A DNA stretch of 64,000 bases from Acutalibacteraceae bacterium (GTDB lineage Bacteria; Bacillota; Clostridia; Oscillospirales; Acutalibacteraceae), in contig JAZSHK010000073.1 in the NCBI GenBank assembly GCA_045533185.1, forward strand, positions 1,287-65,286. The letters are read 5' to 3'. How positions within the stretch are numbered: position 1 is the first letter of the stretch; each line of letters begins with the position of its first letter. The position numbers were made by a program, and so were the translations under genes. Shown one piece after another: positions 1 to 64,000 of this stretch. The notes beneath the pieces are model-generated. The model saw nothing but the letters and a program-made list of their open reading frames with translations, was not told the DNA's origin and searched no databases.

Positions 1-1716
1 AACCAGAAGGAGCAGCGCTATAACTGGGAGCTGATCTTCTGCGAGCTGTACGCGGGCGGTAAATACGACACCGAGGACTACACCCTCGGCCTCAACGGCT
101 TGGGTGCCTGCGCGACGCAGTACGCCTCCGAGTATATGGACGTCGAGGTCAAGCGCGACGGGTTTGTGTACACGCTGCATTTTGAGCATGGCGAGAATGT
201 CGGCGGTCTCAAAAAAGAGCCGTATGCGAAGAAGGATACGGGTACCCGCATCCGCTTTAAGCCCGATATTCAGGTGTTCACCGATATTGACGCACCCGTC
301 GAGTATTTTGATGACATTCTGCGCCGTCAGGCGATCGTCAATCCGGGTCTGCTGTTCCATTTTCGCGATCAGCACGGCGGCAGCTTTGACGTGAAGGACT
401 ATCAGTACGAAAACGGCATTGCCGACTACGTCAAGGAGATCGCGGGCGAGGAGACGATGACCGCGGTTCAGACATGGTCGTCGGAGCGCGTCGGCCGTGA
501 CCGCGAGGACAAGCCCGAGTATAAGGTCAAGCTCAACGTCGCAATGTGCGTGTCCAACAAGGTCAATCTGCTCGAATACTACCACAATTCCAGTTGGCTG
601 GAGCACGGCGGTTCGCCCGACAAGGCGGTCAAGAGCGCGTTCGTGTCGCAGGTGGACGCTTACTTAAAGCAGAATGGTAAATACCTCAAAAATGAGTCTA
701 AGATCACCTTCCAGGACATTCAGGACTGCTTAGTGCTGGTGTCGTCCTCGTTCTCGACGCAGACCTCGTATGAGAACCAGACCAAGAAGGCGATCAACAA
801 TAAGTTCATTCAAGAGGCGATGACGGAGTTCCTGCGTCACAGCCTCGAGGTATACTTCATTGAGAACAAGATGGATGCCGACCGCTTGTGCGATCAGGTG
901 CTGGTTAACAAGCGCAGCCGCGAAAAGGCGGAGACCACCCGTCTTAACCTCAAAAAGACGCTGCAGTCGAGCAACGATCTCGCGTCCCGCGTCCCCGGCT
1001 TTGTGGATTGCCGCAGCCGCGATGTGGCCGAGCGCGAGCTGTTCATCGTGGAGGGTAAATCGGCTATGGGCGCGTGCGTGCAGGCGCGCGATTCCGAGTT
1101 TCAGGCGATCATCCCGATCCGCGGTAAGATCCTCAACTGTCTGAAGGCGGAGTTTGACAAGATCTTCAAGAGCGAGATCATCGTTAACCTGCTGAAAATT
1201 ATGGGTTGCGGCGTCGAGGTGCGCTCCAAGGCGAACAAGAACCTCGCGACCTTTGATCTGTCGCTGCTGCGCTTTAATAAGATCATCATCTGTACCGATG
1301 CGGACGTCGACGGTTTCCAGATCCGCACGCTGGTGCTTGCGATGCTGTACCGTCTGACCCCTACGCTGATCGAAAAGGGGTATGTCTACATCGCAGAAAC
1401 ACCGCTGTATGAGATCAACACCAAGACCGATACCTATTTCGCTTACAACGACCGCGAAAAGACCGCGATCCTTGAGGGCATCGATGGGCAGAAGTTCACC
1501 ATTCAGCGTTCCAAGGGACTTGGTGAAAACGAGCCCGAGATGATGTCGCTGACGACGATGAATCCCGCTACCCGCCGTCTCGTGAAGGTCACACCGACCG
1601 ACGTCGAGGAAACGGCGCAGGTGTTCGACGTGCTGCTCGGCGACGACCTCGACGGGCGTAAGCGTATCATCGCCGAGCACGGCGCGGAATATCTCGATAT
1701 GCTGGATCTGGAGTAA
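1..1716 (+). CDS. parE: Type IIA DNA topoisomerase subunit B (ParE/GyrB family), 5' end outside window
   Basis: Frame 1 is open from base 1 (NQKEQRYNWELIF..GLNGLGACATQYAS). TOPRIM motifs are present (ELFIVEGKSAMG, CTDADVDG). The A subunit follows 17 nt downstream. ParE versus a second GyrB cannot be settled by eye. Confidence 0.85.
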   Translation, partial: NQKEQRYNWELIFCELYAGGKYDTEDYTLGLNGLGACATQYASEYMDVEVKRDGFVYTLHFEHGENVGGLKKEPYAKKDTGTRIRFKPDIQVFTDIDAPVEYFDDILRRQAIVNPGLLFHFRDQHGGSFDVKDYQYENGIADYVKEIAGEETMTAVQTWSSERVGRDREDKPEYKVKLNVAMCVSNKVNLLEYYHNSSWLEHGGSPDKAVKSAFVSQVDAYLKQNGKYLKNESKITFQDIQDCLVLVSSSFSTQTSYENQTKKAINNKFIQEAMTEFLRHSLEVYFIENKMDADRLCDQVLVNKRSREKAETTRLNLKKTLQSSNDLASRVPGFVDCRSRDVAERELFIVEGKSAMGACVQARDSEFQAIIPIRGKILNCLKAEFDKIFKSEIIVNLLKIMGCGVEVRSKANKNLATFDLSLLRFNKIIICTDADVDGFQIRTLVLAMLYRLTPTLIEKGYVYIAETPLYEINTKTDTYFAYNDREKTAILEGIDGQKFTIQRSKGLGENEPEMMSLTTMNPATRRLVKVTPTDVEETAQVFDVLLGDDLDGRKRIIAEHGAEYLDMLDLE

Positions 1717-1732
1717 AGGAGGGGGAAGACGA

Positions 1733-3982
1733 ATGGCTGCAAAAAAGAGCAAAAAAGAACCCGAAAAGAAGGTCAAGGGTCTGCCCTCCAACGCCCACAT
1801 CACGGGTGCGGGCGAGGTCGAGCATCAGATCATCACCGACACCCTGCGCGAGAACTATATGCCCTACGCGATGAGCGTTATTATGTCCCGCGCGATCCCC
1901 GAGATCGACGGCTTCAAGCCCTCGCACCGTAAGCTTCTGTACACGATGTACAAGATGGGCCTGCTCAAGGGCAATCTCATTAAATCCGCGAACATCGCGG
2001 GTCAGACGATGAAGCTCAACCCCCACGGCGACGCGGCGATCTACGACACGATGGTGCGTCTGTCCCGCGGTAACGAGGCGCTGCTGCACCCCTATGTTGA
2101 GTCAAAGGGTAACTTCGGTAAGGCATATTCCACCGATATGGAGTGCGCCGCCTCGCGTTACACCGAGGCGAAGCTCGCGCCCATTGCGGAGGAGCTGTTC
2201 CGCGACATCGACAAGGACACGGTGGATTTTGTCGACAACTACGACGCGACGATGAAGGAACCGTCCCTGCTGCCGGTGACCTTTCCGTCGATCTTGGTAA
2301 ACAACAACCTCGGCATCGCTGTCGGTATGGCGAGCAATATCTGCTCGTTCAACCTGCAGGAGGTGTGCGAGACCACCATTGCGCTGATGAAAGACCCCGA
2401 GCACGACATTCTGTCGACCCTTAAAGGGCCCGATTTCCCCGGCGGCGGTCAGCTTATCTACGACCGCGACCTGCTGCAGAAGATCTACGAGACGGGGCGC
2501 GGCAGCGTCAAGGTGCGCGCAGTCTATTCCTACGATAAGTCCAATAACTGCATCGATATCACCGAGATCCCGTATTCCACCTCGATCGAGGCGATCATCT
2601 CGAAGGTCGCGGAGCTGGCGAAGGCGGGCAAGGTGCGCGAGATCAACGACATCCGCAACGAGACCGATCTGCAGGGCCTCAAGATCACCATTGATCTCAA
2701 GCGCGGCACCGATCCTGATAAGCTGATGAACAAGCTGTACGCGATGACGCCGTTGGAGGACTCCTTTGGTTGTAACTTTAACGTCCTCATCGGCGGCGTG
2801 CCGCAGGTGATGGGGGTTGCGGGGCTACTGGATGAGTGGATCGCGTTCCGTACGGAGAGCGTGCGCCGCCGCACCTATTTCGATCTGTCCAAGGCGAAGG
2901 AACGTCTGCATCTGCTTAAAGCACTCGAAAAGATCCTGCTTGACATTGACAAAGCGATCAAGATCGTGCGCGAGACCGACGAGGAGGACGAGGTCGTCCC
3001 GAACCTGATGATCGGCTTCGGCATCGATCAGGTGCAGGCGGAATACGTCGCTGAAATCAAGCTGCGCCATCTCAACCGTGAGTATATCGTCAAGCGTCTG
3101 GCGGATGTCAGCGACCTCGAAAAGGCGGTAGAGGATCTCGAGGAGACCCTGGGGAGCAAGGCGCGCATCCGTCGCATCATCATCGACGAGCTCGGCGCGG
3201 TCGCGAAGAAATACGGACAGCCGCGTCGCACACAGCTCATTTACGCGACCGACATCGAAGAGGTGATGGCAGAGGAGGAGACGGTCGCCGACTATCCCTG
3301 CACGCTGTTCTTCACCCGCGAAGGCTATTTCAAGAAGATCACCCCGCAGTCCTTACGTATGAGCGGCGAGCACAAGCTCAAGGAGGGCGACGAGATCGTA
3401 CAAACGGTCGAGACCTCGAACGTCAAGGAGCTGCTGTTCTTCGGCGATCACTGCAATGTTTACAAGAGCCGCGTTGCCGACTTCAAGGACACCAAAACCA
3501 GCGTTATGGGCGATTATATCCCCGCCAAGCTCGGCTTCGACGAGGGTGAGGGCACGCGGTATATGGCGGTCATGTCCGAATATACCGGTTATATGCTGTT
3601 CTTCTTTGAGAACGGTAAGGCGGCGAAGGTCGAGATGAGCGCTTATGCGACCAAGACCAACCGTCGCAAGCTCATCGGCGCCTATGCGGACAAGTCGCCT
3701 GTCGTGGCGATGTTCTATATCCCCGAGGACACCGAGTTTGTGCTGACCGCGACCTCGGGCCGCCGACTGCTGGTGCACACCGGCGCGATCGCGGCGAAAT
3801 CCACCCGTAATACCATCGGTGTGCAGGTGATGACCGTCAAGGGCAAGCACCACCTGCAGTCGGTACAGCCGTATGTTGTCGGGTCGCTTACGAAGGAAAA
3901 CCGCTACCGTACCAAGACACTGCCCGCCGCGGGCGCGCTGCCGCAGGCGGAGGATTTCGGCGAGCAACTGACCCTGCTATAA
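1733..3982 (+). CDS. parC: Type IIA DNA topoisomerase subunit A (ParC-like, short C-terminal domain)
   Basis: RBS AGGAGGGGG lies before ATG 1733. The active-site region AASRYTEAKL is present. The protein is only 749 aa, and I see no GyrA-box (QRRGGKG-like) motif in the C-terminal domain. Confidence 0.85.
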   Translation: MAAKKSKKEPEKKVKGLPSNAHITGAGEVEHQIITDTLRENYMPYAMSVIMSRAIPEIDGFKPSHRKLLYTMYKMGLLKGNLIKSANIAGQTMKLNPHGDAAIYDTMVRLSRGNEALLHPYVESKGNFGKAYSTDMECAASRYTEAKLAPIAEELFRDIDKDTVDFVDNYDATMKEPSLLPVTFPSILVNNNLGIAVGMASNICSFNLQEVCETTIALMKDPEHDILSTLKGPDFPGGGQLIYDRDLLQKIYETGRGSVKVRAVYSYDKSNNCIDITEIPYSTSIEAIISKVAELAKAGKVREINDIRNETDLQGLKITIDLKRGTDPDKLMNKLYAMTPLEDSFGCNFNVLIGGVPQVMGVAGLLDEWIAFRTESVRRRTYFDLSKAKERLHLLKALEKILLDIDKAIKIVRETDEEDEVVPNLMIGFGIDQVQAEYVAEIKLRHLNREYIVKRLADVSDLEKAVEDLEETLGSKARIRRIIIDELGAVAKKYGQPRRTQLIYATDIEEVMAEEETVADYPCTLFFTREGYFKKITPQSLRMSGEHKLKEGDEIVQTVETSNVKELLFFGDHCNVYKSRVADFKDTKTSVMGDYIPAKLGFDEGEGTRYMAVMSEYTGYMLFFFENGKAAKVEMSAYATKTNRRKLIGAYADKSPVVAMFYIPEDTEFVLTATSGRRLLVHTGAIAAKSTRNTIGVQVMTVKGKHHLQSVQPYVVGSLTKENRYRTKTLPAAGALPQAEDFGEQLTLL

Positions 3983-4123
3983 AAAAGAAAACCGCTGCCG
4001 ATGAAATTTCACCGATAGCGGTTCTCGGCAGCGGTTACGGCAAACGCTTTCGAAACAATAACCGTTGCTGACCCTAGTTTTCGCTGAATATAGCGGAATA
4101 TTCGTAAAAAATAAAACTTTTGC

Positions 4124-4152
4124 TTGCAATTTCCTGAAAACTATGGTAATAT
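4124..4152 (+). promoter_or_regulatory. Sigma-A type promoter for secG
   Basis: TTGCAA, a 17-nt spacer, then TGgTAATAT (extended -10), about 40 nt upstream of the secG start. Confidence 0.5.
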
Positions 4153-4194
4153 ACCTAGGTGTCTAATGAGCAAAATGTTTCTGGAGGGAAATGT

Positions 4195-4563
4195 ATGTCT
4201 GTTTATGAGTATATTATCGGCGCGATTCTGATCGTGTTTTCGCTGCTGATTATCGTGGTCGTGCTCTTCCAGGAGGGCCGTCAGGCGAACCTCGGCGTCA
4301 TCTCCGGTGCCGCGGATTCCTTTATGGATAAGGCGATGGCGAAGACGTGGGATGCCCGTTTGGCCAAGTGGACGAAGATCATTGCGGTCGCGTTCTTTGT
4401 GCTGGTGTTTGTCGGTATGCTGGTGACACAGTTCCTCAACCCTCAGGCGTTGAAGGGCTATAAGGCGGACGACAGCTCGTCCACTACCTCGACGACGACT
4501 ACGACGGCGTCTAGCACGACGACCACCACAGGCGCAACGACGACGACCACTGCTGCGAAATAA
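4195..4563 (+). CDS. secG: Preprotein translocase subunit SecG with Ser/Thr-rich C-terminal extension
   Basis: GGAGGG RBS lies 6 nt before ATG 4195; the track ORF starts earlier at GTG 4159. The protein has two TM helices and the SecG-like QEGRQANLG..G motif, followed by a tail SSSTTSTTTTTASSTTTTTGATTTTTAAK. Confidence 0.85.
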   Translation: MSVYEYIIGAILIVFSLLIIVVVLFQEGRQANLGVISGAADSFMDKAMAKTWDARLAKWTKIIAVAFFVLVFVGMLVTQFLNPQALKGYKADDSSSTTSTTTTTASSTTTTTGATTTTTAAK

Positions 4564-4578
4564 TAGACCGAATGAGTA

Positions 4579-4609
4579 AACCACCTACCGCACGGTAGGT
4601 GGTTTTTTC
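4579..4609 (+). terminator. Rho-independent terminator after secG
   Basis: CCACCTACC-GCAC-GGTAGGTGG stem-loop followed by TTTTTT. Confidence 0.85.
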
Positions 4610-4683
4610 GCGCTATTTTGATTAAACCGCGTCTATCCGCCCCATACTGCTCATAGAATGGTAGAGCAGAAGGGGAGACGACA

Positions 4684-4935
4684 ATGGAAAATACACTCAA
4701 AAAGGTGCTGTTACGTGCTGACGAAGCGCCGCATCCAACGATCGAGGCGATCCGCGAGGTTTGTCAGCAGTTGGATCTGGTGCAGGCGCGCTTTTCAATG
4801 GAGAGCGACCCCGATCTGATCGAGGGATGCATTTTTGAGATGGAAGCCCTGCGCGCGCGCTATCGGTATTTGCTGCGCACGGCAAGAGAGCAGGGAATAT
4901 CCTGTGTGGAAAAGAGCCATTTGTGGGGAGAATAG
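4684..4935 (+). CDS. DUF2508 (YaaL-like) small sporulation-associated protein
   Basis: 83-aa protein with the pattern DPDLIEGCIFEMEALRARYRYLLRTARE. It sits directly upstream of bofA, as yaaL-bofA does in Bacillus. Confidence 0.6.
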   Translation: MENTLKKVLLRADEAPHPTIEAIREVCQQLDLVQARFSMESDPDLIEGCIFEMEALRARYRYLLRTAREQGISCVEKSHLWGE

Positions 4936-4947
4936 GGCGGTGTTTGG

Positions 4948-5220
4948 ATGATGGATTGGATGCAGATCGCGTTCATTGCTTTGCTCGTGGTGACGGCGAT
5001 CGCGGTGTTTACAGCGGCTGTGCGGGCTGAAAAGCCACTGCGACGGTTGCTTGGCTCGGGTTTGCAGGGGCTCGGTGCACTTGCACTGGTTAATATCACT
5101 GCGGGACTGACCGGGGTGTCGGTCGGCTTTAGCTGGCTCACGGCAGGCTGCGGTGTGTTGCTGGGTGTCCCCGGTGTCATTGGACTGGTGTTGATGCAGA
5201 TCGTCCTACCACTGACGTAA
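4948..5220 (+). CDS. bofA: Pro-sigma-K processing inhibitor BofA family membrane protein
   Basis: 90-aa two-TM protein with the glycine-rich GLQGLGALALVN..GV..N signature of BofA. The yaaL-like neighbour supports the call. Confidence 0.75.
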   Translation: MMDWMQIAFIALLVVTAIAVFTAAVRAEKPLRRLLGSGLQGLGALALVNITAGLTGVSVGFSWLTAGCGVLLGVPGVIGLVLMQIVLPLT

Positions 5221-5311
5221 ACCGCTTGGTGTGTGTTTTTTTGCGCACCGGGCGGTTTTACGTTGTCGTAAAATAAATGCGCAAAAACCGAAGAAAAATG
5301 CGAAAAAAGTG

Positions 5312-5340
5312 TTGACAAATGCGGCTCAATCCAGTATAAT
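5312..5340 (+). promoter_or_regulatory. Consensus sigma-A promoter for the tRNA pair
   Basis: TTGACA, a 17-nt spacer, then TATAAT, about 30 nt upstream of tRNA-Asp. Confidence 0.7.
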
Positions 5341-5372
5341 AGCCAATGTTGTCAGCGGACAACCACAAATGT

Positions 5373-5449
5373 GGCCCGGTAGTTCAGCTGGTTAGAACGC
5401 TAGCCTGTCACGCTAGAGGTCGACGGTTCGAGCCCGTTCCGGGTCGCCA
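5373..5449 (+). tRNA. tRNA-Asp (GUC)
   Basis: Cloverleaf folded by hand. The acceptor pairs GGCCCGG with CCGGGTC, the anticodon loop is CUGUCAC, the T-loop is GGTTCGAGCC, and the 3' CCA is encoded. Confidence 0.9.
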
Positions 5450-5452
5450 TAC

Positions 5453-5528
<76 letters not shown>

Positions 5529-5529
5529 C

Positions 5530-5590
5530 AATGAATGACACCCCAAATGTGAACCATCACGGTTCGATTGAGGTGTCATTCATTCTTTTT
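5530..5590 (+). terminator. Terminator after the tRNA pair
   Basis: AATGAATGACACC ... GGTGTCATTCATT long stem followed by CTTTTT. Confidence 0.75.
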
Positions 5591-5598
5591 AACTCCAG

Positions 5599-5637
5599 TA
5601 AGGAACGGCTTTCGCGGCCGTTCCTTATTTATTTTTA
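5599..5637 (+). terminator. Second hairpin plus T-tract at the left edge of the AT-rich island
   Basis: AAGGAACGGC-TTTCGCG-GCCGTTCCTT followed by ATTTATTTTT. Confidence 0.55.
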
Positions 5638-5698
5638 ATCGAACTGTCAATGTCAAAACTCATCAAAATATGTGCAGAAATTTTAAAGGGGTAACGAA

Positions 5699-6274
5699 TT
5701 GAACTGGAAAAGTTCGATTAAACTGAAGAATTATCGTTATTTTGAGCGTGTTTTTTATTGTAAGAAGCCTCTGTATCGTTTGGGGTACGATATCGATTCA
5801 TTTGATGAGGTCGCTGACAACATCGGTACAAGCAAGGAAGATGCCGCCGAAATTATCCGATGCGGAATGCAGAATATGCAGTTTGTGGACTATTACCGCC
5901 AATACGCCGACGAGGATAGTGAAGAAAGCCGAGAAGAAATTGCACACGACAGTTCTGCCGAGCCGGACAAGTTGTTCTTTAAATTAGAACGTGCAGAAGC
6001 GATTATGGCAGCATTTGAAAAACTAAACTACCGTGAACGAGCAATGGTTTCTGCTCATCTTGGCTTTTGTATGGAATGTTATGCCACCCATTACTACGAT
6101 GCTGACGATTTAAATGAGGATGGAAAACCCACACGAAAACCGTTACCCGAAGAAGCGTTTATAGATATTGCCATAGATCACGGTTTGGCTTCGCCCGATA
6201 CCGCAGATAAAACGTATCGCAGGGCACTCAATAAGATAAAGAAAAAACTGAAAGAATGTAATAATTATGTGTAA
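5699..6274 (+). CDS. Sigma-70 family-like protein retaining only region 3/4 (possibly truncated)
   Basis: TTG start follows AAAGGGG. The C-terminus LNYRERAMVSAHLGF ... FIDIAIDHGLASPDTADKTYRRALNKIKKKL looks like a sigma region 4 HTH with an insertion. No region 2 is present upstream. Confidence 0.5.
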   Translation: MNWKSSIKLKNYRYFERVFYCKKPLYRLGYDIDSFDEVADNIGTSKEDAAEIIRCGMQNMQFVDYYRQYADEDSEESREEIAHDSSAEPDKLFFKLERAEAIMAAFEKLNYRERAMVSAHLGFCMECYATHYYDADDLNEDGKPTRKPLPEEAFIDIAIDHGLASPDTADKTYRRALNKIKKKLKECNNYV

Positions 6275-6505
6275 ATTTAAGAAGAATAAAAATAGGAAAC
6301 TTGCACAAAGAAAAAAGCAGTAAAAAGTATAGTGAAAAAGAAGGTTTATGACATTAAGTACTTCTCTTTTAAATCTTGTGTGCGAAATAATATGTTGCAA
6401 ACAGACCAATTCTTTTTGTCAGTTCGGTTTCAAAGGATCGGTTCACATCACTGTATCGCTGGGAAATTCTAGGCAAATTTTAGCTTCTTAATTTGCTGTT
6501 AAAAC

Positions 6506-6534
6506 TTGACAAATTATTTTGTTTGTGATACAAT
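6506..6534 (+). promoter_or_regulatory. Sigma-A promoter for the secreted-protein/ABC operon
   Basis: TTGACA, a 17-nt spacer, then TGaTACAAT, about 95 nt upstream of ATG 6631. Confidence 0.6.
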
Positions 6535-6630
6535 AATTCAAGTTTTTGTATAGAATGATGCGAGACTAAAATCATTTGAGAGAATACAAATAGCTAAAAT
6601 TCATTAAATATCAAAAGGAGTTTACAACAA

Positions 6631-7233
6631 ATGAATGCTAAAAAAATTTTTAAAAAAGTTATAACTGTTATGCTGTCTGTTATAGTTGTTTCTACGATGA
6701 CAATGCTTCCAGCTAGTGCTGCATATTCTTACTATAACAGTTATTCGTTCTCAACAGGCGCACTCTGGTGGAAGCAAAATTACACTGCCAAAGTTTACAG
6801 AGATCCAAACTGGTTTCGTGTTTATTACGGTAATGCCAACGTATCCACAGGGTTTGAATATAAAAATAATACTAACATAGTTTTATCACAAACAAAGAAT
6901 TTTTCTATTGGCACACAAACAAAAGCATCACTAAATGCAGGCGTTGACTTTTCAAGTTATGGGGTGCCAGCAAATGTTGGAGGCTCAATTGAAAAAACCA
7001 CTTCTGCATCTTGGGGTGCATCTAACACAGCGTCAAGAACTATTGAGGCGAGTGCACCAAAGGGATATTATAGTTACAATGTTTGCTTGAATACATATAA
7101 AATTAAAGTCACAAAGTATCAGAATGGCACCAACAAAGGAACCATACAGTTCTTTGCTCCTCGTAGCCAACCCTACCGATCTATAGTATATAATAGAAAT
7201 AACGCTTCTTATAGCGGTGTAACTCGTTACTAA
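6631..7233 (+). CDS. Small secreted beta-rich protein (Sec signal peptide), function unknown
   Basis: RBS AAAGGAG is present. The N-terminus MNAKKIFKKVITVMLSVIVVSTMTMLPASA|AY is a typical signal peptide. The mature part of about 170 aa is rich in S/T/N/Y/G with alternating polar and hydrophobic stretches. Confidence 0.75.
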   Translation: MNAKKIFKKVITVMLSVIVVSTMTMLPASAAYSYYNSYSFSTGALWWKQNYTAKVYRDPNWFRVYYGNANVSTGFEYKNNTNIVLSQTKNFSIGTQTKASLNAGVDFSSYGVPANVGGSIEKTTSASWGASNTASRTIEASAPKGYYSYNVCLNTYKIKVTKYQNGTNKGTIQFFAPRSQPYRSIVYNRNNASYSGVTRY

Positions 7234-7338
7234 TCATTGTTGTAGCAAACAATGGTTGTGAGAATATTGATTACCGATTGACAAATAAGGGGAGTATACG
7301 CACAAGTATACTCCCTTTATATATATGAGGAGAATCCT

Positions 7339-8208
7339 ATGAAAACAAAAAAAAGCTTATTAAACTTGATTAGTTTGATTTTAATAATTTTTCTATTTTC
7401 GGGTTGTACTAGTGAACAACAAGAAACTGCTGATTTTATGAATACTGCTTCTAACATTTTTATTAATTCTAAAAGTTTGGATACATTGTCATTTAATGTT
7501 GCTCTTTTTTCAAAACGAAAAATAGATAAAATTGATTATATGGGAATTGAAGGTACAAACGTAAACAATGATGATTATACCGTAAATATAATTGATAATA
7601 ATATTGATGTTTTAAATTCATATAAGTACAAAGGTTTATACATAAAATATATTATGGTAGAAATAACCGCTAAAGATAATATTAAAAATTGTACCTTCGA
7701 GAATCTTATCCTAAATGTTGATGGGGTTCGGCAATCTTTAAATTTTTCAACACCTGTTAATCATATATTTTCAGAAGGAAATATATTTACAGAAGAATTG
7801 CAAATTTCAGTTATTCCTAATGAATTTCCTTCGAGTTTTATAAATAATAAACAAGAAGGCGTAACGTATGAATTTTATGCGACAGAGGATGTTGTGTTGC
7901 AGGATATACGTCTTGATGATTTTTTGTCTGTATCCAATGTTATTTATGCAATTGGAGATGAAGATGCACATAATGCCGATTTTCCAATAGATGTAAAAAA
8001 AGGAGAAACGATTAGGATTTCCTTTTCTTTCACTTCCAATTCTGTAAATGAGTTAAGTTATGTCGCTACAAACATTTATTTTGATTATTTAACGAAATCA
8101 GACAATGAAAAACTTTTGAATAGTGTATTTGTTGTTTTTGATCCTATCTATCCTGTTATTGAGAATGACGCTTCCAACATAAATAAAATAGTAGACAGTC
8201 TAAAATAA
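7339..8208 (+). CDS. Lipoprotein, function unknown
   Basis: RBS GAGGAG is present. The signal peptide ends in the lipobox LFSGC. No recognisable catalytic motif. Confidence 0.7.
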   Translation: MKTKKSLLNLISLILIIFLFSGCTSEQQETADFMNTASNIFINSKSLDTLSFNVALFSKRKIDKIDYMGIEGTNVNNDDYTVNIIDNNIDVLNSYKYKGLYIKYIMVEITAKDNIKNCTFENLILNVDGVRQSLNFSTPVNHIFSEGNIFTEELQISVIPNEFPSSFINNKQEGVTYEFYATEDVVLQDIRLDDFLSVSNVIYAIGDEDAHNADFPIDVKKGETIRISFSFTSNSVNELSYVATNIYFDYLTKSDNEKLLNSVFVVFDPIYPVIENDASNINKIVDSLK

Positions 8209-8228
8209 TAATTTCAAGGAGAATTTAA

Positions 8229-9080
8229 ATGAAAAAGATTTTACCGTTTATTTGCATTCTTCTTCTTTTGACATCATGTATATTTGGAATTTTGTATTTT
8301 ACCGCATTAGATGATGAGGAAAATGATCTAGAAGTTCAACAATCCACAACGCCTTTAAGATCAACGGTAGAGTCTGGAATCATTAATAGTACGATCACAA
8401 CTACTGGAAATGTTATCAATGACGCTGCCGATATCTATATAGAAAATATATCTATTGATTTTGAAAACAAATTAGACAGCAAGTATTTTAGATCAACACA
8501 TAAAATCGGAGATGTTTTAAAAAAAGATGATATTCTATATACATATAAAGAAAAAGACATACAGACAAAATACGATTGTAAAATTGTAAATATGATTATT
8601 TCTGAAGAGTCAGTTCAATTTAATCTTTTAAACTATGATAAATTATTTATTGTTGCTTCTATTGATTATGATAAATTGAATTTACTTAATTTTGACACCA
8701 AAACAATAATAACTCTAACAACGCAAGATGCGACAAAAACATATACTGGCAAAATTATTAATTTTGGTTATGAAGTAAAAGATGGAAAAGTGGATGTGCA
8801 AATCCATTCTGATGAAAAATTTCTCCCCGGCACCCCTTTGGAAATCAGTTTTGAAATAGTACATCAAACAGAATCTCTCTATATATTAAAACAAATGCTT
8901 TTAATGGATGGAGATATCTATTATGTTGAAGTCGAAAATGAAGATGGACAAAGAACTCGTAGAGAAGTTGAAATAGGTGATTTTTTTGACGAATATTCTA
9001 ACAATGAGAAAATTGAGTATGTAGAAATAAAAAATGGCTTACAATTAGGAGAACGCCTAATTGTAGATATTATAGAATAG
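8229..9080 (+). CDS. Membrane-fusion / periplasmic adaptor protein (HlyD/YknX-like)
   Basis: There is an N-terminal TM anchor and a lipoyl-like IGDVLKKDDILY segment. The C-terminal beta-barrel pattern YYVEVENEDG..REVEIGD...VEIKNGLQLGERLIVD is typical of MacA/YknX adaptors. Confidence 0.7.
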   Translation: MKKILPFICILLLLTSCIFGILYFTALDDEENDLEVQQSTTPLRSTVESGIINSTITTTGNVINDAADIYIENISIDFENKLDSKYFRSTHKIGDVLKKDDILYTYKEKDIQTKYDCKIVNMIISEESVQFNLLNYDKLFIVASIDYDKLNLLNFDTKTIITLTTQDATKTYTGKIINFGYEVKDGKVDVQIHSDEKFLPGTPLEISFEIVHQTESLYILKQMLLMDGDIYYVEVENEDGQRTRREVEIGDFFDEYSNNEKIEYVEIKNGLQLGERLIVDIIE

Positions 9081-9088
9081 GTGATTTC

Positions 9089-9754
9089 ATGGCAAAGACT
9101 ATAATAGAAATGGAAAAAATCAAAAAAACCTACGATGGCAAAAGATATGTGTTAAACGATTTGTATTTTACGGCTCAAGAAGGAGAATTAACTATAATTA
9201 AAGGACAATCAGGTTCTGGAAAAAGCACACTTTTAAACATTTTAGGACTACTTGATGTTTTTGATTCAGGTACATATATATTGAATAACCATCAAATTGA
9301 TTCTCAAAAAAACAACAAATACGCAAACATACGCTCGGATATGATTGGATTTATTTTCCAATCATATCATCTAATCGAGTCAATCAGCATTCAAGATAAT
9401 ATTTTGCTACCTTTTTTATATTCTGAAAAAAGAATTAGTACAGAAGTTATTCAGCGAATGAAAACTATTCTTGAAAATTTTAATCTGATTGAAATGAAAG
9501 ATAAAAATGTTTCTTTACTTTCAGGCGGTGAAAAACAACGAGTAGCAATAGCACGTGCAATTATAAAGAATCCTCCGTTAATTATCGCTGATGAGCCTAC
9601 AGGGAATTTAGATGATGAAAACTCACGAATTGTAATTGATTATCTTAAAGATCTGACATTCAATGGAACTACTATAGTCTTAGTTACTCATGATATGAAT
9701 TTATTGAAATATGGCGATGCCTCTTATTCACTGAAAGAAGGCAGGTTAATCTAA
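9089..9754 (+). CDS. ABC transporter ATP-binding protein (MacB/LolD/FtsE type)
   Basis: Walker [11 protein letters not shown]-loop, signature [14 protein letters not shown], Walker [14 protein letters not shown] and H-loop VTHD are all present. Confidence 0.9.
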
Positions 9755-11073
9755 TGAAAGTGAATAAATTTTTCTTTTACATAAAACATCTTTTCAAAAT
9801 GTGCTTTTATAACAAATTTAGATTCCTTCTTTCAGTTATTGGCTTGTTCGTAGGATTATTTGTGTTTACTACAGGAAATATTTTAATTGATTCGTATTAT
9901 AATGAAAACAGAAAAAACGCAGCTCAAATGGACGAACACATTGTGGCATTAAGGTACGAATCTGAAGATAGAATTGACAAACAAACTATCATTAATTCAG
10001 CCTTTGAAGCAATATTTGCTACTGAAAAGACAACTATTTTTGCAAAAAAATACCAAGATGATTTGATATGTTCTCTTTCTGCTTCTATTGTCGGTGTCTC
10101 TAATATAGATGATGTAATTCCTATACAATCAACAAATGGAGATTTTTTAATTACAAAAAGCAGCTTATTGAAGGGACGGTTTATTAACGGAAATGATATT
10201 GCCCTTAGCAATAATGTTATTGTAATAGATGAATTTACTGAATCACTTCTTTTTCCAAATGGAAACGCTATAGGCTCATCAATCACACTTGATGTTTCTC
10301 TGCCCGGTATTAGTAATATTTCCACTAAACCAGAAACAGGAGACAAAATAGAAAAAAGACAATGTGTTGTAATTGGTGTAATAAGAAACAGTTATTTTCA
10401 AACGCAAGAAAAAATGAGATTTGATAAATTTTGCAAAAACGCTTCTGAAACAATTCAATTAAATACAATGGTATACTGCCCCTTCTCCTATGTTAATAAT
10501 AACTTTGAAATATCTTCTCAAAAGCTCCTTATTTGGAATGAAGCAAGTAATAATCAAAAAATAAAAGACCGTCTTACTTTATATAAAAATCAAAGTCTGA
10601 AAGAATTTTCTTCATATGATATAATAGACAGAAACTCAGTTATGACTAAAAATGCCAACGAGTTAAAGCCTTTGAAAGTATTCCTAACATTAATTATGTT
10701 AATTTTATTAATTATTTCAGGAATTAATGCTATGAATACTATGTTTTTTTCAATAAAAGAAAGAATAAACGAAATTGGTATAAAAAAAGCTTTAGGAGCT
10801 ACAAAATTAGAAATATTGAATCAATTTATTATAGAAGGAATGATGATATCTTTTATTGCTTCAATTGTAGCTATTATTTTCGGTTGCTTGACAGTACTTT
10901 TAATACAAACGTATCTTAATGAAAGATTATTTATCCTATTTGAAGTTGTTTTTAAACCTTCAAATTTATTGCTACCTATTTTCGTGGCTTTTCTATATGG
11001 ATTTGTTTTTAGCGTCATTCCAAGCTATTATGGCGCAAGAATTAAGGTTACTGATTCGTTAAGATTTGAATAA
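9754..11073 (+). CDS. ABC transporter permease, FtsX/MacB family
   Basis: The start overlaps the ATPase stop (TAATG). The protein has an N-terminal TM, a large extracytoplasmic domain and a C-terminal FtsX block (ERINEIGIKKALGATK...). Confidence 0.85.
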   Translation: MKVNKFFFYIKHLFKMCFYNKFRFLLSVIGLFVGLFVFTTGNILIDSYYNENRKNAAQMDEHIVALRYESEDRIDKQTIINSAFEAIFATEKTTIFAKKYQDDLICSLSASIVGVSNIDDVIPIQSTNGDFLITKSSLLKGRFINGNDIALSNNVIVIDEFTESLLFPNGNAIGSSITLDVSLPGISNISTKPETGDKIEKRQCVVIGVIRNSYFQTQEKMRFDKFCKNASETIQLNTMVYCPFSYVNNNFEISSQKLLIWNEASNNQKIKDRLTLYKNQSLKEFSSYDIIDRNSVMTKNANELKPLKVFLTLIMLILLIISGINAMNTMFFSIKERINEIGIKKALGATKLEILNQFIIEGMMISFIASIVAIIFGCLTVLLIQTYLNERLFILFEVVFKPSNLLLPIFVAFLYGFVFSVIPSYYGARIKVTDSLRFE

Positions 11074-11075
11074 CA

Positions 11076-11312
11076 GCAGACCGTTACTCGACATTTTTGA
11101 ATTTTCGCAATGTAAGCATTTAATACATTTGACTTTTCGAGACATACTTTGTGTAATGTTGTGTTCTATTAATAATTTTGGTACTCGGCATGTTGGTACT
11201 TCCAACCTTGGTCTGAATGAAATATTGATATTGCATCAGCAGGTAACTTTTCAAAATAAGCAGTTAAGCATTTTTCTAATTTGTTCTAAATTAGGACTTG
11301 TTGAAACGGAAT
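11076..11312 (-). pseudogene. IS3-family transposase (rve integrase core) remnant, frameshifted and truncated
   Basis: The minus strand reads ..ADAISIFHSDQGWKYQHAEYQ, then after a frameshift KLLIEHNITQSMSRK. This matches the conserved HSDQG.QY ... SMSRKGNC block of IS3 OrfB. Stops interrupt it and the ftsX-like gene cuts it off. Confidence 0.6.
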
Positions 11313-11360
11313 AAGATATGATCTCGTTGTTAAATAAATAACCATAAAACAAAAAAAGAA

Positions 11361-11409
11361 GCTCCATTAGGAATGTAGAAATTACTGCGCTCCTAACGGA
11401 GCATTTTTG
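11361..11409. terminator. Hairpin with flanking A/T tracts (possible bidirectional terminator)
   Basis: GCTCCATTAGGA ... TCCTAACGGAGC, preceded by AAAAAAA and followed by ATTTTT. Confidence 0.45.
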
Positions 11410-11488
11410 GTTTTTAACACGCATATATCGTTTTTAGAGGGGACTTGTTTATTCCTACTCGCTCCCGAAAAGAGAAAATTAATCAATT

Positions 11489-11722
11489 TTGCATAAATAT
11501 TTTTACTCACATTATGGTGAGTGCGGCATTCATAACGATGGCGTGATATATTTCATTTATATAATGAACGAAGAATCCTATTGTTATTTGGAGATGGATC
11601 CAACAACTCAAGAAATTTTACACGAGGACGATCCGATGTTTATTGGATCTGAGGAAAGAAACGAGCGTGTTAATAAACTAATTGAAATTATTAACACCAT
11701 TATTGATTCAAAAAGCAATTGA
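11489..11722 (+). CDS. Hypothetical small protein (weak call)
   Basis: Open frame only, with a TTG start, no clear RBS and no recognisable motif. Confidence 0.25.
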   Translation: MHKYFYSHYGECGIHNDGVIYFIYIMNEESYCYLEMDPTTQEILHEDDPMFIGSEERNERVNKLIEIINTIIDSKSN

Positions 11723-11816
11723 CAAAAGGCAAAGGGCCGTTGGAATTAAATCCAGCGGCTTTTTGTAAAATATAACTCAAATGGTGGAAAATATTATTTA
11801 AATATGTAATATATAC

Positions 11817-11845
11817 TTGACATTTTTCATATACTGTGATATACT
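11817..11845 (+). promoter_or_regulatory. Sigma-A promoter for the XRE module
   Basis: TTGACA, a 17-nt spacer, then TGaTATACT, 20 nt upstream of ATG 11865. Confidence 0.6.
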
Positions 11846-11864
11846 CTATTGCGGAGGTGGAAAT

Positions 11865-12071
11865 ATGGCAAAAAACATACGTATTAAGATTGCACGAATT
11901 GAAAAGGATATGACACAAGCTCAATTAGCAGAAGCTGTTGGTGTTTCCAGACAAACGATGAGCGCAATCGAAAAAGGTGATTACAATCCAACGATTAAAT
12001 TATGTATTGCTATATGCAAAGTTTTAAATAAAACATTAGATGAGCTTTTTGGAGGGATTGATTATGAGTAA
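11865..12071 (+). CDS. XRE-family HTH transcriptional regulator
   Basis: RBS GGAGGTGG precedes ATG 11865. The sequence MTQAQLAEAVGVSRQTMSAIEKGDYNPTIKLCIAICKVLNKTLDELF is a canonical Cro/C1 HTH of the YozG-like short type. Confidence 0.9.
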   Translation: MAKNIRIKIARIEKDMTQAQLAEAVGVSRQTMSAIEKGDYNPTIKLCIAICKVLNKTLDELFGGIDYE

Positions 12072-12507
12072 AAAGCAATATGACGAAAAACAAATCATAG
12101 AAAGAGGAAAATCTTTTCAATACGCCTTCACTGGTGCTATCGTAGTAAATATTATCATTTATTTATTAAGCGATTTTGTTGGAATAGGTTTTGCCAATGG
12201 TGCAATCTGTCTGATAAATATAGGTTTACCAATCGCAATATATATGCTTTCGATGATTATTAAGAATGGTTATGACGGTGTTTCAAATGCCGGCAAAAAA
12301 TTGAATATCTCTGCATTGGGCGGTTGCGGAGTTGCTCTGCTGATTGTATATTTGCCTGACATTATTTCGGGTAAAAAGCTTTTAATAGATAATGCACTGA
12401 TTACCGAAAGTGCTGGTGCTTTGTTAATTAGTATTTTGATCTTAGTAGTGGTGCTTGTATATTGGATAAAGAAGCATATTGAGAAGAAAAGCGAAAACGA
12501 CGAATAA
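12064..12507 (+). CDS. Multi-pass membrane protein coupled to the XRE regulator
   Basis: ATG 12064 follows GGAGGG and overlaps the XRE stop by 8 nt. There are about 4 hydrophobic helices. The arrangement resembles XRE plus small membrane protein pairs common in Firmicutes. Confidence 0.7.
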   Translation: MSKKQYDEKQIIERGKSFQYAFTGAIVVNIIIYLLSDFVGIGFANGAICLINIGLPIAIYMLSMIIKNGYDGVSNAGKKLNISALGGCGVALLIVYLPDIISGKKLLIDNALITESAGALLISILILVVVLVYWIKKHIEKKSENDE

Positions 12508-12520
12508 GGAGAACTTGGCT

Positions 12521-12724
12521 ATGAAATGTCCACATTGTAACAGCGAAAATATTGAAGTAGGCTTGAGAATGTTTGAGTCGCTCAACGGAAGTCCTGTTGG
12601 CTTTAGATTTAGCAAAGGAATTATGAGTGTAGTGGCACAGATACACTGTGATATATGCAAAGACTGCAAAACTATAGTAAGAAGTTATATTATCGAATCT
12701 ACCGACAAAAAGTGGCTTAAATAA
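12521..12724 (+). CDS. Zinc-ribbon small protein
   Basis: RBS AAGGAGAA is present. The motifs CPHC ... CDICKDC give a four-Cys zinc-ribbon pattern in 67 aa. Confidence 0.6.
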   Translation: MKCPHCNSENIEVGLRMFESLNGSPVGFRFSKGIMSVVAQIHCDICKDCKTIVRSYIIESTDKKWLK

Positions 12725-12763
12725 TTTGTTATAAAAGTAATCCATTTTCCAACACAATATCCA

Positions 12764-12805
12764 CGAACAGGGCAGAGTTTATAATACTCTGCCCTGTTCG
12801 TTTAT
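12764..12805 (+). terminator. Rho-independent terminator after the XRE module
   Basis: A 14-bp perfect stem CGAACAGGGCAGAG / CTCTGCCCTGTTCG followed by TTTAT. Confidence 0.8.
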
Positions 12806-12816
12806 AAAATAGGTAT

Positions 12817-12969
12817 TCAATTGTAAATAATTTCGTTTTGTATAATTTCTGTAGCTCGATTATAAATATTGTTCATACGACCAATCCATTCCATTTGGTT
12901 ATCTGCTTTAAGTTTTTCTGTCACGCCATATAAAGCAACGACACAGGATCTTACTTGATCCTGTGCCAT
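12817..12969 (-). pseudogene. TnpV (transposon-encoded protein) C-terminal remnant
   Basis: The minus strand reads MAQDQVRSCVVALYGVTEKLKADNQMEWIGRMNNIYNRATEIIQNEIIYN*. This matches the conserved C-terminal LKA.DQM.W...MN.I...AEEIVL.EL.Y block of clostridial TnpV proteins. Upstream is blocked by a stop, so only about 50 aa remain. Confidence 0.6.
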
Positions 12970-13043
12970 GTGCTTTTTGTCATCCTACTCGGTCTGCGTA
13001 ATTCTCCTTTAAGAACATTACGCTTTAGTGGGCGGGATTTTTC

Positions 13044-13072
13044 TTGTATACGCACCTCTTTTATGCTATAAT
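13044..13072 (+). promoter_or_regulatory. First copy of the cassette promoter (TTGTAT-17-TGCTATAAT)
   Basis: It shares CACCTCTTTTATGCTATAAT with the six downstream R elements. Downstream of the -10, its leader differs from theirs. Confidence 0.65.
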
Positions 13073-13122
13073 AAACATAACATAATGGATAATGACTATA
13101 TAACGATGCTTAGGAGGTTAAT

Positions 13123-13560
13123 ATGCGTAAAAATTCTTTATGGATGATGCTTGGTTCACTCGTTACGATACTTATAATATTATGCTTTTCTTTTTTTACA
13201 AGTTATGAAAAAAATATACATAAGATGTTAGGTACGATGGTGGTCTATAAACACGAAAGTATAACAACCCATCTGTCTTCCGATGCTTGTGCATATTTGT
13301 CTGACGGAAATCGTTCATTGTATTTTGGTGAGTTGCCATCTGAAGAATCTGCTATAGAAATCAACAGTCCCGATAGAGCAACATTATATGTATTTCCACT
13401 AGATGATGATTCTATAATTATTAAGTATGAGCCACGAAACGGCGGAATTAAAAGAACCTATAAAAAATCCGGTTATGGAGATTTTAATTGCGTATTAAAA
13501 ACCTTGTACGAGCTTACGGGTAATGAAATTTTTAACGAAACAATAGATTACGATAATTAA
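13123..13560 (+). CDS. Cassette ORF 1: membrane-anchored hypothetical protein
   Basis: RBS TAGGAGG is present. The protein has an N-terminal TM helix and no recognisable domain. Confidence 0.7.
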   Translation: MRKNSLWMMLGSLVTILIILCFSFFTSYEKNIHKMLGTMVVYKHESITTHLSSDACAYLSDGNRSLYFGELPSEESAIEINSPDRATLYVFPLDDDSIIIKYEPRNGGIKRTYKKSGYGDFNCVLKTLYELTGNEIFNETIDYDN

Positions 13561-13565
13561 AATAT

Positions 13566-13791
13566 GAAAATCCTCGGTTTTCACCCAGTTCTTTTTCGGA
13601 CACAACATCGTTTTGCAACGCAGTTGCAAACATCATTTAGCCGAAGGCTAACATCGTTCCGCTTTAGCGGACACAAAACGAGGTTGCGCTTTGCGCAAAC
13701 AGTGTTGTGCTTCGCACAAACGATATAGGCTTACGCCCAACGATGTTGCACTTCGTGCAAATTTATGCTATAATACGCTTAAGGCGGTGAT
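13566..13791 (+). repeat. Inter-cassette element 1 (conserved L end, variable palindromic core, conserved R promoter/RBS end)
   Basis: The L block lies at 13566-13603. The core has AACATCGTT-type words (x3), then AACGATGTT-type words, and seven mini-hairpins. The R block at 13762-13791 carries TTGCAC-17-TGCTATAAT and AAGGCGGTGA. Confidence 0.85.
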
Positions 13792-13794
13792 GAA

Positions 13795-14193
13795 ATGGAT
13801 TGGAAAGAAAAGTTTAAAAAATCTTTAGATTTTACTTATGAGATGGTAAAACGTAAGGTCGCTGATATTAAATATCCGTGTTACGGTGGAGAAATTTATA
13901 AGTATGCATTTCTAATACATCAACAAGAACTTTATTTTTATTTAACTCCCCGAGGAATACTATTTACGCCGAGTGGTGCTTCCGTTAAAGAGATACCCTT
14001 TAGCGATATAAGAAAATTGGCTATAAAAAAAGGCAGAATTATTAATTGGTATCATATTCGCTTTATAGCAGATAAAAAGTATCATTTTTATATTCATTGC
14101 AAAGAAGTGTTTTCAACTGAATTAACGGGTGATGCATCTGAAAATGTAAAAGCATTTATCGAAACTTTGCGATTAAGTGTTAAAAACAATTAA
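13795..14193 (+). CDS. Cassette ORF 2: bacterial PH/GRAM-like (YokE-like) domain protein
   Basis: The start is 7-8 nt after the conserved RBS. The pattern GILFTPSGASVKEIPFSDIRKLAIKKG...HIRF resembles bacterial PH-domain proteins. Confidence 0.7.
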   Translation: MDWKEKFKKSLDFTYEMVKRKVADIKYPCYGGEIYKYAFLIHQQELYFYLTPRGILFTPSGASVKEIPFSDIRKLAIKKGRIINWYHIRFIADKKYHFYIHCKEVFSTELTGDASENVKAFIETLRLSVKNN

Positions 14194-14200
14194 TTATTAC

Positions 14201-14504
14201 GAAAATCCTCGGTTTTCGCCCATTTCTTTTTCGGACACGAATGACAAAAAAACTCCTTGAGATTTCTCAAGGAGTTTTTCAGTTATATTCGCCTTCGGCG
14301 AGTTATATTGCTTCGCAGTGATATTTAGGCTACGCCTAAGTGATATTGCCCTTCGGGCAGTTAAGGGCGAATATAATATCACTTTTGCGATAGCAAAAAT
14401 ATCACTATGCCGTAAGGCATAATATCACTCTGTGCGGAGCACAAAATATCACTAACCCTTGCGCCTTTACCTCTTTTATGCTATAATGTACCCAAGGCGG
14501 TGAT
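14201..14504 (+). repeat. Inter-cassette element 2
   Basis: The L block lies at 14201-14248 and the terminator hairpin at 14245-14280. The words AGTTATATT/AGTGATATT occur x4, then AATATCACT x4, interleaved with GC mini-hairpins. The R block lies at 14464-14504. Confidence 0.85.
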
Positions 14505-14507
14505 TGT

Positions 14508-14930
14508 ATGAAGAAGTTAAGAATTATTATTTTGATATTTATAATATTTGGTTTAATTTTTTCGGTTGGCGGTGCATTTCTTTGCGTAAATGCTTTTGAT
14601 TATGGTAATAAAGCAGAAACAACCGCAGTAATCACTGATTTTGAGTCTTATCGGGAACATGCTGGCGGCAAATGGCGAACGCGTTATAAAACTCATTTGA
14701 CATATGAGGTTGACGGCGAATCTTATGACAATACTGTTAAAATGTATTCGTCTTCATGGAATATAGGAGAAAAAATCGAAATTTATTATGATGTTGATAA
14801 TCCTCAAAACATTGGTTCAAAACATACAGATTTAGCATTACTTGTAGTACCGTGTCTCGGCTTGTTGTTTTTTAGTTCCGGAACGATACTAATGTTAATA
14901 ACTCGTAAAAAAGCGAAAATGATAAATTGA
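14508..14930 (+). CDS. Cassette ORF 3: DUF3592-like membrane protein
   Basis: The protein has an N-terminal TM, a beta-rich middle (TTAVITDFESY...YEVDGESY...IEIYYDVDNP) and a C-terminal TM. This is the typical DUF3592 layout. Confidence 0.75.
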   Translation: MKKLRIIILIFIIFGLIFSVGGAFLCVNAFDYGNKAETTAVITDFESYREHAGGKWRTRYKTHLTYEVDGESYDNTVKMYSSSWNIGEKIEIYYDVDNPQNIGSKHTDLALLVVPCLGLLFFSSGTILMLITRKKAKMIN

Positions 14931-14973
14931 GTTTTGAATTTGCTAAAATACGGTTAAATAATGGCATTTACAA

Positions 14974-15228
14974 AAAAATCCTCGGTTTTCGCCCAGTTCT
15001 TTTTCGGACACGAATGACAAAAATCCCGAATGCGAAAGCGTTCGGGATTTTACTTTTTCACTATTCACTTTTCACTCTTCACTAAATTCGCATTCGGGAT
15101 TTTTGGAAAGTACGAAGTAATAGTGAATAGTGAAGAAGTAATGTGTGGCTTCGCCACGGATTATAAAATACAATGCTCCGCATTGATTTATTGCCGCTTT
15201 TATGCTATAATACACCCAAGGCGGTGAT
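14974..15228 (+). repeat. Inter-cassette element 3
   Basis: The L block lies at 14974-15023 and the terminator at 15019-15051. TTCACT occurs x4, then AGTGAA-type words. The centre repeats the terminator arm. The R block lies at 15193-15228. Confidence 0.85.
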
Positions 15229-15231
15229 TAA

Positions 15232-15567
15232 ATGTTTGAAGAAATGATTTTCATTGCAAAAAATAAACTTGCGACAATAGATGAAATTATTGAAGGATTA
15301 CCAGCACCACAAGTTACAGTGCTTTTATCTAATAACAATAATGTTTATGTAGCAGTTAATGATATTGATGGAATAATCTGCGAAAAAATAAAACACGATA
15401 AAATCACTCAAATGCTTACTATGTGGAAAGATGGGAGTATCGATATATCTTCTTACGCCTTTCGCAAGACTCTTGTTAAAATGGATAGAGATAACAACAA
15501 TACGGATGTTTTATTACAGGGTAAGAATAATTACTTGATTAAAAAATTAGCAGACACAATTATCTGA
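15232..15567 (+). CDS. Cassette ORF 4: cytoplasmic hypothetical protein
   Basis: It has the conserved RBS and spacing. No TM segment and no recognisable motif. Confidence 0.65.
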   Translation: MFEEMIFIAKNKLATIDEIIEGLPAPQVTVLLSNNNNVYVAVNDIDGIICEKIKHDKITQMLTMWKDGSIDISSYAFRKTLVKMDRDNNNTDVLLQGKNNYLIKKLADTII

Positions 15568-15568
15568 T

Positions 15569-15879
15569 TAAAAATCCTCGGTTTTTAGACCAGTTCTTTT
15601 TCGGACACGAATGACAGAAAAAAGGACTTCACATTCGTGAAGTCCTTTTTTCAATGAAATTCGTTCCTTGCGGAACGAGTGAAATATTGCTACGCAATAT
15701 GAAATACGCTTCGCGTATGAAATATGCCTACGGCATATGAAGGAACGAATTTTATTTCACATTTTTGCATCGCAGAAATATTTCATAATCCGAAGGATTA
15801 TTTCATATCGGCAGAGCCGATATTTCATTATACCTTGCTCTTCCACCGCTTTTATGCTATAATTTACCCAAGGCGGTGA
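15569..15879 (+). repeat. Inter-cassette element 4
   Basis: The L block lies at 15569-15620 and the terminator at 15617-15651. TGAAAT occurs x4-5, then ATTTCA x4, each separated by 5-7-bp mini-hairpins. The R block lies at 15841-15879. Confidence 0.85.
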
Positions 15880-15883
15880 TTTT

Positions 15884-16564
15884 ATGAAACGTAAATTATC
15901 GAAACTTGCAATTATTTGCTTATGTGTATTTTTTGTAGTTGTAATTGGAATTTTTGTATTGTTATGGAATAGTGGTACTTTTGTATTTGATCACTCGGCA
16001 AAAGTTGGATTTGAAGGTATGGTTTGGAATGATAAGAATTATTCAACAATTACCGGCGAATATACAGAGGGGAGAACAATTGCCAAAAGTGAAGATGGTA
16101 GTTGGAAAATCAATGAAGTTAAAGAAGATCCATCACATACTTTTGTTGTTGCACGTTCTTTTTTAGACCAATATTTATTTGTTTTTGATGGTTATACGGT
16201 TCCTACAAGCGGTAAAATCACAACGGTTTGTTGGAATGGTGAGTACATTAAAGATAAAGACTTTATAGAAGTTTTAGCAAAAATTGATGTTGCCAAAACA
16301 ACCTCGTTTGATTATGAAACAGAAGCAATATTTCTTCTTAATGATAATCAGCGTATGAAGTCTTTATATTTTGCGTATGAAAATTGTCCTGTTGCAACGG
16401 TAAATAAGGGCTGGTTAGGGAAAATAAAAGGCGAATGGGTTATAACCACATATATTTCTTCTAACCAAAATAATGAAGATGGTTCTCCAAAACCGTACAT
16501 GGTAGGATGCTATTCTATTCCTGATAAATATTCGCAAATTTTAGATAAGTACTTTTTTGAATAA
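15884..16564 (+). CDS. Cassette ORF 5: membrane-anchored hypothetical protein
   Basis: It has the conserved RBS and spacing and an N-terminal TM helix. The remaining extracytoplasmic part of roughly 195 aa is of unknown function. Confidence 0.7.
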   Translation: MKRKLSKLAIICLCVFFVVVIGIFVLLWNSGTFVFDHSAKVGFEGMVWNDKNYSTITGEYTEGRTIAKSEDGSWKINEVKEDPSHTFVVARSFLDQYLFVFDGYTVPTSGKITTVCWNGEYIKDKDFIEVLAKIDVAKTTSFDYETEAIFLLNDNQRMKSLYFAYENCPVATVNKGWLGKIKGEWVITTYISSNQNNEDGSPKPYMVGCYSIPDKYSQILDKYFFE

Positions 16565-16596
16565 TTAAGCGCTGTTATATAATACAATTATAAGTA

Positions 16597-16824
16597 AATC
16601 TTCAGTTTTCAGGCACATTTTATTCGTGTCATTAAGTTCAAACTACCCAAACGAAAATCCGTTCTCGTAAGAGGGCGGATTTTTGTTTGTATTATTCACT
16701 ATTCATTAAAAGAGAACGGATTTTCGAATGAATAATGAAAAATGAAGTCGCTTACGCTGATGAATAATGAATAATTCTTGCGGTTCCACCGCTTTTATGC
16801 TATAATACACCTAAGGCGGTGAAA
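16597..16824 (+). repeat. Inter-cassette element 5 (divergent L end)
   Basis: The divergent L block lies at 16597-16635 and the terminator at 16652-16690. ATTCACT/ATTCATT words are followed by AATGAAT-type words. The R block lies at 16786-16824. Confidence 0.8.
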
Positions 16825-16828
16825 TCTC

Positions 16829-17260
16829 TTGAAAATTAAAAAATATATTTTTATTCCAATATTAGTTGTATTATGTATAATTCTTTATGCTGTTTTTGCA
16901 AAGCCAGCTATTGAAACACACACTTGGGTGTTATCTATGGCACAAAAAGCAGAGCCGTTTTCTGTAGTAGCACATAAAACTGGATATGATTTTTCTGATG
17001 ATGACAGTAATATTTTTGCATTTTCTAAAGAAATAGAACTCACCTGCACAGCAAAAGATGGTAAACTTACCATAAGTGACAAAACAAATGGGAAAACCTA
17101 TGAAGGAATCTACAAAGTCACTTCTTGGGGGAGGTTTACAGGACAAAGTTATACCGTGATTATAGATGGAAAAGACGGCACTGCAAATATTAGTTCAAAA
17201 TTTAACCGCACCTTATTTATATCGGTTGGGGGTTATTATTTGACTTTTGAAATTCAATGA
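16829..17260 (+). CDS. Cassette ORF 6: membrane-anchored/secreted hypothetical protein
   Basis: TTG start lies at the conserved distance from the RBS. The protein has an N-terminal hydrophobic helix and a beta-rich remainder. Confidence 0.65.
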   Translation: MKIKKYIFIPILVVLCIILYAVFAKPAIETHTWVLSMAQKAEPFSVVAHKTGYDFSDDDSNIFAFSKEIELTCTAKDGKLTISDKTNGKTYEGIYKVTSWGRFTGQSYTVIIDGKDGTANISSKFNRTLFISVGGYYLTFEIQ

Positions 17261-17266
17261 TTTATA

Positions 17267-17448
17267 AAAAAATCCTCGGTTTTTACCCAGTTCTTTTTCG
17301 GACACGAATGACAAAGCCCCAAGGACGATAAGTTCTTGGGGCTTACTTCTTACCTATTACCTCTTCACTCTTACCTCAAAATGTCCTTGGGGCTTTGGGA
17401 ACTAAGAAGTAAGAAGTAATAAGCATTGCGCCTTCTCCGCTTTTATGC
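17267..17448 (+). repeat. Inter-cassette element 6, with R end truncated at the island/core junction
   Basis: The L block lies at 17267-17315 and the hairpin at 17315-17343. CTTAC(C/T)-type words are followed by AGTAAG-type words. The R copy stops after CCTTCTCCGCTTTTATGC at 17448, where GC-rich DNA begins. Confidence 0.85.
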
Positions 17449-17484
17449 AACAGCAGCGCGTACGCGGTGCTGTTGCATTTTGTC
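17445..17484 (+). terminator. Hairpin plus short T-tract at the right island junction
   Basis: GCAACAGCAGCGCG-TA-CGCGGTGCTGTTGC (one mismatch) followed by ATTTTG. Confidence 0.5.
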
Positions 17485-17501
17485 CACGAGTAACGCAGCT
17501 G

Positions 17502-17645
17502 TTAATTCCCACCGGGGCCGTCTCTGCGCTCACGCGTATCGTGAATGTCGATCTTCCCTTTAATATCGCCTGGGTTGGTGAGCTTCTTTTTCGTTTTCTC
17601 CTGCTCGGGTTGTTGCTTTTGCTCCATTGAGTTGTTCTCTGACAT
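17502..17645 (-). CDS. Small hydrophilic protein (47 aa), not in the ORF track
   Basis: The minus strand has AAAGGAG 8 nt before ATG 17645. It reads MSENNSMEQKQQPEQEKTKKKLTNPGDIKGKIDIHDTRERRDGPGGN*, ending at 17502. Confidence 0.5.
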   Translation of the reverse strand: MSENNSMEQKQQPEQEKTKKKLTNPGDIKGKIDIHDTRERRDGPGGN

Positions 17646-17665
17646 AGCTATGCTCCTTTCTGCGG

Positions 17666-19621
17666 TTAGTGTTTGCGGATCTGGTCGATCTCATTCAGAT
17701 CATTGGTGGGCGGCATACAACTGCGCCCTTGGCAGACATAGTAGGTGGTTTTTTCGTTTTTAAGAGAATACTCCTTTGTCGGCTCGGTTAGCAGGTGGAT
17801 GACGGCATTGGTAGGGAAGGCGAATGCTAAGTGTGATGCATCCGTATCTTCACCGAGCACGATCGTCACTTTCAACGTGGGATCGTAGTATTCTAAAAGA
17901 GCCGTTAAAAACATGGCGTGGTTCGTGGGATACGGCGATGCCTCTCCGGAGATAAAATCCAGTTGTTGCTCTGCTAAACGGCTATATTCCTCATCGGAAG
18001 TCAGCTGTGCTAACTGCACAAGGTTATATGCCATCAGCGAATTTCCGCTGGGTACAGCACCGTCATAGGTCTCCTTTGGGCGCAGGATCAGTTCTTCGCT
18101 GTTACTGCCAATCAAATAAAACCCGTCTTTACCATCGCCGAACTCTGTTACGACCGCGTTGCACAGTTGCTTCGCGCGTTCTAAATATTTGCAGTCCAAT
18201 GTTGCTCTGTATAGGCGAAGCTGGTCGAGGATATATGCCGCGTAATCATCCAGAAAGCCGCGTGCACCGCGCCTTGACTCCCTGAAGCTGACGTACAAGG
18301 AGCCGTTTTCGCACAGATGCCCTTGAATAAAAGCATCGGCTTTTTTCGCCGCGTTCAGATAGTTGCCGTTATTGCTGATGAGATATAATTCGCACATAGC
18401 GGCAATCATCAGCCCGTTCCACGCTGTCAGAATTTTGTCATCCAAGTGGAGCACGTAGCGGTTTTTTCGAAAAAGCGCTAATTTCGGCAGAAACGCATCG
18501 TAGGATCGATCGGCAGTATCGCTGCGCAATAAATTCGGAATGCTTTTCCCTTCGAAATTCCCCTTGTCGGTTATATCGAAATGCCGATTAAAATTTTTGC
18601 CGTCCGTTTCGCCTAAAACGCCGATGATCTCCTCGGGGGTGAACAGATAATATTTTCCTTCCTCGCCCTCGCTGTCGGCATCCTGCGCGCTGAAAAAGCC
18701 CCCCTCACTTGATGTCATTTCGCGCAGAATATACTCCGCTGTTTTCTCCGCAATGTCGCGATACAGACCGTTATCGGTCACGGAAAACGCCTTGCAGTAA
18801 GCAAGGATCAGCATCGCGTTGTCATAGAGCATTTTTTCAAAATGGGGGACAAGGAACTTTTTATCGGTCGAATAGCGGCAGAAGCCGAAACCAATGTGGT
18901 CAAACAACCCGCCGCGATACATCTGCAACAGCGTGGTTTCTGCCATTTGCAGACAGTTCTTGTTTTTGCAGCGCTCATAGTAAGAAAGCAGAAACAGGAT
19001 ATTGTGCGGTGTCGGGAATTTCGGTGCCCGTCCGAAACCGCCGTTTTGCTCGTCGAAGATGCGCTCATACGCCGTCACAGCGGAATGGGCGAGCTCTAAT
19101 TCGGCGTACTGCACCGTCCTTGGGGACCGATCGAGGTGCTCAATGACCGTATCCGCCCGTTTGAGCAACGTCGCTCGATCGTTTTCCCATGCCTCGTGAA
19201 TAGCGGTAAGCAGGTCTTTGAACCCGATCATCCCGCCGCGGGATGCTTTCGGGAAATACGTGCCGGCGAAAAACGGTTTTTGCTGTGCGGTCATAAAGAT
19301 ACTGGTGGGCCAACCACCGCCGCCGGCAAACGCCTGACACACCGCCATATACACGCTGTCAATATCGGGGCGTTCCTCTTTGTCGACCTTAATTGATATA
19401 AAATATCGATTGAGCAGCTCGGCGGTCTCGCTGTCTTCAAAGCTTTCGTGAGCCAGCACATGACACCAATGGCACGCGCTGTATCCAATGCTCAAAAAAA
19501 TCGGCTTATCCTCTTTCTCGGCACGCGCAAATGCCTCGGCACCCCAAGGGTACCAGTCCACGGGATTGTCCTTGTGCTGGAGCAGATAGGGGCTGGTTTC
19601 GTATTGCAGTCGGTTGCTCAA
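17666..19621 (-). CDS. Thioredoxin-domain protein (DUF255 / YyaL-like, with six-hairpin glycosidase-like domain)
   Basis: The N-terminus [22 protein letters not shown]...[12 protein letters not shown] is the DUF255 signature. Confidence 0.85.
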
Positions 19622-19634
19622 CTTCCTACCTCCG

Positions 19635-21860
19635 TTATAACGCAGGATGCTCTGACAGGGCTTTTAAGCGGTTCCAGCGACGGTCGATCTCGCTTTGGAT
19701 GGCGTTTCGCACCTCGCTATATCGCTCGGCGCTTAAATGCTTGGTACGCCCCATCATATTGAGCCAATCCGCTGCAGCAATCTTTTTGCCCTTTTCTTCG
19801 GGATCGTAGGATAGGGTAGTGATACCCTGCTCCACCTCATACAAGGGGAAATAGCAGCAGTTCACAGCAGCGGCGATGACCGTGCGCTCGGTGTTCGGCT
19901 TATCTCCCCAGTTGAGCGGACAGGCGGACAGGCACTTAATATAAGCCGTTCCGTAATGCTTGGCGTAGTATTGCGCCTTTGCCGCTTTTTTGATGAAGTC
20001 GTTGGGCTCGGATTCGGCAGCGGTGGCCACATACGGCATACCGGTCGCCGTCATAATACGCGGCATATCCTTATGAAAGAAGCTCTTTCCCCATTGATTT
20101 TCTCCCAGATGAGAGGTTGCGCTTTTTGCGCCCATCGGTGTGGAGTAGGATAGCTGATAGCCGGTGTTCATATACCCGCCGTTGTCGTATTCGAACAGGA
20201 TGACGTGATCGCCGCGCAGTGCCGTGCCGAGGGCTGACCCCATACCGATATCCATACCGCCGTCGCCGCTGACCATAATAAAGGTGATGTCCCCCTCGGG
20301 CATCTCGCCGCGCTCCTGCAGCTTGTGGTACATTTTGGAAAGCCCTGCCAAGGTGGCGGCGCCGTTCTGAAAAAGATTGTGCACGTACGGCACCTTAAAC
20401 GCCGTTTTTGGATAGCCGGTCGTGACCACCATCCCACATCCTGTCTGGAAGAGCAGCACCACGTTTCCTTCGATGCCGCGCAGCAGAAGATTAACGTTGA
20501 CGGGTATACCGCATCCCGGGCAAGCCCCGTGACCGGGGGCGAGCCGCTTAGGTCTGGCGGTGGTATCACGCACTGTGCCACCCTTGACAGTAACCTTGCC
20601 GTCCTGTTCACTGCAAGAGATGAGCGAGGGGGATGCGGCGTCTTTGATCGGATCAAAATACGGTTTTAGGGTGAAGTTCGCATCGCCGGAATAGACACCT
20701 GTATAGTCAAAATCGGGAATGTCTTCACGGTAGCAGGATTCGAACAGCTCGATGGCATCCTGCTCGAAGAAATCCCGTCCTCCAAGACCGTACACGCGGC
20801 TGATTACACGAGGGGTCAGCCCTTTGTGCTGCAATGCCGCGCGGATCTCCAAGGACATATTACCGCCGCCCGCGCCGTAGCTGTCCTGTCTGTCTGCGAC
20901 GAGAATCGTGCGCGCATTTTTGCACAGCTCGGCGATCTCATCATAGGGGAACGGGCGCAGAACACCGAGGGAAAACACCCCGACCTTTTTGCCTTGACCA
21001 CGGAGCGTGTCAACGGCAGCCTTGGCTGTCAGATAAGCCGAGCCGAGTACAAACAGCAGGATCTCGGCGTCGTCCGTCCTGTATGACTTTATTGTCTTCG
21101 GCACTCTGCCGGTTAGCTGCTCGTATTCCCGAAACACCGCGGGGATGACGGTGCGCGCCTTCTCCATTGCCAGATGAAGCTGGTATTTGTTGTTCATCAG
21201 ATCAGGCTCATTCATATAGGAGCCGATGGTGACCGGATGCTCCAAGTCCAATGCAGCGTATTGTGCGTTTACCGCGCCAATAAAGGCTTGTACATCGTTG
21301 TCATCGGCAAACACCGTACAATTTCTCTTTTGATGGCTGGTAAAGAAGCCGTCAAACGCCACGATGACCGGCAGACGCAACTGTTCTGCAATCTTAATAG
21401 CGCAAATATTGCAGTCATACACCTCTTGCGGTGAGTCGGCGAACAGAATGATCCAACCGGTGTTAAGGGTGTACATCACATCGCTGTGATCGCCCTTGAT
21501 CGACAGCGGACCCGATACGGTGCGGCAGGCGATATTGAGCACCATAGGAAGCCGCGTGCCCGATTGGACGGGTAATTGCTCTAACGCGTAAAGAAGTCCG
21601 TTGGCAGAGGTCGCGTTAAACACTCTGCCGCCGCCCGTCGAGGCTCCGTAACAGATGCCGGCGGCGCTGTGCTCACCCTCTGCGGGAATCAACGCGATCG
21701 TATGCTCGCCGTCAGCACCCATCTGATCCAGATATTCCGCGATCTGCGTGGAGGGGGTGATCGGGTAATAGCCCATCACGTGATAATTGATCTGTTTAGC
21801 GGCATAGGCTGCCAGCTCGTTGCCGCTTTCAAAAAGCAGCTTTTGCTTTACTTTTTCCAT
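19635..21860 (-). CDS. 2-oxoacid:ferredoxin oxidoreductase, fused alpha-beta subunits
   Basis: The N-terminal half resembles PorA/KorA ([20 protein letters not shown]). The C-terminal half has the TPP-binding beta-subunit pattern (CPGCG..., GDGG.DIG). Confidence 0.85.
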
Positions 21861-21861
21861 A

Positions 21862-22986
21862 TTACATCAAACCTCCGTCCACACGCTTTTCGTCTAAATA
21901 GGACTCGCCCGTGACCCAAGGATCAGCCCCTGCGGGTTCAAAATCAAGATCATCCGTGATCAGATCCTTGTTGCGGACAAACCACCGCTTGTTTGGGTGC
22001 TCGCTCTCCTTGCCTGCGACTAATGCCTCGGTAGGGCACACATCCACACAGCGTAGGCAGCCCTTGCAGTGATGATAGTCAAGTCCGCGATTCATCATCG
22101 AGGGTTTTCCGCGGTATTCCCCGGGTAAGAATTGAAACACCATATCGGGACAGGTGGTATCACACAAGCCGCAGTGGATGCATTTCTCCGGCAGAAACAG
22201 TGGAATGAACCCTTCCCGTGAAGGGGAGAGATCGTTGGAGACCGTACTCCCGAAATGCGGATTGACACCGCCGATCGGCGCATTTTCATACCCCCACTTA
22301 CTGCGAAGCTCACGATACGGCACTTTCTCATATTGGCTGTTTGGCTCAAAGTGCCGGATTTGCAGATGCTCAAAGCCCAATTCGATTCCTTTGAGGTTGT
22401 TTTCGAGCAACGTGGGGTATTTCTTGCCTAACGTGTCGCTGACCAGCTCCTTCACCGCCGCAAGGGGAATAAAGCCCGATGCTTTCGCAATCGCGCCGAG
22501 CATCACCATATTGACGCGGCTTTTGCTTTGCAGAGCAAGCTCCAATGCGTTGACACAGCACACCGTGCCGCCGTACAATCGGAGATCCTTGCGCATTTCC
22601 TCGGGGGACGCATCGGTATTGACGATCAGTGTGCTGTGCTCATCCACACCGGCGGTCACAGGCAAGGTCTTCGAGAGAGCGTGATGGAACAGCACCAGAA
22701 GGTGCGGATGCTCGATCGGGCTGTTGTGCAAAATGTCACGCTCGGGTGCGCTCCACCGCACGTATGACTTTACGGGCGATCCCCGTTTTTCGGAGCCATA
22801 GCTGGAGAAGGCCGCCGCGTTAAGTCCTAAATAGGCGGCGCCAAGCTCGCCGAGCAATTTCCCGCAGAGGTTTGCTCCCAGACCCCCGATGCTCTCCAAC
22901 CGTATTTCATAATAGCCATTCTCATCGACCGTGGGTAGGCTGATCGCACAACCGCTTTGTTGCTGAAATTTTGTCGCTGGCTGCAT
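21862..22986 (-). CDS. 2-oxoacid:ferredoxin oxidoreductase, fused gamma-delta (2x[4Fe-4S]) subunits
   Basis: ATG 22986 lies behind AAAGGAGAG; the track starts at GTG 23013. A gamma-like domain is followed by CIHCGLCDTTCP and CKGCLRCVDVCP ferredoxin motifs. Confidence 0.85.
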   Translation of the reverse strand: MQPATKFQQQSGCAISLPTVDENGYYEIRLESIGGLGANLCGKLLGELGAAYLGLNAAAFSSYGSEKRGSPVKSYVRWSAPERDILHNSPIEHPHLLVLFHHALSKTLPVTAGVDEHSTLIVNTDASPEEMRKDLRLYGGTVCCVNALELALQSKSRVNMVMLGAIAKASGFIPLAAVKELVSDTLGKKYPTLLENNLKGIELGFEHLQIRHFEPNSQYEKVPYRELRSKWGYENAPIGGVNPHFGSTVSNDLSPSREGFIPLFLPEKCIHCGLCDTTCPDMVFQFLPGEYRGKPSMMNRGLDYHHCKGCLRCVDVCPTEALVAGKESEHPNKRWFVRNKDLITDDLDFEPAGADPWVTGESYLDEKRVDGGLM

Positions 22987-23112
22987 AATATGCTCTCCTT
23001 TGCGTGTTTTCACTTATTATTCGCCGGATACTTCCCGATATGCATAAGTTGGCAGGAATAGCGCTGATAAACTCGGGCAGAATAGTCGTAAAATGAACCT
23101 GGAGGGATAGGA

Positions 23113-23292
23113 ATGAAACGCAATGAAATGCCGGTGGGATTTTCTATGGCTTTGGCTCAAAACCCCGAGGCTATGCAACGTTTTGCGATGCTCAGCGATG
23201 ATAAGAAGCGGGAGATCATAGACGGAACACACGCGATCAGCTCGAAGCGGGAAATGCACGAATATGTTAATACGCTAACGATCAATAAATGA
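23113..23292 (+). CDS. Small conserved-looking protein (59 aa), not in the ORF track
   Basis: GGAGGGA RBS precedes ATG 23113. It reads MKRNEMPVGFSMALAQNPEAMQRFAMLSDDKKREIIDGTHAISSKREMHEYVNTLTINK*. A strong terminator follows immediately. Confidence 0.6.
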   Translation: MKRNEMPVGFSMALAQNPEAMQRFAMLSDDKKREIIDGTHAISSKREMHEYVNTLTINK

Positions 23293-23300
23293 ATACACAA

Positions 23301-23340
23301 GACTAAAAGCCCGCTCATACGAGCGGGCTTTTAGTCTTGT
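23301..23340 (+). terminator. Rho-independent terminator
   Basis: A 16-bp stem GACTAAAAGCCCGCTC / GAGCGGGCTTTTAGTC followed by a T-rich tail. Confidence 0.8.
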
Positions 23341-23425
23341 AATTATCCGTATTCTATGGTATACTGCAAGGTGTAAAATATGCGCACGCGCAAGAGCTTG
23401 CGGAATGACTGATAGGAGGATACCT

Positions 23426-24265
23426 ATGAGAGAGATAAGCGCACAGCGTATTACCGATACGGTAAAGCGGTTGTGCTTTGAGGCGAATTGTCATCTGGGC
23501 GAGGATATGCAGGCGTGTATCAACCGCTGCTATGCCAAGGAGACATGGCCGCAGGCTAAGGAGATCTTAGAGCGGATCATCGAGAATTACGAAATAGCCG
23601 ATCAAGAGAATATGCCGATCTGTCAGGATACGGGCGTTGCTTGCGTGTTTTTGAAGATTGGCCAAGATGTACATATCACAGGTGATCTGACCGATGCCGT
23701 GAACGAGGGAGTCCGTCAGGGCTATAATGAGGGCTATTTGCGCAAAAGTGTGGTTCGTGACCCGCTCGATCGCGTGAACACGGGGGACAACACTCCTGCA
23801 ATGCTGTATGTTGAGTTGGTTGAGGGAGATCAGATCGAGATCACGGTAGCGCCCAAAGGCTTCGGCAGCGAGAATATGAGCCGTATTGCGATGCTCAGCC
23901 CGTCAGACGGCTTGCAGGGCGTAAAGGATTTTGTGCTTAAGACTGTGGACGAAGCGGGCCCGAATCCGTGCCCGCCGATCGTGGTTGGTGTCGGCATCGG
24001 CGGCACGTTTGATAAGGCGGCGCTGCTCGCCAAAAAAGCGCTTCTGCGCCGTGTGGACGAGAGGAACAACGCGCCATTCTACGCGAAACTCGAGGAGGAA
24101 TTACTTGCGGAGATCAACACGCTCGGCATCGGCCCACAGGGCTTCGGCGGTTTGACGACAGCGCTGGCAGTGAATATCGAAACGTTCCCGACGCACATCG
24201 CAGGGCTTCCGGTCGCGGTAAACATCAACTGCCATGTGACAAGACATAAGACGGAGGTGCTGTGA
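23426..24265 (+). CDS. Fe-S class I fumarate hydratase (or L(+)-tartrate dehydratase), alpha subunit
   Basis: AGGAGGA RBS precedes ATG 23426. The ICQDTG motif and overall FumA N-terminal domain pattern are present. Confidence 0.85.
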   Translation: MREISAQRITDTVKRLCFEANCHLGEDMQACINRCYAKETWPQAKEILERIIENYEIADQENMPICQDTGVACVFLKIGQDVHITGDLTDAVNEGVRQGYNEGYLRKSVVRDPLDRVNTGDNTPAMLYVELVEGDQIEITVAPKGFGSENMSRIAMLSPSDGLQGVKDFVLKTVDEAGPNPCPPIVVGVGIGGTFDKAALLAKKALLRRVDERNNAPFYAKLEEELLAEINTLGIGPQGFGGLTTALAVNIETFPTHIAGLPVAVNINCHVTRHKTEVL

Positions 24266-24822
24266 TGGCAATTTCGATTAAGGCGCCCATTAACCGTGAG
24301 CAGGCACGCGCACTGCGTGCAGGCGACAGCTGTCTTATCTCCGGTGTGATCTATACAGCGCGGGATGCCGCACATAAGCGCCTGTGCGAGCTGCTGGAGA
24401 GAGGAGAACCGTTGCCGATCGAGCTTAAAGACACGGTGATCTATTTTGTCGGGCCGACGCCTGAAAGACCTGAGCAGATCATCGGCTCGGCGGGCCCGAC
24501 GACCTCCTACCGTATGGATGCTTATAGCCCGCTGTTAATCAAGAATGGGTTGACCGGAATGATCGGCAAGGGGAAAAGAAGCTCCGAGGTGATCAAAACG
24601 ATGAAGCAACACGGTGCGGTGTATTTTGGCGCGATCGGCGGTTGCGGCGCTCTGCTTGGTCGCTGCGTCAAAAAGTCTGAGGTCGTCGCTTATGAAGATC
24701 TCGGCGCGGAAGCGATACGCCGTTTAGAGGTGGAGAATTTTCCGGCGGTCGTCGTGATCGACAGCGAGGGAAATAACCTCTACGAGAGTGGCCGCGCTGA
24801 CTATCTGGCGCAAATAAGATAA
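24262..24822 (+). CDS. Fe-S class I fumarate hydratase, beta subunit
   Basis: The start overlaps the alpha stop (ATGA). It shows the FumA C-terminal domain pattern (GVIYTARDAAHKRL, GKG.R). Confidence 0.85.
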   Translation: MMAISIKAPINREQARALRAGDSCLISGVIYTARDAAHKRLCELLERGEPLPIELKDTVIYFVGPTPERPEQIIGSAGPTTSYRMDAYSPLLIKNGLTGMIGKGKRSSEVIKTMKQHGAVYFGAIGGCGALLGRCVKKSEVVAYEDLGAEAIRRLEVENFPAVVVIDSEGNNLYESGRADYLAQIR

Positions 24823-24866
24823 ACAATGCCCAATGCCGAAATTCGGCATTGGGCATTGTTGTTGTA
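24822..24866. terminator. Bidirectional terminator between convergent genes
   Basis: A 19-bp perfect stem AACAATGCCCAATGCCGAA / TTCGGCATTGGGCATTGTT. Confidence 0.8.
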
Positions 24867-24898
24867 ACACAAGAAGGATGTTGTCACCGACAGCCTTT

Positions 24899-26230
24899 TT
24901 ATAATTTTCGCTCCTCAGCATAGCGCAAGAGGGTCGCACGTTCATTAGGCAGCTTACCGCACATAACCGCATCCAGCAGCCTCTCGAGCATATCGCCGAG
25001 ATGTTTGTCCGCGGAATAGCCTATGGCGATGAGATCTTCGCCGTTGATCGCAAGGTCTTTGAGGGAGAAGCACGCGTTCTCGTCGATGAGTTCCTGTAAG
25101 CGTTTGGCGATGCCGTCAAGAACGGCTATGCGATCCAGCTTGTCCGGGTGCTGGCCGTAAACATCCGCTTTCTGTATCTCGATGAGATTCAACGCCAGAT
25201 CCGGACCCATTCGATTGAGCATTCGTTTGAGCGGATAGTCGGCAGGGGTGAGATCGTCGTCGTGGTGAAGAATCAGCTTCTTCACCGCGTCGATGGTCAG
25301 ACGGTCAAACCGCAGGCGGGACATCGCCTGCTCGGCGATTGCGGCGCTCACCGCTGCGTGTCCGCTGAAATGGTCGATACCATTCTCATCGCGCGTGTAG
25401 CAAGCGGGCTTTCCGCTGTCGTGGAACAACATAGCCAGCCGCAGCATCGGTTTCGGTGCAATCGCCGCGATCGTTTCAACCGTGTGTTCGTACACCGTCA
25501 AGAAGTGATACGGATTGACCTGCTCTAATCCGATCGTCGGCGCGATCTCCGGCAGGATGATGCTGATCACATCGGGGAACGCCAGCATTACCGAGCGTAC
25601 GTGCTCGCCACACAGTAGCTTCATAAGCTCGCTTTGTACGCGCTCAGCGGCGACACGACGAAGCAGGGGAGCAAGGTGGTGAATGGCTTTTGCCGTCATT
25701 TTCTCAATCGGAAAACCGAATTGGGCGGAGAAGCGCAGAGCACGCAAAATCCGCAGCGCATCCTCGGTAAAGCGCTTTTCCGGATCGCCGACGCAGACGA
25801 TCTGTCGATTATCCAGATCCGCCAGACCTGAGAAATGATCGACAATACCTGTCTGAGGATGATATGCCAGTGCATTGATCGTGAAATCCCGCCGCCCGAG
25901 ATCGTCCCGCAGGTTACGCGTAAACGTCACGTGGTCGGGATGACGGTTATCGCTGTACTCGCCATCGATACGGTAGGTGGTGATCTCCAGCGGATGCTCG
26001 TCGATGAGCACCGTCACCGTGCCGTGCTGTAGACCCGTCGGGATGACGCGGTATTCAGCGAACACGGACATCGTCTGCTCGGGGAGCGCATCCGTCGTAA
26101 TATCCCAGTCATTCGGCTCTCGTCCCATCAGCGTGTCACGCACACAGCCACCGACAACATACGCCTCAAAGCCGCGATTATTCAGTTTTTCAAGCGCGAG
26201 GGCGACATAGGAGGGGAGAGTCAAGGTCAT
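24899..26230 (-). CDS. cca: CCA tRNA nucleotidyltransferase (PolyA-polymerase head plus HD domain)
   Basis: GGCVRD..G....D.D head motif and HDSGKP HD motif are present. Confidence 0.85.
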   Translation of the reverse strand: MTLTLPSYVALALEKLNNRGFEAYVVGGCVRDTLMGREPNDWDITTDALPEQTMSVFAEYRVIPTGLQHGTVTVLIDEHPLEITTYRIDGEYSDNRHPDHVTFTRNLRDDLGRRDFTINALAYHPQTGIVDHFSGLADLDNRQIVCVGDPEKRFTEDALRILRALRFSAQFGFPIEKMTAKAIHHLAPLLRRVAAERVQSELMKLLCGEHVRSVMLAFPDVISIILPEIAPTIGLEQVNPYHFLTVYEHTVETIAAIAPKPMLRLAMLFHDSGKPACYTRDENGIDHFSGHAAVSAAIAEQAMSRLRFDRLTIDAVKKLILHHDDDLTPADYPLKRMLNRMGPDLALNLIEIQKADVYGQHPDKLDRIAVLDGIAKRLQELIDENACFSLKDLAINGEDLIAIGYSADKHLGDMLERLLDAVMCGKLPNERATLLRYAEERKL

Positions 26231-26244
26231 AATGACACCTCGAA

Positions 26245-27708
26245 TTACATTTTATGGCCGTGCTGAATAAGCAGACGCTGTTTTTCGTCCCATAGCTTTT
26301 GCGACAGGTCGACATAATATTTATGGGGGTTTTCAAAACGCAGCACTTCGTCCCAGATGGTGTCCATCTGCTCCTTGCAATAAGTGCGGATATCCTCGAC
26401 TGATGGCGATTCGTATACACACTCACCATCCTTAAACAGCTGCACCTGCAGTGGTACGGCGCGGAAATCCGTCAGCGTCTTGCGTTTCCAGATGTGCTCG
26501 GGATCGAAGATCTCGTACGGTTTTGTGTCGTCGATGACCTCATCGTGCATCGTGATCACATCCGCGATCGCCTTGTTGTTTTCGCGGTCATACAGACGCC
26601 AAAGCTTCTTGAAGCCCGGATTGGTGATTTTGGCGATGTTTTCGCTGACCTTGATCTTCGGGATGATTTCCCCGTTCTGCTCAACGGCAGCGAGCTTATA
26701 CACGCCGCCGAACACGGGTGCGCTGGACGCGGTGATCATCCGTTCGCCGACGCCGAAGCTGTCGACACACGCGCCCTGACGGATCATATCCTGAATGATA
26801 TACTCATCTAACGAGTTTGAAGCGGTGATCTTACAATCGGGGAAGCCTGCTTCATCGAGCATCTTGCGGGCTTTTTTGCTTAAATAGGTGATGTCGCCCG
26901 AATCAATGCGGATGCCGCGCGGGCGATAGCCGTTTGGCACGAGCACCTCGTTAAACACGCGGATGGCATTCGGGATACCGGATTTCAGTACGTTGTAGGT
27001 ATCGACCAATAACGTGCAGGAGTTGGGATAGGTGGTCGCATACGCCTTGAAGGCTTCATATTCAGAATCAAACAGTTGCACCCAGCTATGCGCCATCGTG
27101 CCGAGTGCGGGGATGCCGAACTCGCGGTCAACAATGGTACACGCCGTGCCGGTGCAGCCGGCGATATAGGACGCGCGCGCACCGTAAATGGCGCCGTCGC
27201 AGCCCTGTGCGCGGCGGGAGCCGAATTCCATCACGGGACGACCCTGCGCCGCGCGCACAATGCGGCTGGATTTTGTCGCGATCAACGATTGGTGGTTGAC
27301 AAGCACGAGGATCATCGTTTCAATAAACTGCGCCTGCATCGCAGGGCCGCGTACCGTGACGATCGGTTCGTGCGGGAAGATCGGCGTTCCTTCGGGGACT
27401 GCCCACACATCGCACGCAAACTTAAAATTACGCAGATATTCCAGAAACTGCTCGTTAAACAGCTTTTTTTCGCGCAGATAGGCAATATCCTCGTCCGTAA
27501 AGGTCAGGTCTTTGATATAGCGAATGACCTGCTCAACGCCTGCCATAATGGCCAAACCGCCGCCGTCGGGAATGGTGCGGAAGAACATATCAAAATAGAC
27601 GATCCGCTCGCCGTTTCCGGTGCAGAAAAAACCGTTCGCCATCGTGATCTCATAAAAATCTGTCAGCATCGTAAGGTTGTTCTTTGACAGAAGATTGGTG
27701 TTTTCCAT
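26245..27708 (-). CDS. pncB: Nicotinate phosphoribosyltransferase
   Basis: The sequence LTDFYEITMANGFF and the overall NAPRTase pattern are present (487 aa). Confidence 0.9.
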   Translation of the reverse strand: MENTNLLSKNNLTMLTDFYEITMANGFFCTGNGERIVYFDMFFRTIPDGGGLAIMAGVEQVIRYIKDLTFTDEDIAYLREKKLFNEQFLEYLRNFKFACDVWAVPEGTPIFPHEPIVTVRGPAMQAQFIETMILVLVNHQSLIATKSSRIVRAAQGRPVMEFGSRRAQGCDGAIYGARASYIAGCTGTACTIVDREFGIPALGTMAHSWVQLFDSEYEAFKAYATTYPNSCTLLVDTYNVLKSGIPNAIRVFNEVLVPNGYRPRGIRIDSGDITYLSKKARKMLDEAGFPDCKITASNSLDEYIIQDMIRQGACVDSFGVGERMITASSAPVFGGVYKLAAVEQNGEIIPKIKVSENIAKITNPGFKKLWRLYDRENNKAIADVITMHDEVIDDTKPYEIFDPEHIWKRKTLTDFRAVPLQVQLFKDGECVYESPSVEDIRTYCKEQMDTIWDEVLRFENPHKYYVDLSQKLWDEKQRLLIQHGHKM

Positions 27709-27791
27709 CGCTTTCTGTTCCTTTCGTGTCTAAAATCATCATTTTAGAAAATTATAGCACTTTTTGGCTTGCTCGTCTACCGTTTTTCCGC

Positions 27792-27835
27792 AAAAAAATG
27801 TCCCGAACAATGGCGTTTATGCATTGTTCGGGACA
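27792..27835 (-). terminator. Rho-independent terminator after galU
   Basis: A 14-bp perfect stem TGTCCCGAACAATG / CATTGTTCGGGACA, with a T7 run on the minus strand. Confidence 0.8.
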
Positions 27836-27839
27836 GTGG

Positions 27840-28712
27840 TTACAGAGTCTTGACCAATTCCTTTAAGTAGGAGGCAAAATCCTCCCGCATATCCGCACGA
27901 CCGAGGGCAACCTCACAGTTCGCCTGCAGGATACCGAGCTTATTCCCCATATCATAGCGTTTGCCGACATAATCAACGCCCATCATATTGCCGTTTTTCG
28001 CCTGAACACACATCGCATCGGTCAACTGGATCTCACCGCCTGCACCGGGCTCGGTGACCGCGAGAATATCAAAAATGTCGGGTGTGAGGACACAGCGACC
28101 GAGAATCGAATAGAGAGACATCACCTTGTCGGGCGAGGGCTTCTCAATCATATCGGAGACATCAAACACATTGTCGCGGACAGGGGAGACGGCCAGCGAG
28201 CAATAGCGCAGGATCTGCTCAGGCGACACCTGCTTGATGCCGACGACCGATTTGCCGAACTCCTCGTATACGCGGCAGAGCTGACCGCAGGCGGAATCAT
28301 CGCCGATGATCACATCATCGCCATACAGCACCGCAAACGGTTCGTCACCGACAAAGGACTTCGCGCAGGCGACCGCGTGCCCGAGACCCTTCGTCTCTTT
28401 CTGGCGGACAAACTGAATGTTCGCCATATTGGAGAGCTTGAGAACCTCCTCGAGCATCTCCGTCTTACCGCCGGCCTCAAGACGCTGCTCAAGCTCAATG
28501 CTGTGATCGAAGTGATCCTCGATCACACCCTTGCCGCGGTTGGTAATGATCAGGATGTCCTCAATACCTGCCGCGACCGCCTCTTCGACGATGTACTGGA
28601 TCGCAGGCTTGTCTACGATGGGGAGCATTTCCTTGGGCATCGATTTTGTCGCAGGAAGGACACGTGTGCCCAATCCCGCCGCTGGGATGACTGCTTTTCT
28701 TACTTTTGCCAT
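27840..28712 (-). CDS. galU: UTP--glucose-1-phosphate uridylyltransferase
   Basis: The sequence KAVIPAAGLGTRVLPATKSMPKEMLPIVDKP is the canonical GalU N-terminus. Confidence 0.95.
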   Translation of the reverse strand: MAKVRKAVIPAAGLGTRVLPATKSMPKEMLPIVDKPAIQYIVEEAVAAGIEDILIITNRGKGVIEDHFDHSIELEQRLEAGGKTEMLEEVLKLSNMANIQFVRQKETKGLGHAVACAKSFVGDEPFAVLYGDDVIIGDDSACGQLCRVYEEFGKSVVGIKQVSPEQILRYCSLAVSPVRDNVFDVSDMIEKPSPDKVMSLYSILGRCVLTPDIFDILAVTEPGAGGEIQLTDAMCVQAKNGNMMGVDYVGKRYDMGNKLGILQANCEVALGRADMREDFASYLKELVKTL

Positions 28713-28724
28713 AATTATCCTCCG

Positions 28725-29729
28725 TTAAATAAATATTACCAATATCTGCGTAATGAAATACTGGGCAATATAGCCGATGACCGTCACAGCGATAGAAACG
28801 CCGCCGATCGACGAAAGCTCACCCGACGTGAGATCGGGCGTCTTTTCGCGCACGCGTTTGATCGTCCTTTGGCAATGATCACGGTAGAGACGATTGCCGA
28901 ACACGGCGATCACGATCGAGATCACAAGCATTATAACAGAAAGTAGCGAGATTGACAAGAGAAAATATAGGTTGGTCGGATTTGATAAGGCGGATTCCAC
29001 AAGAGCATAGACCTCGGCATAGGTCATCTCCTCAGTCATCCCAAGGCCGAGTGCTTTGTACGAGATCTCCATTACAGCCGTCTGAATAATTTCAAGAATC
29101 ATCACGATGGCGCCGAGACCGTACATTTTGCGATAGAGCAACCACAATGGGCCGAAGAAAAACGCCGCCCAGTTCCACGAAGCGCTGCTACCGCCACGCG
29201 CCATACGGCGAAAACGCGGCAGATAGTAATCCGCCTTTGTACCTACATAAGCAGAGAGATCTTCCGCACTCACCTCATCAATCACCTCGTCCGGATCGAC
29301 GTTTTGCGAGGAATAACTCGTATTGCGGAAGGGCTGATATTCGCTGTAAGGCGTGTTCTGTTGAACATTGCTTTGCCAGTCGTTTTCGTTCTTCAGCGGA
29401 GAGCCGCAGTGCTTGCAGAATTCGGCAAATTCAGGATTTTGTGTGTGACAACGCGAGCAGATCTGATAAGGGAGAGTCTCCTCTACCGCCTCACGGGCAG
29501 AGTGATTATTCTTTTGCGCCGTCTGCGCCGCCGATGCCTTGTCGCGGCTCCATTGTTCATCGGTGTTGTGCAAATGATATAGGTGACAATGCCCCTCTTT
29601 CGCCCAACACGCTCTGTGGTGGGGGAGTCCGCACTGCGGGCAGGCAACGATATCGTCGTTTTCGGTAAATGCCTGCTGACATATCGGGCAAGCATATCCT
29701 TCGTAAAAGTACAACAGCCTCAACTCCAA
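28725..29729 (-). CDS. Zinc-finger (RING-like plus zinc-ribbon) membrane protein with DUF2628-like domain
   Basis: CPICQ..CPQCG.PHHRACW..GHCH is followed by CSRCH..CKHCG. Then comes YYLPRF....SWNWAAFFFGPLWLLYRKMY (DUF2628-type) and further TM helices. Confidence 0.7.
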   Translation of the reverse strand: MELRLLYFYEGYACPICQQAFTENDDIVACPQCGLPHHRACWAKEGHCHLYHLHNTDEQWSRDKASAAQTAQKNNHSAREAVEETLPYQICSRCHTQNPEFAEFCKHCGSPLKNENDWQSNVQQNTPYSEYQPFRNTSYSSQNVDPDEVIDEVSAEDLSAYVGTKADYYLPRFRRMARGGSSASWNWAAFFFGPLWLLYRKMYGLGAIVMILEIIQTAVMEISYKALGLGMTEEMTYAEVYALVESALSNPTNLYFLLSISLLSVIMLVISIVIAVFGNRLYRDHCQRTIKRVREKTPDLTSGELSSIGGVSIAVTVIGYIAQYFITQILVIFI

Positions 29730-29889
29730 TCTAGAGTTATTATAGCTTGCTTTAACGTTTACCGCAACAGAAATACAGGAAATTTATAAAAATTTCATAT
29801 TTATTTGCGGTTTTCTGCCGCAAAACGCAAGACGCATCTTGATATTTATCTCATAAATAAGTATAATATAACAAATAGTTCTGTAAAGG

Positions 29890-31278
29890 GTGGTTGCGTT
29901 GAGTAAAGCACGTGAGTTTTTTGAATCCATTGCCGATAAGCGTGTTATTATATGCGGTATCGGAAACAACAATATCCCCGTGATTTATACATTTTTGAAA
30001 AACGGCGCTAAGGTCACTGCCTGCGATAGACGCACCGCCGATGAGCTCGGCGAGGTTGCCGAGCAGCTTCTCACAGCCGGTGCTCGGCTGTGCCTCGGCG
30101 AAACGTATCTTGACGATCTCGATGCCGACCTCATTCTTCGCACGCCGGGTATGAAGCCGTATTTACCGCAATTTGAGGCGGCGCGTGCACGGGGAATCAC
30201 CGTAACCTCGGAAATGGAGCTGTTCTTTGATCTGTGTGAAGCGCCGATCTACGCCGTGACGGGTTCGGACGGCAAGACCACCACCACCACGATCATCGCA
30301 GGACTGTTGGACGCCTCGGGTGTTAAGACCTTTGTCGGCGGCAATATCGGTCGAGCACTGCTGCCGTATGTTGAGGAGATCCGCCCGCAGGACGCTGCTG
30401 TCGTTGAGCTTTCCAGTTTTCAGTTGACTAATATGACGCAGTCGCCACACGTTGCGGTCGTGACCAACGTGGCGCCGAATCATCTGGATTGGCATACGGA
30501 TATGCAGGAGTATATCGATGCAAAACGCAATCTCGTGTCCCACCAGAAGGGCACCGACCGCGCTGTTCTTAACCTGGACAACGATGTCACCAACAGTTTT
30601 ACCGCAGGCATAAAAGGGGACGTATGGCAGTTCTCCCGTCAGCAGCCCGTAAAGAAGGGTTGCTGGCTGAACAACGCGCGGCAGATCGTCGTTTTCGACG
30701 GCGTTCAGGAGCAGATCGTAATGAATGCGGACGACATCCGCATCCCCGGCGAGCACAATATTGAAAACTATATGGCGGCGATTTCAGCCGTTTGGGGTAA
30801 GGTCAGCGTCGAGGATATTGTGCGTTTCGCTCGCTCATTCGGCGGCGTTGAGCATCGTAGCGAGCTCGTGCGTGAACTCGGCGGTGTACGTTGGTATAAC
30901 GATTCGATCGGCTCCAGTCCCTCGCGCACGATTGCCGGTTTGAACGCTTTTAAGCAAAAGGTCATTTTAATTGCGGGCGGCTACGATAAGCATATTCCGT
31001 ATGACCCGATGGGGCCCGTTGCTGCACAAAAGGTCAAAGCGGCGATCCTGATGGGCGCTACCGCCGATGCGATCGAGCGCGCTATCCGTGCGCATAGTGA
31101 TCTGCCGATCGTCCGCGTAAAGAATATGGACGAAGCGGTCAGTGAAGCCTACGCATTGGCGGCCGAGGGGGACATCGTGTTTATGTCGCCCGCCAGCGCC
31201 AGCTTCGATATGTATAAAAACTTCGAAGTCCGCGGGAATCATTTCAAATCTCTCGTAAAGGCACTGCCCGAGAAATAA
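29890..31278 (+). CDS. murD: UDP-N-acetylmuramoylalanine--D-glutamate ligase
   Basis: VTGSDGKTTTT P-loop and Mur ligase middle and C-terminal patterns are present. The exact start is uncertain (GTG 29890 or TTG 29899). Confidence 0.9.
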   Translation: MVALSKAREFFESIADKRVIICGIGNNNIPVIYTFLKNGAKVTACDRRTADELGEVAEQLLTAGARLCLGETYLDDLDADLILRTPGMKPYLPQFEAARARGITVTSEMELFFDLCEAPIYAVTGSDGKTTTTTIIAGLLDASGVKTFVGGNIGRALLPYVEEIRPQDAAVVELSSFQLTNMTQSPHVAVVTNVAPNHLDWHTDMQEYIDAKRNLVSHQKGTDRAVLNLDNDVTNSFTAGIKGDVWQFSRQQPVKKGCWLNNARQIVVFDGVQEQIVMNADDIRIPGEHNIENYMAAISAVWGKVSVEDIVRFARSFGGVEHRSELVRELGGVRWYNDSIGSSPSRTIAGLNAFKQKVILIAGGYDKHIPYDPMGPVAAQKVKAAILMGATADAIERAIRAHSDLPIVRVKNMDEAVSEAYALAAEGDIVFMSPASASFDMYKNFEVRGNHFKSLVKALPEK

Positions 31279-31288
31279 AGGAGACAGA

Positions 31289-32314
31289 ATGACGACAATT
31301 ATTGAGGATCTGAACAGATTGTGTTGTGCCGCAGGCTGTGCGGGGCAAGGCGAGATCGCCGAAACGGCGACGGAATTGCTTCGCCCTTATGTCGATGAGA
31401 TCGTGCAGGACGCTATGGGGAATATTCTCGCTTCGCGTCGCGCGGATAGACCGGATGCCCCTACGGTGATGCTGGAGGCGCATCTTGATGAGATCGGCTT
31501 CTTGGTCACGCACATTGATGAGCGCGGCTTTATCTTTGTTGCGCCCGCAGGCGGCGTGGATAAGCGCGTTTTGACTGCACAGAAAGTGATTATCTACGGT
31601 AAGCAACCGTATTTCGGCGTGTTTTCATCTGTTCCGCCGCATTTGTCGGGCGGCGAGGATAAGCTGCCCGAGATCACGGATATGGCTATTGATGCCGGTC
31701 TGGACGCCGAAACTGCCCGAGAGATGATTCCGCTCGGCTCCCGTGTTGCCTTTGTGCCGAATTTTACTAAGCTGAGCCAAACGGTTGTTTCCTCTAAAAG
31801 TCTGGATAACCGAAGCGGTATGGCGGCAATTCTGCACTGCCTGCGAAAATTATCGGACCGTTGCGTGAATGTGGAAGTCGCATTTTGCGTGCAGGAGGAG
31901 CTCGGGTGTCGCGGCGCCGCTGTTGCAGCCAGACAGATCTGCCCCGATGCTGCGATCGTGACCGATGTGTCCTTCGCGCTCACGAAGGATTCCGATCCCC
32001 GACACTGCGGCGAGATGCACAAGGGTGTGATGATCGGCATTTCGCCGATCCTTGACGACGGAATGCGCCACGAGCTGTGTGATTTAGCTGAAAGTTGTCA
32101 TATTCCGCACCAGCTCGAAGTGATGGCGGAGACGACGGGGACCAATGCCGATGTCATCAGCACATCCTGCTGCGGCGTTAAAACGGCTCTTTTATCCATT
32201 CCGCTTCGCTATATGCACACGCCCGTTGAAACGATCGATGTTTCCGACGTTGCCGCAGTAGGAGAACTGATGGCGGCGTGGATCGAGTTGAAAGGAGCAC
32301 AGAAGGATGAATAA
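31289..32314 (+). CDS. M42 family metallopeptidase (glutamyl aminopeptidase / FrvX-like)
   Basis: The motifs AHLDEIGFLVTHIDERGFI, LDNRSG and QEELGCRGA are typical of M42. Confidence 0.85.
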   Translation: MTTIIEDLNRLCCAAGCAGQGEIAETATELLRPYVDEIVQDAMGNILASRRADRPDAPTVMLEAHLDEIGFLVTHIDERGFIFVAPAGGVDKRVLTAQKVIIYGKQPYFGVFSSVPPHLSGGEDKLPEITDMAIDAGLDAETAREMIPLGSRVAFVPNFTKLSQTVVSSKSLDNRSGMAAILHCLRKLSDRCVNVEVAFCVQEELGCRGAAVAARQICPDAAIVTDVSFALTKDSDPRHCGEMHKGVMIGISPILDDGMRHELCDLAESCHIPHQLEVMAETTGTNADVISTSCCGVKTALLSIPLRYMHTPVETIDVSDVAAVGELMAAWIELKGAQKDE

Positions 32315-33329
32315 ACAGGTATTATTTGATCTGTGCTCGCTGGACGGTATCTCCGGTCGAGAGCACGCTGTGCGCGACTTCATTCTGAAAGAACTCGATG
32401 AATCGTCCGTGCCAAAGGATGTAACGGTCGATGCTATGGGGAATATTCTTGTGCATTTGCACGGGAAAGCACCAGCCTCAAAGACCGTGTTGTTTGATGC
32501 ACACATGGATGAGGTCGGTTTTCTGATTACGCATATAAACAGCGACGGCACGCTGTGCTTTGACACGGTTGGCGGTATCGATAAGAGGGTGCTGTTCGGC
32601 CAACGCGTTCGCATTGGCAACGTTCTCGGTGTGATCGGCGGCAAGGCTGTTCATCAATGCACAAAGGATGAGAAGGATACGGTTCCCGCGATCGACAATA
32701 TGACCATCGACATCGGTGTGGCGAACGCCGAAGACGCGCAAACATTGGTCGAAATAGGGCAGGGGGGAACCTTTGCCTGCTGTCTGCAGGAGTGGCAAAA
32801 CGGTTTTGTGCTTGGCAAAGCACTGGATGACCGCGTTGGCTGTGCGCTGTTGCTCAGCATAGCGACCGAGCAGCCCGAGCGCGATATTTGGTTGTCGTTT
32901 TCCGTGCAGGAGGAGGTCGGCTTGCGCGGCGCGAAAACAGTCGCCGAGGCAGTAAGACCAGAAATCGCCGTTGCCATCGATGCCACTACCGCAGCGGATG
33001 TTGCAGGAAGCAGCGATAAAACCTGCGTCTGTCGTGTCGGTGGGGGACCGGTCATTTCGTTTGCCGACGGTGCCACACTGTACGATCAGGAGCTATACTG
33101 CTCTATTCGCACGTTTGCCGAAGAGAACGATATAACGACACAGACAAAAAACCGTATCGCCGGCGGTAATAACGGCGCAGCTCTGCAACGCGGCTACATC
33201 GGGGCGCAAACAGCGGCGATCTCGTTGCCTTGTCGCTATATTCACTCGCCGTCGTGTATGGGGTTGATGAGCGACATTGAGGCGATGGAAAAATTGCTGT
33301 TCTTGCTGGTTGAGAGGCTGACTGTATGA
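32307..33329 (+). CDS. M42 family metallopeptidase, second paralog
   Basis: The motifs AHMDEVGFLITHINSDG, LDDRVG and QEEVGLRGA are present. It overlaps the previous gene by 8 nt. Confidence 0.85.
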   Translation: MNKQVLFDLCSLDGISGREHAVRDFILKELDESSVPKDVTVDAMGNILVHLHGKAPASKTVLFDAHMDEVGFLITHINSDGTLCFDTVGGIDKRVLFGQRVRIGNVLGVIGGKAVHQCTKDEKDTVPAIDNMTIDIGVANAEDAQTLVEIGQGGTFACCLQEWQNGFVLGKALDDRVGCALLLSIATEQPERDIWLSFSVQEEVGLRGAKTVAEAVRPEIAVAIDATTAADVAGSSDKTCVCRVGGGPVISFADGATLYDQELYCSIRTFAEENDITTQTKNRIAGGNNGAALQRGYIGAQTAAISLPCRYIHSPSCMGLMSDIEAMEKLLFLLVERLTV

Positions 33330-34063
33330 TCCGCCTTGCCAACGAGCGGGATTTTGACCGTGAGAGCAAAAGCGAGAGCGAACTACGGATATGCGCGTTG
33401 GCTCGCGCTTATGGAATTTGTGTGCCGTTTATCCAGTTTTTTGCTGATGAGGAAGGGTCGCTCGCGTCCATTATGGACGGCGTATGCACATTTTATTGTG
33501 TTTCTTTACCAAACGATGAATGGTGCGCTTTTCTGCAGATGCATTCCGATATTAAAATGATCCATACGGACGGGAAAATCGGCACTGTACTAGCCGAAAA
33601 ATGGCAGTGTTCTTTACGGAATGGCCCTGTTATGCGGTTGGACAAAGTGTCAAGCGATACAACTTTACAGATCTTTCGCGAAAACGATGCTTCGTTGCGC
33701 GAAGTTTACAGGCTATTGTCGGCTGTTTTTGATGAGCTTCCGCCGTTTGAAGGATGGTATGTCGATACCTCGCATCGGGTACGGCACGGTTGCTGTCATA
33801 TTGCCGCTGAAGGGGACGATGGCAGGTTGGTCAGCGTTGCAATGACAGTGGCTGAGATCGAAGATATAGCGCTGATCGGCGGTGTGGCAACCTTGCCGTG
33901 TCATCGAGGGCAAGGGGCTGCGTCGCGATGCATCCGTCGCTTGATAGACACGCTTACACAAAGAAGCATTCTCATCGCACCAAGTGATGAGAATTCAGCA
34001 ATGCTGTATAGCAAATTGGGCTTCGTTCCGTGGGGAACGTGGGCAGAATTGACTCTGCCTTAA
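33326..34063 (+). CDS. GNAT-family N-acetyltransferase (probable)
   Basis: The C-terminal segment VATLPCHRGQGAASRCIRRL resembles the acetyl-CoA binding Q/R-x-x-G-x-G/A motif. The N-terminal half is unassigned. Confidence 0.6.
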   Translation: MIRLANERDFDRESKSESELRICALARAYGICVPFIQFFADEEGSLASIMDGVCTFYCVSLPNDEWCAFLQMHSDIKMIHTDGKIGTVLAEKWQCSLRNGPVMRLDKVSSDTTLQIFRENDASLREVYRLLSAVFDELPPFEGWYVDTSHRVRHGCCHIAAEGDDGRLVSVAMTVAEIEDIALIGGVATLPCHRGQGAASRCIRRLIDTLTQRSILIAPSDENSAMLYSKLGFVPWGTWAELTLP

Positions 34064-34080
34064 TCAGGAGGTTAACAACA

Positions 34081-35358
34081 ATGGATATGACATTCTTTTC
34101 TGTGGACAAGCGTTTAGCGGAAATATCGGATAAAGCAGAGGAGCGCGCTCGGGAGGCGTTTGCCCGAATTAACGCGATCGCAGAATACAACCAACAAAAG
34201 GTGTTATCGGCATTCATTCGTCATAATGTCAGCGAAAGTCACTTTGTGCCGACTACGGGGTACGGTTACGGCGACCGCGGACGGGATGCACTCGATGAGA
34301 TCCTCGCCGATATTATGGGGGCGGAAGACGCGCTGATTCGCCATAGCATCGTCTCCGGCACACACGCGATTACGATCGCGTTGTTCGCTATGTTGCGTCC
34401 GGGCGATACACTGCTGGCGGCAACCGGCGCACCATACGATACATTGGAACAAGTGATTGGACACAAATCACCCTCTGCAGGCTCTTTGACAGAGTATGGA
34501 GTTGGTTATCAGCAGGTTGAATTGGACGAGAACGAATGTCCCGATCTGCCGGCAATTCAGGCTGCACTGCGTGCTGATGACACCATCCGTATTGTTCACA
34601 TTCAGCGTTCTCGCGGCTATTGCACGCGCCCGAGTCTGACGATTGAATGGATTAAACGAATCGTGGATGCTGTAAGGGAAATTCGCCAGGATGTCGTTAT
34701 CTTTGTGGATAACTGCTATGGTGAGTTTGCTGAAAAGCTCGAACCGTGTCAGGTCGGTGCCGATCTGATTGCCGGATCGCTGATCAAAAACCTCGGCGGC
34801 GGTATTGCAGAGAACGGTGGCTATCTCTGCGGCACCAAAGCTTGCATCGAGCAATGCGCTTACCGTATGACGACCCCGGGCCTTGGCCGCGAGGTCGGAG
34901 CCTCGCTCGGACATAACCGCTCGCTGTATATGGGACTGTTCCAAGCGCCACACGTGGTAGGGGAGGCGCTCAAAACGGCCGTTTACGCCGCTTCGCTGTT
35001 CGATTTGCTTGGCTACCGCGTTTCGCCGACTGCCGATGAGATACGCGGCGATATTATCCAAACGGTGTTCTTGAACAATTCTGAAAATCTAATTGCATTC
35101 TGCCAAGGAATGCAAAAGGGCGCACCCGTTGATTCGTTCGTTGTACCCGAACCGTGGGATATGCCGGGATATACCAGTCAAGTCATTATGGCGGCCGGCG
35201 CATTCACGATGGGCGCATCGATCGAGCTTTCCGCGGATGCACCGTTGCGTGAGCCGTACGCCGCCTATATGCAGGGTGGTCTCAATTACGCCAGCGGTAA
35301 GATCGGCGTGTTACTGGCCGCCCAGTCAATGCTTGACCGAGGATATATATTTAATTAA
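34081..35358 (+). CDS. Methionine gamma-lyase family protein (YnbB / aluminium-resistance-like PLP enzyme)
   Basis: AGGAGG precedes ATG 34081. The pattern EYNQQKVLSAF...SESHF.PTTGYGYGD.GRD.L is typical of this family. Confidence 0.8.
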   Translation: MDMTFFSVDKRLAEISDKAEERAREAFARINAIAEYNQQKVLSAFIRHNVSESHFVPTTGYGYGDRGRDALDEILADIMGAEDALIRHSIVSGTHAITIALFAMLRPGDTLLAATGAPYDTLEQVIGHKSPSAGSLTEYGVGYQQVELDENECPDLPAIQAALRADDTIRIVHIQRSRGYCTRPSLTIEWIKRIVDAVREIRQDVVIFVDNCYGEFAEKLEPCQVGADLIAGSLIKNLGGGIAENGGYLCGTKACIEQCAYRMTTPGLGREVGASLGHNRSLYMGLFQAPHVVGEALKTAVYAASLFDLLGYRVSPTADEIRGDIIQTVFLNNSENLIAFCQGMQKGAPVDSFVVPEPWDMPGYTSQVIMAAGAFTMGASIELSADAPLREPYAAYMQGGLNYASGKIGVLLAAQSMLDRGYIFN

Positions 35359-35451
35359 TGTACATTAAAGCAGGGGATGCACCGCAATGCTCCTTGTCCA
35401 AAAATCAGCAAAACTATACTAAATTAATATTTAATATAGTTCAGGGGAGGC

Positions 35452-36477
35452 TTGGGCGGAAAAATTATCAGAAAGGCGTTGATTTGGTTGAATAAGGCGT
35501 ATTTAGCGGAGTGTCCTCCTGTTCTGCGGGATTACCTTGGTTATATGGAAACGATCAAAGGTCGTTCCGAAAATACGGTGAACGGTTACTTTGTTGACCT
35601 CCGCACGTTCTTTCGTTTTCTGTTGATTCAACGCTCTGTAGTTGCGGAATCTCCTGACTCACAGCCGGACATTCGATTGGTTGATCTAGAGCTGCTTCGT
35701 TCTGTAACTTTGAATGATCTCTTTGAGTTTATGAATTACACGAAAAGCGATCGCGGCAACACCAATGTCACACGTGCGCGAAAAGTCTCATCGCTTCGCC
35801 GATTTTTCTATTATCTCTCGGAGATTACCCATCAGATTGACGATAATCCGGCAAAAAACTTGAGTCTGCCTAAGCTTCCTTCGCGGATGCCGCAGTATTT
35901 AACATTAGATCAATCATTAGAATTGCTGTCATTGGCAAATACTGGCAAATACGCCGAGAGAGACTATTGTATACTGACATTACTGCTGAATTGCGGGTTG
36001 CGCCGCGCTGAATTAGCCGGATTAAATCTGTCGGATGTACGCAGCGATAACAGCCTGCGCGTGATCGGTAAAGGTAATAAAGAGCGCACAGTCTACTTGA
36101 ATGAAGCGTGCCAGAAGGCGTTGGCTGCATACCTGCCCAAACGCCCCATCGAAGGTACTAAGGACAAGAAAGCGTTATTCTACGGGCATACTAAGGACCG
36201 CATCAGCTTGCAAGGTGTGCATTATATAGTAAAGGGTTACTTAAAGCAGGTCAGCGGTGCGGAAGACTATTCCGCACACAAGCTCCGCCACACGGCGGCG
36301 ACACTGATGTATCAGCAGGGCGGCGTCGATGTACTGGTGCTCAAGGAAATTCTCGGACATAAGAATCTCGGTACAACCGAGATTTATACGCACACCTCAA
36401 CGGAACAGCTGAAAAAAGCTGCCGCAGCATCACCGCTTGCCAAGGTTGAAAACAAGCCCAAGAAAGACGATGAATAG
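35452..36477 (+). CDS. Tyrosine site-specific recombinase, XerC/XerD family
   Basis: The N-terminal SAM-like domain reads RSENTVNGYFVDLRTFFRF. The catalytic region has RRAEL..L, HKLRHTAAT and LGHKNLGTTEIYTH. Confidence 0.85.
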   Translation: MGGKIIRKALIWLNKAYLAECPPVLRDYLGYMETIKGRSENTVNGYFVDLRTFFRFLLIQRSVVAESPDSQPDIRLVDLELLRSVTLNDLFEFMNYTKSDRGNTNVTRARKVSSLRRFFYYLSEITHQIDDNPAKNLSLPKLPSRMPQYLTLDQSLELLSLANTGKYAERDYCILTLLLNCGLRRAELAGLNLSDVRSDNSLRVIGKGNKERTVYLNEACQKALAAYLPKRPIEGTKDKKALFYGHTKDRISLQGVHYIVKGYLKQVSGAEDYSAHKLRHTAATLMYQQGGVDVLVLKEILGHKNLGTTEIYTHTSTEQLKKAAAASPLAKVENKPKKDDE

Positions 36478-36483
36478 TGGCAA

Positions 36484-36516
36484 AAAAAGAGCCTGACCGC
36501 ACGGTCAGGCTCTTTC
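36484..36516. terminator. Bidirectional terminator between convergent genes
   Basis: AAGAGCCTGACCG / CGGTCAGGCTCTT stem flanked by an A-run and a T-rich sequence. Confidence 0.75.
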
Positions 36517-38116
36517 ACTTTATCTCATTTATGATTTCATCAGCCAATTCCCGAAAAACCTCAGTGGCCTTAGCGTTCGTGCCGGTGGAATCTTCCGCCA
36601 GCACGCAGATAATGTACTGCGGCGATTCGGCGGGAAAATATCCGACGAACCAGCTCTGTACTACGGGATTTCCGTCAATAATTTGGCCGGTCTCCGCAGT
36701 CCCCGTCTTGCCGGCAGCCGAGCACAATTTCGGCGCGGCGGATTGCCCCGTTCCGTTGCGTACAGTCATAGTCATCATTTCCTGCAGAGAGGCGGCCGTT
36801 TTTGCTGAAATGACCTCTACCCCTCTCCCCTTTTTCGCATTTGAAAAATTTTTCTCAGCGTCCAGAAGCCCCTTTACAAGAGATGTGCTCGGCAAAACGC
36901 CGTCGTTGACGATCGTGTTGACGATCTGTGCGAAATGCAGCGGAGATGCCATTAAATAGCCTTGCCCAAACGACAAATTCGCCAGTGCGGCACGAGATGC
37001 TCTGAGAGTGGATAAATCGGGTAATAATGCCGCCGGCGCTTCCATAGGATCCGCCAGTAAAATACCCTTATTCAAGCCAAACTTTTCTGCTGTCTCCAAC
37101 AAAGCGTCTGCGCCGATCTGCTGCGCAAGCTGAATATAATATAAGTTGCAGGATTGCGCGAAAGCTTCGTGCATGTCCAGTGAGCCGTGACCGAGACGGT
37201 TATGGCAATGAAACCGTGTACCTTCGATCTCAAGATATCCTGTACAGGCAAACGATTTCTGAGCGGAAATCCCGCTTTCCAGTGCGGCGGCGGTCGTGAT
37301 GATCTTAAATACCGAGCCGCAATCATACAGCGATAAAGCACGGTTGAGCAAGGCTCCGTTGTCCTCGTCAATGCTTTGCGCAACCGTTTGCGGCTGAAAG
37401 CTCGGAAAGCTCGCCAATGCAAGGATTTCGCCGCTATTCGGTTGCATAACGACTACCGCACCTTTGGTCAGGTATTCCGAGCTGACATCTTCTGTGATCG
37501 TCTGCACTTCTTTATCTAAAGTTAAAACGACCCCGCCGACCGAGTTCGCGGTCGTATCAAGACATTCGGGCGAAACGCCGTAGAGCAAGCTCCCTCTGCC
37601 GTCTACGCTGAACGAAGCAGTCGCAGCTCCTTTGTATTGCTCCAACACTTCGTTAAAGGCCGTCTCGATTCCGGTCAAGCCCCGCGTCGCACCAGCATCC
37701 AGATACCCGATAATATGTGGTGCCAACAAGCGCTCCGAATACCGCGTGGGCACCCAGAACAGGCGCAGCCCATCGGTAAAACCGATGGGCTTTGTCAGCC
37801 GAACCGACGCCGGCACTCCTTGCGCGAGTTGGTCGCGCAAGGCAGCAAAGTCCTTTGCCGTCGTCGCGTTGCTCACGTGCGCCAATAACCGTTCGGACGG
37901 AATCATTGCCGCGTGATATTCGTGCGTTTCATTAACCAATGGGCGCAAATTGGTGTCGTAGATCGTTCCGCGCGTTGAAGCGACGGATACTGTCCATCGG
38001 TTTTGCGAAGATGCTACCTGGGCAGGCCGAACGTGCGCAATATACCACAACCGTGTGGCTATACCGACCAGAAGAATCGTTACCAGTGAAAACACGATCC
38101 ATATCTTCCTACGCAC
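36515..38116 (-). CDS. Penicillin-binding protein 2 / SpoVD-FtsI-type transpeptidase
   Basis: There is an N-terminal TM. SVFK (SxxK), an SxN region and KTGTAE motifs are present. Confidence 0.85.
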   Translation of the reverse strand: MRRKIWIVFSLVTILLVGIATRLWYIAHVRPAQVASSQNRWTVSVASTRGTIYDTNLRPLVNETHEYHAAMIPSERLLAHVSNATTAKDFAALRDQLAQGVPASVRLTKPIGFTDGLRLFWVPTRYSERLLAPHIIGYLDAGATRGLTGIETAFNEVLEQYKGAATASFSVDGRGSLLYGVSPECLDTTANSVGGVVLTLDKEVQTITEDVSSEYLTKGAVVVMQPNSGEILALASFPSFQPQTVAQSIDEDNGALLNRALSLYDCGSVFKIITTAAALESGISAQKSFACTGYLEIEGTRFHCHNRLGHGSLDMHEAFAQSCNLYYIQLAQQIGADALLETAEKFGLNKGILLADPMEAPAALLPDLSTLRASRAALANLSFGQGYLMASPLHFAQIVNTIVNDGVLPSTSLVKGLLDAEKNFSNAKKGRGVEVISAKTAASLQEMMTMTVRNGTGQSAAPKLCSAAGKTGTAETGQIIDGNPVVQSWFVGYFPAESPQYIICVLAEDSTGTNAKATEVFRELADEIINEIK

Positions 38117-38176
38117 ACCATCCCATCCTTTCGAGGATAGAATGTTCCCGTTGAGGAAAAATATACAAGCCTGACG

Positions 38177-39400
38177 TTATTTTTTGAAACGGAGTAATGT
38201 TCCCTTTTTCATTGGACGTTCACAGGGCACCCAGACGGCCATCGTCGGATGCGGTGCCGATGAGATCGGTAATCGCTCGTCGTTTTCCATATGTTCTACT
38301 GTAAAGGCGAACGGCTTTTCACCCGGCGAGAGCACATCCAGTGTATCTCCCGTGAAGAAACGATTGCGTTGACCGAGTTTAAGCCAGCCGTCTTGCCAAT
38401 CCTCCACAACTGCCGCGATCTCGTAGGAGCGAATATAGCCGCCGGCCTTGAGATACTGTGAGGGCCTTCCGTAATAAAAGCCTGTCCCATAGGGACGGTG
38501 GCTGATTTTATTCAGCTCCTCGATGATCCACTCTTCCGGCTTGTAGCTTGACGCGAAACCCGACTCCACATACCCATCCACCGCTCGGCGGTAAGCGTTT
38601 GCAGTAACTGCGGTGTAATAGGCCGATTTTGCGCGTCCTTCAATTTTCAACGAGGCCACGCCGGACTGCGCGAGATCGGCGATATGCTCGATCATATTCA
38701 TATCATTTGCATTAAACAGGTATGAGCCGTCCGCATCCTCGAGCAAGGTCATCGGTTGATCGGGGCGGGTCTCTTCGATTACGCTGTACTTCCAGCGGCA
38801 GGGCTGCGCGCATTCCCCGTGATTGGCGTCGCGCCCCGTCAGATAGTTGGAAATCACGCAACGACCGGAAAAGGACATACAGATTGCCCCATGCACAAAG
38901 GCTTCCAGTTCTAATTCTTTTGGCGTATTAGCGCGAATTTCACGAATCTCTTCCATAGACAGCTCGCGTGCCAACACAACTCGGCTGGCTCCCAGATTAT
39001 GCAGAAATGTCGCAGCCGCGTGATTGACAACACCGAATTGCGTAGAGATATGCAGAGCGCAATGGGGGGCGTAGCGCTTAGCGAGGTCCATGACGCCAAA
39101 ATCGCTGATGATCAGTGCGTCGACACCGATCGAGTCAAGAAAGGCAAAATACCCCGGCAGCTCCGCGAGGTCCTTGTTCCGCGGAAGAATATTGCAGGTC
39201 ACATACAGTTTTTTACCGAGCTCGTGCGCCTTCTTTACGGCCAAGGCCAACTCCTCACGGGAAAAGTTCGCGCTGGCCGCGCGCATACCGAATTTTTCGC
39301 CCGCAAGATAGACGGCGTCCGCACCAAAAGTGAGTGCGGCATCCAGCCGTTCCATATCACCTGCCGGTGACAGCACTTCAGGAATCAAGTGTTTGTTCAT
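38177..39400 (-). CDS. Peptidase U32 family protein
   Basis: PEVLSPAGD...GADAVYLAGEKFGMRA and the E..VHGA.C.S.SGRC pattern are typical of U32/YhbU-like proteins. Confidence 0.85.
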   Translation of the reverse strand: MNKHLIPEVLSPAGDMERLDAALTFGADAVYLAGEKFGMRAASANFSREELALAVKKAHELGKKLYVTCNILPRNKDLAELPGYFAFLDSIGVDALIISDFGVMDLAKRYAPHCALHISTQFGVVNHAAATFLHNLGASRVVLARELSMEEIREIRANTPKELELEAFVHGAICMSFSGRCVISNYLTGRDANHGECAQPCRWKYSVIEETRPDQPMTLLEDADGSYLFNANDMNMIEHIADLAQSGVASLKIEGRAKSAYYTAVTANAYRRAVDGYVESGFASSYKPEEWIIEELNKISHRPYGTGFYYGRPSQYLKAGGYIRSYEIAAVVEDWQDGWLKLGQRNRFFTGDTLDVLSPGEKPFAFTVEHMENDERLPISSAPHPTMAVWVPCERPMKKGTLLRFKK

Positions 39401-39454
39401 TCAAAAACCTCCAACTAACATAGAAAAAGCCGGAGATGAACTCCGGTCTTTTTC

Positions 39455-40834
39455 TTATCCGTACATACCGATCTTATATTTTCTGCAGATTGCCACGTGC
39501 TGAGAATAGGTCTTAGAGAAATACGTAATACCCGTATCGTAGTCGGTGGCAAAATAATAGCAATTGGCGTATTCTGCATCGTCAGACGGATTCAGGGCGG
39601 CCTCGATCGCCATTAATCCGGGATTGTTGATCGCGCCGACGGGCAGTCCGTCGCGGACGTAGGTGTCGTACGGACTCGTCGTGACCTGAACGCCCGAAAT
39701 GCTCGGTAGAATCCCATTGATGTAGTCGCGGGTCGAATCGCACTGCAGCTTAGGGAAGCCCGAGTTCGGCTGCATACGGTTGGTCAGAACGCGGGAAACG
39801 CCGAGCATATCGTTCGGCAGTCCCGCTTCGCCCTGAATGACCGAGGCGAAGATAATCGCTTCATCGATCGTCCAGCCCTTTTCAGAGATCTGTTGACGGA
39901 TCTCGGAGGTCAGCTTTGCGTTGAAATTGCTCAGCATTCGATCAACGACCATCTCTCCCGTACTGCCGACATAGAAATTGTATGTATCGGGAAACAGATA
40001 ACCCTCCAGTCGATAGATGCGCCCTGCGTGCTCTTCCCCATCGGCGGCCGTCGGGATCGCCTTGACGAAGTCGTAATCAAATTCGCCGTTGATAACAGCA
40101 TTGTAAAAGTCAGCCTCTTCACAGACCTCTTTTTCCGCCAACAGACGGGCGATCTCCTCGACCGTGAAGCCCTCGGGAATCGTGACGTTAACATTGGCGC
40201 GCGGCGTCGATGTCTGCAATTCCTGCACAATGCCCGAATATCCCATATCCGATGACAGCATAAAGGTGCCGACCTGCCACATACCGTCTGCCTTGGTCAG
40301 CTTTGCGTACACACGGAAGAACAGCGCGTTGTCGATCAGCCCTTTTTCCTCAAGAATTTCGGCTATTTTCTGTGTATATGCGCCTTGCGGGATTTCAACA
40401 TCCACTGTTACTTCACTGCCGCCCAATCCGCTGGCGTCAAAGAAATACAGAATGCCGACGGAGGCGATCAGTACGGAGAACAGCGCGACAAACAAGGCGT
40501 ACAGTGCACGTCCCAACCGCTTATCGTTCTTTTTAGGCTTGGCTGTCACCGGTTTAGAAGGGACAACCTGTTCAGTGACGGCATCTTCCTGCTGATGGTA
40601 ATCCTCCTGCACCGTGTCAGCTTCTTCTGCAGCAGCATCGACATCCGCCACAAGATCATCCACATCCAAATCCAGCGAAAAGCCCTTGATCTGCTCCTCG
40701 CGCTTTTTGCGTGCGTCCTCGAGAAGTTCATCGGTCGGATCGGCGGAAGCTACCGCGTTTTGAATGCTGTCAACACTCTTACGAGATTCAATGTCTCGCA
40801 GAATTTCGTCGACTTGGTTATTCTCCTTCTCCAT
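39455..40834 (-). CDS. mltG: Endolytic murein transglycosylase MltG (YceG-like) with long acidic N-terminal extension
   Basis: A TM helix is followed by YceG-domain motifs (FASVIQGEA, YNFY, SPYDTY, GLP.GAINNPG). Confidence 0.85.
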   Translation of the reverse strand: MEKENNQVDEILRDIESRKSVDSIQNAVASADPTDELLEDARKKREEQIKGFSLDLDVDDLVADVDAAAEEADTVQEDYHQQEDAVTEQVVPSKPVTAKPKKNDKRLGRALYALFVALFSVLIASVGILYFFDASGLGGSEVTVDVEIPQGAYTQKIAEILEEKGLIDNALFFRVYAKLTKADGMWQVGTFMLSSDMGYSGIVQELQTSTPRANVNVTIPEGFTVEEIARLLAEKEVCEEADFYNAVINGEFDYDFVKAIPTAADGEEHAGRIYRLEGYLFPDTYNFYVGSTGEMVVDRMLSNFNAKLTSEIRQQISEKGWTIDEAIIFASVIQGEAGLPNDMLGVSRVLTNRMQPNSGFPKLQCDSTRDYINGILPSISGVQVTTSPYDTYVRDGLPVGAINNPGLMAIEAALNPSDDAEYANCYYFATDYDTGITYFSKTYSQHVAICRKYKIGMYG

Positions 40835-41442
40835 TACCCCTTCCCCTTTCCTGCACGATTCGCCGTACGGCGCAGATAATTCTCCGTCACCAACAGCTCC
40901 ACAGGGCGGTCGTAACGCCCGTGCGGCAGGCTGCGCTGCACACAGCTACTGTAACAGATACCGATAATATTCCCCTCGAAGCGGGACAAAAAGCGGTCGT
41001 AATAGCCTTTCCCGTAGCCCAAGCGAAACCCTGACCAATCGTAGCTGAACGCAGGGACAATACACAATCCACGCGTAAAGTCGGTCATCAGTTCCGTTTT
41101 TGCGGGAACAGGCTCTAACACCCCGAATGAGCCGGACTCCAGGTCGTCCAACGACCGAATATAGTAAAACTCCATATTCCGTGTGCCGTCCACGCAACGC
41201 GGAACGGCGACCTTTTTTCCGTCTTTTAATGCCTGCACGATGATCCTATGCGTATCCACCTCGATCGGAGTTGACACATACACCAGCAGTGTATCGTTCT
41301 TTTCATATTGCCACAGACGGCGAACCTGCGCGGCGATCGCCGTGTCGTAGCTGTTTTTTTCGTCCTCAGTCATAGCGGTGCGGATATTGCGGTATTTCTC
41401 CCGCAGAGCCGCCTTGACCGGACGAATGTCGGTCAGCGGCAT
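40834..41442 (-). CDS. 5-formyltetrahydrofolate cyclo-ligase
   Basis: I chose the internal ATG 41442 (MPLTDIRPVKAALREKYR); the track ORF starts at 41559, inside the upstream gene. The motif GYGKGYYDRFL is present. Confidence 0.8.
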   Translation of the reverse strand: MPLTDIRPVKAALREKYRNIRTAMTEDEKNSYDTAIAAQVRRLWQYEKNDTLLVYVSTPIEVDTHRIIVQALKDGKKVAVPRCVDGTRNMEFYYIRSLDDLESGSFGVLEPVPAKTELMTDFTRGLCIVPAFSYDWSGFRLGYGKGYYDRFLSRFEGNIIGICYSSCVQRSLPHGRYDRPVELLVTENYLRRTANRAGKGKG

Positions 41443-41972
41443 TGTATAGCACCTCGTATTTCTGCAGATTTTTCGTCGGATACCAGACGTTTCACGAGCT
41501 CGAATGCAAAATCCAGTGCCACGCCTGCGCCCTTGGCGGTGAGAATGTTCCCATCCCACACCAACGGCTCGTCCGACAATTCGGCACCGAGCAGTTCATC
41601 CTCAAAGCCGGGGAAGCACGTTGCATTCCGTCCTGAGAGATAGCCGCCGTGTCCTAAGATCGACGGAGCGGCACAGATCGCCGCGACGGTCAAATCGTTT
41701 TCCGTCGCATACGCGATCGCGCGCTGAACATCATCGGACTTTTCCAGATTCAGCGTACCGGGCATACCGCCCGGCAGGATCACCGCGGTCAAGTCATTGA
41801 AATCAATATCCGCCGCGGATATATCTGCCTTGACAACGATGTCATGCGCGCCGCGAATATACTCGCCGCCGATTCCGACGGTAGTAACGGGGACCTGCGC
41901 ACGGCGCAGCATATCCAACGGAGTCAGCGCTTCCACTTCTTCGAAACCGTCCGCTAAAAACAGATAAACCAT
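41433..41972 (-). CDS. DJ-1/PfpI family protein
   Basis: The nucleophile-elbow motif AAICAAPSILG is present in a 179-aa protein. Confidence 0.85.
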   Translation of the reverse strand: MVYLFLADGFEEVEALTPLDMLRRAQVPVTTVGIGGEYIRGAHDIVVKADISAADIDFNDLTAVILPGGMPGTLNLEKSDDVQRAIAYATENDLTVAAICAAPSILGHGGYLSGRNATCFPGFEDELLGAELSDEPLVWDGNILTAKGAGVALDFAFELVKRLVSDEKSAEIRGAIQCR

Positions 41973-41990
41973 ACGAGATCCCTCCTTTTC

Positions 41991-42749
41991 TTAATCACCG
42001 ACCAGACCGGTGACGCCATCATATTCCGTCATTAACGCGGTCAGCGGCGTATCGCCGATCGGCAGCCATAAGCAATAATCCTCGATTTTGTGCGAATAAT
42101 CGCTCTTTATCGACTCAATAACCGCGCCATTGATTGCCAGTTCGATACAGCCATCATTCGCGCTCATCCGCGCGCCGCGGCTGACCGCATCGGCAACAAA
42201 AAATCGCGTTATGTCCTCGGCGGTGTTCCAAAAGACCGCTTCTTGCGAAATACGGTCGATGAGTTCGTTGCGCTTTTGCATATAATCATCCACAGCTTGA
42301 CACACAGGCATTGTTTCGTCCGATTGTAAACGTTCGCCGCCGAAAATTCCTACCCGATAGCCAAGCCGTTGATAGGTTGCCGTCAACATATCGTCAGCGG
42401 GATGCAGATAAATGGCGTGCTCCCCCATCGCTGACGCCTTTTGCGCGGCTGCTGCCATCAATTCGCGATAATAGCCATGCCCGCGATGCCGCGGATGCGT
42501 GCAGCCGGCATACAAATAGCGCACGGGGAATGATTCTCCGCGAAAACGCGCCTCGGCGGGCAATAAGAACAGCATCGTGACAAGCTCGCCGTCGCACTCC
42601 CCCGCCAGCGTCACTGAGTTTTTCGGCAAATGGGCAATGAAACTCGCAATATAATCCAATGAATCGCCCGAAAAGGCTGATTGCCAGAGAGGTGTTAACC
42701 GCTCGGCGTGTTTTTCCTCAATAACGCGAATGATCAGATCAGCCATCAT
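41991..42749 (-). CDS. GNAT-family N-acetyltransferase (probable)
   Basis: THPRHRGHGYYRELM resembles the acetyl-CoA binding loop. Confidence 0.6.
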   Translation of the reverse strand: MMADLIIRVIEEKHAERLTPLWQSAFSGDSLDYIASFIAHLPKNSVTLAGECDGELVTMLFLLPAEARFRGESFPVRYLYAGCTHPRHRGHGYYRELMAAAAQKASAMGEHAIYLHPADDMLTATYQRLGYRVGIFGGERLQSDETMPVCQAVDDYMQKRNELIDRISQEAVFWNTAEDITRFFVADAVSRGARMSANDGCIELAINGAVIESIKSDYSHKIEDYCLWLPIGDTPLTALMTEYDGVTGLVGD

Positions 42750-43410
42750 TCAACATATCCTCAAAGGCCGCAACCAACGCTTGATGGATGGACTCAATCG
42801 GCAACGGCTCGTTTCCGTTACTGCACGGCAGTACCTTCCACCCCTTCTTTTCGGCGGCGTACAGGGCCGCCTCGCGGCAACGATAGAGATAAGACAGGTC
42901 GCGTTCGTGAATATCTTTCTTGGCGTTGTCGCCGTCATATCGCTGTTCCATCAGCCTCTGGGAAACCTCGATCGGCATATCCAAGAACACGACGGCATCG
43001 GGCTTCGGCAGGCCGAGCTTGTTGTATTCGTAGTCCTCGAGCCAGTCAAGAAACGCATCCCATTCTTCCTGCGGGAGTTTGGTCATCTGGTGGATTGCAT
43101 TCGAGGTTACATAGCGAGCGGCTACAATCGGCGTGCCGTTCTCATATTCCTCGCGCCAGAAGCGGGTGTAGCTGGCATAGCGGTCGACCGCATAAAAGGA
43201 CGATGCGGCGTAGGCGTTCACTGCGGCTGCAGAGCCGCCGAGCTCACCGCCGAGATACATCTTGACGAGCGCTGACGAAGGTTGATCGTAATCGGGAAAA
43301 CTGATTTGCTTATAGGCTGTGCCGCAGCGGTGCAGATATTCGTCCAGAAGGTTTAGCTGGGTGGACTTTCCGCAGCCGTCCAAGCCGTCGATCACCATTA
43401 GTTTTCCCAT
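42739..43410 (-). CDS. tmk: Thymidylate kinase family protein
   Basis: IDGLDGCGKSTQ P-loop is present. It lies adjacent to thyX. Confidence 0.8.
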   Translation of the reverse strand: MGKLMVIDGLDGCGKSTQLNLLDEYLHRCGTAYKQISFPDYDQPSSALVKMYLGGELGGSAAAVNAYAASSFYAVDRYASYTRFWREEYENGTPIVAARYVTSNAIHQMTKLPQEEWDAFLDWLEDYEYNKLGLPKPDAVVFLDMPIEVSQRLMEQRYDGDNAKKDIHERDLSYLYRCREAALYAAEKKGWKVLPCSNGNEPLPIESIHQALVAAFEDMLNDG

Positions 43411-43413
43411 AGC

Positions 43414-44187
43414 TTACTCCTTATTCGGGCGCAGAGAAGCGTAATGCTCGCGCACCTCTTTGGCTTTACCGCAGGTCATTTTCCCCTCTGGGCAAGCGCC
43501 GTTCACACACTTCGGTCCCGCTTTTCGGAAAAGGTGCGGTGCTGCTTCAACACACAGCTTGTACATCTCCTCGGCTAGCTCGCGGATCTCCCATTGCGCG
43601 CGGTTGCAGCAGCGATGATGGAAGAAATTCATCAGAGAGCGTGCATTCATCGTCATAATCAGTTTGGTCGCGCAGGCGTTCGGCAGAACAAAGCGCGCAT
43701 CCTCGATCGCCTTTTTCTCTGCCGCGCGGTTGGCCTCTTTTTCGTCCATACCGTTGGCCAGCATCTCTTTGAGGTGCTTCTCCTTTAGAATGGCGGTCAA
43801 GCGGTCGTAGTGCGCCTGATCCTCTTCCATCGCCTTACGGTATTCCTCAGCTGCTTCGGGGATTGCCTCGATCTCGGGCGGCAGAACGTAATCAAACATC
43901 TTCTCACGCACATACCGCTGGCTCTGCACGCTGTACGACGCCATACGGTGGCGGGTCAGCTGCGCAAGCAGCGAACGCGAAACGCCCTCCACGCCGAAGG
44001 TGAAGGAGGCGTGCTCGATCGGGCTCTCGTGGCCGATCTCGGACAGCATATCCACAAATGCGGCGGACTTCTCCTCCGTCAGACCGTCCATCAGCGTGTC
44101 GATGGTTGCGGAGGAATAGCATAATTTCGCCGAAGAAGCAACCACCTTCTCCGGAATCGGTGTATGGGTGATCAATGTAACTTTCAT
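43414..44187 (-). CDS. thyX: FAD-dependent thymidylate synthase
   Basis: The ThyX motif RHRMASYSVQSQRY (RHR..S....S.R) is present. Confidence 0.9.
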   Translation of the reverse strand: MKVTLITHTPIPEKVVASSAKLCYSSATIDTLMDGLTEEKSAAFVDMLSEIGHESPIEHASFTFGVEGVSRSLLAQLTRHRMASYSVQSQRYVREKMFDYVLPPEIEAIPEAAEEYRKAMEEDQAHYDRLTAILKEKHLKEMLANGMDEKEANRAAEKKAIEDARFVLPNACATKLIMTMNARSLMNFFHHRCCNRAQWEIRELAEEMYKLCVEAAPHLFRKAGPKCVNGACPEGKMTCGKAKEVREHYASLRPNKE

Positions 44188-44291
44188 CGTAACACTCCCT
44201 TTTCCCTCGAATTATACCAAATTCACATCCGCATTTCAACCCTTTACCGATTCCTATTTACAACTTTTTTGATTATTCGCGCGAAAATTGC

Positions 44292-44577
44292 TTGCAATTT
44301 CAGAAAATGATGCTATAATACTTAATAACGCTGTGATCGAGAGAGTACGCATCGGATCAGCATCCCAGAGAGAGGCGCCTTGGCTGAAAGCGTCTTATGC
44401 CCCGTCGATGCCGAAGTTCACTCGTGAGCGGCCGCGCTCAACAAACACGCTGTTTCAGTAGGCGCGGACGGTGGATCCCGTTATCGATCACAAAAGTGTT
44501 TGCTTTTGCAAAAATTCAGGGTGGTACCGCGGAGATGCTGTCTTCGTCCCTATTGGGATGAGGGCACTTTTTATTTT
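44292..44577 (+). promoter_or_regulatory. Promoter plus T-box leader (Phe specifier) controlling pheST
   Basis: The promoter is TTGCAA-16-TGCTATAAT. Stem I has AGAGAGTA. The specifier loop reads GAA-TTC-A, with TTC at 44417-44419. The T-box sequence GGGTGGTACCGCG lies at 44518-44531. A terminator stem at 44539-44562 is followed by a T-run. Confidence 0.85.
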
Positions 44578-44615
44578 CTGCAAAAAATCTTACCTGACGG
44601 AAGGATGATAAACCA

Positions 44616-45641
44616 ATGAAAGAACAACTCGAGGCTCTGCGTGCGCAAGCACTGGAGGAGCTCAAATCACTGGAATCCCCGAAGGAATTAGAGGATTTCC
44701 GTGTGCGTTATATGGGCAAGAAAGGCTCGGTGACGGGCCTTCTGCGCGGTATGGGCGCACTCCCTGCCGAGGAGCGTCCCGTGATGGGTCAGCTGGTCAA
44801 CCAGCTTCGTCAGGAGCTGGAGGATGCCGTCACAGAGAAAAATCAGGCCGTGCAGGCAAAGCTGCAAAAGGAACAGCTCGAGAAAGAGAAGCTGGACGTC
44901 ACGATGCCCGGCAAAAAGGTTGCGAGCGGCGGCTTGCATCCCCTTAACGTCGTGCTCGATGACATCATCGACATCTTCCAGTCGATGGGCTTTGATGTGA
45001 TCGACGGGCCCGAGGTGGAGACGGATTATTATTGTTTCCAGGCGCTCAACGTGCCGGAGGACCACCCCGCGCGCGATATGCAGGACACCTTCTATCTGAC
45101 GGATAATCTGCTGCTCCGTACCCAGACCTCCGCGGCGCAGGCGCGCACGATGGAAGCGACCAAGCCTCCCATTCGCGTCATCTGCCCCGGCCGTGTGTAC
45201 CGCGCCGACGAGGTCGATGCGACACACTCCCCCGTGTTCCACCAGATCGAGGGTCTGGTCATCGACAAGGGCGTGACGATGTGCGATCTCAAGGGCGTTC
45301 TCGAGCAGTTCGCGCACGAGATCTACGGCGAAGATACCCGGATTCGTTTCCGCCCCTCCTTCTTCCCCTTCACCGAGCCGAGCGTCGAGGTCGACGTCAC
45401 CTGCTCGGCGTGCGGCGGCAAGGGCTGCCGTGTGTGTAAGGGCGCGGGCTGGATCGAGATCCTCGGCGCCGGAATGGTGCATCCACGCGTGCTGGAGATG
45501 GGCGGTATCGACCCCGAGGAGTATTCGGGCTTTGCATTCGGCATCGGCCTTGATCGCTTAACCACCACCCGCTACAAAATCAGCGATATTCGTCTGCTGT
45601 TCGAGAACGATCTGCGTTTCCTCGAGCAGTTCGACCGATAA
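44616..45641 (+). CDS. pheS: Phenylalanine--tRNA ligase alpha subunit
   Basis: Class II motifs are present ([30 protein letters not shown]). Confidence 0.95.
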
Positions 45642-45655
45642 GGAGGGCTTACGCT

Positions 45656-48046
45656 ATGAATATTTCGTTAAGCTGGCTCAAGAAGTATGTTGATATTGAC
45701 GTTCCCGTTGAGGAGCTTTGTGAAAAAATGATCCGCAGCGGCTTTGAGGTCGAGAGCATCGAGGACCTGTCCGAGACGATGAAAAACATCGTTGTCGGTA
45801 AGGTAGTGTCGATGGAAAAGCACCCCGATTCCGACCATCTTTGGATCTGTCAGGTGAATATCGGTGCAGATGAGCCCATTCAGATCATTACGGGTGCGCA
45901 GAATGTCTTTGTGGGTGCGACCGTACCTGCCGCTCTGCACAATTCTTACCTCCCCGACGGTACCCATATCACGAAGGGCAAGCTGCGCGGGTTGCCGTCA
46001 AACGGTATGCTCTGCTCGGGCGAGGAGCTCGCTCTCAAAGCGGGCGACTTCCCCGGCTGTGATGTGTACGGCATTATGATTATGGACGATTCCTATGCCG
46101 CCGGCACGGATATGCGTGAGGTGCTGCATCTGGACGACTACATCATTGACTTCAAGATCACCGCCAACCGCCCCGACTGCAACTGCGTAATGGGCGTTGC
46201 ACGTGAGGCGGCGGTCGCTCTGGGCAAGGAATTCCGCGAGCCTGTCCCCGCATTCAAGGCGAACGATGAAAGCATCCACGACTATATCAAAGTCCGCGTG
46301 GAGGATTATGAGCTTTGCCCGCGCTATATGGGCCGAATCGTTAAAAATCTACGCATCAAAGAATCTCCCGACTGGATGAAGCAGTGCCTTAAAGCGGCGG
46401 GGATGCGCCCGATCAACAACATCGTGGATATTACCAACTACGTGTTGCTTGAAACAGGCCACCCGATGCACGCATTCGATCTGCGTGACATTCGCGGCAA
46501 CGAGATCATCGTCCGCCGTGCGAAAAACGGCGAGGAAATCACCACGTTGGATGACAAGGCACACACCTTGACAGACGAGATGCTGGTCATCGCCGATGCG
46601 GAAGGCCCCTCCTGCATCGCGGGTATTATGGGTGGTCTCAACAGCGAGATCAAGGAAGACACCAAGGATCTGTTCTTCGAGTGTGCCAAGTTCCGCCGCG
46701 ACAATGTGCGCCGCACCGCTCGAACACTCGGTATGCGCACCGAGGCTAGTGCTCGTTATGAGCGCGGCGTGGACATCATTGGTGTGGAATATGCGATGAA
46801 CCGCGCTCTGCAGCTCATCGAAGAGCTGGATGCGGGTGACATCGTCGACGGTGTGATCGATCTCAACGACGGTCTCCCCACCCCTCGTGTGCTCACCGTC
46901 CCCGCCAAGCGAGTGAACGATCTGCTCGGCATCGAAGTGCCCTACGACACCATTGTGAAAATCCTTAACCTGCTGACCATCGACACGACCATTGAGGATG
47001 GCGTACTGACCTGCCATATCCCCTCACATCGCGACGATATCGAGGGCGCGGCGGATCTGTCCGAAGAGGTGATGCGCATCTATGGCTGTGAGCATATCGT
47101 GTCCACCCCGATGCGCGGTGACATCATCCGTGGCAAAAAGCTGCCCGAACGCATCAAGACCGACCGCGTAAAGAGAGCGCTGATCGCCCGCGAGATGCGC
47201 GAGATCTCCACGTATTCCTTCATCAGCAGTAAGGCAGTGGACAGCCTGCGCCTTGCCGCTGACGACACCCGTCGTCAGGCGGTCACGTTGCTTAATCCTC
47301 TCGGAGAAGAATATTCCACGATGCGCACCCAGCTCATTACCAGTATGCTCACCGTGCTGCAGACCAACTACAGCCGTAAGATTCCCGCGGTGCGCTTCTT
47401 CGAGACCAGCAAGCGGTTTGTCCCGCAGGCACTCCCCTTAACCGAGCAGCCGTTGGAGATTCCCACGCTGTCGTTGGGTATCTACGGCGCGAATGAGGAT
47501 TTCTTTACGCTCAAAGGCATCCTTGAGAGTCTGCTCGACTCCTTCGGCATTACTGCGGAATACACGGCTTCAAGCGAGCCGTATCTGCATCCCGGCCGTC
47601 AGGCGACAGCGAGCATCGGCGAGCAGAAGCTCGCGGTATTCGGCGAGGTCCATCCCGATGTGGCTGCCGATTGCGGCATCGACACCCGCGCGTATGTCGC
47701 CGAGGTCGATCTGCAGGCGCTGTTCTCCATCGAGAGTCCCCGTGTAATCTACAAGGCACTCCCCCGCTTCCCTGCCGTCGAACGTGACCTCGCTCTGCTG
47801 TGCAATGTGGAGATGCCGGTCGCCGAGATTGAGAGGATCATCCGTAAGGCGGGTGGTAAGATCCTTGACAGCGTCGCGTTGTTTGACGTCTATCAGGGCG
47901 CACAGATCGAGGCGGGCAAGAAGAGCGTGGCCTACAGCCTTAAGTTCCGCTCGCCCGACCGCACCCTGTCCGACGAGGATATTGACCCCATTTTGAGCAA
48001 GATTTTTGAAAAATTGCAGGAAAATAACTGTATTCTTCGTTCTTGA
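45656..48046 (+). CDS. pheT: Phenylalanine--tRNA ligase beta subunit
   Basis: 796-aa protein with an N-terminal tRNA-binding domain and B3/4, B5 and FDX-ACB-like C-terminal domains. It follows pheS directly. Confidence 0.95.
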   Translation: MNISLSWLKKYVDIDVPVEELCEKMIRSGFEVESIEDLSETMKNIVVGKVVSMEKHPDSDHLWICQVNIGADEPIQIITGAQNVFVGATVPAALHNSYLPDGTHITKGKLRGLPSNGMLCSGEELALKAGDFPGCDVYGIMIMDDSYAAGTDMREVLHLDDYIIDFKITANRPDCNCVMGVAREAAVALGKEFREPVPAFKANDESIHDYIKVRVEDYELCPRYMGRIVKNLRIKESPDWMKQCLKAAGMRPINNIVDITNYVLLETGHPMHAFDLRDIRGNEIIVRRAKNGEEITTLDDKAHTLTDEMLVIADAEGPSCIAGIMGGLNSEIKEDTKDLFFECAKFRRDNVRRTARTLGMRTEASARYERGVDIIGVEYAMNRALQLIEELDAGDIVDGVIDLNDGLPTPRVLTVPAKRVNDLLGIEVPYDTIVKILNLLTIDTTIEDGVLTCHIPSHRDDIEGAADLSEEVMRIYGCEHIVSTPMRGDIIRGKKLPERIKTDRVKRALIAREMREISTYSFISSKAVDSLRLAADDTRRQAVTLLNPLGEEYSTMRTQLITSMLTVLQTNYSRKIPAVRFFETSKRFVPQALPLTEQPLEIPTLSLGIYGANEDFFTLKGILESLLDSFGITAEYTASSEPYLHPGRQATASIGEQKLAVFGEVHPDVAADCGIDTRAYVAEVDLQALFSIESPRVIYKALPRFPAVERDLALLCNVEMPVAEIERIIRKAGGKILDSVALFDVYQGAQIEAGKKSVAYSLKFRSPDRTLSDEDIDPILSKIFEKLQENNCILRS

Positions 48047-48122
48047 TACTTGTAAAATCCAATTTTATGCGTTATAATAAACAAAGAATTAATGTGTTTT
48101 AACACAGATGGAGGCGAATGCT

Positions 48123-48368
48123 ATGCTGGACAGAACGATGACGTTTTCCCTCGGCGACGATAAAGAGCAAGCGATGAAGGTCATTCTGACGACCGTCTAT
48201 GACGCTCTGCGCGAAAAGGGCTATAACCCGATCAACCAGTTGGTCGGCTATCTGCTTTCGGAGGATCCAACATACATCACGACCCATAACAACGCCAGAG
48301 CGCTGATCCGTCGTCTCGACCGCGACGAGCTGATGCGCGCGCTGGTGAGCTCGTATCTTAACAACTAA
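48123..48368 (+). CDS. IreB family regulatory phosphoprotein (UPF0297)
   Basis: GGAGG precedes ATG 48123. The pattern [29 protein letters not shown] is the UPF0297 signature. Confidence 0.85.
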
Positions 48369-48380
48369 GGAGGCCCGAGA

Positions 48381-48680
48381 ATGGCTGAAGCAAAGAAGGA
48401 CGCGACCCCTTTCCTGATGTATAAAGGTCGCCCGCTGGTGCGCTCCGGCAACACGCTGTATTACGGCAGTATGGCGGAGGATTACGTCATTATGATGCAG
48501 ATCCTCTCCACCAAGGATGCCAACGATATGACGATGGCGGAGAAGATCCAGATCCAGCTGATGGCGACCGACCCCGACATCCGTATGAAGGACCGCATCA
48601 TTAAAAAGAGCGAAAAAGTCGGTCTGTACAACGCGATGGACATCGGCAGCATCTGGCTTGAGCGCGCACTGAACAAGTAA
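48381..48680 (+). CDS. Hypothetical small protein
   Basis: AAGGAGG RBS is present. It appears to be co-transcribed with ireB and is followed by a terminator. No family recognised. Confidence 0.6.
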   Translation: MAEAKKDATPFLMYKGRPLVRSGNTLYYGSMAEDYVIMMQILSTKDANDMTMAEKIQIQLMATDPDIRMKDRIIKKSEKVGLYNAMDIGSIWLERALNK

Positions 48681-48687
48681 CACTGCG

Positions 48688-48721
48688 AAAGGTCCTCGGC
48701 ACGATAGCCGAGGACCTTTTC
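48688..48721 (+). terminator. Rho-independent terminator
   Basis: AAAGGTCCTCGGC / GCCGAGGACCTTT stem followed by TTTC. Confidence 0.8.
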
Positions 48722-48797
48722 ATACTTCAAATTCATAATTTGCTAACAATAATTCCTTAAAACAAGGTATACTAGATTTGTCTGCGAGGTGAGAGCA

Positions 48798-49514
48798 ATG
48801 AATGACAAAAACGACGCCAAATACCAAAAACGCCGCAAAATCTTTGCGGCTATCTCGATCGTGGCGTTTGCCGCAGTCATTGTTCTGCTCTCCTGGTTAT
48901 TCATTAAGGTATTCTCCCCTTATATGAAATCATCCGAGGAATTCCGCGCATTTCTCGAGGCATACGGGTGGCGCGGGCGGCTGATCCTTTTCGGCTTACA
49001 ATGTGTGCAGGTCGTCATTGCCCTCATCCCCGGCGAAGTAATCGAGCTCGGTGCCGGCTATGCTTACGGTGCGCTGGAAGGTACACTCATCTGTATGGCC
49101 GGTGTAGCGCTGTCCTCCTCTCTCATCTTTTGGCTGACGAAAAAATTCGGTACACCGCTTGTTGAGCTGTTTATTTCTCGAGAAAAAATCAACGAACTCC
49201 GCTTTATCAACAGTGAGAAAAAACTTAAGCGCTTGATCTTTCTTCTCTTCTTTATCCCCGGCACTCCGAAGGATGTTCTCACCTATTTCGTCGGCTTAAC
49301 CAATATCCGCTTATCTCAGTTTTTAATCATTTCGCTGGTCGCGCGCATTCCCTCCTTGCTCTCCTCCACTCTTTGCGGGGGATATCTGGGGAAGGAACGT
49401 TATATCTCCGCGCTGATCATCTACGCAATCACTGCTGCGGTCAGTATTACGGGGTATCTGATATATAATAAATTCATTTCTAAGAAGCAACAATCGGAAA
49501 GCCAACAGCCGTAA
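48798..49514 (+). CDS. TVP38/TMEM64 (DedA-related, VTT domain) membrane protein
   Basis: GAGGTGA precedes ATG 48798. It is a multi-TM protein with PGE..E...G and FIPGTPKD motifs. Confidence 0.8.
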   Translation: MNDKNDAKYQKRRKIFAAISIVAFAAVIVLLSWLFIKVFSPYMKSSEEFRAFLEAYGWRGRLILFGLQCVQVVIALIPGEVIELGAGYAYGALEGTLICMAGVALSSSLIFWLTKKFGTPLVELFISREKINELRFINSEKKLKRLIFLLFFIPGTPKDVLTYFVGLTNIRLSQFLIISLVARIPSLLSSTLCGGYLGKERYISALIIYAITAAVSITGYLIYNKFISKKQQSESQQP

Positions 49515-49597
49515 CGCTGTTGGCTTTTTTCTTGCACCATTGTGCGGACAACTCATACACTGGTAATGATGAAATCATTTTGAAAGGAGCCGGTGTT

Positions 49598-49768
49598 ATG
49601 AACGAGCAAAAATCCAAGTTCCCCAGCGATCCGGTCGTCGCTATGGCGTATGTCCCGTGGCAGCAACTGGAAGAAGTCTATGAGCCGAAAGTCGCTCTTC
49701 GGCACGGGACAATTTTCCCCGAGCTGCACAAACCCTTTATGGCGGGAGGTCGATGCTGCCGTGGTTAA
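49598..49768 (+). CDS. cotJA: Spore coat-associated protein CotJA
   Basis: AAAGGAG precedes ATG 49598. The pattern AYVPWQ...YEP..AL..GTIFPEL.KPF is the CotJA signature. Confidence 0.8.
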   Translation: MNEQKSKFPSDPVVAMAYVPWQQLEEVYEPKVALRHGTIFPELHKPFMAGGRCCRG

Positions 49769-50024
49769 CTGCAATGAACTACGTGAGCGAATTCGCGCAT
49801 ATCAATTCGCGCTCTACGATCTCGAACTGTTTATGAACACGCATCCGAATGACCGCCAGGCACAGCAGTTGCGCGCCATCTACCGTGAAAAGCTGTGCAA
49901 ACTTATCGATGCCTACGAACAGCACTACGGCACATTTGTAATGACAAAAGCGGATGTCGAAGGCTCTTGGAACGAATGGATCTGCGATCCGTGGCCGTGG
50001 GATAATACGAAAGGAGCGCGGTAA
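49761..50024 (+). CDS. cotJB: Spore coat protein CotJB
   Basis: A probable GTG start follows GGGAGG and overlaps the cotJA stop. The sequence LRERIRAYQFALYDLELFMNTHPND is the CotJB signature. Confidence 0.75.
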   Translation: MVNCNELRERIRAYQFALYDLELFMNTHPNDRQAQQLRAIYREKLCKLIDAYEQHYGTFVMTKADVEGSWNEWICDPWPWDNTKGAR

Positions 50025-50026
50025 GT

Positions 50027-50635
50027 ATGTGGCAATATGAGAAAAAGCTTCAATATCCCGTCAACATCAAAAATACCAACCCCGCTATGGCGCGGTTGAT
50101 CATCAGCCAGTACGGCGGCCCTGACGGTGAGATCGGTGCGTCCCTTCGGTATCTGAGCCAGCGCTATGCAATGCCTTACCCCGAGCTCAAAGCGATCTTA
50201 ACGGACATCGGCACGGAAGAACTCGCCCACCTCGAAATGGTGTCCGCGATCGTCTATCAGCTGACTAAGAATATGACCGAGGACGAGATCAAGCGCAGCG
50301 GTATTGCCCCCTATTTCGTCGACCATACCGCGGGAGTATATCCTGTGGCCGCCTCGGGACAGACGTACGATGCCGCTATGTTCCAGTCCAAGGGCGATCC
50401 CATCACCGATCTGCACGAGGATCTTGCCGCCGAGCAGAAAGCGCGCACGACCTACGACAACCTCATTCGCCTTGTCGATGATCCCGATGTGCTGGAGCCC
50501 TTAAAGTTCCTGCGCCAGCGCGAGGTCGCGCACTATCAGCGCTTCGGAGAAGGTTTACGAATCCTCACCGACCGTCTCAACAGCAAAAATTTCTATGCGT
50601 TCAACCCGAGCTTTGACAAAGGGTGCGCGAAATAA
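50027..50635 (+). CDS. cotJC: Manganese-catalase-family spore coat protein CotJC
   Basis: The sequence MWQYEKKLQYPV...GGPDGE..A.LRYLSQR...ELAHLEM is present. Confidence 0.9.
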   Translation: MWQYEKKLQYPVNIKNTNPAMARLIISQYGGPDGEIGASLRYLSQRYAMPYPELKAILTDIGTEELAHLEMVSAIVYQLTKNMTEDEIKRSGIAPYFVDHTAGVYPVAASGQTYDAAMFQSKGDPITDLHEDLAAEQKARTTYDNLIRLVDDPDVLEPLKFLRQREVAHYQRFGEGLRILTDRLNSKNFYAFNPSFDKGCAK

Positions 50636-50639
50636 GCCA

Positions 50640-50675
50640 AAGGGCACAGTGCTGACGCACTGTGCCCTTAATTTT
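50640..50675. terminator. Bidirectional terminator
   Basis: AAGGGCACAGTGC / GCACTGTGCCCTT stem between convergent genes. Confidence 0.75.
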
Positions 50676-50679
50676 GTTA

Positions 50680-51171
50680 TCAGTTTTCGCTGTCGGTGCT
50701 CTGCTGAGGACGACCGTTACGCAGTGTGGCGCGCGCCTGACGCACCTGCGCGACCTGCTGAGAGAGGGTCTCCTCGGTATGACGCAGCAGATCGTCCGCA
50801 AACTCCTGCGCAGTCTTGCGCATATCACGGGCACGCTTCTGCGTCTGTGCCTGAATCTCATTCGCTCTCTCCTGCGCTTGCACGACCATCTCATCGTGAG
50901 ACAGGATCTGATTGCGGCGCTCCTCGGCATTGCGGATGATCGACTCCGCTTCCTTCTTCGCTGTTTCAACAATCTCCGTGCGATCCTTCACGATCGCGCA
51001 CGCCTGACGGATCTCTCCGGGTAAATTGCTGCGGATGGAATCGATCAGCTTGCGGATGCGCTCTGCGTCCACCACGATCTTGCCGCCGGACAGGGGCATC
51101 GCCCACGCCTCATCCAAAATATCATCAATCTGCTCCAGGATGTCTTCCACACTCATATTCATCATTTTCAT
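50680..51171 (-). CDS. Coiled-coil protein (ATPase subunit b/E-like), function unknown
   Basis: I chose ATG 51171, just after the coaD stop. The sequence is long, charged and heptad-like (EAESIIRNAEERRNQIL...). Confidence 0.65.
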   Translation of the reverse strand: MKMMNMSVEDILEQIDDILDEAWAMPLSGGKIVVDAERIRKLIDSIRSNLPGEIRQACAIVKDRTEIVETAKKEAESIIRNAEERRNQILSHDEMVVQAQERANEIQAQTQKRARDMRKTAQEFADDLLRHTEETLSQQVAQVRQARATLRNGRPQQSTDSEN

Positions 51172-51175
51172 TGTT

Positions 51176-51667
51176 TCAATCGTCCTTTCTGTATTTTGCA
51201 ATGATGTCCGATAAAATGCAAGGGGGTACAAAGGCGGAAATATCGCCGCCGTAATGCGCAACTTGTTTGACCAGGCTGGAGGATAAATACATATGCTCTG
51301 CTGAGGTAGTCAAGAAAACGGTCTCGGCAGACGGATTGAGCTTGCTGTTCGTCAATGCCATCTGAAACTCATACTCAAAATCCGTGACAGCGCGAAGGCC
51401 CTTCACGATCACATCAGCGTTGCATTGCTTGGCATAATCGGCTAGCAGTCCGTCGTAACAATCGACGACAACGCCGCTGAGGCCTGCCTCTTGGATTGCC
51501 CGATTGAGCAACTCCAGCCGCTCGATCTGTGTGAACAGCGGCGATTTTGCCGAGTTGGTCATTACGACCACGATCACACGATCAAACAGCTGAGAGGCGC
51601 GGCGAATAATATCAATATGTCCCAGTGTAACCGGATCAAAGCTACCCGGACAAATGGCTGTTTTCAT
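51176..51667 (-). CDS. coaD: Pantetheine-phosphate adenylyltransferase
   Basis: The sequence AICPGSFDPVTLGHIDII is the canonical CoaD N-terminus. Confidence 0.95.
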   Translation of the reverse strand: MKTAICPGSFDPVTLGHIDIIRRASQLFDRVIVVVMTNSAKSPLFTQIERLELLNRAIQEAGLSGVVVDCYDGLLADYAKQCNADVIVKGLRAVTDFEYEFQMALTNSKLNPSAETVFLTTSAEHMYLSSSLVKQVAHYGGDISAFVPPCILSDIIAKYRKDD

Positions 51668-52221
51668 TCGCTCCCCTCCTCAAACGCCGTATAGCGGTAT
51701 ATCCAGATATGTACCCGCCCGTATCGTCGGACACGATCAAGTGTAAAGCGATCAACCTTGTCGGGTAAAACCGTGTCCTCGTCGCTCTCGCAGATCAGAA
51801 TGCCGCCGTCGTTGACGTGCTTTGCTGCCTTTTCCAGTGTTGTCGGCAACAGCCCTGCCGAATACGGCGGATCAAGAAACACCAGATCAAAAGCATCCTT
51901 CGGGCGCTCAAGATACGACAGCGCATCGGTCGCTACCACCTGCGTTTGCGAGGATAACCCCGTTTTCAGCAGGTTTTGCTTAATGACGGCAACCGCCTCG
52001 GGGTTGCGATCAACAAACACGCAACCCGATGCACCGCGGCTGAGCGCCTCAATGCCGAGCTGACCCGAGCCTGCAAAAAGATCCAGCACGCGCCGCCCCT
52101 CAATATCGAATTGTATCGCCGAAAACAGCCCTTCCTTCACCTTGTCGGTTGTGGGGCGGGTGTCCTCTCCGGGCAGAGTTGTCAGTCGACAGCCTCTCGC
52201 CGTGCCGGTAATGACGCGCAT
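51664..52221 (-). CDS. rsmD: 16S rRNA (guanine966-N2)-methyltransferase
   Basis: RVITGTARG..L......TRPT.DKVKE.LF and DPPY motifs are present. It lies upstream of coaD, as in many bacteria. Confidence 0.9.
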   Translation of the reverse strand: MRVITGTARGCRLTTLPGEDTRPTTDKVKEGLFSAIQFDIEGRRVLDLFAGSGQLGIEALSRGASGCVFVDRNPEAVAVIKQNLLKTGLSSQTQVVATDALSYLERPKDAFDLVFLDPPYSAGLLPTTLEKAAKHVNDGGILICESDEDTVLPDKVDRFTLDRVRRYGRVHIWIYRYTAFEEGSE

Positions 52222-52235
52222 AGTTAAAATCCACC

Positions 52236-53285
52236 TTATTTTACTGAATCGACATGGTACTCGGTTGTCGTAATATATTCCTCACCCGCGCGCAGCACCG
52301 TCGTCGGGAAATGCGGATGATTCACGCTGTCAGGGAAATGCTGGGTCTCCATACAGAAGCCCTGAAAGCGCCCCCATTTAAGTCCTGCTTTACCGTCATT
52401 TTCACTCAGCGCGTGGCCGCCGTAGATCTGCAGGCCGGGCTCGGTCGTGCGGCACTCGACGCGGATGCCCGTATCAGGGCTGACGACCTGCGCCGCAACC
52501 ACCATCTTGCCGGTATGTTCGCGGGAGAGGACGAAGTTGTGGTCAATACCACCGCCTGCTGCCCACTCGCCGAGCGCGTTGAACGCCTCACCGATCGGCT
52601 TCGCTGCACGGAAATCCAGCGGTGAACCGTCGAGTGAAAGGAATTCGCCCGTCGGAATCAGGCAATCATCCACCGCGGTGATCTCATCCGCGGAAATCAT
52701 CAGCAGATTATTCTGAATCGGCGCGCCGTTGTAACCGTTGGGGTTAAAATAAGCGTGATTGGTCATATTGATCATCGTGTCTTTGTCCGACACCGCGTGA
52801 TAATTGATGCGAAGCGTGTCATCCTGCGTCAGTGTGTAGGTGACACTCACCTGCAGCGTGCCGGGATAATTCTCCTCGCCGTCGGGGCTGACCAGTGTAA
52901 AGGTCACGGACGGATCGACGGCATCATTTACCGCATAATCCCATAACCTTTTATCAAAGCCGACGTTGCCGCCGTGCAGATGGCAGCCGCGGGCTGCCTC
53001 ATTACAGTTGAGCTGAATGATCTCTCCGTTCAGCTCAAACCGACCACCCGCGATGCGATTGCCGAAACGACCGATGGCAGCGCCGATGAAAGAGCCGTTA
53101 CCGTTAACGTAGCCGGAAACCGTATCGTAACCGAGCAGAATATCCGTGCCGTTAAACACAAACGAATGCAAAGTCGCGCCGTAGGTGATTGCAGACACGA
53201 GTGTTCCTTTTTCATTCTCCATCGTGATCTTATACACATCACGACCGTCGGTCATTTTATCAAACAGATCAACAGAAATTGTCAT
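52236..53285 (-). CDS. Aldose 1-epimerase (galactose mutarotase family)
   Basis: GGAGG precedes ATG 53285. Using this start also removes the overlap with comEA that the track start 53393 creates. The motifs GG..GF....W and HGG... are typical of mutarotases. Confidence 0.85.
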   Translation of the reverse strand: MTISVDLFDKMTDGRDVYKITMENEKGTLVSAITYGATLHSFVFNGTDILLGYDTVSGYVNGNGSFIGAAIGRFGNRIAGGRFELNGEIIQLNCNEAARGCHLHGGNVGFDKRLWDYAVNDAVDPSVTFTLVSPDGEENYPGTLQVSVTYTLTQDDTLRINYHAVSDKDTMINMTNHAYFNPNGYNGAPIQNNLLMISADEITAVDDCLIPTGEFLSLDGSPLDFRAAKPIGEAFNALGEWAAGGGIDHNFVLSREHTGKMVVAAQVVSPDTGIRVECRTTEPGLQIYGGHALSENDGKAGLKWGRFQGFCMETQHFPDSVNHPHFPTTVLRAGEEYITTTEYHVDSVK

Positions 53286-53365
53286 ATACTTGCCTCCAAA
53301 TATATCACTGTAAACATTATGACATAAAGCGATAAAAATTTCAATACTTTTCGAGAAAACCGCTT

Positions 53366-53773
53366 TTATTCCAATGTAAAATGCGGGGACCATTCGTTAT
53401 AACGGGCATCACCGATCCCCTCCACCTGCTTAAGCTGAGACAGAGCAGTAAATCCGCCGATCTTATCGCGATACTCTATGATGCGTTGCGCAAAGACCTC
53501 CCCAATACCGGAAACGGACATCAGTTGCTCCTTTGTCGCGGTGTTCAGCGGAATTTTACCCGTTTGCGATTCGACAGCGGATGATTCCTCGGGCACATCG
53601 CTCGGCTCTTTGTCGCGATACACGACCCGAACAGTCTCTTTCTGCTCAAGGCCGGGAAATGACGGTGCCGTCAACCCGATAACCAAGAAAATCGCGGCAA
53701 GCATCAAGGTTGCGCCGCACCACAAAAGTCTCTCGACAGTAAAAAGACGTTTCAGTTTACTCCACATCCGCAT
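53366..53773 (-). CDS. comEA: ComEA-family DNA-binding protein (helix-hairpin-helix)
   Basis: There is an N-terminal TM. The C-terminus reads LNTATKEQLMSVSGIGEVFAQRIIEYR...F......L..V.GIG. Confidence 0.85.
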   Translation of the reverse strand: MRMWSKLKRLFTVERLLWCGATLMLAAIFLVIGLTAPSFPGLEQKETVRVVYRDKEPSDVPEESSAVESQTGKIPLNTATKEQLMSVSGIGEVFAQRIIEYRDKIGGFTALSQLKQVEGIGDARYNEWSPHFTLE

Positions 53774-55133
53774 CCTGAATCACCTCGTATGCTTCGCGGA
53801 CCGTGCGCACGCCGACCACCTTGATGTCCGAGCGGGCAGTGATACCTTTCATATTATGCTGCGGAACAACGGCGCACCGAAATCCCATCCGCGCCGCCTC
53901 GGCAATGCGCAGATCCGCATTCGACACCGCACGGATCTCCCCCGTCAAGCCGACTTCGCCGAACGCCAACACTCCCGAGGGGATGACCGTATCTTTAAGC
54001 CCCGAGATCAACGCCAACGCAACCGGAAGATCGACCGCAGGCTCATCCAGCTCCAGTCCGCCGACCACATTGACGTATGTATCAAGGTTGGAAAAGAAAT
54101 AACCTGCCCGCTTCTCAAGCACTGCCAGCAGAAGCGACAAGCGGTTATAATCGAAGCCTGTTGTCATTCGGCGAGGGTTACCAAACCCCGTCGGAGAAAC
54201 CAGTCCCTGCACCTCGGCGAGCATCGGGCGGGTGCCCTCAATCGTGCAGGCGACGCAGGAGCCACTGACATTCAGCGGACGGCCGGAAAGCAGCATTAAC
54301 GACGGATTTTCCACCTCCGTCAATCCTTTATCGCACATCTCAAATACGCCGATCTCATTCGTCGAGCCATAACGGTTTTTCACACAGCGCAGGAGGCGGT
54401 AGCTGGAATGACGATCGCCTTCAAAATACAGCACACAGTCGACAATGTGCTCCATCACCTTCGGCCCCGCGATCGCGCCATCCTTGTTGACGTGACCGAC
54501 GATAAACGCGGGGACACCGAGCTTCTTACACACGCGCATAATTGCCGAGGTGCACTCGCGCACCTGCGTGACGCTGCCCGACGCCGAAGCAACCTGCGCC
54601 CAGTTCATTGTCTGAATGGAGTCGATGATGAGCAAGTCAGGCTTTTCATCCTGCACACATTGCAACACGCAGTCCAAATCATTTTCACAGAGAATGTACA
54701 GATTATCACTCGCCACGTTCAGACGATCGGCACGCAGCTTGATCTGTCCCTCCGACTCCTCACCGGATACATAAAGGATCCGCAACGTCTCGCCGAGATG
54801 CGCACAGATCTGCAACAAAAGCGTGGATTTACCAATGCCGGGATCGCCGCCGATAAGCATAAGCCCGCCACGCACAACACCGCCACCAAGCACTCGATCA
54901 AGCTCCTTGAGCCCCGTATGGTACCGCTGCTTCTCGTCATGGCGAATATCCGTGATCTTCTGTGCAGACACCGCCGCGGCTTGTCCGACGGACCTTGCCG
55001 CCGTGGCCTGGACGAGCTCCTCCATCGAATTCCACGCACCACACGAAGGACAGCGGCCGTACCATTTGGTTGCCTCTGCCCCACACTCGGTGCATACATA
55101 ACTAACCTTTGCCTTTGTGGCCAATCGGCTCAC
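53757..55133 (-). CDS. radA: DNA repair protein RadA/Sms
   Basis: A zinc finger C.ECG....W.G.C..CG.WN, Walker A GDPGIGKST, KNRYG and a Lon-like C-terminal domain are present. Confidence 0.95.
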   Translation of the reverse strand: MSRLATKAKVSYVCTECGAEATKWYGRCPSCGAWNSMEELVQATAARSVGQAAAVSAQKITDIRHDEKQRYHTGLKELDRVLGGGVVRGGLMLIGGDPGIGKSTLLLQICAHLGETLRILYVSGEESEGQIKLRADRLNVASDNLYILCENDLDCVLQCVQDEKPDLLIIDSIQTMNWAQVASASGSVTQVRECTSAIMRVCKKLGVPAFIVGHVNKDGAIAGPKVMEHIVDCVLYFEGDRHSSYRLLRCVKNRYGSTNEIGVFEMCDKGLTEVENPSLMLLSGRPLNVSGSCVACTIEGTRPMLAEVQGLVSPTGFGNPRRMTTGFDYNRLSLLLAVLEKRAGYFFSNLDTYVNVVGGLELDEPAVDLPVALALISGLKDTVIPSGVLAFGEVGLTGEIRAVSNADLRIAEAARMGFRCAVVPQHNMKGITARSDIKVVGVRTVREAYEVIQDADVE

Positions 55134-55136
55134 TCC

Positions 55137-55844
55137 TCACGCGCTTTGATAAACTTCCAATAACCCCGCGGCGATCGCAAATGCCATCTGCTGACGGTAG
55201 GAAGCCTGCTGCAGCTTTTCGCATTCCTGCGGATTGGACAAAAACCCGCATTCGACTAAGATCGCAGGCTTGGTTGTCTTGTGTAATAAATAAATGCTGT
55301 CGGTCGCTTGTTTCAGCTCTCGTTTATTATTCGGCTGAACGAGGGACAATATCTTCTCCCGTACCGCTGTCGCCGCCGTAATGCTCAGCGGATGTGACAT
55401 GGAATAAAACACCTGTGCACCGTCGTATTTCGCAACCGAGAAATGATTTTGATGGAGCGACACCGACATTGATGCGGCTTCATACAGCTTCAACCGATTT
55501 TGCATATCGCTGACTTTCATTTGCCGCGTCGTTGTGCAATTCGCATCGTGAATAGACACATCGCTCTCACGGGTCATTTGCGTCGGGATACCGAAAACCG
55601 TCAACACATCCCGAAGATCCAGCGCAATCGCCAAATTGATCGACTTTTCCAGCGTGCCGTCTGCAGACGACGCGCCACCGTCTTCCCCACCGTGACCGGG
55701 ATCGATCAGCAGGAATTCGTCTGTCGGCAATGACGCTGTGGAATGAAAAACGGTCGAATTGTGCGCGCATACGACCAGCAGCAGAACAGCAAAAATAAAG
55801 AATACCCGATAGAATCGCTTCGCTTGTTCACTCATTGTTTTCAC
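55137..55844 (-). CDS. cwlD: N-acetylmuramoyl-L-alanine amidase, CwlD-like (germination-specific)
   Basis: The Amidase_3 motifs IDPGHGGEDGGA and LVECGFLSN are present. The protein is short and has a signal anchor, as CwlD does. Confidence 0.8.
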   Translation of the reverse strand: MKTMSEQAKRFYRVFFIFAVLLLVVCAHNSTVFHSTASLPTDEFLLIDPGHGGEDGGASSADGTLEKSINLAIALDLRDVLTVFGIPTQMTRESDVSIHDANCTTTRQMKVSDMQNRLKLYEAASMSVSLHQNHFSVAKYDGAQVFYSMSHPLSITAATAVREKILSLVQPNNKRELKQATDSIYLLHKTTKPAILVECGFLSNPQECEKLQQASYRQQMAFAIAAGLLEVYQSA

Positions 55845-55883
55845 CTCACCACAGCCTATGTGTGTAAGGTGACAGAATATGAA

Positions 55884-56627
55884 TTATCGGCCTTTGGGAG
55901 GGTTCTTTTTATAAACCATTTTCTCGCGAATGGAGATCTGCCGATAACCGAGATAATAAGCAAGCCAGCAGATGAACGGCACAAACAGCAGCGTTGCACC
56001 AACCGCCAAAAGAGAGCCGACGGACAGCTCAGTGGCAGTTTTTGCGCCCATCTCAACTGCATCAAGATACGGAATAAAGGGGGTGTTGATCAGGCGATGC
56101 CATTTAAGAATAACACCGGGGACCATCCCAAACTTGCCGAGAATAAGCAACAAATACAGCACCGCCGACGGAACAGACGCAACCGCGCCGACCTTCAAGC
56201 CAAAATGTATGTCCTTATCCATCCGACCGAGCTGCACGTAGTTATCGTCGTGACTGCCCATATTCCAGAGGATATTATATGGGAACAGTCCAAAGATGAG
56301 CAGCGTAAATACGCTGGACAAAACACTTACGACCGCATCCGTCTTAGGTGATATCGTACGGATATAGGTCAGCACCTCGTTATCCTTTACCTCGACCTTC
56401 GCCGAACGGTCTTCTCCCTCTGCGTAGATATGCGAGGTAACCAACTGCGGATTCTCCCCGTTTTCATCGTAAGCGTAGATCTCATAACCGGTCACTTCAC
56501 CGAAAAAGCTCAGTCCGATCGCATCCATAGAGATCCACACGATAAAACACATAATCGATGCAAAGAACAGTCGGAGCCAAACATTGAAGCTGGTTTTCAG
56601 TAATGAATTTTTCTTTTTTTCTGCCAT
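55884..56627 (-). CDS. Integral membrane protein, function unknown
   Basis: GAGGTGA precedes ATG 56627. The 247-aa protein has about 6 hydrophobic helices. Confidence 0.65.
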   Translation of the reverse strand: MAEKKKNSLLKTSFNVWLRLFFASIMCFIVWISMDAIGLSFFGEVTGYEIYAYDENGENPQLVTSHIYAEGEDRSAKVEVKDNEVLTYIRTISPKTDAVVSVLSSVFTLLIFGLFPYNILWNMGSHDDNYVQLGRMDKDIHFGLKVGAVASVPSAVLYLLLILGKFGMVPGVILKWHRLINTPFIPYLDAVEMGAKTATELSVGSLLAVGATLLFVPFICWLAYYLGYRQISIREKMVYKKNPPKGR

Positions 56628-56640
56628 AATTGTCACCTCA

Positions 56641-57090
56641 TTATTCGATCGAATCGCCGTTTTCAATAGCCGTGAGCATATCCACACGTGTCTGATGGCG
56701 ACCACCCTCAAACGGCGTATCCAACCACGCCTCAACGATCATCTTGGCAAGCTCAATGCCGATAACACGTGCACCGAGTGCCAGCATATTCGCATCGTTG
56801 TGCGCGCGGGTCATTCTGGCAGAATACGGGTCACTGCACAGCGCGCAACGAATGCCCTTAACTTTATTTGCCGCGAGCGACATACCGATACCGGTGCCGC
56901 AGATAACGATGCCGCGATCGCACTCGCCGGCAGCAACGGCGCGCGCCGCCTGTGCGCCGTACACGGGATAATGACAGCTATCCGTCGTGTAGGTACCAAA
57001 ATCCTTGTATTCTAAGCCACGTGCCGTCAGCAAAGCCTCGATCTCCTTCTTCATCTCTAACGCCGCGTGATCACAAGCTATTGCAATCAT
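56641..57090 (-). CDS. rpiB: Ribose-5-phosphate isomerase B
   Basis: GGAGGT precedes ATG 57090. The sequence IAIACDHAA...G.Y.....DYP......V......GI.ICGTGIG is present. Confidence 0.9.
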   Translation of the reverse strand: MIAIACDHAALEMKKEIEALLTARGLEYKDFGTYTTDSCHYPVYGAQAARAVAAGECDRGIVICGTGIGMSLAANKVKGIRCALCSDPYSARMTRAHNDANMLALGARVIGIELAKMIVEAWLDTPFEGGRHQTRVDMLTAIENGDSIE

Positions 57091-57111
57091 ATTGATTACC
57101 TCCAAAATCTG

Positions 57112-57846
57112 TTATATCACCATACCGCCGTTCGGGGCGATAACCTGACCCGTAATAAATGATGCCTCATCCGACACCAGAAACGCCACCGTGCTCGCGA
57201 CATCGACCGGTGTGCCAAGCCGCATAAGCGGCGTATCCTCGGCAAGTGAGTGTAGCGTCTCTTCGTCGAAATTCTTCATCATATCCGTCTGTATCACACC
57301 GGGCGCCACGCAGTTAACGCGCACGCCGGAAGGACCGACCTCCTTGGCAAGCGCCTTTGTCAAGCCGATCACGCCCGCCTTGGCGGCGGAATAATGCACC
57401 TCACACGAGCCGCCGATCTGCCCCCACATCGAGGAGATATTGATGATCACGCCATCGTGCCGACGAAGCATCGACGGCAAAATCGCGCGGCAGGTATGAA
57501 ACGTGCCCGTGAGATGCACACCGATCATCCGATGCCATTCCTCATCCGTCAGATCGGTAAACAGCTTTTGCTGTGCAATACCGGCATTATTGATCAGTAC
57601 GGAAATCTCGCCGAGCTGCCCGACGACCGCATTTACCATCGCCGCCACAGCGTTCCCGTCCGAAACATCACAAGAAAACGCCGCGGCCGCAGCGCCCTCG
57701 GCGCGCAGTTGCTCAACGAGTTCCTGCGCCCGATCTTCCGCCGTATGATAGCATACGGCGACAGCGTAGCCCATCTTTGCCAGACGCAGGGCTATTGCAC
57801 GACCGATGCCGCGGGAGGCACCCGTCACCAAAGCGACCTTATCCAT
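57112..57846 (-). CDS. SDR-family oxidoreductase (FabG-like)
   Basis: I chose ATG 57846 (MDKVALVTGASRGIG). NNAG and Y...K catalytic motifs are present. Confidence 0.85.
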   Translation of the reverse strand: MDKVALVTGASRGIGRAIALRLAKMGYAVAVCYHTAEDRAQELVEQLRAEGAAAAAFSCDVSDGNAVAAMVNAVVGQLGEISVLINNAGIAQQKLFTDLTDEEWHRMIGVHLTGTFHTCRAILPSMLRRHDGVIINISSMWGQIGGSCEVHYSAAKAGVIGLTKALAKEVGPSGVRVNCVAPGVIQTDMMKNFDEETLHSLAEDTPLMRLGTPVDVASTVAFLVSDEASFITGQVIAPNGGMVI

Positions 57847-57847
57847 A

Positions 57848-58330
57848 TTACAGCTCCAACCCGATATCGTGACCGGTCTTTTCGTATTTATCAAAGGTAA
57901 CGCCTGTCATACGGAACATCAATTTCGATGCCTTGACCGAATCACTGTCGCCGTACTTGTCCGACAGATAAACGATTCGCTTAACACCCGCCTGAATGAG
58001 TGCCTTAGCACACTCGTTACAAGGAAATAGCGTGGTGTACACCGTTGAGCCCTGCACATTCCCGCCGGAATAATTGAGAATGGCGTTAAGCTCCGCGTGA
58101 CACACATAAAGATACTTCGTATCCATCGGCTGACCGTCGCGCGCCCACGGCATCTCATCATCCGAGCACCCTGTCGGCATACCGTTGTACCCGACGGAAA
58201 GGATCTTATTGTCCTTTCCGACGATGCAGGCGCCGACCTGCGTGCCGGGGTCCTTGCTGCGTTGCGCAGAAAGCAGTGCGATCCCCATAAAATAGGCGTC
58301 CCAACTCAAATAATCCCGTCTCTGATCCAT
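57848..58330 (-). CDS. dCMP deaminase (ComEB-type)
   Basis: HAELNA and PCNECAK zinc-binding motifs are present. Confidence 0.9.
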   Translation of the reverse strand: MDQRRDYLSWDAYFMGIALLSAQRSKDPGTQVGACIVGKDNKILSVGYNGMPTGCSDDEMPWARDGQPMDTKYLYVCHAELNAILNYSGGNVQGSTVYTTLFPCNECAKALIQAGVKRIVYLSDKYGDSDSVKASKLMFRMTGVTFDKYEKTGHDIGLEL

Positions 58331-59404
58331 TTACATATCCTCCTTTTGGAGTAATTGCGGCAGTAGAGCCGCATAGGTGCGAAATGCGCCGGGAAGTGCA
58401 TATTGCTGCTGCAATTCCCGCAAGGTGACAGCCTCGTAGCCGTCCGGCAAAGCAATGTGCGGCATTTGATACAGTCGCCCGCTCATATGCCATTCAACGT
58501 GAGAAAAGATATGCTTGGCGTGATCAAGCTCCCGCACGCAGCGGCAGTGCTCAATAATCTCCTTGGGGAGCAGAAGCGTCTCCTCGGTCGTTATAGTATT
58601 TGGCAGCTCCCATAGATTCGCAAGCAAGCCCTCGGACGGGCGCTTATGCAGAAGCACGCGCGGCGGATCTCCCGCCACACAGACGACTGCCACCAATCGG
58701 TCTTCGACGCGACGGGGCTTCTTCTTCGATCGAACAGGCAGGTTCGCCACCGTCCCGTCAGCAAATGCACGGCACTCGCCCTGCCACGGGCAGGCTGCGC
58801 AATCCGGCGAAGCTTTCGGTAAGCACACGGTCTCCCCAAGCTCCATCAGCGCTTGATTAAAGCGTCCCGCGTGCTCACTCGGAAGCATTTTGTACACGGT
58901 ATCGGCAAAATGCTTCTTGGCACCTGAGGACAGAACATCGGTGCTGTCCCCCATCAATCGGGCAAGCACACGCATCACATTCCCATCCACCGCGGGCACG
59001 GGAATATCATAAGCGATCGACGCAATTGCGCCTGCGGTGTAGTCCCCAATACCCGGCAACTCTAATAGCCGCTCATAATCGGCAGGCAGTTTTCCGTCAT
59101 AGCAATCGACAATGATGCGGGCAGCCTTTTTCAGATTGCGTGCACGGCTGTAATAGCCGAGCCCTTCCCACAGCTTTAACAGTTGTTCTTCGGGAATAGC
59201 AGCCAGGCTGAATACATCGGGACAAGCATGCATAAAGCGGTGGTAATACGGGATGACCGCCTCGATACGTGTCTGCTGCAGCATAATCTCCGAAATCCAG
59301 ACGCTGTACGCATCGTTTGTTCTTCGCCATGGCAATTCACGGTAATGCGTGATATACCAATTGCTCAATGCATCGGCACAGCGCATCAAATTCGGCGCAC
59401 TCAT
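58331..59404 (-). CDS. mutY: A/G-specific adenine DNA glycosylase
   Basis: The HhH-GPD region (LPGIGDYTAGAI), a 4-Cys cluster loop (C.P..P.C..CP....C) and a NUDIX-like C-terminal domain are present. Confidence 0.9.
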   Translation of the reverse strand: MSAPNLMRCADALSNWYITHYRELPWRRTNDAYSVWISEIMLQQTRIEAVIPYYHRFMHACPDVFSLAAIPEEQLLKLWEGLGYYSRARNLKKAARIIVDCYDGKLPADYERLLELPGIGDYTAGAIASIAYDIPVPAVDGNVMRVLARLMGDSTDVLSSGAKKHFADTVYKMLPSEHAGRFNQALMELGETVCLPKASPDCAACPWQGECRAFADGTVANLPVRSKKKPRRVEDRLVAVVCVAGDPPRVLLHKRPSEGLLANLWELPNTITTEETLLLPKEIIEHCRCVRELDHAKHIFSHVEWHMSGRLYQMPHIALPDGYEAVTLRELQQQYALPGAFRTYAALLPQLLQKEDM

Positions 59405-60117
59405 TCGAGCCCCTGTCGGGCGCGTAGCTCGCGCTCCGCCTGCGGCAGGCGCAGATAGGACGGCAGCAGCGCCGCGTCGGACACCGTCTCGCCGCCTTGC
59501 AGCTTACGCATCGCCGCAACAGCCACATCAGCCGCGGACTGATAGCGGGAAGAGATCGGTGCGATCGAGCTGTTCGGCAGGGCGGCAGAAAACGCTGCAA
59601 AGCAGATCTGCGCACCGTCACCGACGAACACGATCGGTTTACCGATTGCCTCCAAGCGCGTTTTCAGTTCGTCCAGCGTGATCGCCTCATCATTTGACAG
59701 ACGGATGATCTCTCCGTGCGGGTCGATCTCAAACAATGCCGTGTACACCTGCTGACAGCGCGCATCCATCGCACAACAGATTACTGCATCCATCGGCAAG
59801 CCACGGAAGGCTTCCGCCATAGAAGCCAGTGTGGAGACCTCAATACAAGGCTTTTCCTCTGCAAAGGCAATCCCCTTTACGGCTGAAACGCCAATCCTCA
59901 CGCCGGTAAACGAGCCGGGGCCGTTATTAACAGCCAACGCATCAACATCCTGCATCGTCAGCCCATTGATGCGCAGAGCGTGCTCAACCATCGGCATCAA
60001 AGTCTGGCTATGGGTGGATCTTGTGTGCGCATAATACACGGCGAGCAGGCGGTCATCCTGCAATATGGCGCAGGAAACGGGCGTCGCCGAGGTGTCGACC
60101 GCTAAAATCGTCGGCAT
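59401..60117 (-). CDS. tsaB: tRNA t6A biosynthesis protein TsaB
   Basis: ILAVDTS....S.A., NGPGSFTG.RIG pattern. It lies adjacent to tsaE. Confidence 0.9.
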   Translation of the reverse strand: MPTILAVDTSATPVSCAILQDDRLLAVYYAHTRSTHSQTLMPMVEHALRINGLTMQDVDALAVNNGPGSFTGVRIGVSAVKGIAFAEEKPCIEVSTLASMAEAFRGLPMDAVICCAMDARCQQVYTALFEIDPHGEIIRLSNDEAITLDELKTRLEAIGKPIVFVGDGAQICFAAFSAALPNSSIAPISSRYQSAADVAVAAMRKLQGGETVSDAALLPSYLRLPQAERELRARQGLE

Positions 60118-60121
60118 AGCG

Positions 60122-60565
60122 TTACTTCCTTTCTATCTGTCGCGTAGTATCATCCACGCGGGTGAAATACAACCGAATCGCATCGGCAGGCAACGCGTTT
60201 TCAACATTCTCGCTCCATTCGACCGCGAGGATCGCGCCCGCCTCCTGATAATCGAAGAAGCCGGTAGAATACAGGTCCTCCCATCCGCTGATGCGGTACA
60301 TATCAAAATGCACGAGCGGCGGGTCGCCGCCGTAATCGTGTACCAAGGCAAAGGTGGGACTGGAAACATCTGCATCAAGTCCGAGGCCGCGTGCGATCCC
60401 GCGCACAAGCTGAGTCTTCCCCATTCCCATACCGCCGAACATCGCGATAACGGCACCGGCCTTCAGTTCTTTGGCGAGCTTTTCACCGTATTTTTCGGTC
60501 ATTTCCACTGAATCGGATATATAAAGGCTCAAAGCTGCACCTCTTTTCGGTAAAATCGGCAACAA
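60122..60565 (-). CDS. tsaE: tRNA t6A biosynthesis ATPase TsaE
   Basis: The GGMGMGKTQLVRGIARGLG P-loop and SPTFALV.Y motif are present. Confidence 0.9.
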   Translation of the reverse strand: MLPILPKRGAALSLYISDSVEMTEKYGEKLAKELKAGAVIAMFGGMGMGKTQLVRGIARGLGLDADVSSPTFALVHDYGGDPPLVHFDMYRISGWEDLYSTGFFDYQEAGAILAVEWSENVENALPADAIRLYFTRVDDTTRQIERK

Positions 60566-60725
60566 TCAGACACCGAAGTAATCTTTTAATACTCACATTT
60601 CTGTTATTGTAACATATTTTTTTTAATATGAGAAGAGGAAACTTGCATATTTTGAAAAAGTTTATTATAATAGTGACGGAAGTCCTGCTTATTCACGCTC
60701 TGCAACCACGGAAGGAGACGGAACG

Positions 60726-61862
60726 ATGCAACTGCGTTCACCCAAAAGAAGCCTGCAGGCGTTTATACAAAACTCTAATCTACGGCTGATCATCCTCATT
60801 TTGGCGATCACCGTGTACGGTTGCCTGCTCGTTTACTCCGCCTCCCATGGCTACGGATACGGATTCAGCGGCGCCTCTACCCACATCATTGCGGCTGCGC
60901 TCGGTTTTGTTGCCGCACTGCTTATTTCTCAAGTTGACTACGATAACATCTGCGCACTTTGGCCGATATGGGCTGGTCTGTCGCTGCTGTTGGTTCTACT
61001 CACCTTCACCCCGCTCGGGCTTAATGCCAGCGGTACCGATGACACCGCGTGGCTCGGCATCGGCAGTCTGACCTTTCAACCCTCCGAGTTGATGAAGATC
61101 GCTTTTATCATCACCTTCTCCGTCCATCTTTCCGCTGTACAAGAAAAGATCCGAAACTTCAAGACTGTGCTGCTTTTGGGCATACACGCGATGGTTCCGA
61201 TCGGGCTGGTGTTTCTGCAGGGAGATGACGGCACTGCGATCGTCTTCATAATGATCTTTCTGTCTATGCTGTTTGCCGCCGGCGTCAATCTCTTGTATTA
61301 CGTCGTCGGATTGACCGGTGTGTGTGTGGCGATTCCGATCCTATGGTCGATGATGAGCGAGGATAAAAAAGCCCGAATTTTGTGTATTCTCCCGCCGTAC
61401 GTTGAGAAATATTTGCAGACCGCCGGTTGGCAGCAATTCGAGGGGCTTAAAGCCATCGGCTCGGGACAGCTGACCGGCACCGGATACCTCAACACGAATA
61501 ACGGCTCGCTATTCGCACGCAACAATGACCTTATTTTCACGGTTGCCGGTGAGGAATTCGGGTTTATCGGCTCGCTGCTCCTGCTCTTGCTGCTCACATT
61601 GCTGCTGTTCGAATTGTTCCGCTGCGCATCGCAAGCGCGCGATCCTCTCGGCACCTATATCTGCGTCGGTATGCTGGCGCTGATCGGTTTCCAATCGATC
61701 ATCAATCTTGGTATGAACCTTCGCCTACTGCCCGTCATCGGCATTACACTTCCCTTTTTCAGTGCCGGCGGTAGCTCTGTTGCGACACTCTACCTCGGCA
61801 TCGGACTCGTACTCAGCGTTTCCTTCTCGCAAAGCACACGCAGACGAAAGACACTGCTGTAA
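60726..61862 (+). CDS. SEDS-family peptidoglycan glycosyltransferase (FtsW/RodA/SpoVE)
   Basis: About 10 TM helices. The motifs QPSELMK, GTGY and LP..G..LPF.S.GGSS are present. Confidence 0.9.
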   Translation: MQLRSPKRSLQAFIQNSNLRLIILILAITVYGCLLVYSASHGYGYGFSGASTHIIAAALGFVAALLISQVDYDNICALWPIWAGLSLLLVLLTFTPLGLNASGTDDTAWLGIGSLTFQPSELMKIAFIITFSVHLSAVQEKIRNFKTVLLLGIHAMVPIGLVFLQGDDGTAIVFIMIFLSMLFAAGVNLLYYVVGLTGVCVAIPILWSMMSEDKKARILCILPPYVEKYLQTAGWQQFEGLKAIGSGQLTGTGYLNTNNGSLFARNNDLIFTVAGEEFGFIGSLLLLLLLTLLLFELFRCASQARDPLGTYICVGMLALIGFQSIINLGMNLRLLPVIGITLPFFSAGGSSVATLYLGIGLVLSVSFSQSTRRRKTLL

Positions 61863-61891
61863 TACGTTTAGCAGGAATAGATCAAGCTAAT

Positions 61892-61928
61892 AAGAAAGGG
61901 GCTGTCACACCGACAGCCCCTTTCTTTA
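61892..61928. terminator. Bidirectional terminator
   Basis: GAAAGGGGCTGTC / GACAGCCCCTTTC stem between convergent genes. Confidence 0.8.
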
Positions 61929-61930
61929 AC

Positions 61931-62569
61931 TTAATAACCGCATTCTTCCTCAACCAGAATAACGTGGATACGATCGGTCTGCCGCTGATAGCCGGTAATC
62001 AGATAGCTGCAACAAATGCGCCTATCCGAGGGGCAGCCATCGGTCATCCCGCCGTCAACCTTCATACAATGGCCAACCTTGTTACAATAGGTTTCAATGC
62101 CCAGACGCTGCGTATTCAGCGGCGCAGCACAGAGCTTCACACGCCGAGCAGCCTCTTCCAGATCTTTAACGATCTTATTCACTCCCGCGACGACGATCAC
62201 CTTTTTGGGGCCGTAAGCGATCGCCGCTATGCGGTTGCCCGTTCCGTCAACGTTATATAACTCGCCCTGCTCGGTGATTGCATTTGACGAGCACAAATAC
62301 GCGTCAGCGAAGAAGGAGCGACGAAAAATTTCCTCTGTCTGCTCACGCGTCAGCCCTTCGGCATAACGGTCGAGAAACCGATAGTTCCCGCTGCGAAGCA
62401 AGTCGATAACACCCGTTTCATCCAACGTCACCGACCCGCCGACAGCGACGGTGTCGCCTTCATTTAAAAGGCGTTCAACAAGCGGCATTACATCCGCTTT
62501 TGTCGCGACCACTTGTGGATTGAGATGATTCTTTCGCAGATTTGCTACAACAGTGTCGAGATTTAACAT
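61931..62569 (-). CDS. LUD-domain (lactate utilization protein C / DUF162-like) protein
   Basis: The pattern VAVGGSVTLDETGVIDLLR...F.DRY is followed by a C-terminal Cys-rich tail. Confidence 0.7.
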   Translation of the reverse strand: MLNLDTVVANLRKNHLNPQVVATKADVMPLVERLLNEGDTVAVGGSVTLDETGVIDLLRSGNYRFLDRYAEGLTREQTEEIFRRSFFADAYLCSSNAITEQGELYNVDGTGNRIAAIAYGPKKVIVVAGVNKIVKDLEEAARRVKLCAAPLNTQRLGIETYCNKVGHCMKVDGGMTDGCPSDRRICCSYLITGYQRQTDRIHVILVEEECGY

Positions 62570-62646
62570 AGCACGAACTCCTTTCGTTCTCTATTGCAAT
62601 ATACGGGATATTTTGATACAATATACAAACAGAATGAGGTGATAAA

Positions 62647-63534
62647 ATGGCGGAATTTTATTGCTCAGTATGTCCGCATCAATGCGGCGCTCTGCGCACG
62701 GATTTAACAAATATGGGCGGCGTCTGCGGGATGCCGTCACAGCCCGTGGTTGCCCGTGCAGCACTGCATTTCGGTGAAGAACCGTGCATCAGCGGCACAA
62801 ACGGCTCGGGTACGGTGTTCTTCTCAGGCTGCTCTCTACGTTGTCTGTTCTGTCAAAACGCCTTGATCAGCCATGGGCAATTCGGAAAGCCGATCACCGT
62901 CGAGTGGTTGGCGGATATCTTCCGTGAGCTGGAAGCGGCAGGTGCGCACAACATCAACCTCGTCAACCCTACGCATTACGCAGCCTCAATATGTAAAGCG
63001 ATTGAACTTTACAAACCAAATATCCCGATTATCTATAATTCAAGCGGCTACGAACGAGTGGAAACGCTGAAAATGCTAGAAGGATCCATCGATGTGTACC
63101 TGCCCGATTGCAAGTATGTCCATAACGATATTGCCGAGAAGTTCTCAGGTATCGATGGGTATTTTTCCTACGCTTCCACTGCAATTTTGGAGATGGCTCG
63201 CCAGACCGGCCCCGTATTATTGGGTGATGACGGGCTGATCCGCCGTGGAACGATCGTGCGGCATCTGGTGTTACCCGGGCATACGAAGGAGTCGATGGCG
63301 GTGCTGGATTGGCTGGCACAGCACAAAGCGTCGCTGTGGGTCAGCCTGATGTTTCAATACACGCCGATGGGCAATGTGTCGGCCTACAAAGAATTACAGC
63401 GTCCACTCACCCGCCGCGAATGTGACAAGGTGCGGGACTATATGCTCTCCCTGGGTATCACCGACGGATATACACAAAGCCGGGAAAGCAGCGGCGGAGA
63501 GCTGATCCCCGCGTTTGATCTCACCGGCGTTTGA
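62647..63534 (+). CDS. Radical SAM protein (PflA/PflX-like activase family)
   Basis: The CxxxCxxC motif is GCSLRCLFCQN. An N-terminal C..CPH.C cluster resembles PflX-type proteins. Confidence 0.8.
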   Translation: MAEFYCSVCPHQCGALRTDLTNMGGVCGMPSQPVVARAALHFGEEPCISGTNGSGTVFFSGCSLRCLFCQNALISHGQFGKPITVEWLADIFRELEAAGAHNINLVNPTHYAASICKAIELYKPNIPIIYNSSGYERVETLKMLEGSIDVYLPDCKYVHNDIAEKFSGIDGYFSYASTAILEMARQTGPVLLGDDGLIRRGTIVRHLVLPGHTKESMAVLDWLAQHKASLWVSLMFQYTPMGNVSAYKELQRPLTRRECDKVRDYMLSLGITDGYTQSRESSGGELIPAFDLTGV

Positions 63535-63540
63535 TGTGCA

Positions 63541-64000
63541 TTATTTGAACTGTACAAAACCCATCTTCTTCTGTGCTTTGGCAAGCGTGCGGCCCGCAAC
63601 ATAGGACGCGTGCTCCGCGCCCGTGCGCATCAGCTGTTCGAGCTGTGCTTTATCCCCCATCAGCGTCTGCAAACGCTCCTGAATGGGCATCAGCTCGCCC
63701 GCGACAGCCTCGCCGACAGCGGACTTGAAGTCACCGTAGCCCTTGCCCTCGAACTCCTGCTCGATCTCGTCCATCGTCTTGCCGACGATCGCGCCGTAGA
63801 TCTCCATCAGGTTGTTGATGCCGTCCTTACCCTCGCCGTAATACACGCGCGCATCGCTGTCGGTGACGGCACGGCGGAACTTGCGGATGATGGTGTCCTT
63901 GTCATCCTTGAGCGAAATAAACGCGTTGACGTTCTCGTCGGATTTGGACATCTTCTTGGTCGGGTCTTGCAACGAGCGCACCCGCGCACCCGTCTTCATA
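63541..64000 (-). CDS. trpS: Tryptophan--tRNA ligase, C-terminal part (5' end outside window)
   Basis: The KMSKS motif is present (PTKKMSKSDEN). The C-terminal anticodon-binding helices match TrpS. The frame stays open to the window edge. Confidence 0.85.
   Translation of the reverse strand, partial: MKTGARVRSLQDPTKKMSKSDENVNAFISLKDDKDTIIRKFRRAVTDSDARVYYGEGKDGINNLMEIYGAIVGKTMDEIEQEFEGKGYGDFKSAVGEAVAGELMPIQERLQTLMGDKAQLEQLMRTGAEHASYVAGRTLAKAQKKMGFVQFK

Follow-up and report, generated by a model that had tools for sequence, protein, structure and literature searches.

The window (the whole 64,000-nucleotide stretch of DNA that was analysed) carries an array of autonomous single-gene cassettes which, in the reading we favour with moderate confidence, was seeded at a tRNA operon and exchanged mainly by homologous recombination or gene conversion via two conserved non-coding blocks, R and L. 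The array possesses the organisational logic of an integron, as the original prediction proposed, but it is not an integron, and the idea that L, the following middle and R together form an attC-like recombination site is not supported. R is a predicted promoter with a ribosome-binding site and L is a 3' block ahead of a predicted terminator; both segregate with the ORF, and the middle belongs to independent spacer families that include Gut-1. A cassette unit consists of R, one ORF, L and usually a predicted intrinsic terminator. The features of the array are:

5373..5528 (+): tRNA-Asp and tRNA-Thr, probable seed at the array's head (ARAGORN and Rfam)
5529..13020 (+): unrelated mobile-element remnant between tRNA-Thr and the array (Pfam)
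13021..13043 (+): remnant 3' half of an F1-type spacer terminator (GTGGGCGGGATTTTT), read against tRNA-proximal spacers
13044..13122 (+): R copy 0, the promoter-only copy at 13053; predicted promoter TTGTAT-17-TGcTATAAT, non-canonical 5'UTR, AGGAGG Shine-Dalgarno; family D6
13123..13560 (+): cassette ORF1, 145 aa, N-terminal TM segment, no family match
13566..13745 (+): L copy 1 fused to spacer 1; family F4, heptad word AACATCGTT / AACGATGTT
13746..13794 (+): R copy 1; TTGCAC-17-TATAAT, AAGGCGGTGA
13795..14193 (+): cassette ORF2, 132 aa orphan; AF2 model of low confidence
14201..14458 (+): L copy 2, predicted terminator (14248-14279) and spacer 2; family F5, word AGTGATAT
14459..14507 (+): R copy 2
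14508..14930 (+): cassette ORF3, 140 aa, DUF3592, two TM segments
14974..15182 (+): L copy 3, predicted terminator (15020-15051) and spacer 3; family F1, contiguous heptads TTCACTN / AGTGAAK
15183..15231 (+): R copy 3; TTGATT-17-TGcTATAAT
15232..15567 (+): cassette ORF4, 111 aa orphan
15570..15834 (+): L copy 4, predicted terminator hairpin (15617-15652) and spacer 4; family F6 (Rfam Gut-1)
15835..15883 (+): R copy 4
15884..16564 (+): cassette ORF5, 226 aa orphan, N-terminal TM segment
16597..16776 (+): L copy 5 (variant L2), predicted terminator (16648-16689) and spacer 5; family F2, heptads AATGAAT
16777..16828 (+): R copy 5
16829..17260 (+): cassette ORF6, 143 aa, TTG start, N-terminal TM segment
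17267..17425 (+): L copy 6, predicted terminator hairpin (about 17312-17343) and spacer 6; F1-like, heptads TAAGAAG
17426..17448 (+): truncated R, TTGCGC...CTTTTATGC; family D7; marks the array's distal end

Exact L-core matches occur at 13571, 14206, 14979 and 17273 (none expected from shuffles) and R cores at 13762, 14475, 15199, 15851 and 16794 (none expected by chance), and every position at which a copy of L or R had been placed was confirmed. The six ORFs are mutually unrelated, as claimed (no blastp match better than E = 0.3), and lie in an AT-rich island (28-35% GC against 52-58% in the flanks) in which no intact recombinase is encoded, the sole trace being a truncated TnpV fragment (12817-12969, - strand). 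R resembles a near-consensus extended -10 promoter of sigma-A type (TTGnnn-17-TRTGnTATAAT) joined to a strong predicted Shine-Dalgarno sequence 5 nt upstream of the start codon, from which R keeps a constant spacing; GGTG precedes that codon by 5 nt in 70 of 98 cassettes, and conservation among 199 R copies spans the region from the -35 to the Shine-Dalgarno sequence. L is a block of about 48 nt that begins a few bases past the stop codon (the stop being mostly 1-20 nt upstream of ATCCTCGG), and its near-invariance is inflated because loci were collected with an exact L pattern. In a logo of 163 L copies, conservation runs from AAAATCC to GACAAAA and is followed by a GC hairpin and T-run, usually a predicted intrinsic terminator (20 terminator-like sites observed, 2.8 expected). 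In the spacer terminator, 8 of 10 pairs show compensatory changes. The first part of L is a small hairpin (GAAAAUCC-UC-GGUUUUC). The copy at 16597, originally described as divergent, does differ from the others, but it represents a recurring second version of L which keeps the left hairpin and has a different right half. L copy 4 (15570) has a 1-nt insertion, and L copy 1, without right end or terminator, runs straight into spacer 1 at a GGACAC microhomology, a fusion junction also present in locus L098. At the distal end, the truncated R breaks off exactly after TTTTATGC and abuts the host terminator of a convergent 47-aa ORF and thioredoxin-domain operon.

In gut Oscillospirales, arrays of this type are seeded immediately behind the last tRNA gene of tRNA operons. 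Twenty-three of 41 observable R-first array heads (56%) lie less than 500 nt after a same-strand tRNA gene, against a background of 4%, and in locus L004 the same Asp-Thr tRNA pair is followed by R 144 nt later. The same L is found after any tRNA and is not tRNA-derived. In the window, where tRNA-Asp/tRNA-Thr is probably the seed, an unrelated 7.5-kb element is inserted between tRNA-Thr and the array. This element (5529..13020) encodes ORFs of no assigned function, an ABC ATPase, an FtsX/MacB permease and an HTH_3 regulator and contains the truncated TnpV; at its left end (5527-5675) it shares 80% identity with the sequence that comes straight after an L in locus L058. Both the tRNA-operon 3' end as seed and this insertion were absent from the original prediction.

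The L pattern was identified at no fewer than 118 genome loci, all in Oscillospirales-type MAGs, and in 50 metagenome stretches; conserved ends around single unrelated ORFs are seen in more than 100 genomes. It was not found in plasmids, and two records named 'Bacteriophage sp.' carry Gut-1-like fragments only. Phage morons are also autonomous promoter-ORF-terminator units, placed between other genes; they are not known to have a common promoter or 3' block or to form tRNA-linked arrays, and the cassettes described here are not in phages (0 matches in IMG/VR viral contigs). L and R share a strand in 118 of 119 sources. Among 119 adjacent R-to-L pairs, 118 contain an ORF, and one ORF fills the interval in 88% of these, in keeping with the proposed pairing around single genes. 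The blocks are thus neither confined to one locus nor dispersed and unpaired, and the arrays vary among relatives. The cargo is mostly orphan (62 clusters among 118 ORFs; a Pfam match of any kind in about 15 of 114), with no recognisable immunity families found; homologues of ORF4 are cassette genes in loci L092 and L113. Cargo GC (median 30.7%; hosts 33-61%) is uniformly about 31% regardless of host GC, and a median dN/dS of 0.21 indicates purifying selection.

Cassette order is shuffled, as had been anticipated: none of 26 adjacent cassette pairs recurs, and near-identical copies of ORF2 (0-4 nt differences; identical protein on 12 further contigs) and ORF6 (0-1 nt differences; identical protein on 13 further contigs, in differing contexts) were each found in at least five contexts. 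Arrays also vary between close relatives at one and the same chromosomal position. An orthologous tRNA site carries five different first cassettes in five species, and three distinct distal ends occur among four close relatives at the site of the window itself. The left part of L and the right part of R travel with the ORF and not with the spacer, and exchange boundaries map within R and at the hairpin of L. The exchanged core extends from the -10 box to this hairpin, and such cores would be gained, lost and replaced chiefly through homologous recombination or gene conversion in the invariant parts of R and L, which would act as portable homology arms with the conserved tRNA gene as a further anchor. 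Neisseria 'minimal mobile elements' are whole-gene cassettes exchanged by homologous recombination in conserved flanks; their flanks are conserved host genes, whereas here the arms are dedicated non-coding sequences of about 50 nt with a promoter and a 3' block.

Several observations favour homologous exchange. Linkage to the ORF climbs gradually from the -10 to the Shine-Dalgarno sequence in R, polymorphisms shared among R and L copies are reassorted in mosaics, and distal array ends are ragged. Where cargo dS reaches 1-1.9, L and R are still near-identical, a pattern consistent with homogenisation or strong constraint. No R/L hybrid ('empty') junction was found in 198 loci, and no recombinase recurs in the 8-kb blocks around L matches (reach 4 kb); the best candidate is present at 3 of 118 loci as part of a different, larger element. 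We infer that a dedicated, linked recombinase is not part of the mechanism. One point against homologous exchange is the shortness of the stretches of identity (about 20-45 nt), which is borderline for RecA-type recombination, while exchange nevertheless proceeds faster than point mutation.

A true integron analogue is possible, though rather unlikely. Here a recombinase encoded in trans, not linked to the arrays and specific for a site or a structure (serine, tyrosine or HUH type), would cut at the hairpin of L and at the invariant block of R between CCGCTTTTATGC and TATAAT, moving cassettes in and out at the 3' ends of tRNA genes or L. The abrupt loss of ORF linkage at the L hairpin (an imperfect palindrome) with no decay across L, the precise junction between tRNA-CCA and terminator, and two independent junctions exactly between TTTATGC and TATAAT (window 17448; L137/L140/L142) likewise speak against homologous exchange and would also fit an enzyme encoded elsewhere. 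In R, the switch has the invariant block at its centre. At four loci the L hairpin forms the junction of an element with tandem large serine recombinases and an attR-like hybrid L, and many arrays end as L and terminator only, as would be expected if units entered between tRNA or L and an old terminator. However, breakpoints also occur between the -10 and Shine-Dalgarno sequences and between the latter and the ATG, the right half of L assorts independently of both neighbours, and the supposed site in R is wholly accounted for by promoter and ribosome-binding site; the ragged ends, missing hybrid junctions and lack of a recurrent recombinase argue against this reading as well.

The middles between L and R were said to share no sequence. 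As far as primary sequence in the window goes, this is correct; the middles are nonetheless strongly structured, and each belongs to one of about seven families of 7-nt-periodic palindromic spacers that recur in other genomes, built of heptad-repeat words first direct and then inverted, with or without small hairpins between. Matches to Rfam Gut-1 (RF01706) lie in spacer 2 (14280-14351, +; 14394-14477, -) and spacer 4 (15652-15728, +, 74 bits; 15749-15830, -, 55 bits), three segments in these two spacers exceeding the gathering score with the canonical three hairpins and GUGAAAU-like words between. Gut-1 was described as an orphan motif from human-gut sequence, without genomic context (Weinberg et al. 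2010, PMC2864571). In these arrays it forms one half of an inverted pair and is one of about seven sister families with differing heptad words, located between terminator and promoter, in tRNA trailers and between cassettes; the spacers are trailers native to tRNA operons in these bacteria. That they are the main functional units, structured RNAs of the Gut-1 family arising by tRNA-operon or cassette read-through with the ORFs as passengers, appears improbable. Its discoverers considered Gut-1 likely to be an RNA, with covariation (Weinberg et al. 2010, PMC2864571), the window spacers have strong fold z-scores (-3.2 to -8.9), loops on the + strand are biased (UUC 44 against GAA 12; GAAA 11 against UUUC 1), and sRNAs between dual terminators of rRNA operons offer a precedent (PMC8144298). 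Yet the spacers lie downstream of strong predicted terminators, every one carries its motif in both orientations, long-range pairings are conserved weakly or not at all, and the ORFs are under purifying selection.

Spacer families recur independently of ORFs, and in another contig spacers follow a tRNA without L or R. Together with the conserved ends and interchangeable middles of the modular L-spacer-R unit, this recalls a self-spreading mosaic repeat inserted among ordinary host genes. Pneumococcal BOX and enterobacterial BIME/REP are modular intergenic repeats of this kind, with conserved ends and variable middles, but these lie scattered among ordinary host genes and are not known to enclose foreign cargo. 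We regard this explanation, also for a MITE-like repeat, as very improbable: parts of L and R follow the ORF rather than the spacer, L and R were never found dispersed or unpaired on opposite strands, and orphan ORFs keep their GC content whatever the host and are near-identical in unrelated species and contexts. A non-mobile regulon, in which unrelated genes independently gained one promoter/operator and 3'UTR and the array is a mere cluster, is already disfavoured and extremely improbable, for although the common promoter, 5'UTR and 3' block would permit global control and R contains a CACCGC...GCGGTG dyad, no covariation was found in this dyad, the flanks are near-identical over about 100 nt in many species while cargo dS is saturated, and identical ORFs of foreign GC occur in shuffled contexts.

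Like integron arrays and CALINs, the latter being arrays without a nearby integrase (Cury et al. 2016, PMC4889954), these arrays are head-to-tail series of mostly single, unrelated, largely orphan ORFs with tight boundaries, conserved inter-cassette ends, shuffled order and variation between relatives. They differ in lacking IntI and attC, as the ends are not mutually complementary and have no RYYYAAC/GTTRRRY cores, in the predicted promoter, ribosome-binding site and terminator of each cassette (integron cassettes rely on Pc), in conserved blocks that segregate with the ORF and in their start at tRNA genes. Complete integrons were absent from all Firmicutes genomes analysed (Cury et al. 2016, PMC4889954), and the host here belongs to the Clostridia. 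The rAID-1 immunity-gene arrays of Bacteroidales (Ross et al., bioRxiv 10.1101/471110) are similar in their co-directional, low-GC small genes, repetitive intergenic sequences and evidence of active gene acquisition in gut commensals; here there is a tRNA at the head, no recombinase and no recognisable immunity family, and phylum and repeat sequences differ. In tycheposons, too, variable DNA piles up directionally beside tRNA genes, with several tRNA seeds per genome and stacked successive acquisitions, but these are multi-kb elements with tRNA-specific integrases that leave partial cognate tRNA copies (Hackl et al., bioRxiv 10.1101/2020.12.28.424599), whereas the units here measure 0.6-1.2 kb, have no integrase and use one L after any tRNA. 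Such cassette arrays are a widespread and apparently undescribed means by which single genes are stacked and exchanged after tRNA genes in gut Oscillospirales. They draw on a common pool of low-GC, mostly orphan genes that passes from species to species.

The L and R blocks of the six-cassette array at 12979-17448 were found where the original prediction had placed them. L, a block of about 48 nt lying 3' of each cassette ORF, has exact cores at 13571, 14206, 14979 and 17273, none being expected from shuffled sequence, while the cores of R, the promoter and Shine-Dalgarno (SD) block 5' of each ORF, are located at 13762, 14475, 15199, 15851 and 16794 (zero expected). Further copies depart from these forms:

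15570: L copy with a 1-nt insertion
16597: L copy, divergent
13053: R, promoter-only copy
17426-17448: R, truncated copy ending exactly after TTTTATGC

Similarity is absent among the six ORFs (ORF1-ORF6), and they lie in an AT-rich island (28-35% GC, in a genome of 52-58% GC) in which Pfam analysis of all ORFs identified no intact recombinase, all as had been claimed from the sequence. The sole recombinase trace in the island is a C-terminal TnpV fragment (12817-12969, minus strand). L copy 1 lacks its right end and terminator, entering a spacer of family F4 at a shared GGACAC (13596-13612). An identical junction in another species (L098, ~6100-6130; numbered handles of this kind denote other loci compared) points to an inherited or recurrent microhomology deletion, which would leave cassettes 1 and 2 co-transcribed. 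The divergent copy (16597-16651) represents a recurring variant, L2, also present at L013 2013, L072 3831 and twice in L087; its left hairpin is kept and its right half is different, holding the canonical 11-mer GACACGAATGA inverted. A T-box leader elsewhere in the window (44324-44554, plus strand, 123 bits, upstream of ORF 44616-45641) is ordinary and unrelated to the array.

Consensus sequences were built from 163 copies of L and 199 of R. Alignment of all R copies gives TTGnnn, a spacer of 17 nt with TRTG at its end, TATAAT, about 6 nt, AAGGCGGTGA, 5 nt and the start codon. The layout TTGnnn-17-TGnTATAAT is that of the extended -10 promoter among Gram-positive sigma-A promoters. R is thus an extended -10 promoter with a strong SD, its promoter activity being predicted, and all cassettes carry their own copy of both at fixed spacing. 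A simple promoter scanner calls only one R copy, as the -35 hexamers match TTGACA weakly. The CCGC...GGCGG dyad of R does appear in predicted MFE folds; a role as an RBS-masking hairpin insulating against read-through was rejected, with real pairing scoring 5.41 and permuted pairing 5.40. L starts 1-20 nt (most commonly 5 nt) 3' of the stop codon. A small hairpin, GAAAAUCC-UC-GGUUUUC, forms its opening part, and the block hardly varies across its ~48 nt. Of the six window copies, five are followed by a GC-rich hairpin and T-run. The array contains a 7-fold excess of terminator-like sites, and within one spacer family 8 of 10 pairs in the post-L terminator hairpin carry compensatory changes. 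The geometry of L resembles a tRNA end (5 + 7 + 1 + CCA). Its origin as a tRNA 3'-end remnant (att scar) was dismissed: likeness to 120 real tRNA 3' ends is below background (best 13/23 identities, mean 8.5, versus a tRNA-to-tRNA mean of 13.7), and the L that follows an array is the same whether the array stands at a Thr, Cys, Asn, Leu, Arg, Trp or Gly tRNA.

Loci were collected by the exact L pattern and cut as 8-kb blocks, mostly from MAGs. The pattern was identified in at least 118 stretches of a species-representative genome collection and in 50 metagenome stretches; the listed matches from the genome collection are without exception MAGs of Acutalibacteraceae, Oscillospiraceae or related Clostridia and come from the guts of ruminants, other animals and humans. 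Two to three separate loci occur in several genomes. A phage or plasmid origin is ruled against by zero matches to L in both IMG/VR and the plasmids of PLSDB, and phage-labelled records that matched contained neither L nor R. HMM searches returned 167 L and 204 R copies, co-stranded in 118 of 119 sources in the order R...L...R...L. The proposal that the blocks bracket single ORFs held on checking, one ORF running from the start codon of R to near L in 88% of 118 R-to-L pairs; over the 118 pairs with an ORF, L lies a median of 3 nt beyond the ORF, and the ORF products span 58-270 aa.

These 118 cargo ORFs form 62 clusters, 32 of them singletons. Their median dN/dS of 0.21 indicates real genes, and their GC content is uniformly ~31% over host GC contents of 33-61%. 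Any Pfam match was obtained for only ~15 of 114 cargo proteins (including HAD hydrolases, peptidases/esterases, YcxB, DUF975 and DUF3592); among the same 114, there was one weak LXG match and no Imm or SUKH family. PADLOC, NCBIfam and PHROGs added nothing on cargo, and a defence or immunity cargo was therefore rejected, four profile libraries yielding next to no matches. Within 5.8 billion proteins, the ORF2 family accounts for just 7 clusters, and the ORF2 structure model reaches a pLDDT of only 57.

The middles between L and R had been described as variable. All six window spacers indeed differ in word type, but these middles are structured and belong to recurring families. Spacer folds beat shuffled sequence (z-scores -3.2 to -8.9), and seven main families were identified among 78 L-to-R spacers, each with its own 7-nt word: AGTGAAT/AGTAATA, AATGAAT, GATGATAT, AACGATGTT, AGTGATAT, GTGAAAT (that of Gut-1) and AATGATGT. 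The words occur as direct and then inverted copies, contiguous or set ~21 nt apart by small hairpins, and spacer autocorrelation has maxima at lags of 7, 14 and 21. Of the window spacers, only 2 and 4 contain Gut-1 (RF01706) by Rfam analysis, with matches on both strands within one spacer (covariance model; gathering threshold 50 bits):

15652-15728, plus strand: Gut-1, 74.0 bits
15749-15830, minus strand: Gut-1, 54.9 bits
14280-14351, plus strand: Gut-1, 52.1 bits

Spacers 2 and 4 thus carry bona fide members of this family, whose original description placed it in human-gut sequence and gave nothing further on its occurrence (Weinberg et al. 2010, PMC2864571). An orphan RNA motif since 2010, Gut-1 gains a genomic home and testable roles as one of several sister families. 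A conserved long-range A:A' pairing or pseudoknot in spacers of families F1 and F2 was rejected: A' is often of another type than A across the family, and pairing, perfect in three window spacers, is strict in only 8 of 52. UNCG/GNRA tetraloop statistics, examined as a test of strand and of RNA versus DNA, gave a moderate plus-strand bias and were not decisive.

The first R is located 80-500 nt 3' of a same-strand tRNA in 41 loci, with many tRNA identities, and tRNA-adjacent heads account for 23 of 41 fully observable R-first heads against a background of 3.9%. Directly after the tRNA CCA come a terminator, a spacer from the families above and then R, so that within arrays L takes the position of the tRNA. 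A 'Bacteriophage sp.' contig without L or R has a tRNA, terminator, Gut-1 spacer and small ORF in the same layout. An unrelated element lies between tRNA-Asp and tRNA-Thr (5373-5528) on one side and the window's array on the other:

5529-13020: AT-rich element of ~7.5 kb; left end (5529-5675) CAATGAATGACAYCCCAAAT..., with two hairpins

Besides ORFs of unknown function, it encodes a secreted protein, a lipoprotein, an ABC ATPase accompanied by an FtsX/MacB permease, an HTH_3 regulator and the truncated TnpV. Its left end directly follows the tRNA CCA in the window and directly follows an L in L058 (2021-2170), making tRNA ends and L ends interchangeable insertion points for this element. A half-terminator remnant (13021-13043) marks the old junction; in the window, tRNA and array have been parted by a later insertion.

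Two further kinds of gene were noted in the loci compared:

L056, 4472-4888, minus strand, and eight other loci; L198, 4213-4578: 23S_rRNA_IVP genes
L010, 500-2370: tandem large serine recombinase element
L080, 4302-5494, minus strand: same element
L100, 17-1153: same element
L115, ~449, minus strand: same element

The 23S_rRNA_IVP four-helix-bundle genes (PF05635) are the commonest non-canonical neighbour (9 of the 118 loci listed), and one lies after a tRNA, terminator and Gut-1 spacer on a 'Bacteriophage sp.' contig from human faeces that lacks L and R. The serine recombinases possess Resolvase, Recombinase and Zn-ribbon domains. Their element stops ~110 nt before a hybrid L whose left hairpin arm is replaced (...AAAATTAAGG/GTTTCTCACCAG...). 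This hybrid looks like an attR, implying that the hairpin of L is an attB for the element. The recombinase was rejected as the cassette enzyme, being part of a larger tandem-recombinase element merely integrating at L; its IMG/VR relatives share only 36-51% identity and lack L and R.

Cassette order is shuffled, no adjacency being seen twice among 26 adjacent pairs. ORF6 (11 contigs, 0-1 nt differences per 432 nt) and ORF2 (10 contigs, 0-4 differences per 399 nt) each occur in at least five unrelated neighbourhoods, none matching the order of the window. At an orthologous tRNA Val-Asp-Phe-Gly-Cys/Trp site, preceded by a gene which by eye we take to be Hsp33-like, five species have five different first cassettes. 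Close relatives, a comparison the original prediction had asked for, also differ at the window's own site: in four of them, whose flanking thioredoxin-domain gene is 86-90% identical, the same host ORF is abutted by three different distal ends. The array is absent from this site in a relative at 73% identity, and in L145, the nearest relative without an array, tRNA-side synteny is lost. Assembly chimeras at the repeats are an unlikely source of this pattern, since L and R (45-58 nt) are shorter than sequencing reads and than k = 141 (from k141_ contig names).

The array adjoins the 3' end of a conserved 47-aa ORF (MSENNSMEQKQQPEQEKTKKKLTNPGDIKGKIDIHDTRERRDGPGGN; 17502-17645, minus strand) downstream of the thioredoxin-domain gene; this ORF was found in all relatives examined and belongs to no Pfam family. 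Its last ~24 nt are tandemly duplicated at the array/host junction (GAATTCCCGCCAGGGCCGTCTC / TAATTCCCGCCGGGGCCGTCTC) in L146 (reverse complement, ~2940-3129) and L147 (reverse complement, ~4238-4329), both from close relatives of the window organism, which could be the footprint of a joining event. In L119 (10486-10700 and 11530-11745), a second, unrelated inter-cassette repeat family comes after cassettes that lie downstream of a canonical R-ORF6-L unit. It brings its own terminator, a GGAGG SD and the promoter-like TGCTATAAT / GATATAAT, so cassettes may exist in further 'dialects'.

Homology of shared cassettes extends from about R through the end of L and is then lost. Column-by-column linkage shows R variants through the -35 region going with the upstream spacer, and linkage to the ORF climbing from ~40% at the -10 to ~95% over the SD and 5'UTR; the invariant CCGCTTTTATGC block forms the centre of this switch. 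In L, the hairpin arm nearer the stop codon is linked to the ORF completely, linkage drops away at once 3' of the hairpin, and the right half of L is independent of both ORF and downstream spacer. Single breakpoints are scattered (exactly 5' of TATAAT, from -10 to SD, from SD to ATG), and distal array ends are ragged. Signs of core excision (R-left/L-right or L-left/R-right hybrid junctions) were sought and rejected, with none in 198 loci. Of co-occurring recombinases, a search for which was also proposed originally, none recurs in the 118 8-kb loci listed.

On this evidence, all of it computational, we adopt at about even odds a model in which self-expressing single-gene cassettes form tRNA-seeded arrays and homologous recombination or gene conversion accounts for most of the exchange of their cores. 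Each cassette gene carries its own predicted R promoter/RBS, the arrays are seeded at tRNA genes, and the exchanged core spans the -10 to the L hairpin; exchange would take place chiefly where R and L are invariant. The main rival, in which an unlinked site- or structure-specific enzyme moves the cassettes, seems rather improbable; the abrupt drop in linkage at the L hairpin, two junctions at exactly TTTATGC/TATAAT, the precise CCA junction and the use of the L palindrome as an att site by the serine-recombinase element speak for it. One of the two TATAAT junctions is that of a compact ~45-nt linker (TTTGTCCCTAATTTAACACAAGCA/TATAAT...) in L137 (3408-3457), L140 (2366-2415) and L142 (1391-1440), which joins the upstream ORF directly to the -10 of R without L, terminator or spacer; TATAAT starts right at the breakpoint.

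The integron-like reading stood for the single-ORF cassettes and for order and content varying between relatives; intI and attC are absent. Integron and CALIN attC sites are imperfect palindromes with complementary R''-L''...L'-R' cores (RYYYAAC / GTTRRRY), and integron cassettes are mostly promoterless, expressed from the common Pc. In contrast, each array cassette carries a predicted promoter and SD and would not depend on a Pc, and the claimed lack of the attC consensus proved correct, the L and R consensus being mutually non-complementary and without a GTTRRRY core. Neither intI nor an intI pseudogene was identified beside the arrays (Pfam on island ORFs; 118 loci listed). Without IntI or attC and with promoter-bearing cassettes, the arrays are neither integrons nor CALINs; Firmicutes, the phylum of the hosts, have been reported to lack complete integrons (Cury et al. 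2016, PMC4889954).

The rAID-1 arrays of Bacteroidales have at their 5' head an XerD-like tyrosine recombinase and are enriched in toxin-immunity families (Ross et al., bioRxiv 10.1101/471110). They share co-directional low-GC genes and repetitive intergenic sequence with the L/R arrays, whose heads, however, are tRNA genes, whose recurrent neighbours include no tyrosine recombinase and whose cargo is not enriched in toxin-immunity families; the absence of a 5' XerD-like recombinase separates the two. Tycheposons possess a tRNA-specific integrase and partial tRNA copies as direct repeats (Hackl et al., bioRxiv 10.1101/2020.12.28.424599). Like these and other tRNA-targeting islands, L/R arrays lie immediately 3' of tRNA genes, but with no integrase and no partial tRNA repeats they are not of this type. 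BOX/BIME repeats are dispersed among ordinary host genes independently of gene boundaries and cargo, whereas L and R are co-oriented, bracket low-GC foreign ORFs and have variants that segregate with the ORF. Phage morons reside in phage or prophage genomes; L/R cassettes are not in phage data (0 in IMG/VR, and phage-labelled records without L/R). A literature search found no prior description of the L/R system, and we rate its components and layout as categorically new and its working as cassette-array-like.

More tentatively, the arrays may be an undescribed gene-capture platform in gut Oscillospirales, an integron counterpart in a phylum thought to be integron-free. Single genes, held between a portable promoter/RBS block and a hairpin 3' block and stacked at tRNA-operon ends, would be swapped across species by an unlinked enzyme acting at the L hairpin and the invariant block of R, or by an unusually efficient short-homology pathway, with Gut-1 and its sister heptad spacers as integral functional parts, e.g. 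insulators or protein-binding arrays. If exchange is recombinase-independent, the system would offer a clean natural model of short dedicated homology arms driving modular genome evolution. The blocks form a natural, host-tested promoter-RBS-ORF-3'UTR-terminator 'landing pad' of possible use in engineering the tool-poor Oscillospirales. For these poorly cultured human and livestock commensals, the arrays represent a large mobile reservoir of small orphan genes, many encoding membrane proteins, and would bring cassette-array organisation of accessory genes to abundant gut Firmicutes with a wholly different set of components: a 5' block that bears a promoter, a 3' block with a hairpin, heptad spacers, and seeding at tRNAs.

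Follow-up and report, generated by a model that had tools for sequence, protein, structure and literature searches.

Composite DNA repeats of six types look like folded spacer modules of an integron-like cassette array in a gut Clostridia genome

The window, a 64-kb stretch of an Acutalibacteraceae contig, carries a six-gene cassette array at 13.1-17.45 kb, in an island low in GC. Each of the six spacers contains a short word repeated and then the reverse complement of that word. These six cores are very probably types A to F of one composite-DNA-repeat superfamily, forming the spacer modules of a gene-cassette array, and the spacers look like folded-DNA modules of an integron-like array, not RNAs or chance repeats. 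The cores are copies of a widespread, uncharacterised DNA repeat family of gut Clostridia which includes the orphan "Gut-1 RNA" motif; members of the superfamily occur at more than 100 genome loci of gut Oscillospirales.

Plan of the cassette array

A cassette runs from a -10 box through RBS and ORF to a conserved 3' tail of about 45 nt (the L module), and is followed by a spacer comprising an intrinsic terminator, the core and a -35 box. In each core an oriented 7-nt word (heptad, reading WTCAY on one of the strands) is repeated two to five times, and after a centre copies of it follow in inverted orientation. At sites 3, 5 and 6 the heptads are contiguous with a 7-nt period, while those of sites 1, 2 and 4 are separated at each word boundary by a perfect mini-hairpin whose loop is C(GNA/GNNA)G. 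At five of the six sites, 0-6 bp separate the end of the inverted (right) array from the -35 box. No module was found outside the array within the 64-kb window; array and low-GC island both finish at 17448, with host sequence from 17449. The features are as follows.

13044-13072, + strand: cassette 1 promoter TTGTAT-17-TGcTATAAT, R module; terminator remnant alone before R, no core
13567-13603, + strand: site 1 L module (conserved 3' tail of upstream cassette), truncated, joined to core at GGACAC
13604-13670, unstranded: site 1 (type A) left array, AACATCRTT three times (AACATCGTT at 13604 and 13650, AACATCATT at 13629), perfect mini-hairpin behind every word
13671-13718, unstranded: site 1 centre, GGACACAAAACGAGG and two mini-hairpins
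13719-13747, unstranded: site 1 right array, AACGATATA at 13719, hairpin, AACGATGTT at 13739; overlaps -35 box
13746-13790, + strand: site 1 R module, -35 TTGCAC, 17-nt spacer, TGcTATAAT, RBS AAGGCGGTGA
14202-14246, + strand: site 2 L module
14248-14279, + strand: site 2 intrinsic terminator
14281-14358, unstranded: site 2 (type B) left array, AGTKATATT four times (AGTTATATT at 14281 and 14301, AGTGATATT at 14317 and 14339), mini-hairpin behind every word
14359-14377, unstranded: site 2 centre; GGCGAATATAAT complements word 1 and the 5' arm of hairpin 1, closing the left arm
14375-14453, unstranded: site 2 right array, AATATCACT four times (14375, 14398, 14421, 14445), with three mini-hairpins between words (loops GATA, GTAA, GGA)
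14459-14503, + strand: site 2 R module, TTGCGC-17-TATAAT, RBS
14972-15019, + strand: site 3 L module
15018-15051, + strand: site 3 terminator; 5' arm "a" (15018-15036) is the perfect complement of "c" (15087-15105)
15056-15083, unstranded: site 3 (type C) left array, four contiguous heptads NTTCACT (TTCACT four times, 15057-15083)
15087-15105, unstranded: site 3 centre "c", TTCGCATTCGGGATTTTTG
15116-15142, unstranded: site 3 right array, AGTAAT AGTGAAT AGTGAAG AAGTAAT (AGTGAAT at 15122, AGTGAAG at 15129)
15183-15227, + strand: site 3 R module, -35 TTGATT within hairpin CAATGCTCCGCATTG
15570-15616, + strand: site 4 L module
15617-15652, + strand: site 4 terminator
15653-15739, unstranded: site 4 (type D) left array, RTGAAAT four times (TGAAAT at 15655, 15680, 15700, 15718) and four mini-hairpins
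15740-15756, unstranded: site 4 centre, the 3' strand of long-range helix P0 (partner 15653-15669)
15754-15828, unstranded: site 4 right array, ATTTCAY four times (ATTTCA at 15754, 15780, 15800, 15822) and three mini-hairpins
15835-15879, + strand: site 4 R module
16596-16648, + strand: site 5 L module, variant L2, with ATTCGTGTC, the inverse of GACACGAAT in L1
16648-16689, + strand: site 5 terminator; arm "a" (16652-16666) is the perfect complement of "c" (16712-16726)
16690-16707, unstranded: site 5 (type E) left heptads, ATTCACT at 16694, ATTCATT at 16701
16727-16775, unstranded: site 5 right heptads, WAATGAA series (AATGAA four times, ATGAAT three times, 16727-16772), one interrupting hairpin GTCGCTTACGC
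16778-16822, + strand: site 5 R module
17266-17313, + strand: site 6 L module
17314-17344, + strand: site 6 terminator hairpin; arm "a" (17312-17326) is the perfect complement of "c" (17383-17397)
17342-17376, unstranded: site 6 (type F) left array, five contiguous heptads CTTACTT CTTACCT ATTACCT CTTCACT CTTACCT (words CTTACT, CTTACC twice, ATTACC)
17400-17424, unstranded: site 6 right heptads AACTAAGAAGTAAGAAGTAATAAG, GTAAG at 17409, GTAAT at 17416
17426-17448, + strand: truncated R module TTGCGC...CCGCTTTTATGC, last part of the array

Compared with L156, a 97% identical counterpart at another locus, site 1 lacks the terminator and 5' arm "a".

Words, hairpins and the folded strand

The direct and inverted words which the sequence-only reading had listed for the six sites were all found in place. 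A score for word order (direct 6-mer copies all before inverted ones) was compared with 500 dinucleotide-preserving shuffles per site. Sites 2-5 scored above all 500 and site 1 was matched by a single shuffle; for site 6, 14 of the 500 reached the score, which is not significant on this crude statistic. The words had been said to change completely between sites. On one strand they are instead variants of one theme, W-T/A-T-C-A-Y, namely AACATCGTT, AATATCACT, TTCACT, ATTTCAY, ATTCAYT and CTTACYT. Nor are the cores site-specific, as the same six types and several others recur at ~85-99% identity in many other genomes.

Compensatory covariation, the core of the earlier reading, holds for the inter-word mini-hairpins and for the helix P0 that closes the left arm, and fails between the words, which drift without compensation, an outcome that the earlier reading had itself named as refuting. 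Across 23 site 2 homologues, variation is seen in the left words (AGTTATATT, AGTGATATT, AGCGATATT, AGTGGTATT, AGTGCTATT, AGTGTTATT) and the right words are constant (AATATCACT); for the heptad types, shifting the best left/right register by 7 or 14 nt lowers complementarity by just ~0.1. The relation between the arms is therefore one of motif, a single oriented word present in both orientations, and not of base pairs. Such a relation is how protein-binding repeat arrays look, and protein binding is what the earlier reading had excluded.

Folded on both strands with DNA and RNA parameters, the six cores beat shuffles (z = -3.4 to -8.0). In a 21-sequence alignment of type D, 97.6% of cells were paired and 22 of 40 pairs carried changes on both sides, giving a covariation score of 0.54 against 0.18 for shuffles and at most 0.17 for partners slid out of register. 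In the curated alignment, one-sided variation was absent from the pairs of P0 and the core hairpins; variation in the terminator and anti-SD helices went through G-U. The hairpins persist although their stem sequences are wholly replaced. The many double changes in mini-hairpins and P0 bear out the claim that a folded single-stranded structure is selected.

The 244 distinct inter-word spacers are pure hairpins, with 0.77 nt left over, and their pairs comprise 1133 Watson-Crick (99%), six G-T, five A-C and one other. The terminators directly upstream have 1075 Watson-Crick, 44 G-T and 10 A-C pairs, a wobble bias of the RNA type for the + strand (binomial p = 3e-6) and a wobble rate different from that of the hairpins (Fisher p = 2e-8). 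On the strand carrying WTCAY, triloops are GNA in 66 of 100 cases and tetraloops GNNA in 73 of 105, none is TNC, and the loop-closing pair is C-G in 193 of 205. Loop polarity is strictly tied to word orientation (139 G..A against 0 T..C). GNA triloops and GNYA tetraloops are typical of DNA mini-hairpins, not of RNA. Stems free of G-T bias beside terminators that tolerate G-U, together with these loop types, are a signature of DNA rather than RNA; the shortness of the stems (3-8 bp) could partly account for the missing wobble. The loops are those of the motif GCGNAGC/GCGNNAGC, called "mini-hairpin DNA", which occurs in priming signals of ssDNA and in the hairpin promoters of phage N4 (PMC13037366).

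These data bear on the proposal that the cores act as structured RNA, either as the Gut-1 sRNA of Rfam or as structures in read-through RNA which would insulate neighbouring cassettes by processing, blocking, or hiding the next ribosome-binding site. Rfam Gut-1 matches the left array of site 2 on the + strand (52.1 bits, 14280-14351), and at site 4 the left array on the + strand (74 bits, 15652-15728) and the right array on the - strand (54.9 bits, 15749-15830); the right array of site 2 scores 27.4 bits on the - strand, under threshold. The motif is half of a hairpin-type core (sites 1, 2 and 4), and its matches in the two arms lie on opposite strands. Weinberg et al. graded Gut-1 a likely RNA on the ground of covariation, and in its orientation the flanking words lengthen each hairpin by A-U and U-G pairs. 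In the R module, a helix of CCACCGCUUU with AAGGCGGUG would mask the SD in read-through RNA only; it is 93-99% paired, with C/U varying opposite G and changes on one side only, which suggests occasional + strand transcription of the spacer. We nevertheless regard an RNA role for the cores as improbable. The core begins right behind a strong intrinsic terminator and no promoter for it was found; its stems show neither G-U tolerance nor strand bias (six G-T against five A-C in 1145 pairs), whereas genuine RNA signals 20 nt away tolerate G-U; GNA triloops make up half of the loops, and GNYA is frequent among the tetraloops; every core carries the motif on each of its strands, and the arms are found in either order. 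Since the U-G closing pairs fall at invariant word positions, they are no evidence for RNA.

Distribution and exchange of the spacers

The L-module pattern occurs in at least 118 genome stretches, and modules confirmed by BLAST in at least 107 of these, nearly all of them, among the matches listed, from gut MAGs of Acutalibacteraceae, Oscillospiraceae or other Clostridia; the R module was found in 48 further metagenome stretches. At least 191 spacer units of at least nine recurrent types were collected. At least 40 stand directly after a tRNA gene (eight different identities) and at least 91 after an L module; arrays elsewhere usually begin right at the 3' end of a tRNA gene. Unit numbers change, and partial cores, hybrids between types and coreless spacers occur (for example at L056, L104:7123, L062:5060 and L078, and in cassette 1 of the window).

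The likeness to attC sites is a fair lead as regards the cassette array and the folded single strand, although the defining features of attC are missing: no integrase was found, cassette junctions lie outside the cores, and sequence is conserved within a type. On this proposal, cores folded as ssDNA during replication or DNA entry would be read by a HUH enzyme or a structure-specific recombinase with its gene elsewhere in the genome, which would insert, excise or shuffle cassettes. Structured spacers recur between mostly ORFan cassettes (101 clusters among 165 cassette proteins, and few Pfam matches), cassettes and spacers reassort independently between genomes, tRNA genes anchor the arrays, and arrays end within a module (after TTTTATGC in the window, in a type G core at L058). 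The wobble-free stems and the long-range covariation of P0 speak for selection at the single-strand level, and such mini-hairpins mark sites of ssDNA-acting enzymes (PMC13037366). We still consider the proposal unlikely. The 12-kb island contains no recombinase or transposase, and no such enzyme is common to the ~8-kb loci, a serine recombinase being present in just three. Where cassettes of different genomes are 94-99% identical, their homology spans CCGCTTTTATGC to the end of L and their spacers differ; it breaks in the conserved end of L and in the interval from -35 to -10, not in the cores; with breakpoints in conserved L and R modules, plain homologous recombination suffices. Conservation within a type covers sequence as well as structure, array ends have no fixed position, and the existence of both arm orders means that no single strand is marked.

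That the cores are selfish or structural repeats like REP/BIME elements or MITEs, spreading and homogenising in arrays by duplication and gene conversion and contributing at most in generic ways (additional termination, a sink for supercoils, padding that keeps terminator and promoter apart), appears less likely again. The families are discrete and of high identity in distant hosts, with the variable units, partial cores, hybrids and coreless spacers noted above, and neighbouring spacers are of the same type in 15 of 60 cases against 12% expected by chance, a pattern suggestive of local duplication. Template-switch correction can keep palindromes perfect without selection. However, the modules are confined to the array in the 64-kb window and so lack the dispersed distribution of REP elements and MITEs, and there are no terminal inverted repeats or target duplications. 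The strict loop polarity, and hairpins that outlast wholly replaced stems, argue for selection on the folded strand.

A candidate role at cassette promoters

We tentatively propose, as a possibility short of even odds, that single-strand-folding DNA spacers offer heptad arrays to a putative repeat-binding protein at each cassette promoter. The closest precedent is omega, the RHH repressor/ParB of Firmicutes plasmids, which needs at least four contiguous WATCACW repeats and whose 7-10 heptads, direct or inverted, overlap promoters (PMC9499535). The type B heptad of site 2, TATCACT, fits WATCACW exactly, though for so short a motif, chosen post hoc, chance agreement is roughly 2%. A search for an RHH protein or another candidate binder found none in the island and none common to the loci. 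Against the proposal, the words vary by type, so that the reader would have to be tolerant or come in several specificities; the left array sits beside the terminator, at a distance of 100-200 bp from the promoter, which simple operator logic does not explain; and the strongly covarying P0 is left unaccounted for. As P0 encloses the left arm, more than 100 nt would be single-stranded simultaneously. It is doubtful on steric grounds that duplex DNA could form three successive cruciforms at intervals of 7-9 bp, and a truly single-stranded state is therefore needed.

The selected state would then be folded single-stranded DNA, not RNA. Word spacing in the duplex is irregular (16-26 bp), so that a regular arrangement of the words arises only once the hairpins have folded; with the mini-hairpins folded out, those of sites 1, 2 and 4 would become contiguous tandem heptads like those of sites 3, 5 and 6. 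The hairpin versions would be readable only in unwound DNA, as under negative supercoiling behind a promoter, during replication, or in incoming single strands. The heptad arrays may thus be landing pads for a hypothetical oligomerising, repeat-reading protein, which would set or insulate the activity of the neighbouring cassette promoter.

Island and array layout

The window has a G+C content of about 54% and carries a low-G+C island (28–35%) extending from just past the tRNA-Asp and tRNA-Thr genes (5373–5528) to nucleotide 17448. The right third of this island (13.0–17.45 kb) holds six small plus-strand ORFs of 145, 132, 140, 111, 226 and 143 amino acids, only one of which has a Pfam match (DUF3592). 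Each is preceded by an R module, consisting of a –35 box (TTGNNN), a 17-nt spacer, an extended –10 box (TGcTATAAT) and, about 6 nt past the –10, a ribosome-binding site (AAGGCGGTGA) followed by the start codon. Cassette 1 possesses the R promoter, but its leader and ribosome-binding site differ from those of the other cassettes. Behind each ORF lies an L module, a 3' tail of about 45 nt (AAAATCCTCGGTTTT..CCAGTTCTTTTTCGGACACGAATGACA), replaced at site 5 by a variant, L2. A site-specific intrinsic terminator comes next, except at site 1. The core of each spacer comprises a word array, a centre and an inverted word array, and the six spacers are typed by their words:

13567–13790, site 1, type A core, word AACATCRTT
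14202–14503, site 2, type B core, word AGTKATATT
14972–15227, site 3, type C core, word TTCACT
15570–15879, site 4, type D core, word TGAAAT
16596–16822, site 5, type E core, word ATTCAYT
17266–17448, site 6, type F core, word CTTACY

In the window the array stops exactly after TTTTATGC (17448), and at L058, a related locus in another genome, it ends within a type G core; the array end is therefore not fixed.

Several further features of the island were recorded. It begins (5530–17448) right after tRNA-Asp(GTC) and tRNA-Thr(GGT), and the hairpin past tRNA-Thr (5531–5590; GAATGACAC / GTGTCATTC) resembles both L variants. L2 (AAATCTTCAGTTTTCAGGCACATTTTATTCGTGTCATTAAGTTCAAA) is present at 16596–16648 and in three related loci (L058:4690-4740, L087:3830-3885 and L104), and contains ATTCGTGTC, the inverse of GACACGAAT of the common L variant. 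Site 1 (13598–13604) is 97% identical to another locus (L156:863) from GGACAC onward, where L156 has a terminator and GTGTTTGTGTCCGCA ahead of GGACAC; judged by these sequences, the window copy looks like the product of a deletion that joined the GGACAC repeat of L to the GGACAC repeat of the core. The left part of the island specifies a protein of 191 aa whose C-terminus is sigma-70 region-4-like (by eye; no Pfam match), a 200-aa secreted protein, a lipoprotein and a 283-aa membrane-anchored protein, together with a candidate ABC ATPase and FtsX-type permease (6631–11073, assigned by eye); taken as a group, these genes resemble an export cluster for a bacteriocin or toxin. A 50-aa ORF at 12817–12969 (–), ending ...KADNQMEWIGRMNNIYNRATEIIQNEIIYN, presumably resembles the C-terminus of the TnpV proteins of Tn4451-like clostridial transposons, and may be a mobilisable-transposon remnant at the array head. 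Cumulative GC skew climbs to about 35 kb and drops beyond (35000–36000), which may mark a replication-related switch or a gene-orientation effect; were it replication-related, the array genes would be co-oriented with replication.

Distribution, cassettes and spacers

A degenerate L-module pattern was found in at least 118 genome stretches. Of the matches listed, 107 carry BLAST-confirmed modules, and their hosts are nearly all gut MAGs, human and ruminant, from Acutalibacteraceae, Oscillospiraceae, Faecousia, Fimenecus and other Clostridia. The R-module pattern was found in 48 metagenome stretches. The L-module pattern had no match in IMG/VR, and a phage origin was rejected on this ground. 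From the genome and metagenome stretches, the loci from other genomes being at most 8 kb each, 191 spacer units were extracted and classified by word counts, giving three further types (G, H and I) and 38 unclassified units, some with additional words. The sequence-only reading had called the words site-specific; the cores are however not private to each site, the six sites being six members of one family that recurs in other genomes. The idea that core types differ within an array to avoid deletion by homologous recombination was also discarded, since same-type neighbours are enriched, not depleted.

The superfamily is larger than the nine named types, as seen from a heptad-type core right behind a tRNA-Ser gene (L037:2023-2165; words TTCTCTC / GAGAGAA, with an a...c pair GAAACGACAATT / AAATTGTCGTTTC). 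In the same locus (L037:2400-2520), five direct copies of TAATCGTT with a period of about 20 bp stand immediately 5' of an R promoter, with neither palindromic spacers nor an inverted set; from its sequence this looks like a plain repeat operator at the usual core position. Elsewhere, G+C-rich inserts of about 170–250 nt separate the L module from the promoter that follows (L083:5119-5411, L028:1200-1650, L019:830-1130, L024:2780-3110) and have motifs in common (GCTTTACCGAC...GCGAAGGAGGTAG...GCGGTCGA). They may be an unrelated structured RNA or a mobile insert; an Rfam scan of L083 at gathering thresholds gave Gut-1 matches only.

A tRNA gene lies upstream of 40 of the 191 units (Thr 11, Asn 10, Cys 9, Gly 4, Arg 2, Leu 2, Ser 1, Trp 1), and in five loci (L058, L087, L115, L006, L071) the first spacer starts directly at the CCA end of the tRNA gene, without an L module. 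As an L module stands upstream of 91 units and is lacking in those adjoining a tRNA gene, L is part of the cassette. Where cassettes from different genomes are 94–99% identical, their homology starts at about CCGCTTTTATGC, which lies between –35 and –10, and runs up to where L ends; outside this segment their spacers differ, and around more distant cassette homologues the core types on the two sides differ as well. These breakpoints define two interchangeable parts, a cassette (–10, ribosome-binding site, ORF and L) and a spacer (terminator, core and –35). That core type goes with the neighbouring gene was rejected, since homologous genes are flanked by different cores on both sides.

The 165 cassette proteins form 101 clusters; their median length is 164 aa, and 41% have a hydrophobic N-terminus. 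Most have no Pfam family, and the few matches are to PTH2, GNAT, HAD, GDSL, esterase, peptidase S51 and DMP19, mixed enzymes with one DMP19-like protein; the idea that the cassette proteins are immunity families was rejected. Several cassettes, sitting behind R promoters as other cassettes do, specify XRE-HTH proteins whose C-terminal part is long and helical (L018:780-1893, L099:892, L076:1315, L020:3282), which may be RRNPP-like regulators.

Core structure and relation to Gut-1

Rfam covariance models (Gut-1 gathering score, 50 bits) matched Gut-1 (RF01706) as follows:

15652–15728 (+), left arm of site 4, 74.0 bits
15749–15830 (–), right arm of site 4, 54.9 bits
14280–14351 (+), left arm of site 2, 52.1 bits
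14394–14477 (–), site 2, 27.4 bits, under threshold

Two of the six cores are Gut-1 members by the Rfam threshold; the other four, in which the Rfam scan gave no Gut-1 match (sites 1, 3, 5 and 6), are relatives missed by the model. Gut-1 matches are numerous in related loci, and other Rfam families gave sub-threshold chance matches only (miRNA, Phe leader). Gut-1 goes back to the 2010 description of a probable sRNA in 43 metagenome sequences of the human gut, for which neither organism nor context nor function was known (Weinberg et al. 2010, PMC2864571), and our literature search found nothing later on it. As in Gut-1, the arms of sites 2 and 4 are UGAAAU-type words alternating with three covarying hairpins. 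Unlike the free-standing sRNA without context that was described, the element here is half of a larger one, occurs on both strands, and lies between the terminator and the promoter of a cassette array.

All words listed in the sequence-only reading were recovered at their positions. The layout of direct followed by inverted words was unmatched by 500 dinucleotide shuffles at sites 2–5 and nearly so at site 1 (1/500), but did not reach significance at site 6 (14/500). All six cores fold better than shuffles whichever strand is taken, under DNA as well as RNA parameters (z = –3.4 to –8.0). The proposed compensatory covariation between words and inverted words failed. Among the 23 type B units the left words occur in six forms and the right words are constant (AATATCACT), and a T-C mismatch is conserved in two of the four nested pairs of words. 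Complementarity in types C, E and F is 0.62–0.79 for the best left/right register, against 0.52–0.69 at shifts of 7 or 14 nt. Pairing of words with inverted words was accordingly rejected as the covarying feature in type B and in the heptad types, one of the heptad-type tests being underpowered. Since the words do not covary and the register advantage is small, the two arrays are one oriented motif present in both orientations.

Covariation resides in the hairpins and in a long-range helix, P0. At sites 1, 2 and 4, whose cores are of the hairpin type, a short G+C-rich palindrome comes after every word. In an alignment of 21 type D sequences the two right-arm hairpins show double changes at 5/5 pairs each, with 100% of cells paired. 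P0, the long-range helix closing the left arm, pairs word 1 and the 5' arm of hairpin 1 with the centre (15653–15669 with 15740–15756), has double changes in 7/11 pairs with 99% of cells paired, and competes with hairpin 1 for one arm. Whole-structure covariation in type D was 0.54, as opposed to 0.18 in shuffles (0/500 reached the observed value) and at most 0.17 with slid partners. The heptad types have an "a-b...c" arrangement as in the hairpin types, a-b being the terminator and c a perfect 15–19-nt complement of a at the centre; a-c hybrids were found in other genomes. Terminator/antiterminator logic was ruled out by inspection of both strands, because c arises after the terminator on the plus strand and competes for the same arm on the minus strand. 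An invertible promoter was likewise set aside, the a/c inverted repeats, 45–70 bp apart, probably lying too close together for duplex inversion.

Site 3 contains four contiguous 7-nt words (NTTCACT), site 6 five (CTTACYT) and site 5 two (ATTCAYT; left heptads only, the right array being interrupted); in other genomes ATTCAYT occurs in up to five copies. In duplex DNA the words of sites 1, 2 and 4 are irregularly spaced at 16–26 bp, which excludes helical phasing. Because the inter-word spacers are pure hairpins, folding them out would make the words adjacent in a tandem array (RTGAAAT in D, ATATCAC in B). At five of the six sites 0–6 bp separate the end of the right array from the –35 box, compared with 40 nt at site 3.

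The stem and loop statistics are of DNA type. In 244 distinct inter-word spacers the hairpin fills the whole spacer (0.77 nt left over). Core hairpins contained 1133 Watson-Crick, 6 G-T, 5 A-C and 1 other pair, compared with 1075, 44 and 10 Watson-Crick, G-T and A-C pairs in the intrinsic terminators 20–40 nt upstream, scored alike; these counts are of distinct sequences, not independent evolutionary events, and in RNA, too, short stems leave little room for wobble. The terminator G-T bias is a plus-strand RNA signal (p = 3e-6), and the wobble rate differs from that of the core hairpins (p = 2e-8). Variation on one side only affected 0 pairs in P0 and the core hairpins of the type D alignment and 8 in the terminator and R-module helix. 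On the WTCAY strand, triloops are GNA in 66/100 (GAA 34, GTA 15, GCA 14) and tetraloops GNNA in 73/105 (GTTA 17, GTAA 15, GCAA 12, GAAA 8, GATA 7). Altogether G..A occurs in 139/205 loops and T..C in 0, with a C-G closing pair, read on the word's pyrimidine strand, in 193/205; this strand was chosen per type using the loops. Independent of that choice are the TCA core common to the words and the concordance of the two arms, seen in six types. The GNA-loop strand is plus in one arm and minus in the other, the order being outward in B, D and H and inward in A, G and I. Strand assignment by G-U counts in whole-arm MFE folds was abandoned as an artefact of G+U-rich words pairing mutually.

The core loops show the mini-hairpin DNA motif (C-G closing pair, GNA/GNNA loop, sheared G-A). 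Mini-hairpins of the form GCGNAGC/GCGNNAGC are extraordinarily stable and nuclease-resistant as DNA, and are known in single-stranded DNA priming signals (G4, ssiA) and in the hairpin promoters of phage N4 (PMC13037366). The C(GNA)G / C(GNNA)G closure and short G+C stems are shared; those, however, are single hairpins read by primase or the N4 virion RNA polymerase, whereas here six to eight different hairpins are arrayed with words between them and on both strands.

These statistics point to DNA and not to the sRNA under which Gut-1 is filed. A role as RNA, either the transcribed sRNA or insulation against read-through, is unlikely in our judgement: the terminator lies immediately upstream, the stems lack G-U tolerance and the loops are of DNA type. 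What keeps it alive is the R module, where the –35/–10 spacer CCACCGCTTT can pair with the ribosome-binding site AAGGCGGTG (15844–15879, and at the equivalent position in every R module). This helix (CCACCGCUUU with AAGGCGGUG) varies one-sidedly, C/U opposite G, and is 93–99% paired in 21 sequences. As its 5' strand is upstream of the transcription start, it would hide the Shine-Dalgarno sequence solely in read-through RNA, and its G-U variation makes some plus-strand transcription across the spacers likely.

Comparison with known systems and possible roles

Like integrons, the arrays hold small, mostly unknown genes in one orientation between repeated elements, and the cassettes are low in G+C and horizontally shared; as in attC, the single-stranded fold of the spacer elements is conserved. 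Unlike integrons, they lie in Bacillota, have no integrase, attI, Pc or R/L boxes, and give each cassette its own consensus promoter and terminator. No recombinase was seen when every island ORF (5.5–17.45 kb) of 90 aa or more was accounted for, and no recombinase family was common to the 118 loci listed (each at most 8 kb, so that distal genes could be missed); the same searches gave no integron integrase with attI and Pc at an array end. The window Pfam summary (25 of 94 families) is uninformative on recombinases in the host part. The earlier analogy with attC, structure kept and sequence not, holds in that stems are replaced wholesale with pairing kept, and not in that words, centres and whole types retain their sequence. 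The cores fall into discrete sequence families, and cassette junctions lie outside them: homology ends at CCGCTTTTATGC and at the end of L, which argues against an attC-type crossover within the folded site. In attC the strand is marked by extrahelical bases; here the stems are perfect and both arm orders occur. That the cores are attC-like single-stranded recombination sites for an unseen enzyme is accordingly improbable, their conserved fold notwithstanding.

The rAID-1 arrays of Bacteroidales have a XerD-family recombinase at one end, T6SS immunity-gene homologues, and intergenic repeats called "reminiscent of integrons" (Ross et al., bioRxiv 10.1101/471110). Both systems are gut-bacterial arrays of small orphan genes with skewed GC and repetitive intergenic sequence, a likeness drawn from description. 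The present arrays belong to another phylum, show neither a XerD-family recombinase nor T6SS immunity homologues, and in at least 40 cases have at their head a tRNA gene with a spacer immediately behind it. In outline the array is like an integron or rAID-1, but it fails the defining tests, having no recombinase, junctions outside the structured site and promoters of its own.

REP/BIME elements are extragenic, lie 3' of genes, combine a short conserved word with a hairpin in alternating orientation, and are thought to act as single-stranded DNA; their stems are near-identical genome-wide, dispersed and associated with RAYT transposases. The cores have the same build, alternation and position. 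Unlike in REP, every hairpin within a core differs, the elements are confined to arrays and no RAYT gene was seen; within the 64-kb window, the stretch at 13.0–17.45 kb holds all L modules, R modules and cores. Selfish or merely structural repeats are the least probable account of the cores.

The closest known counterpart of the heptad arrays in build is the operator/parS of pSM19035, bound by omega (ParB-pSM, RHH), in which 7–10 WATCACW heptads, direct and inverted, overlap promoters; omega needs at least four contiguous repeats, and gaps abolish function in vitro (PMC9499535). Type B TATCACT fits WATCACW exactly, and NTTCACT, ATTCATT, CTTACYT and ATTTCAY are near-variants. At least four gapless heptads are reached by the left arrays of sites 3 (4) and 6 (5) and not by sites 1, 2 and 4 as duplex. 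Tandem 7-bp words, direct and inverted, in four or more copies at or adjoining promoters of Firmicutes mobile DNA are common to both. Unlike omega operators, other core types use TTCACT, TTCATT, TTACYT, TTTCAY or ACATCRT, every direct copy stands ahead of the inverted set with a centre segment in between, and the hairpin-type cores have gaps between words. No RHH-like (omega-like) ORF was present in the island ORF list or Pfam scans. The cores resemble omega operators in repeat grammar, membership not being established.

On the established architecture, family and distribution, module boundaries, DNA-type stem and loop statistics, motif-level left/right relation and promoter proximity, we tentatively place a reading that we regard as possible: the cores would act as folded single-stranded DNA, would thereby display tandem heptads to a repeat-reading protein, and this protein would set or insulate the adjacent promoter. 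Such a landing pad leaves P0, the terminator-proximal array, the multiple word types and the missing protein unexplained. More doubtful is the broader proposal that Gut-1 and its missed relatives are ssDNA-folding modules, not RNAs, of an undescribed tRNA-anchored cassette system of gut Clostridia (Oscillospirales) without a nearby integrase, in which promoter-bearing cassettes and hairpin/heptad spacers are swapped as separate standard parts, and the spacers would be sites for reading or rearranging the array when the DNA is unwound or enters the cell single-stranded.

Structured intergenic repeats and cassette arrays are known kinds; clearly new is the evidence for Gut-1-type elements as DNA modules of a tRNA-anchored cassette system. 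It provides the first genomic context for Gut-1, an orphan sRNA in Rfam since 2010 and known from the human gut only, along with a testable argument for a DNA function. It also brings to light a type of cassette array that is widespread among uncultured gut Clostridia, with a standard promoter, ribosome-binding site, 3' tail and terminator for each gene and interchangeable structured spacers. The spacer/promoter parts are compact natural insulator/promoter units, and the cassette content, more than 100 protein families, mostly unknown, is an accessory-gene pool moving among gut bacteria. If the spacers bind a protein or recombine, the system would be a Gram-positive counterpart of integrons and rAID-1 with a different logic.
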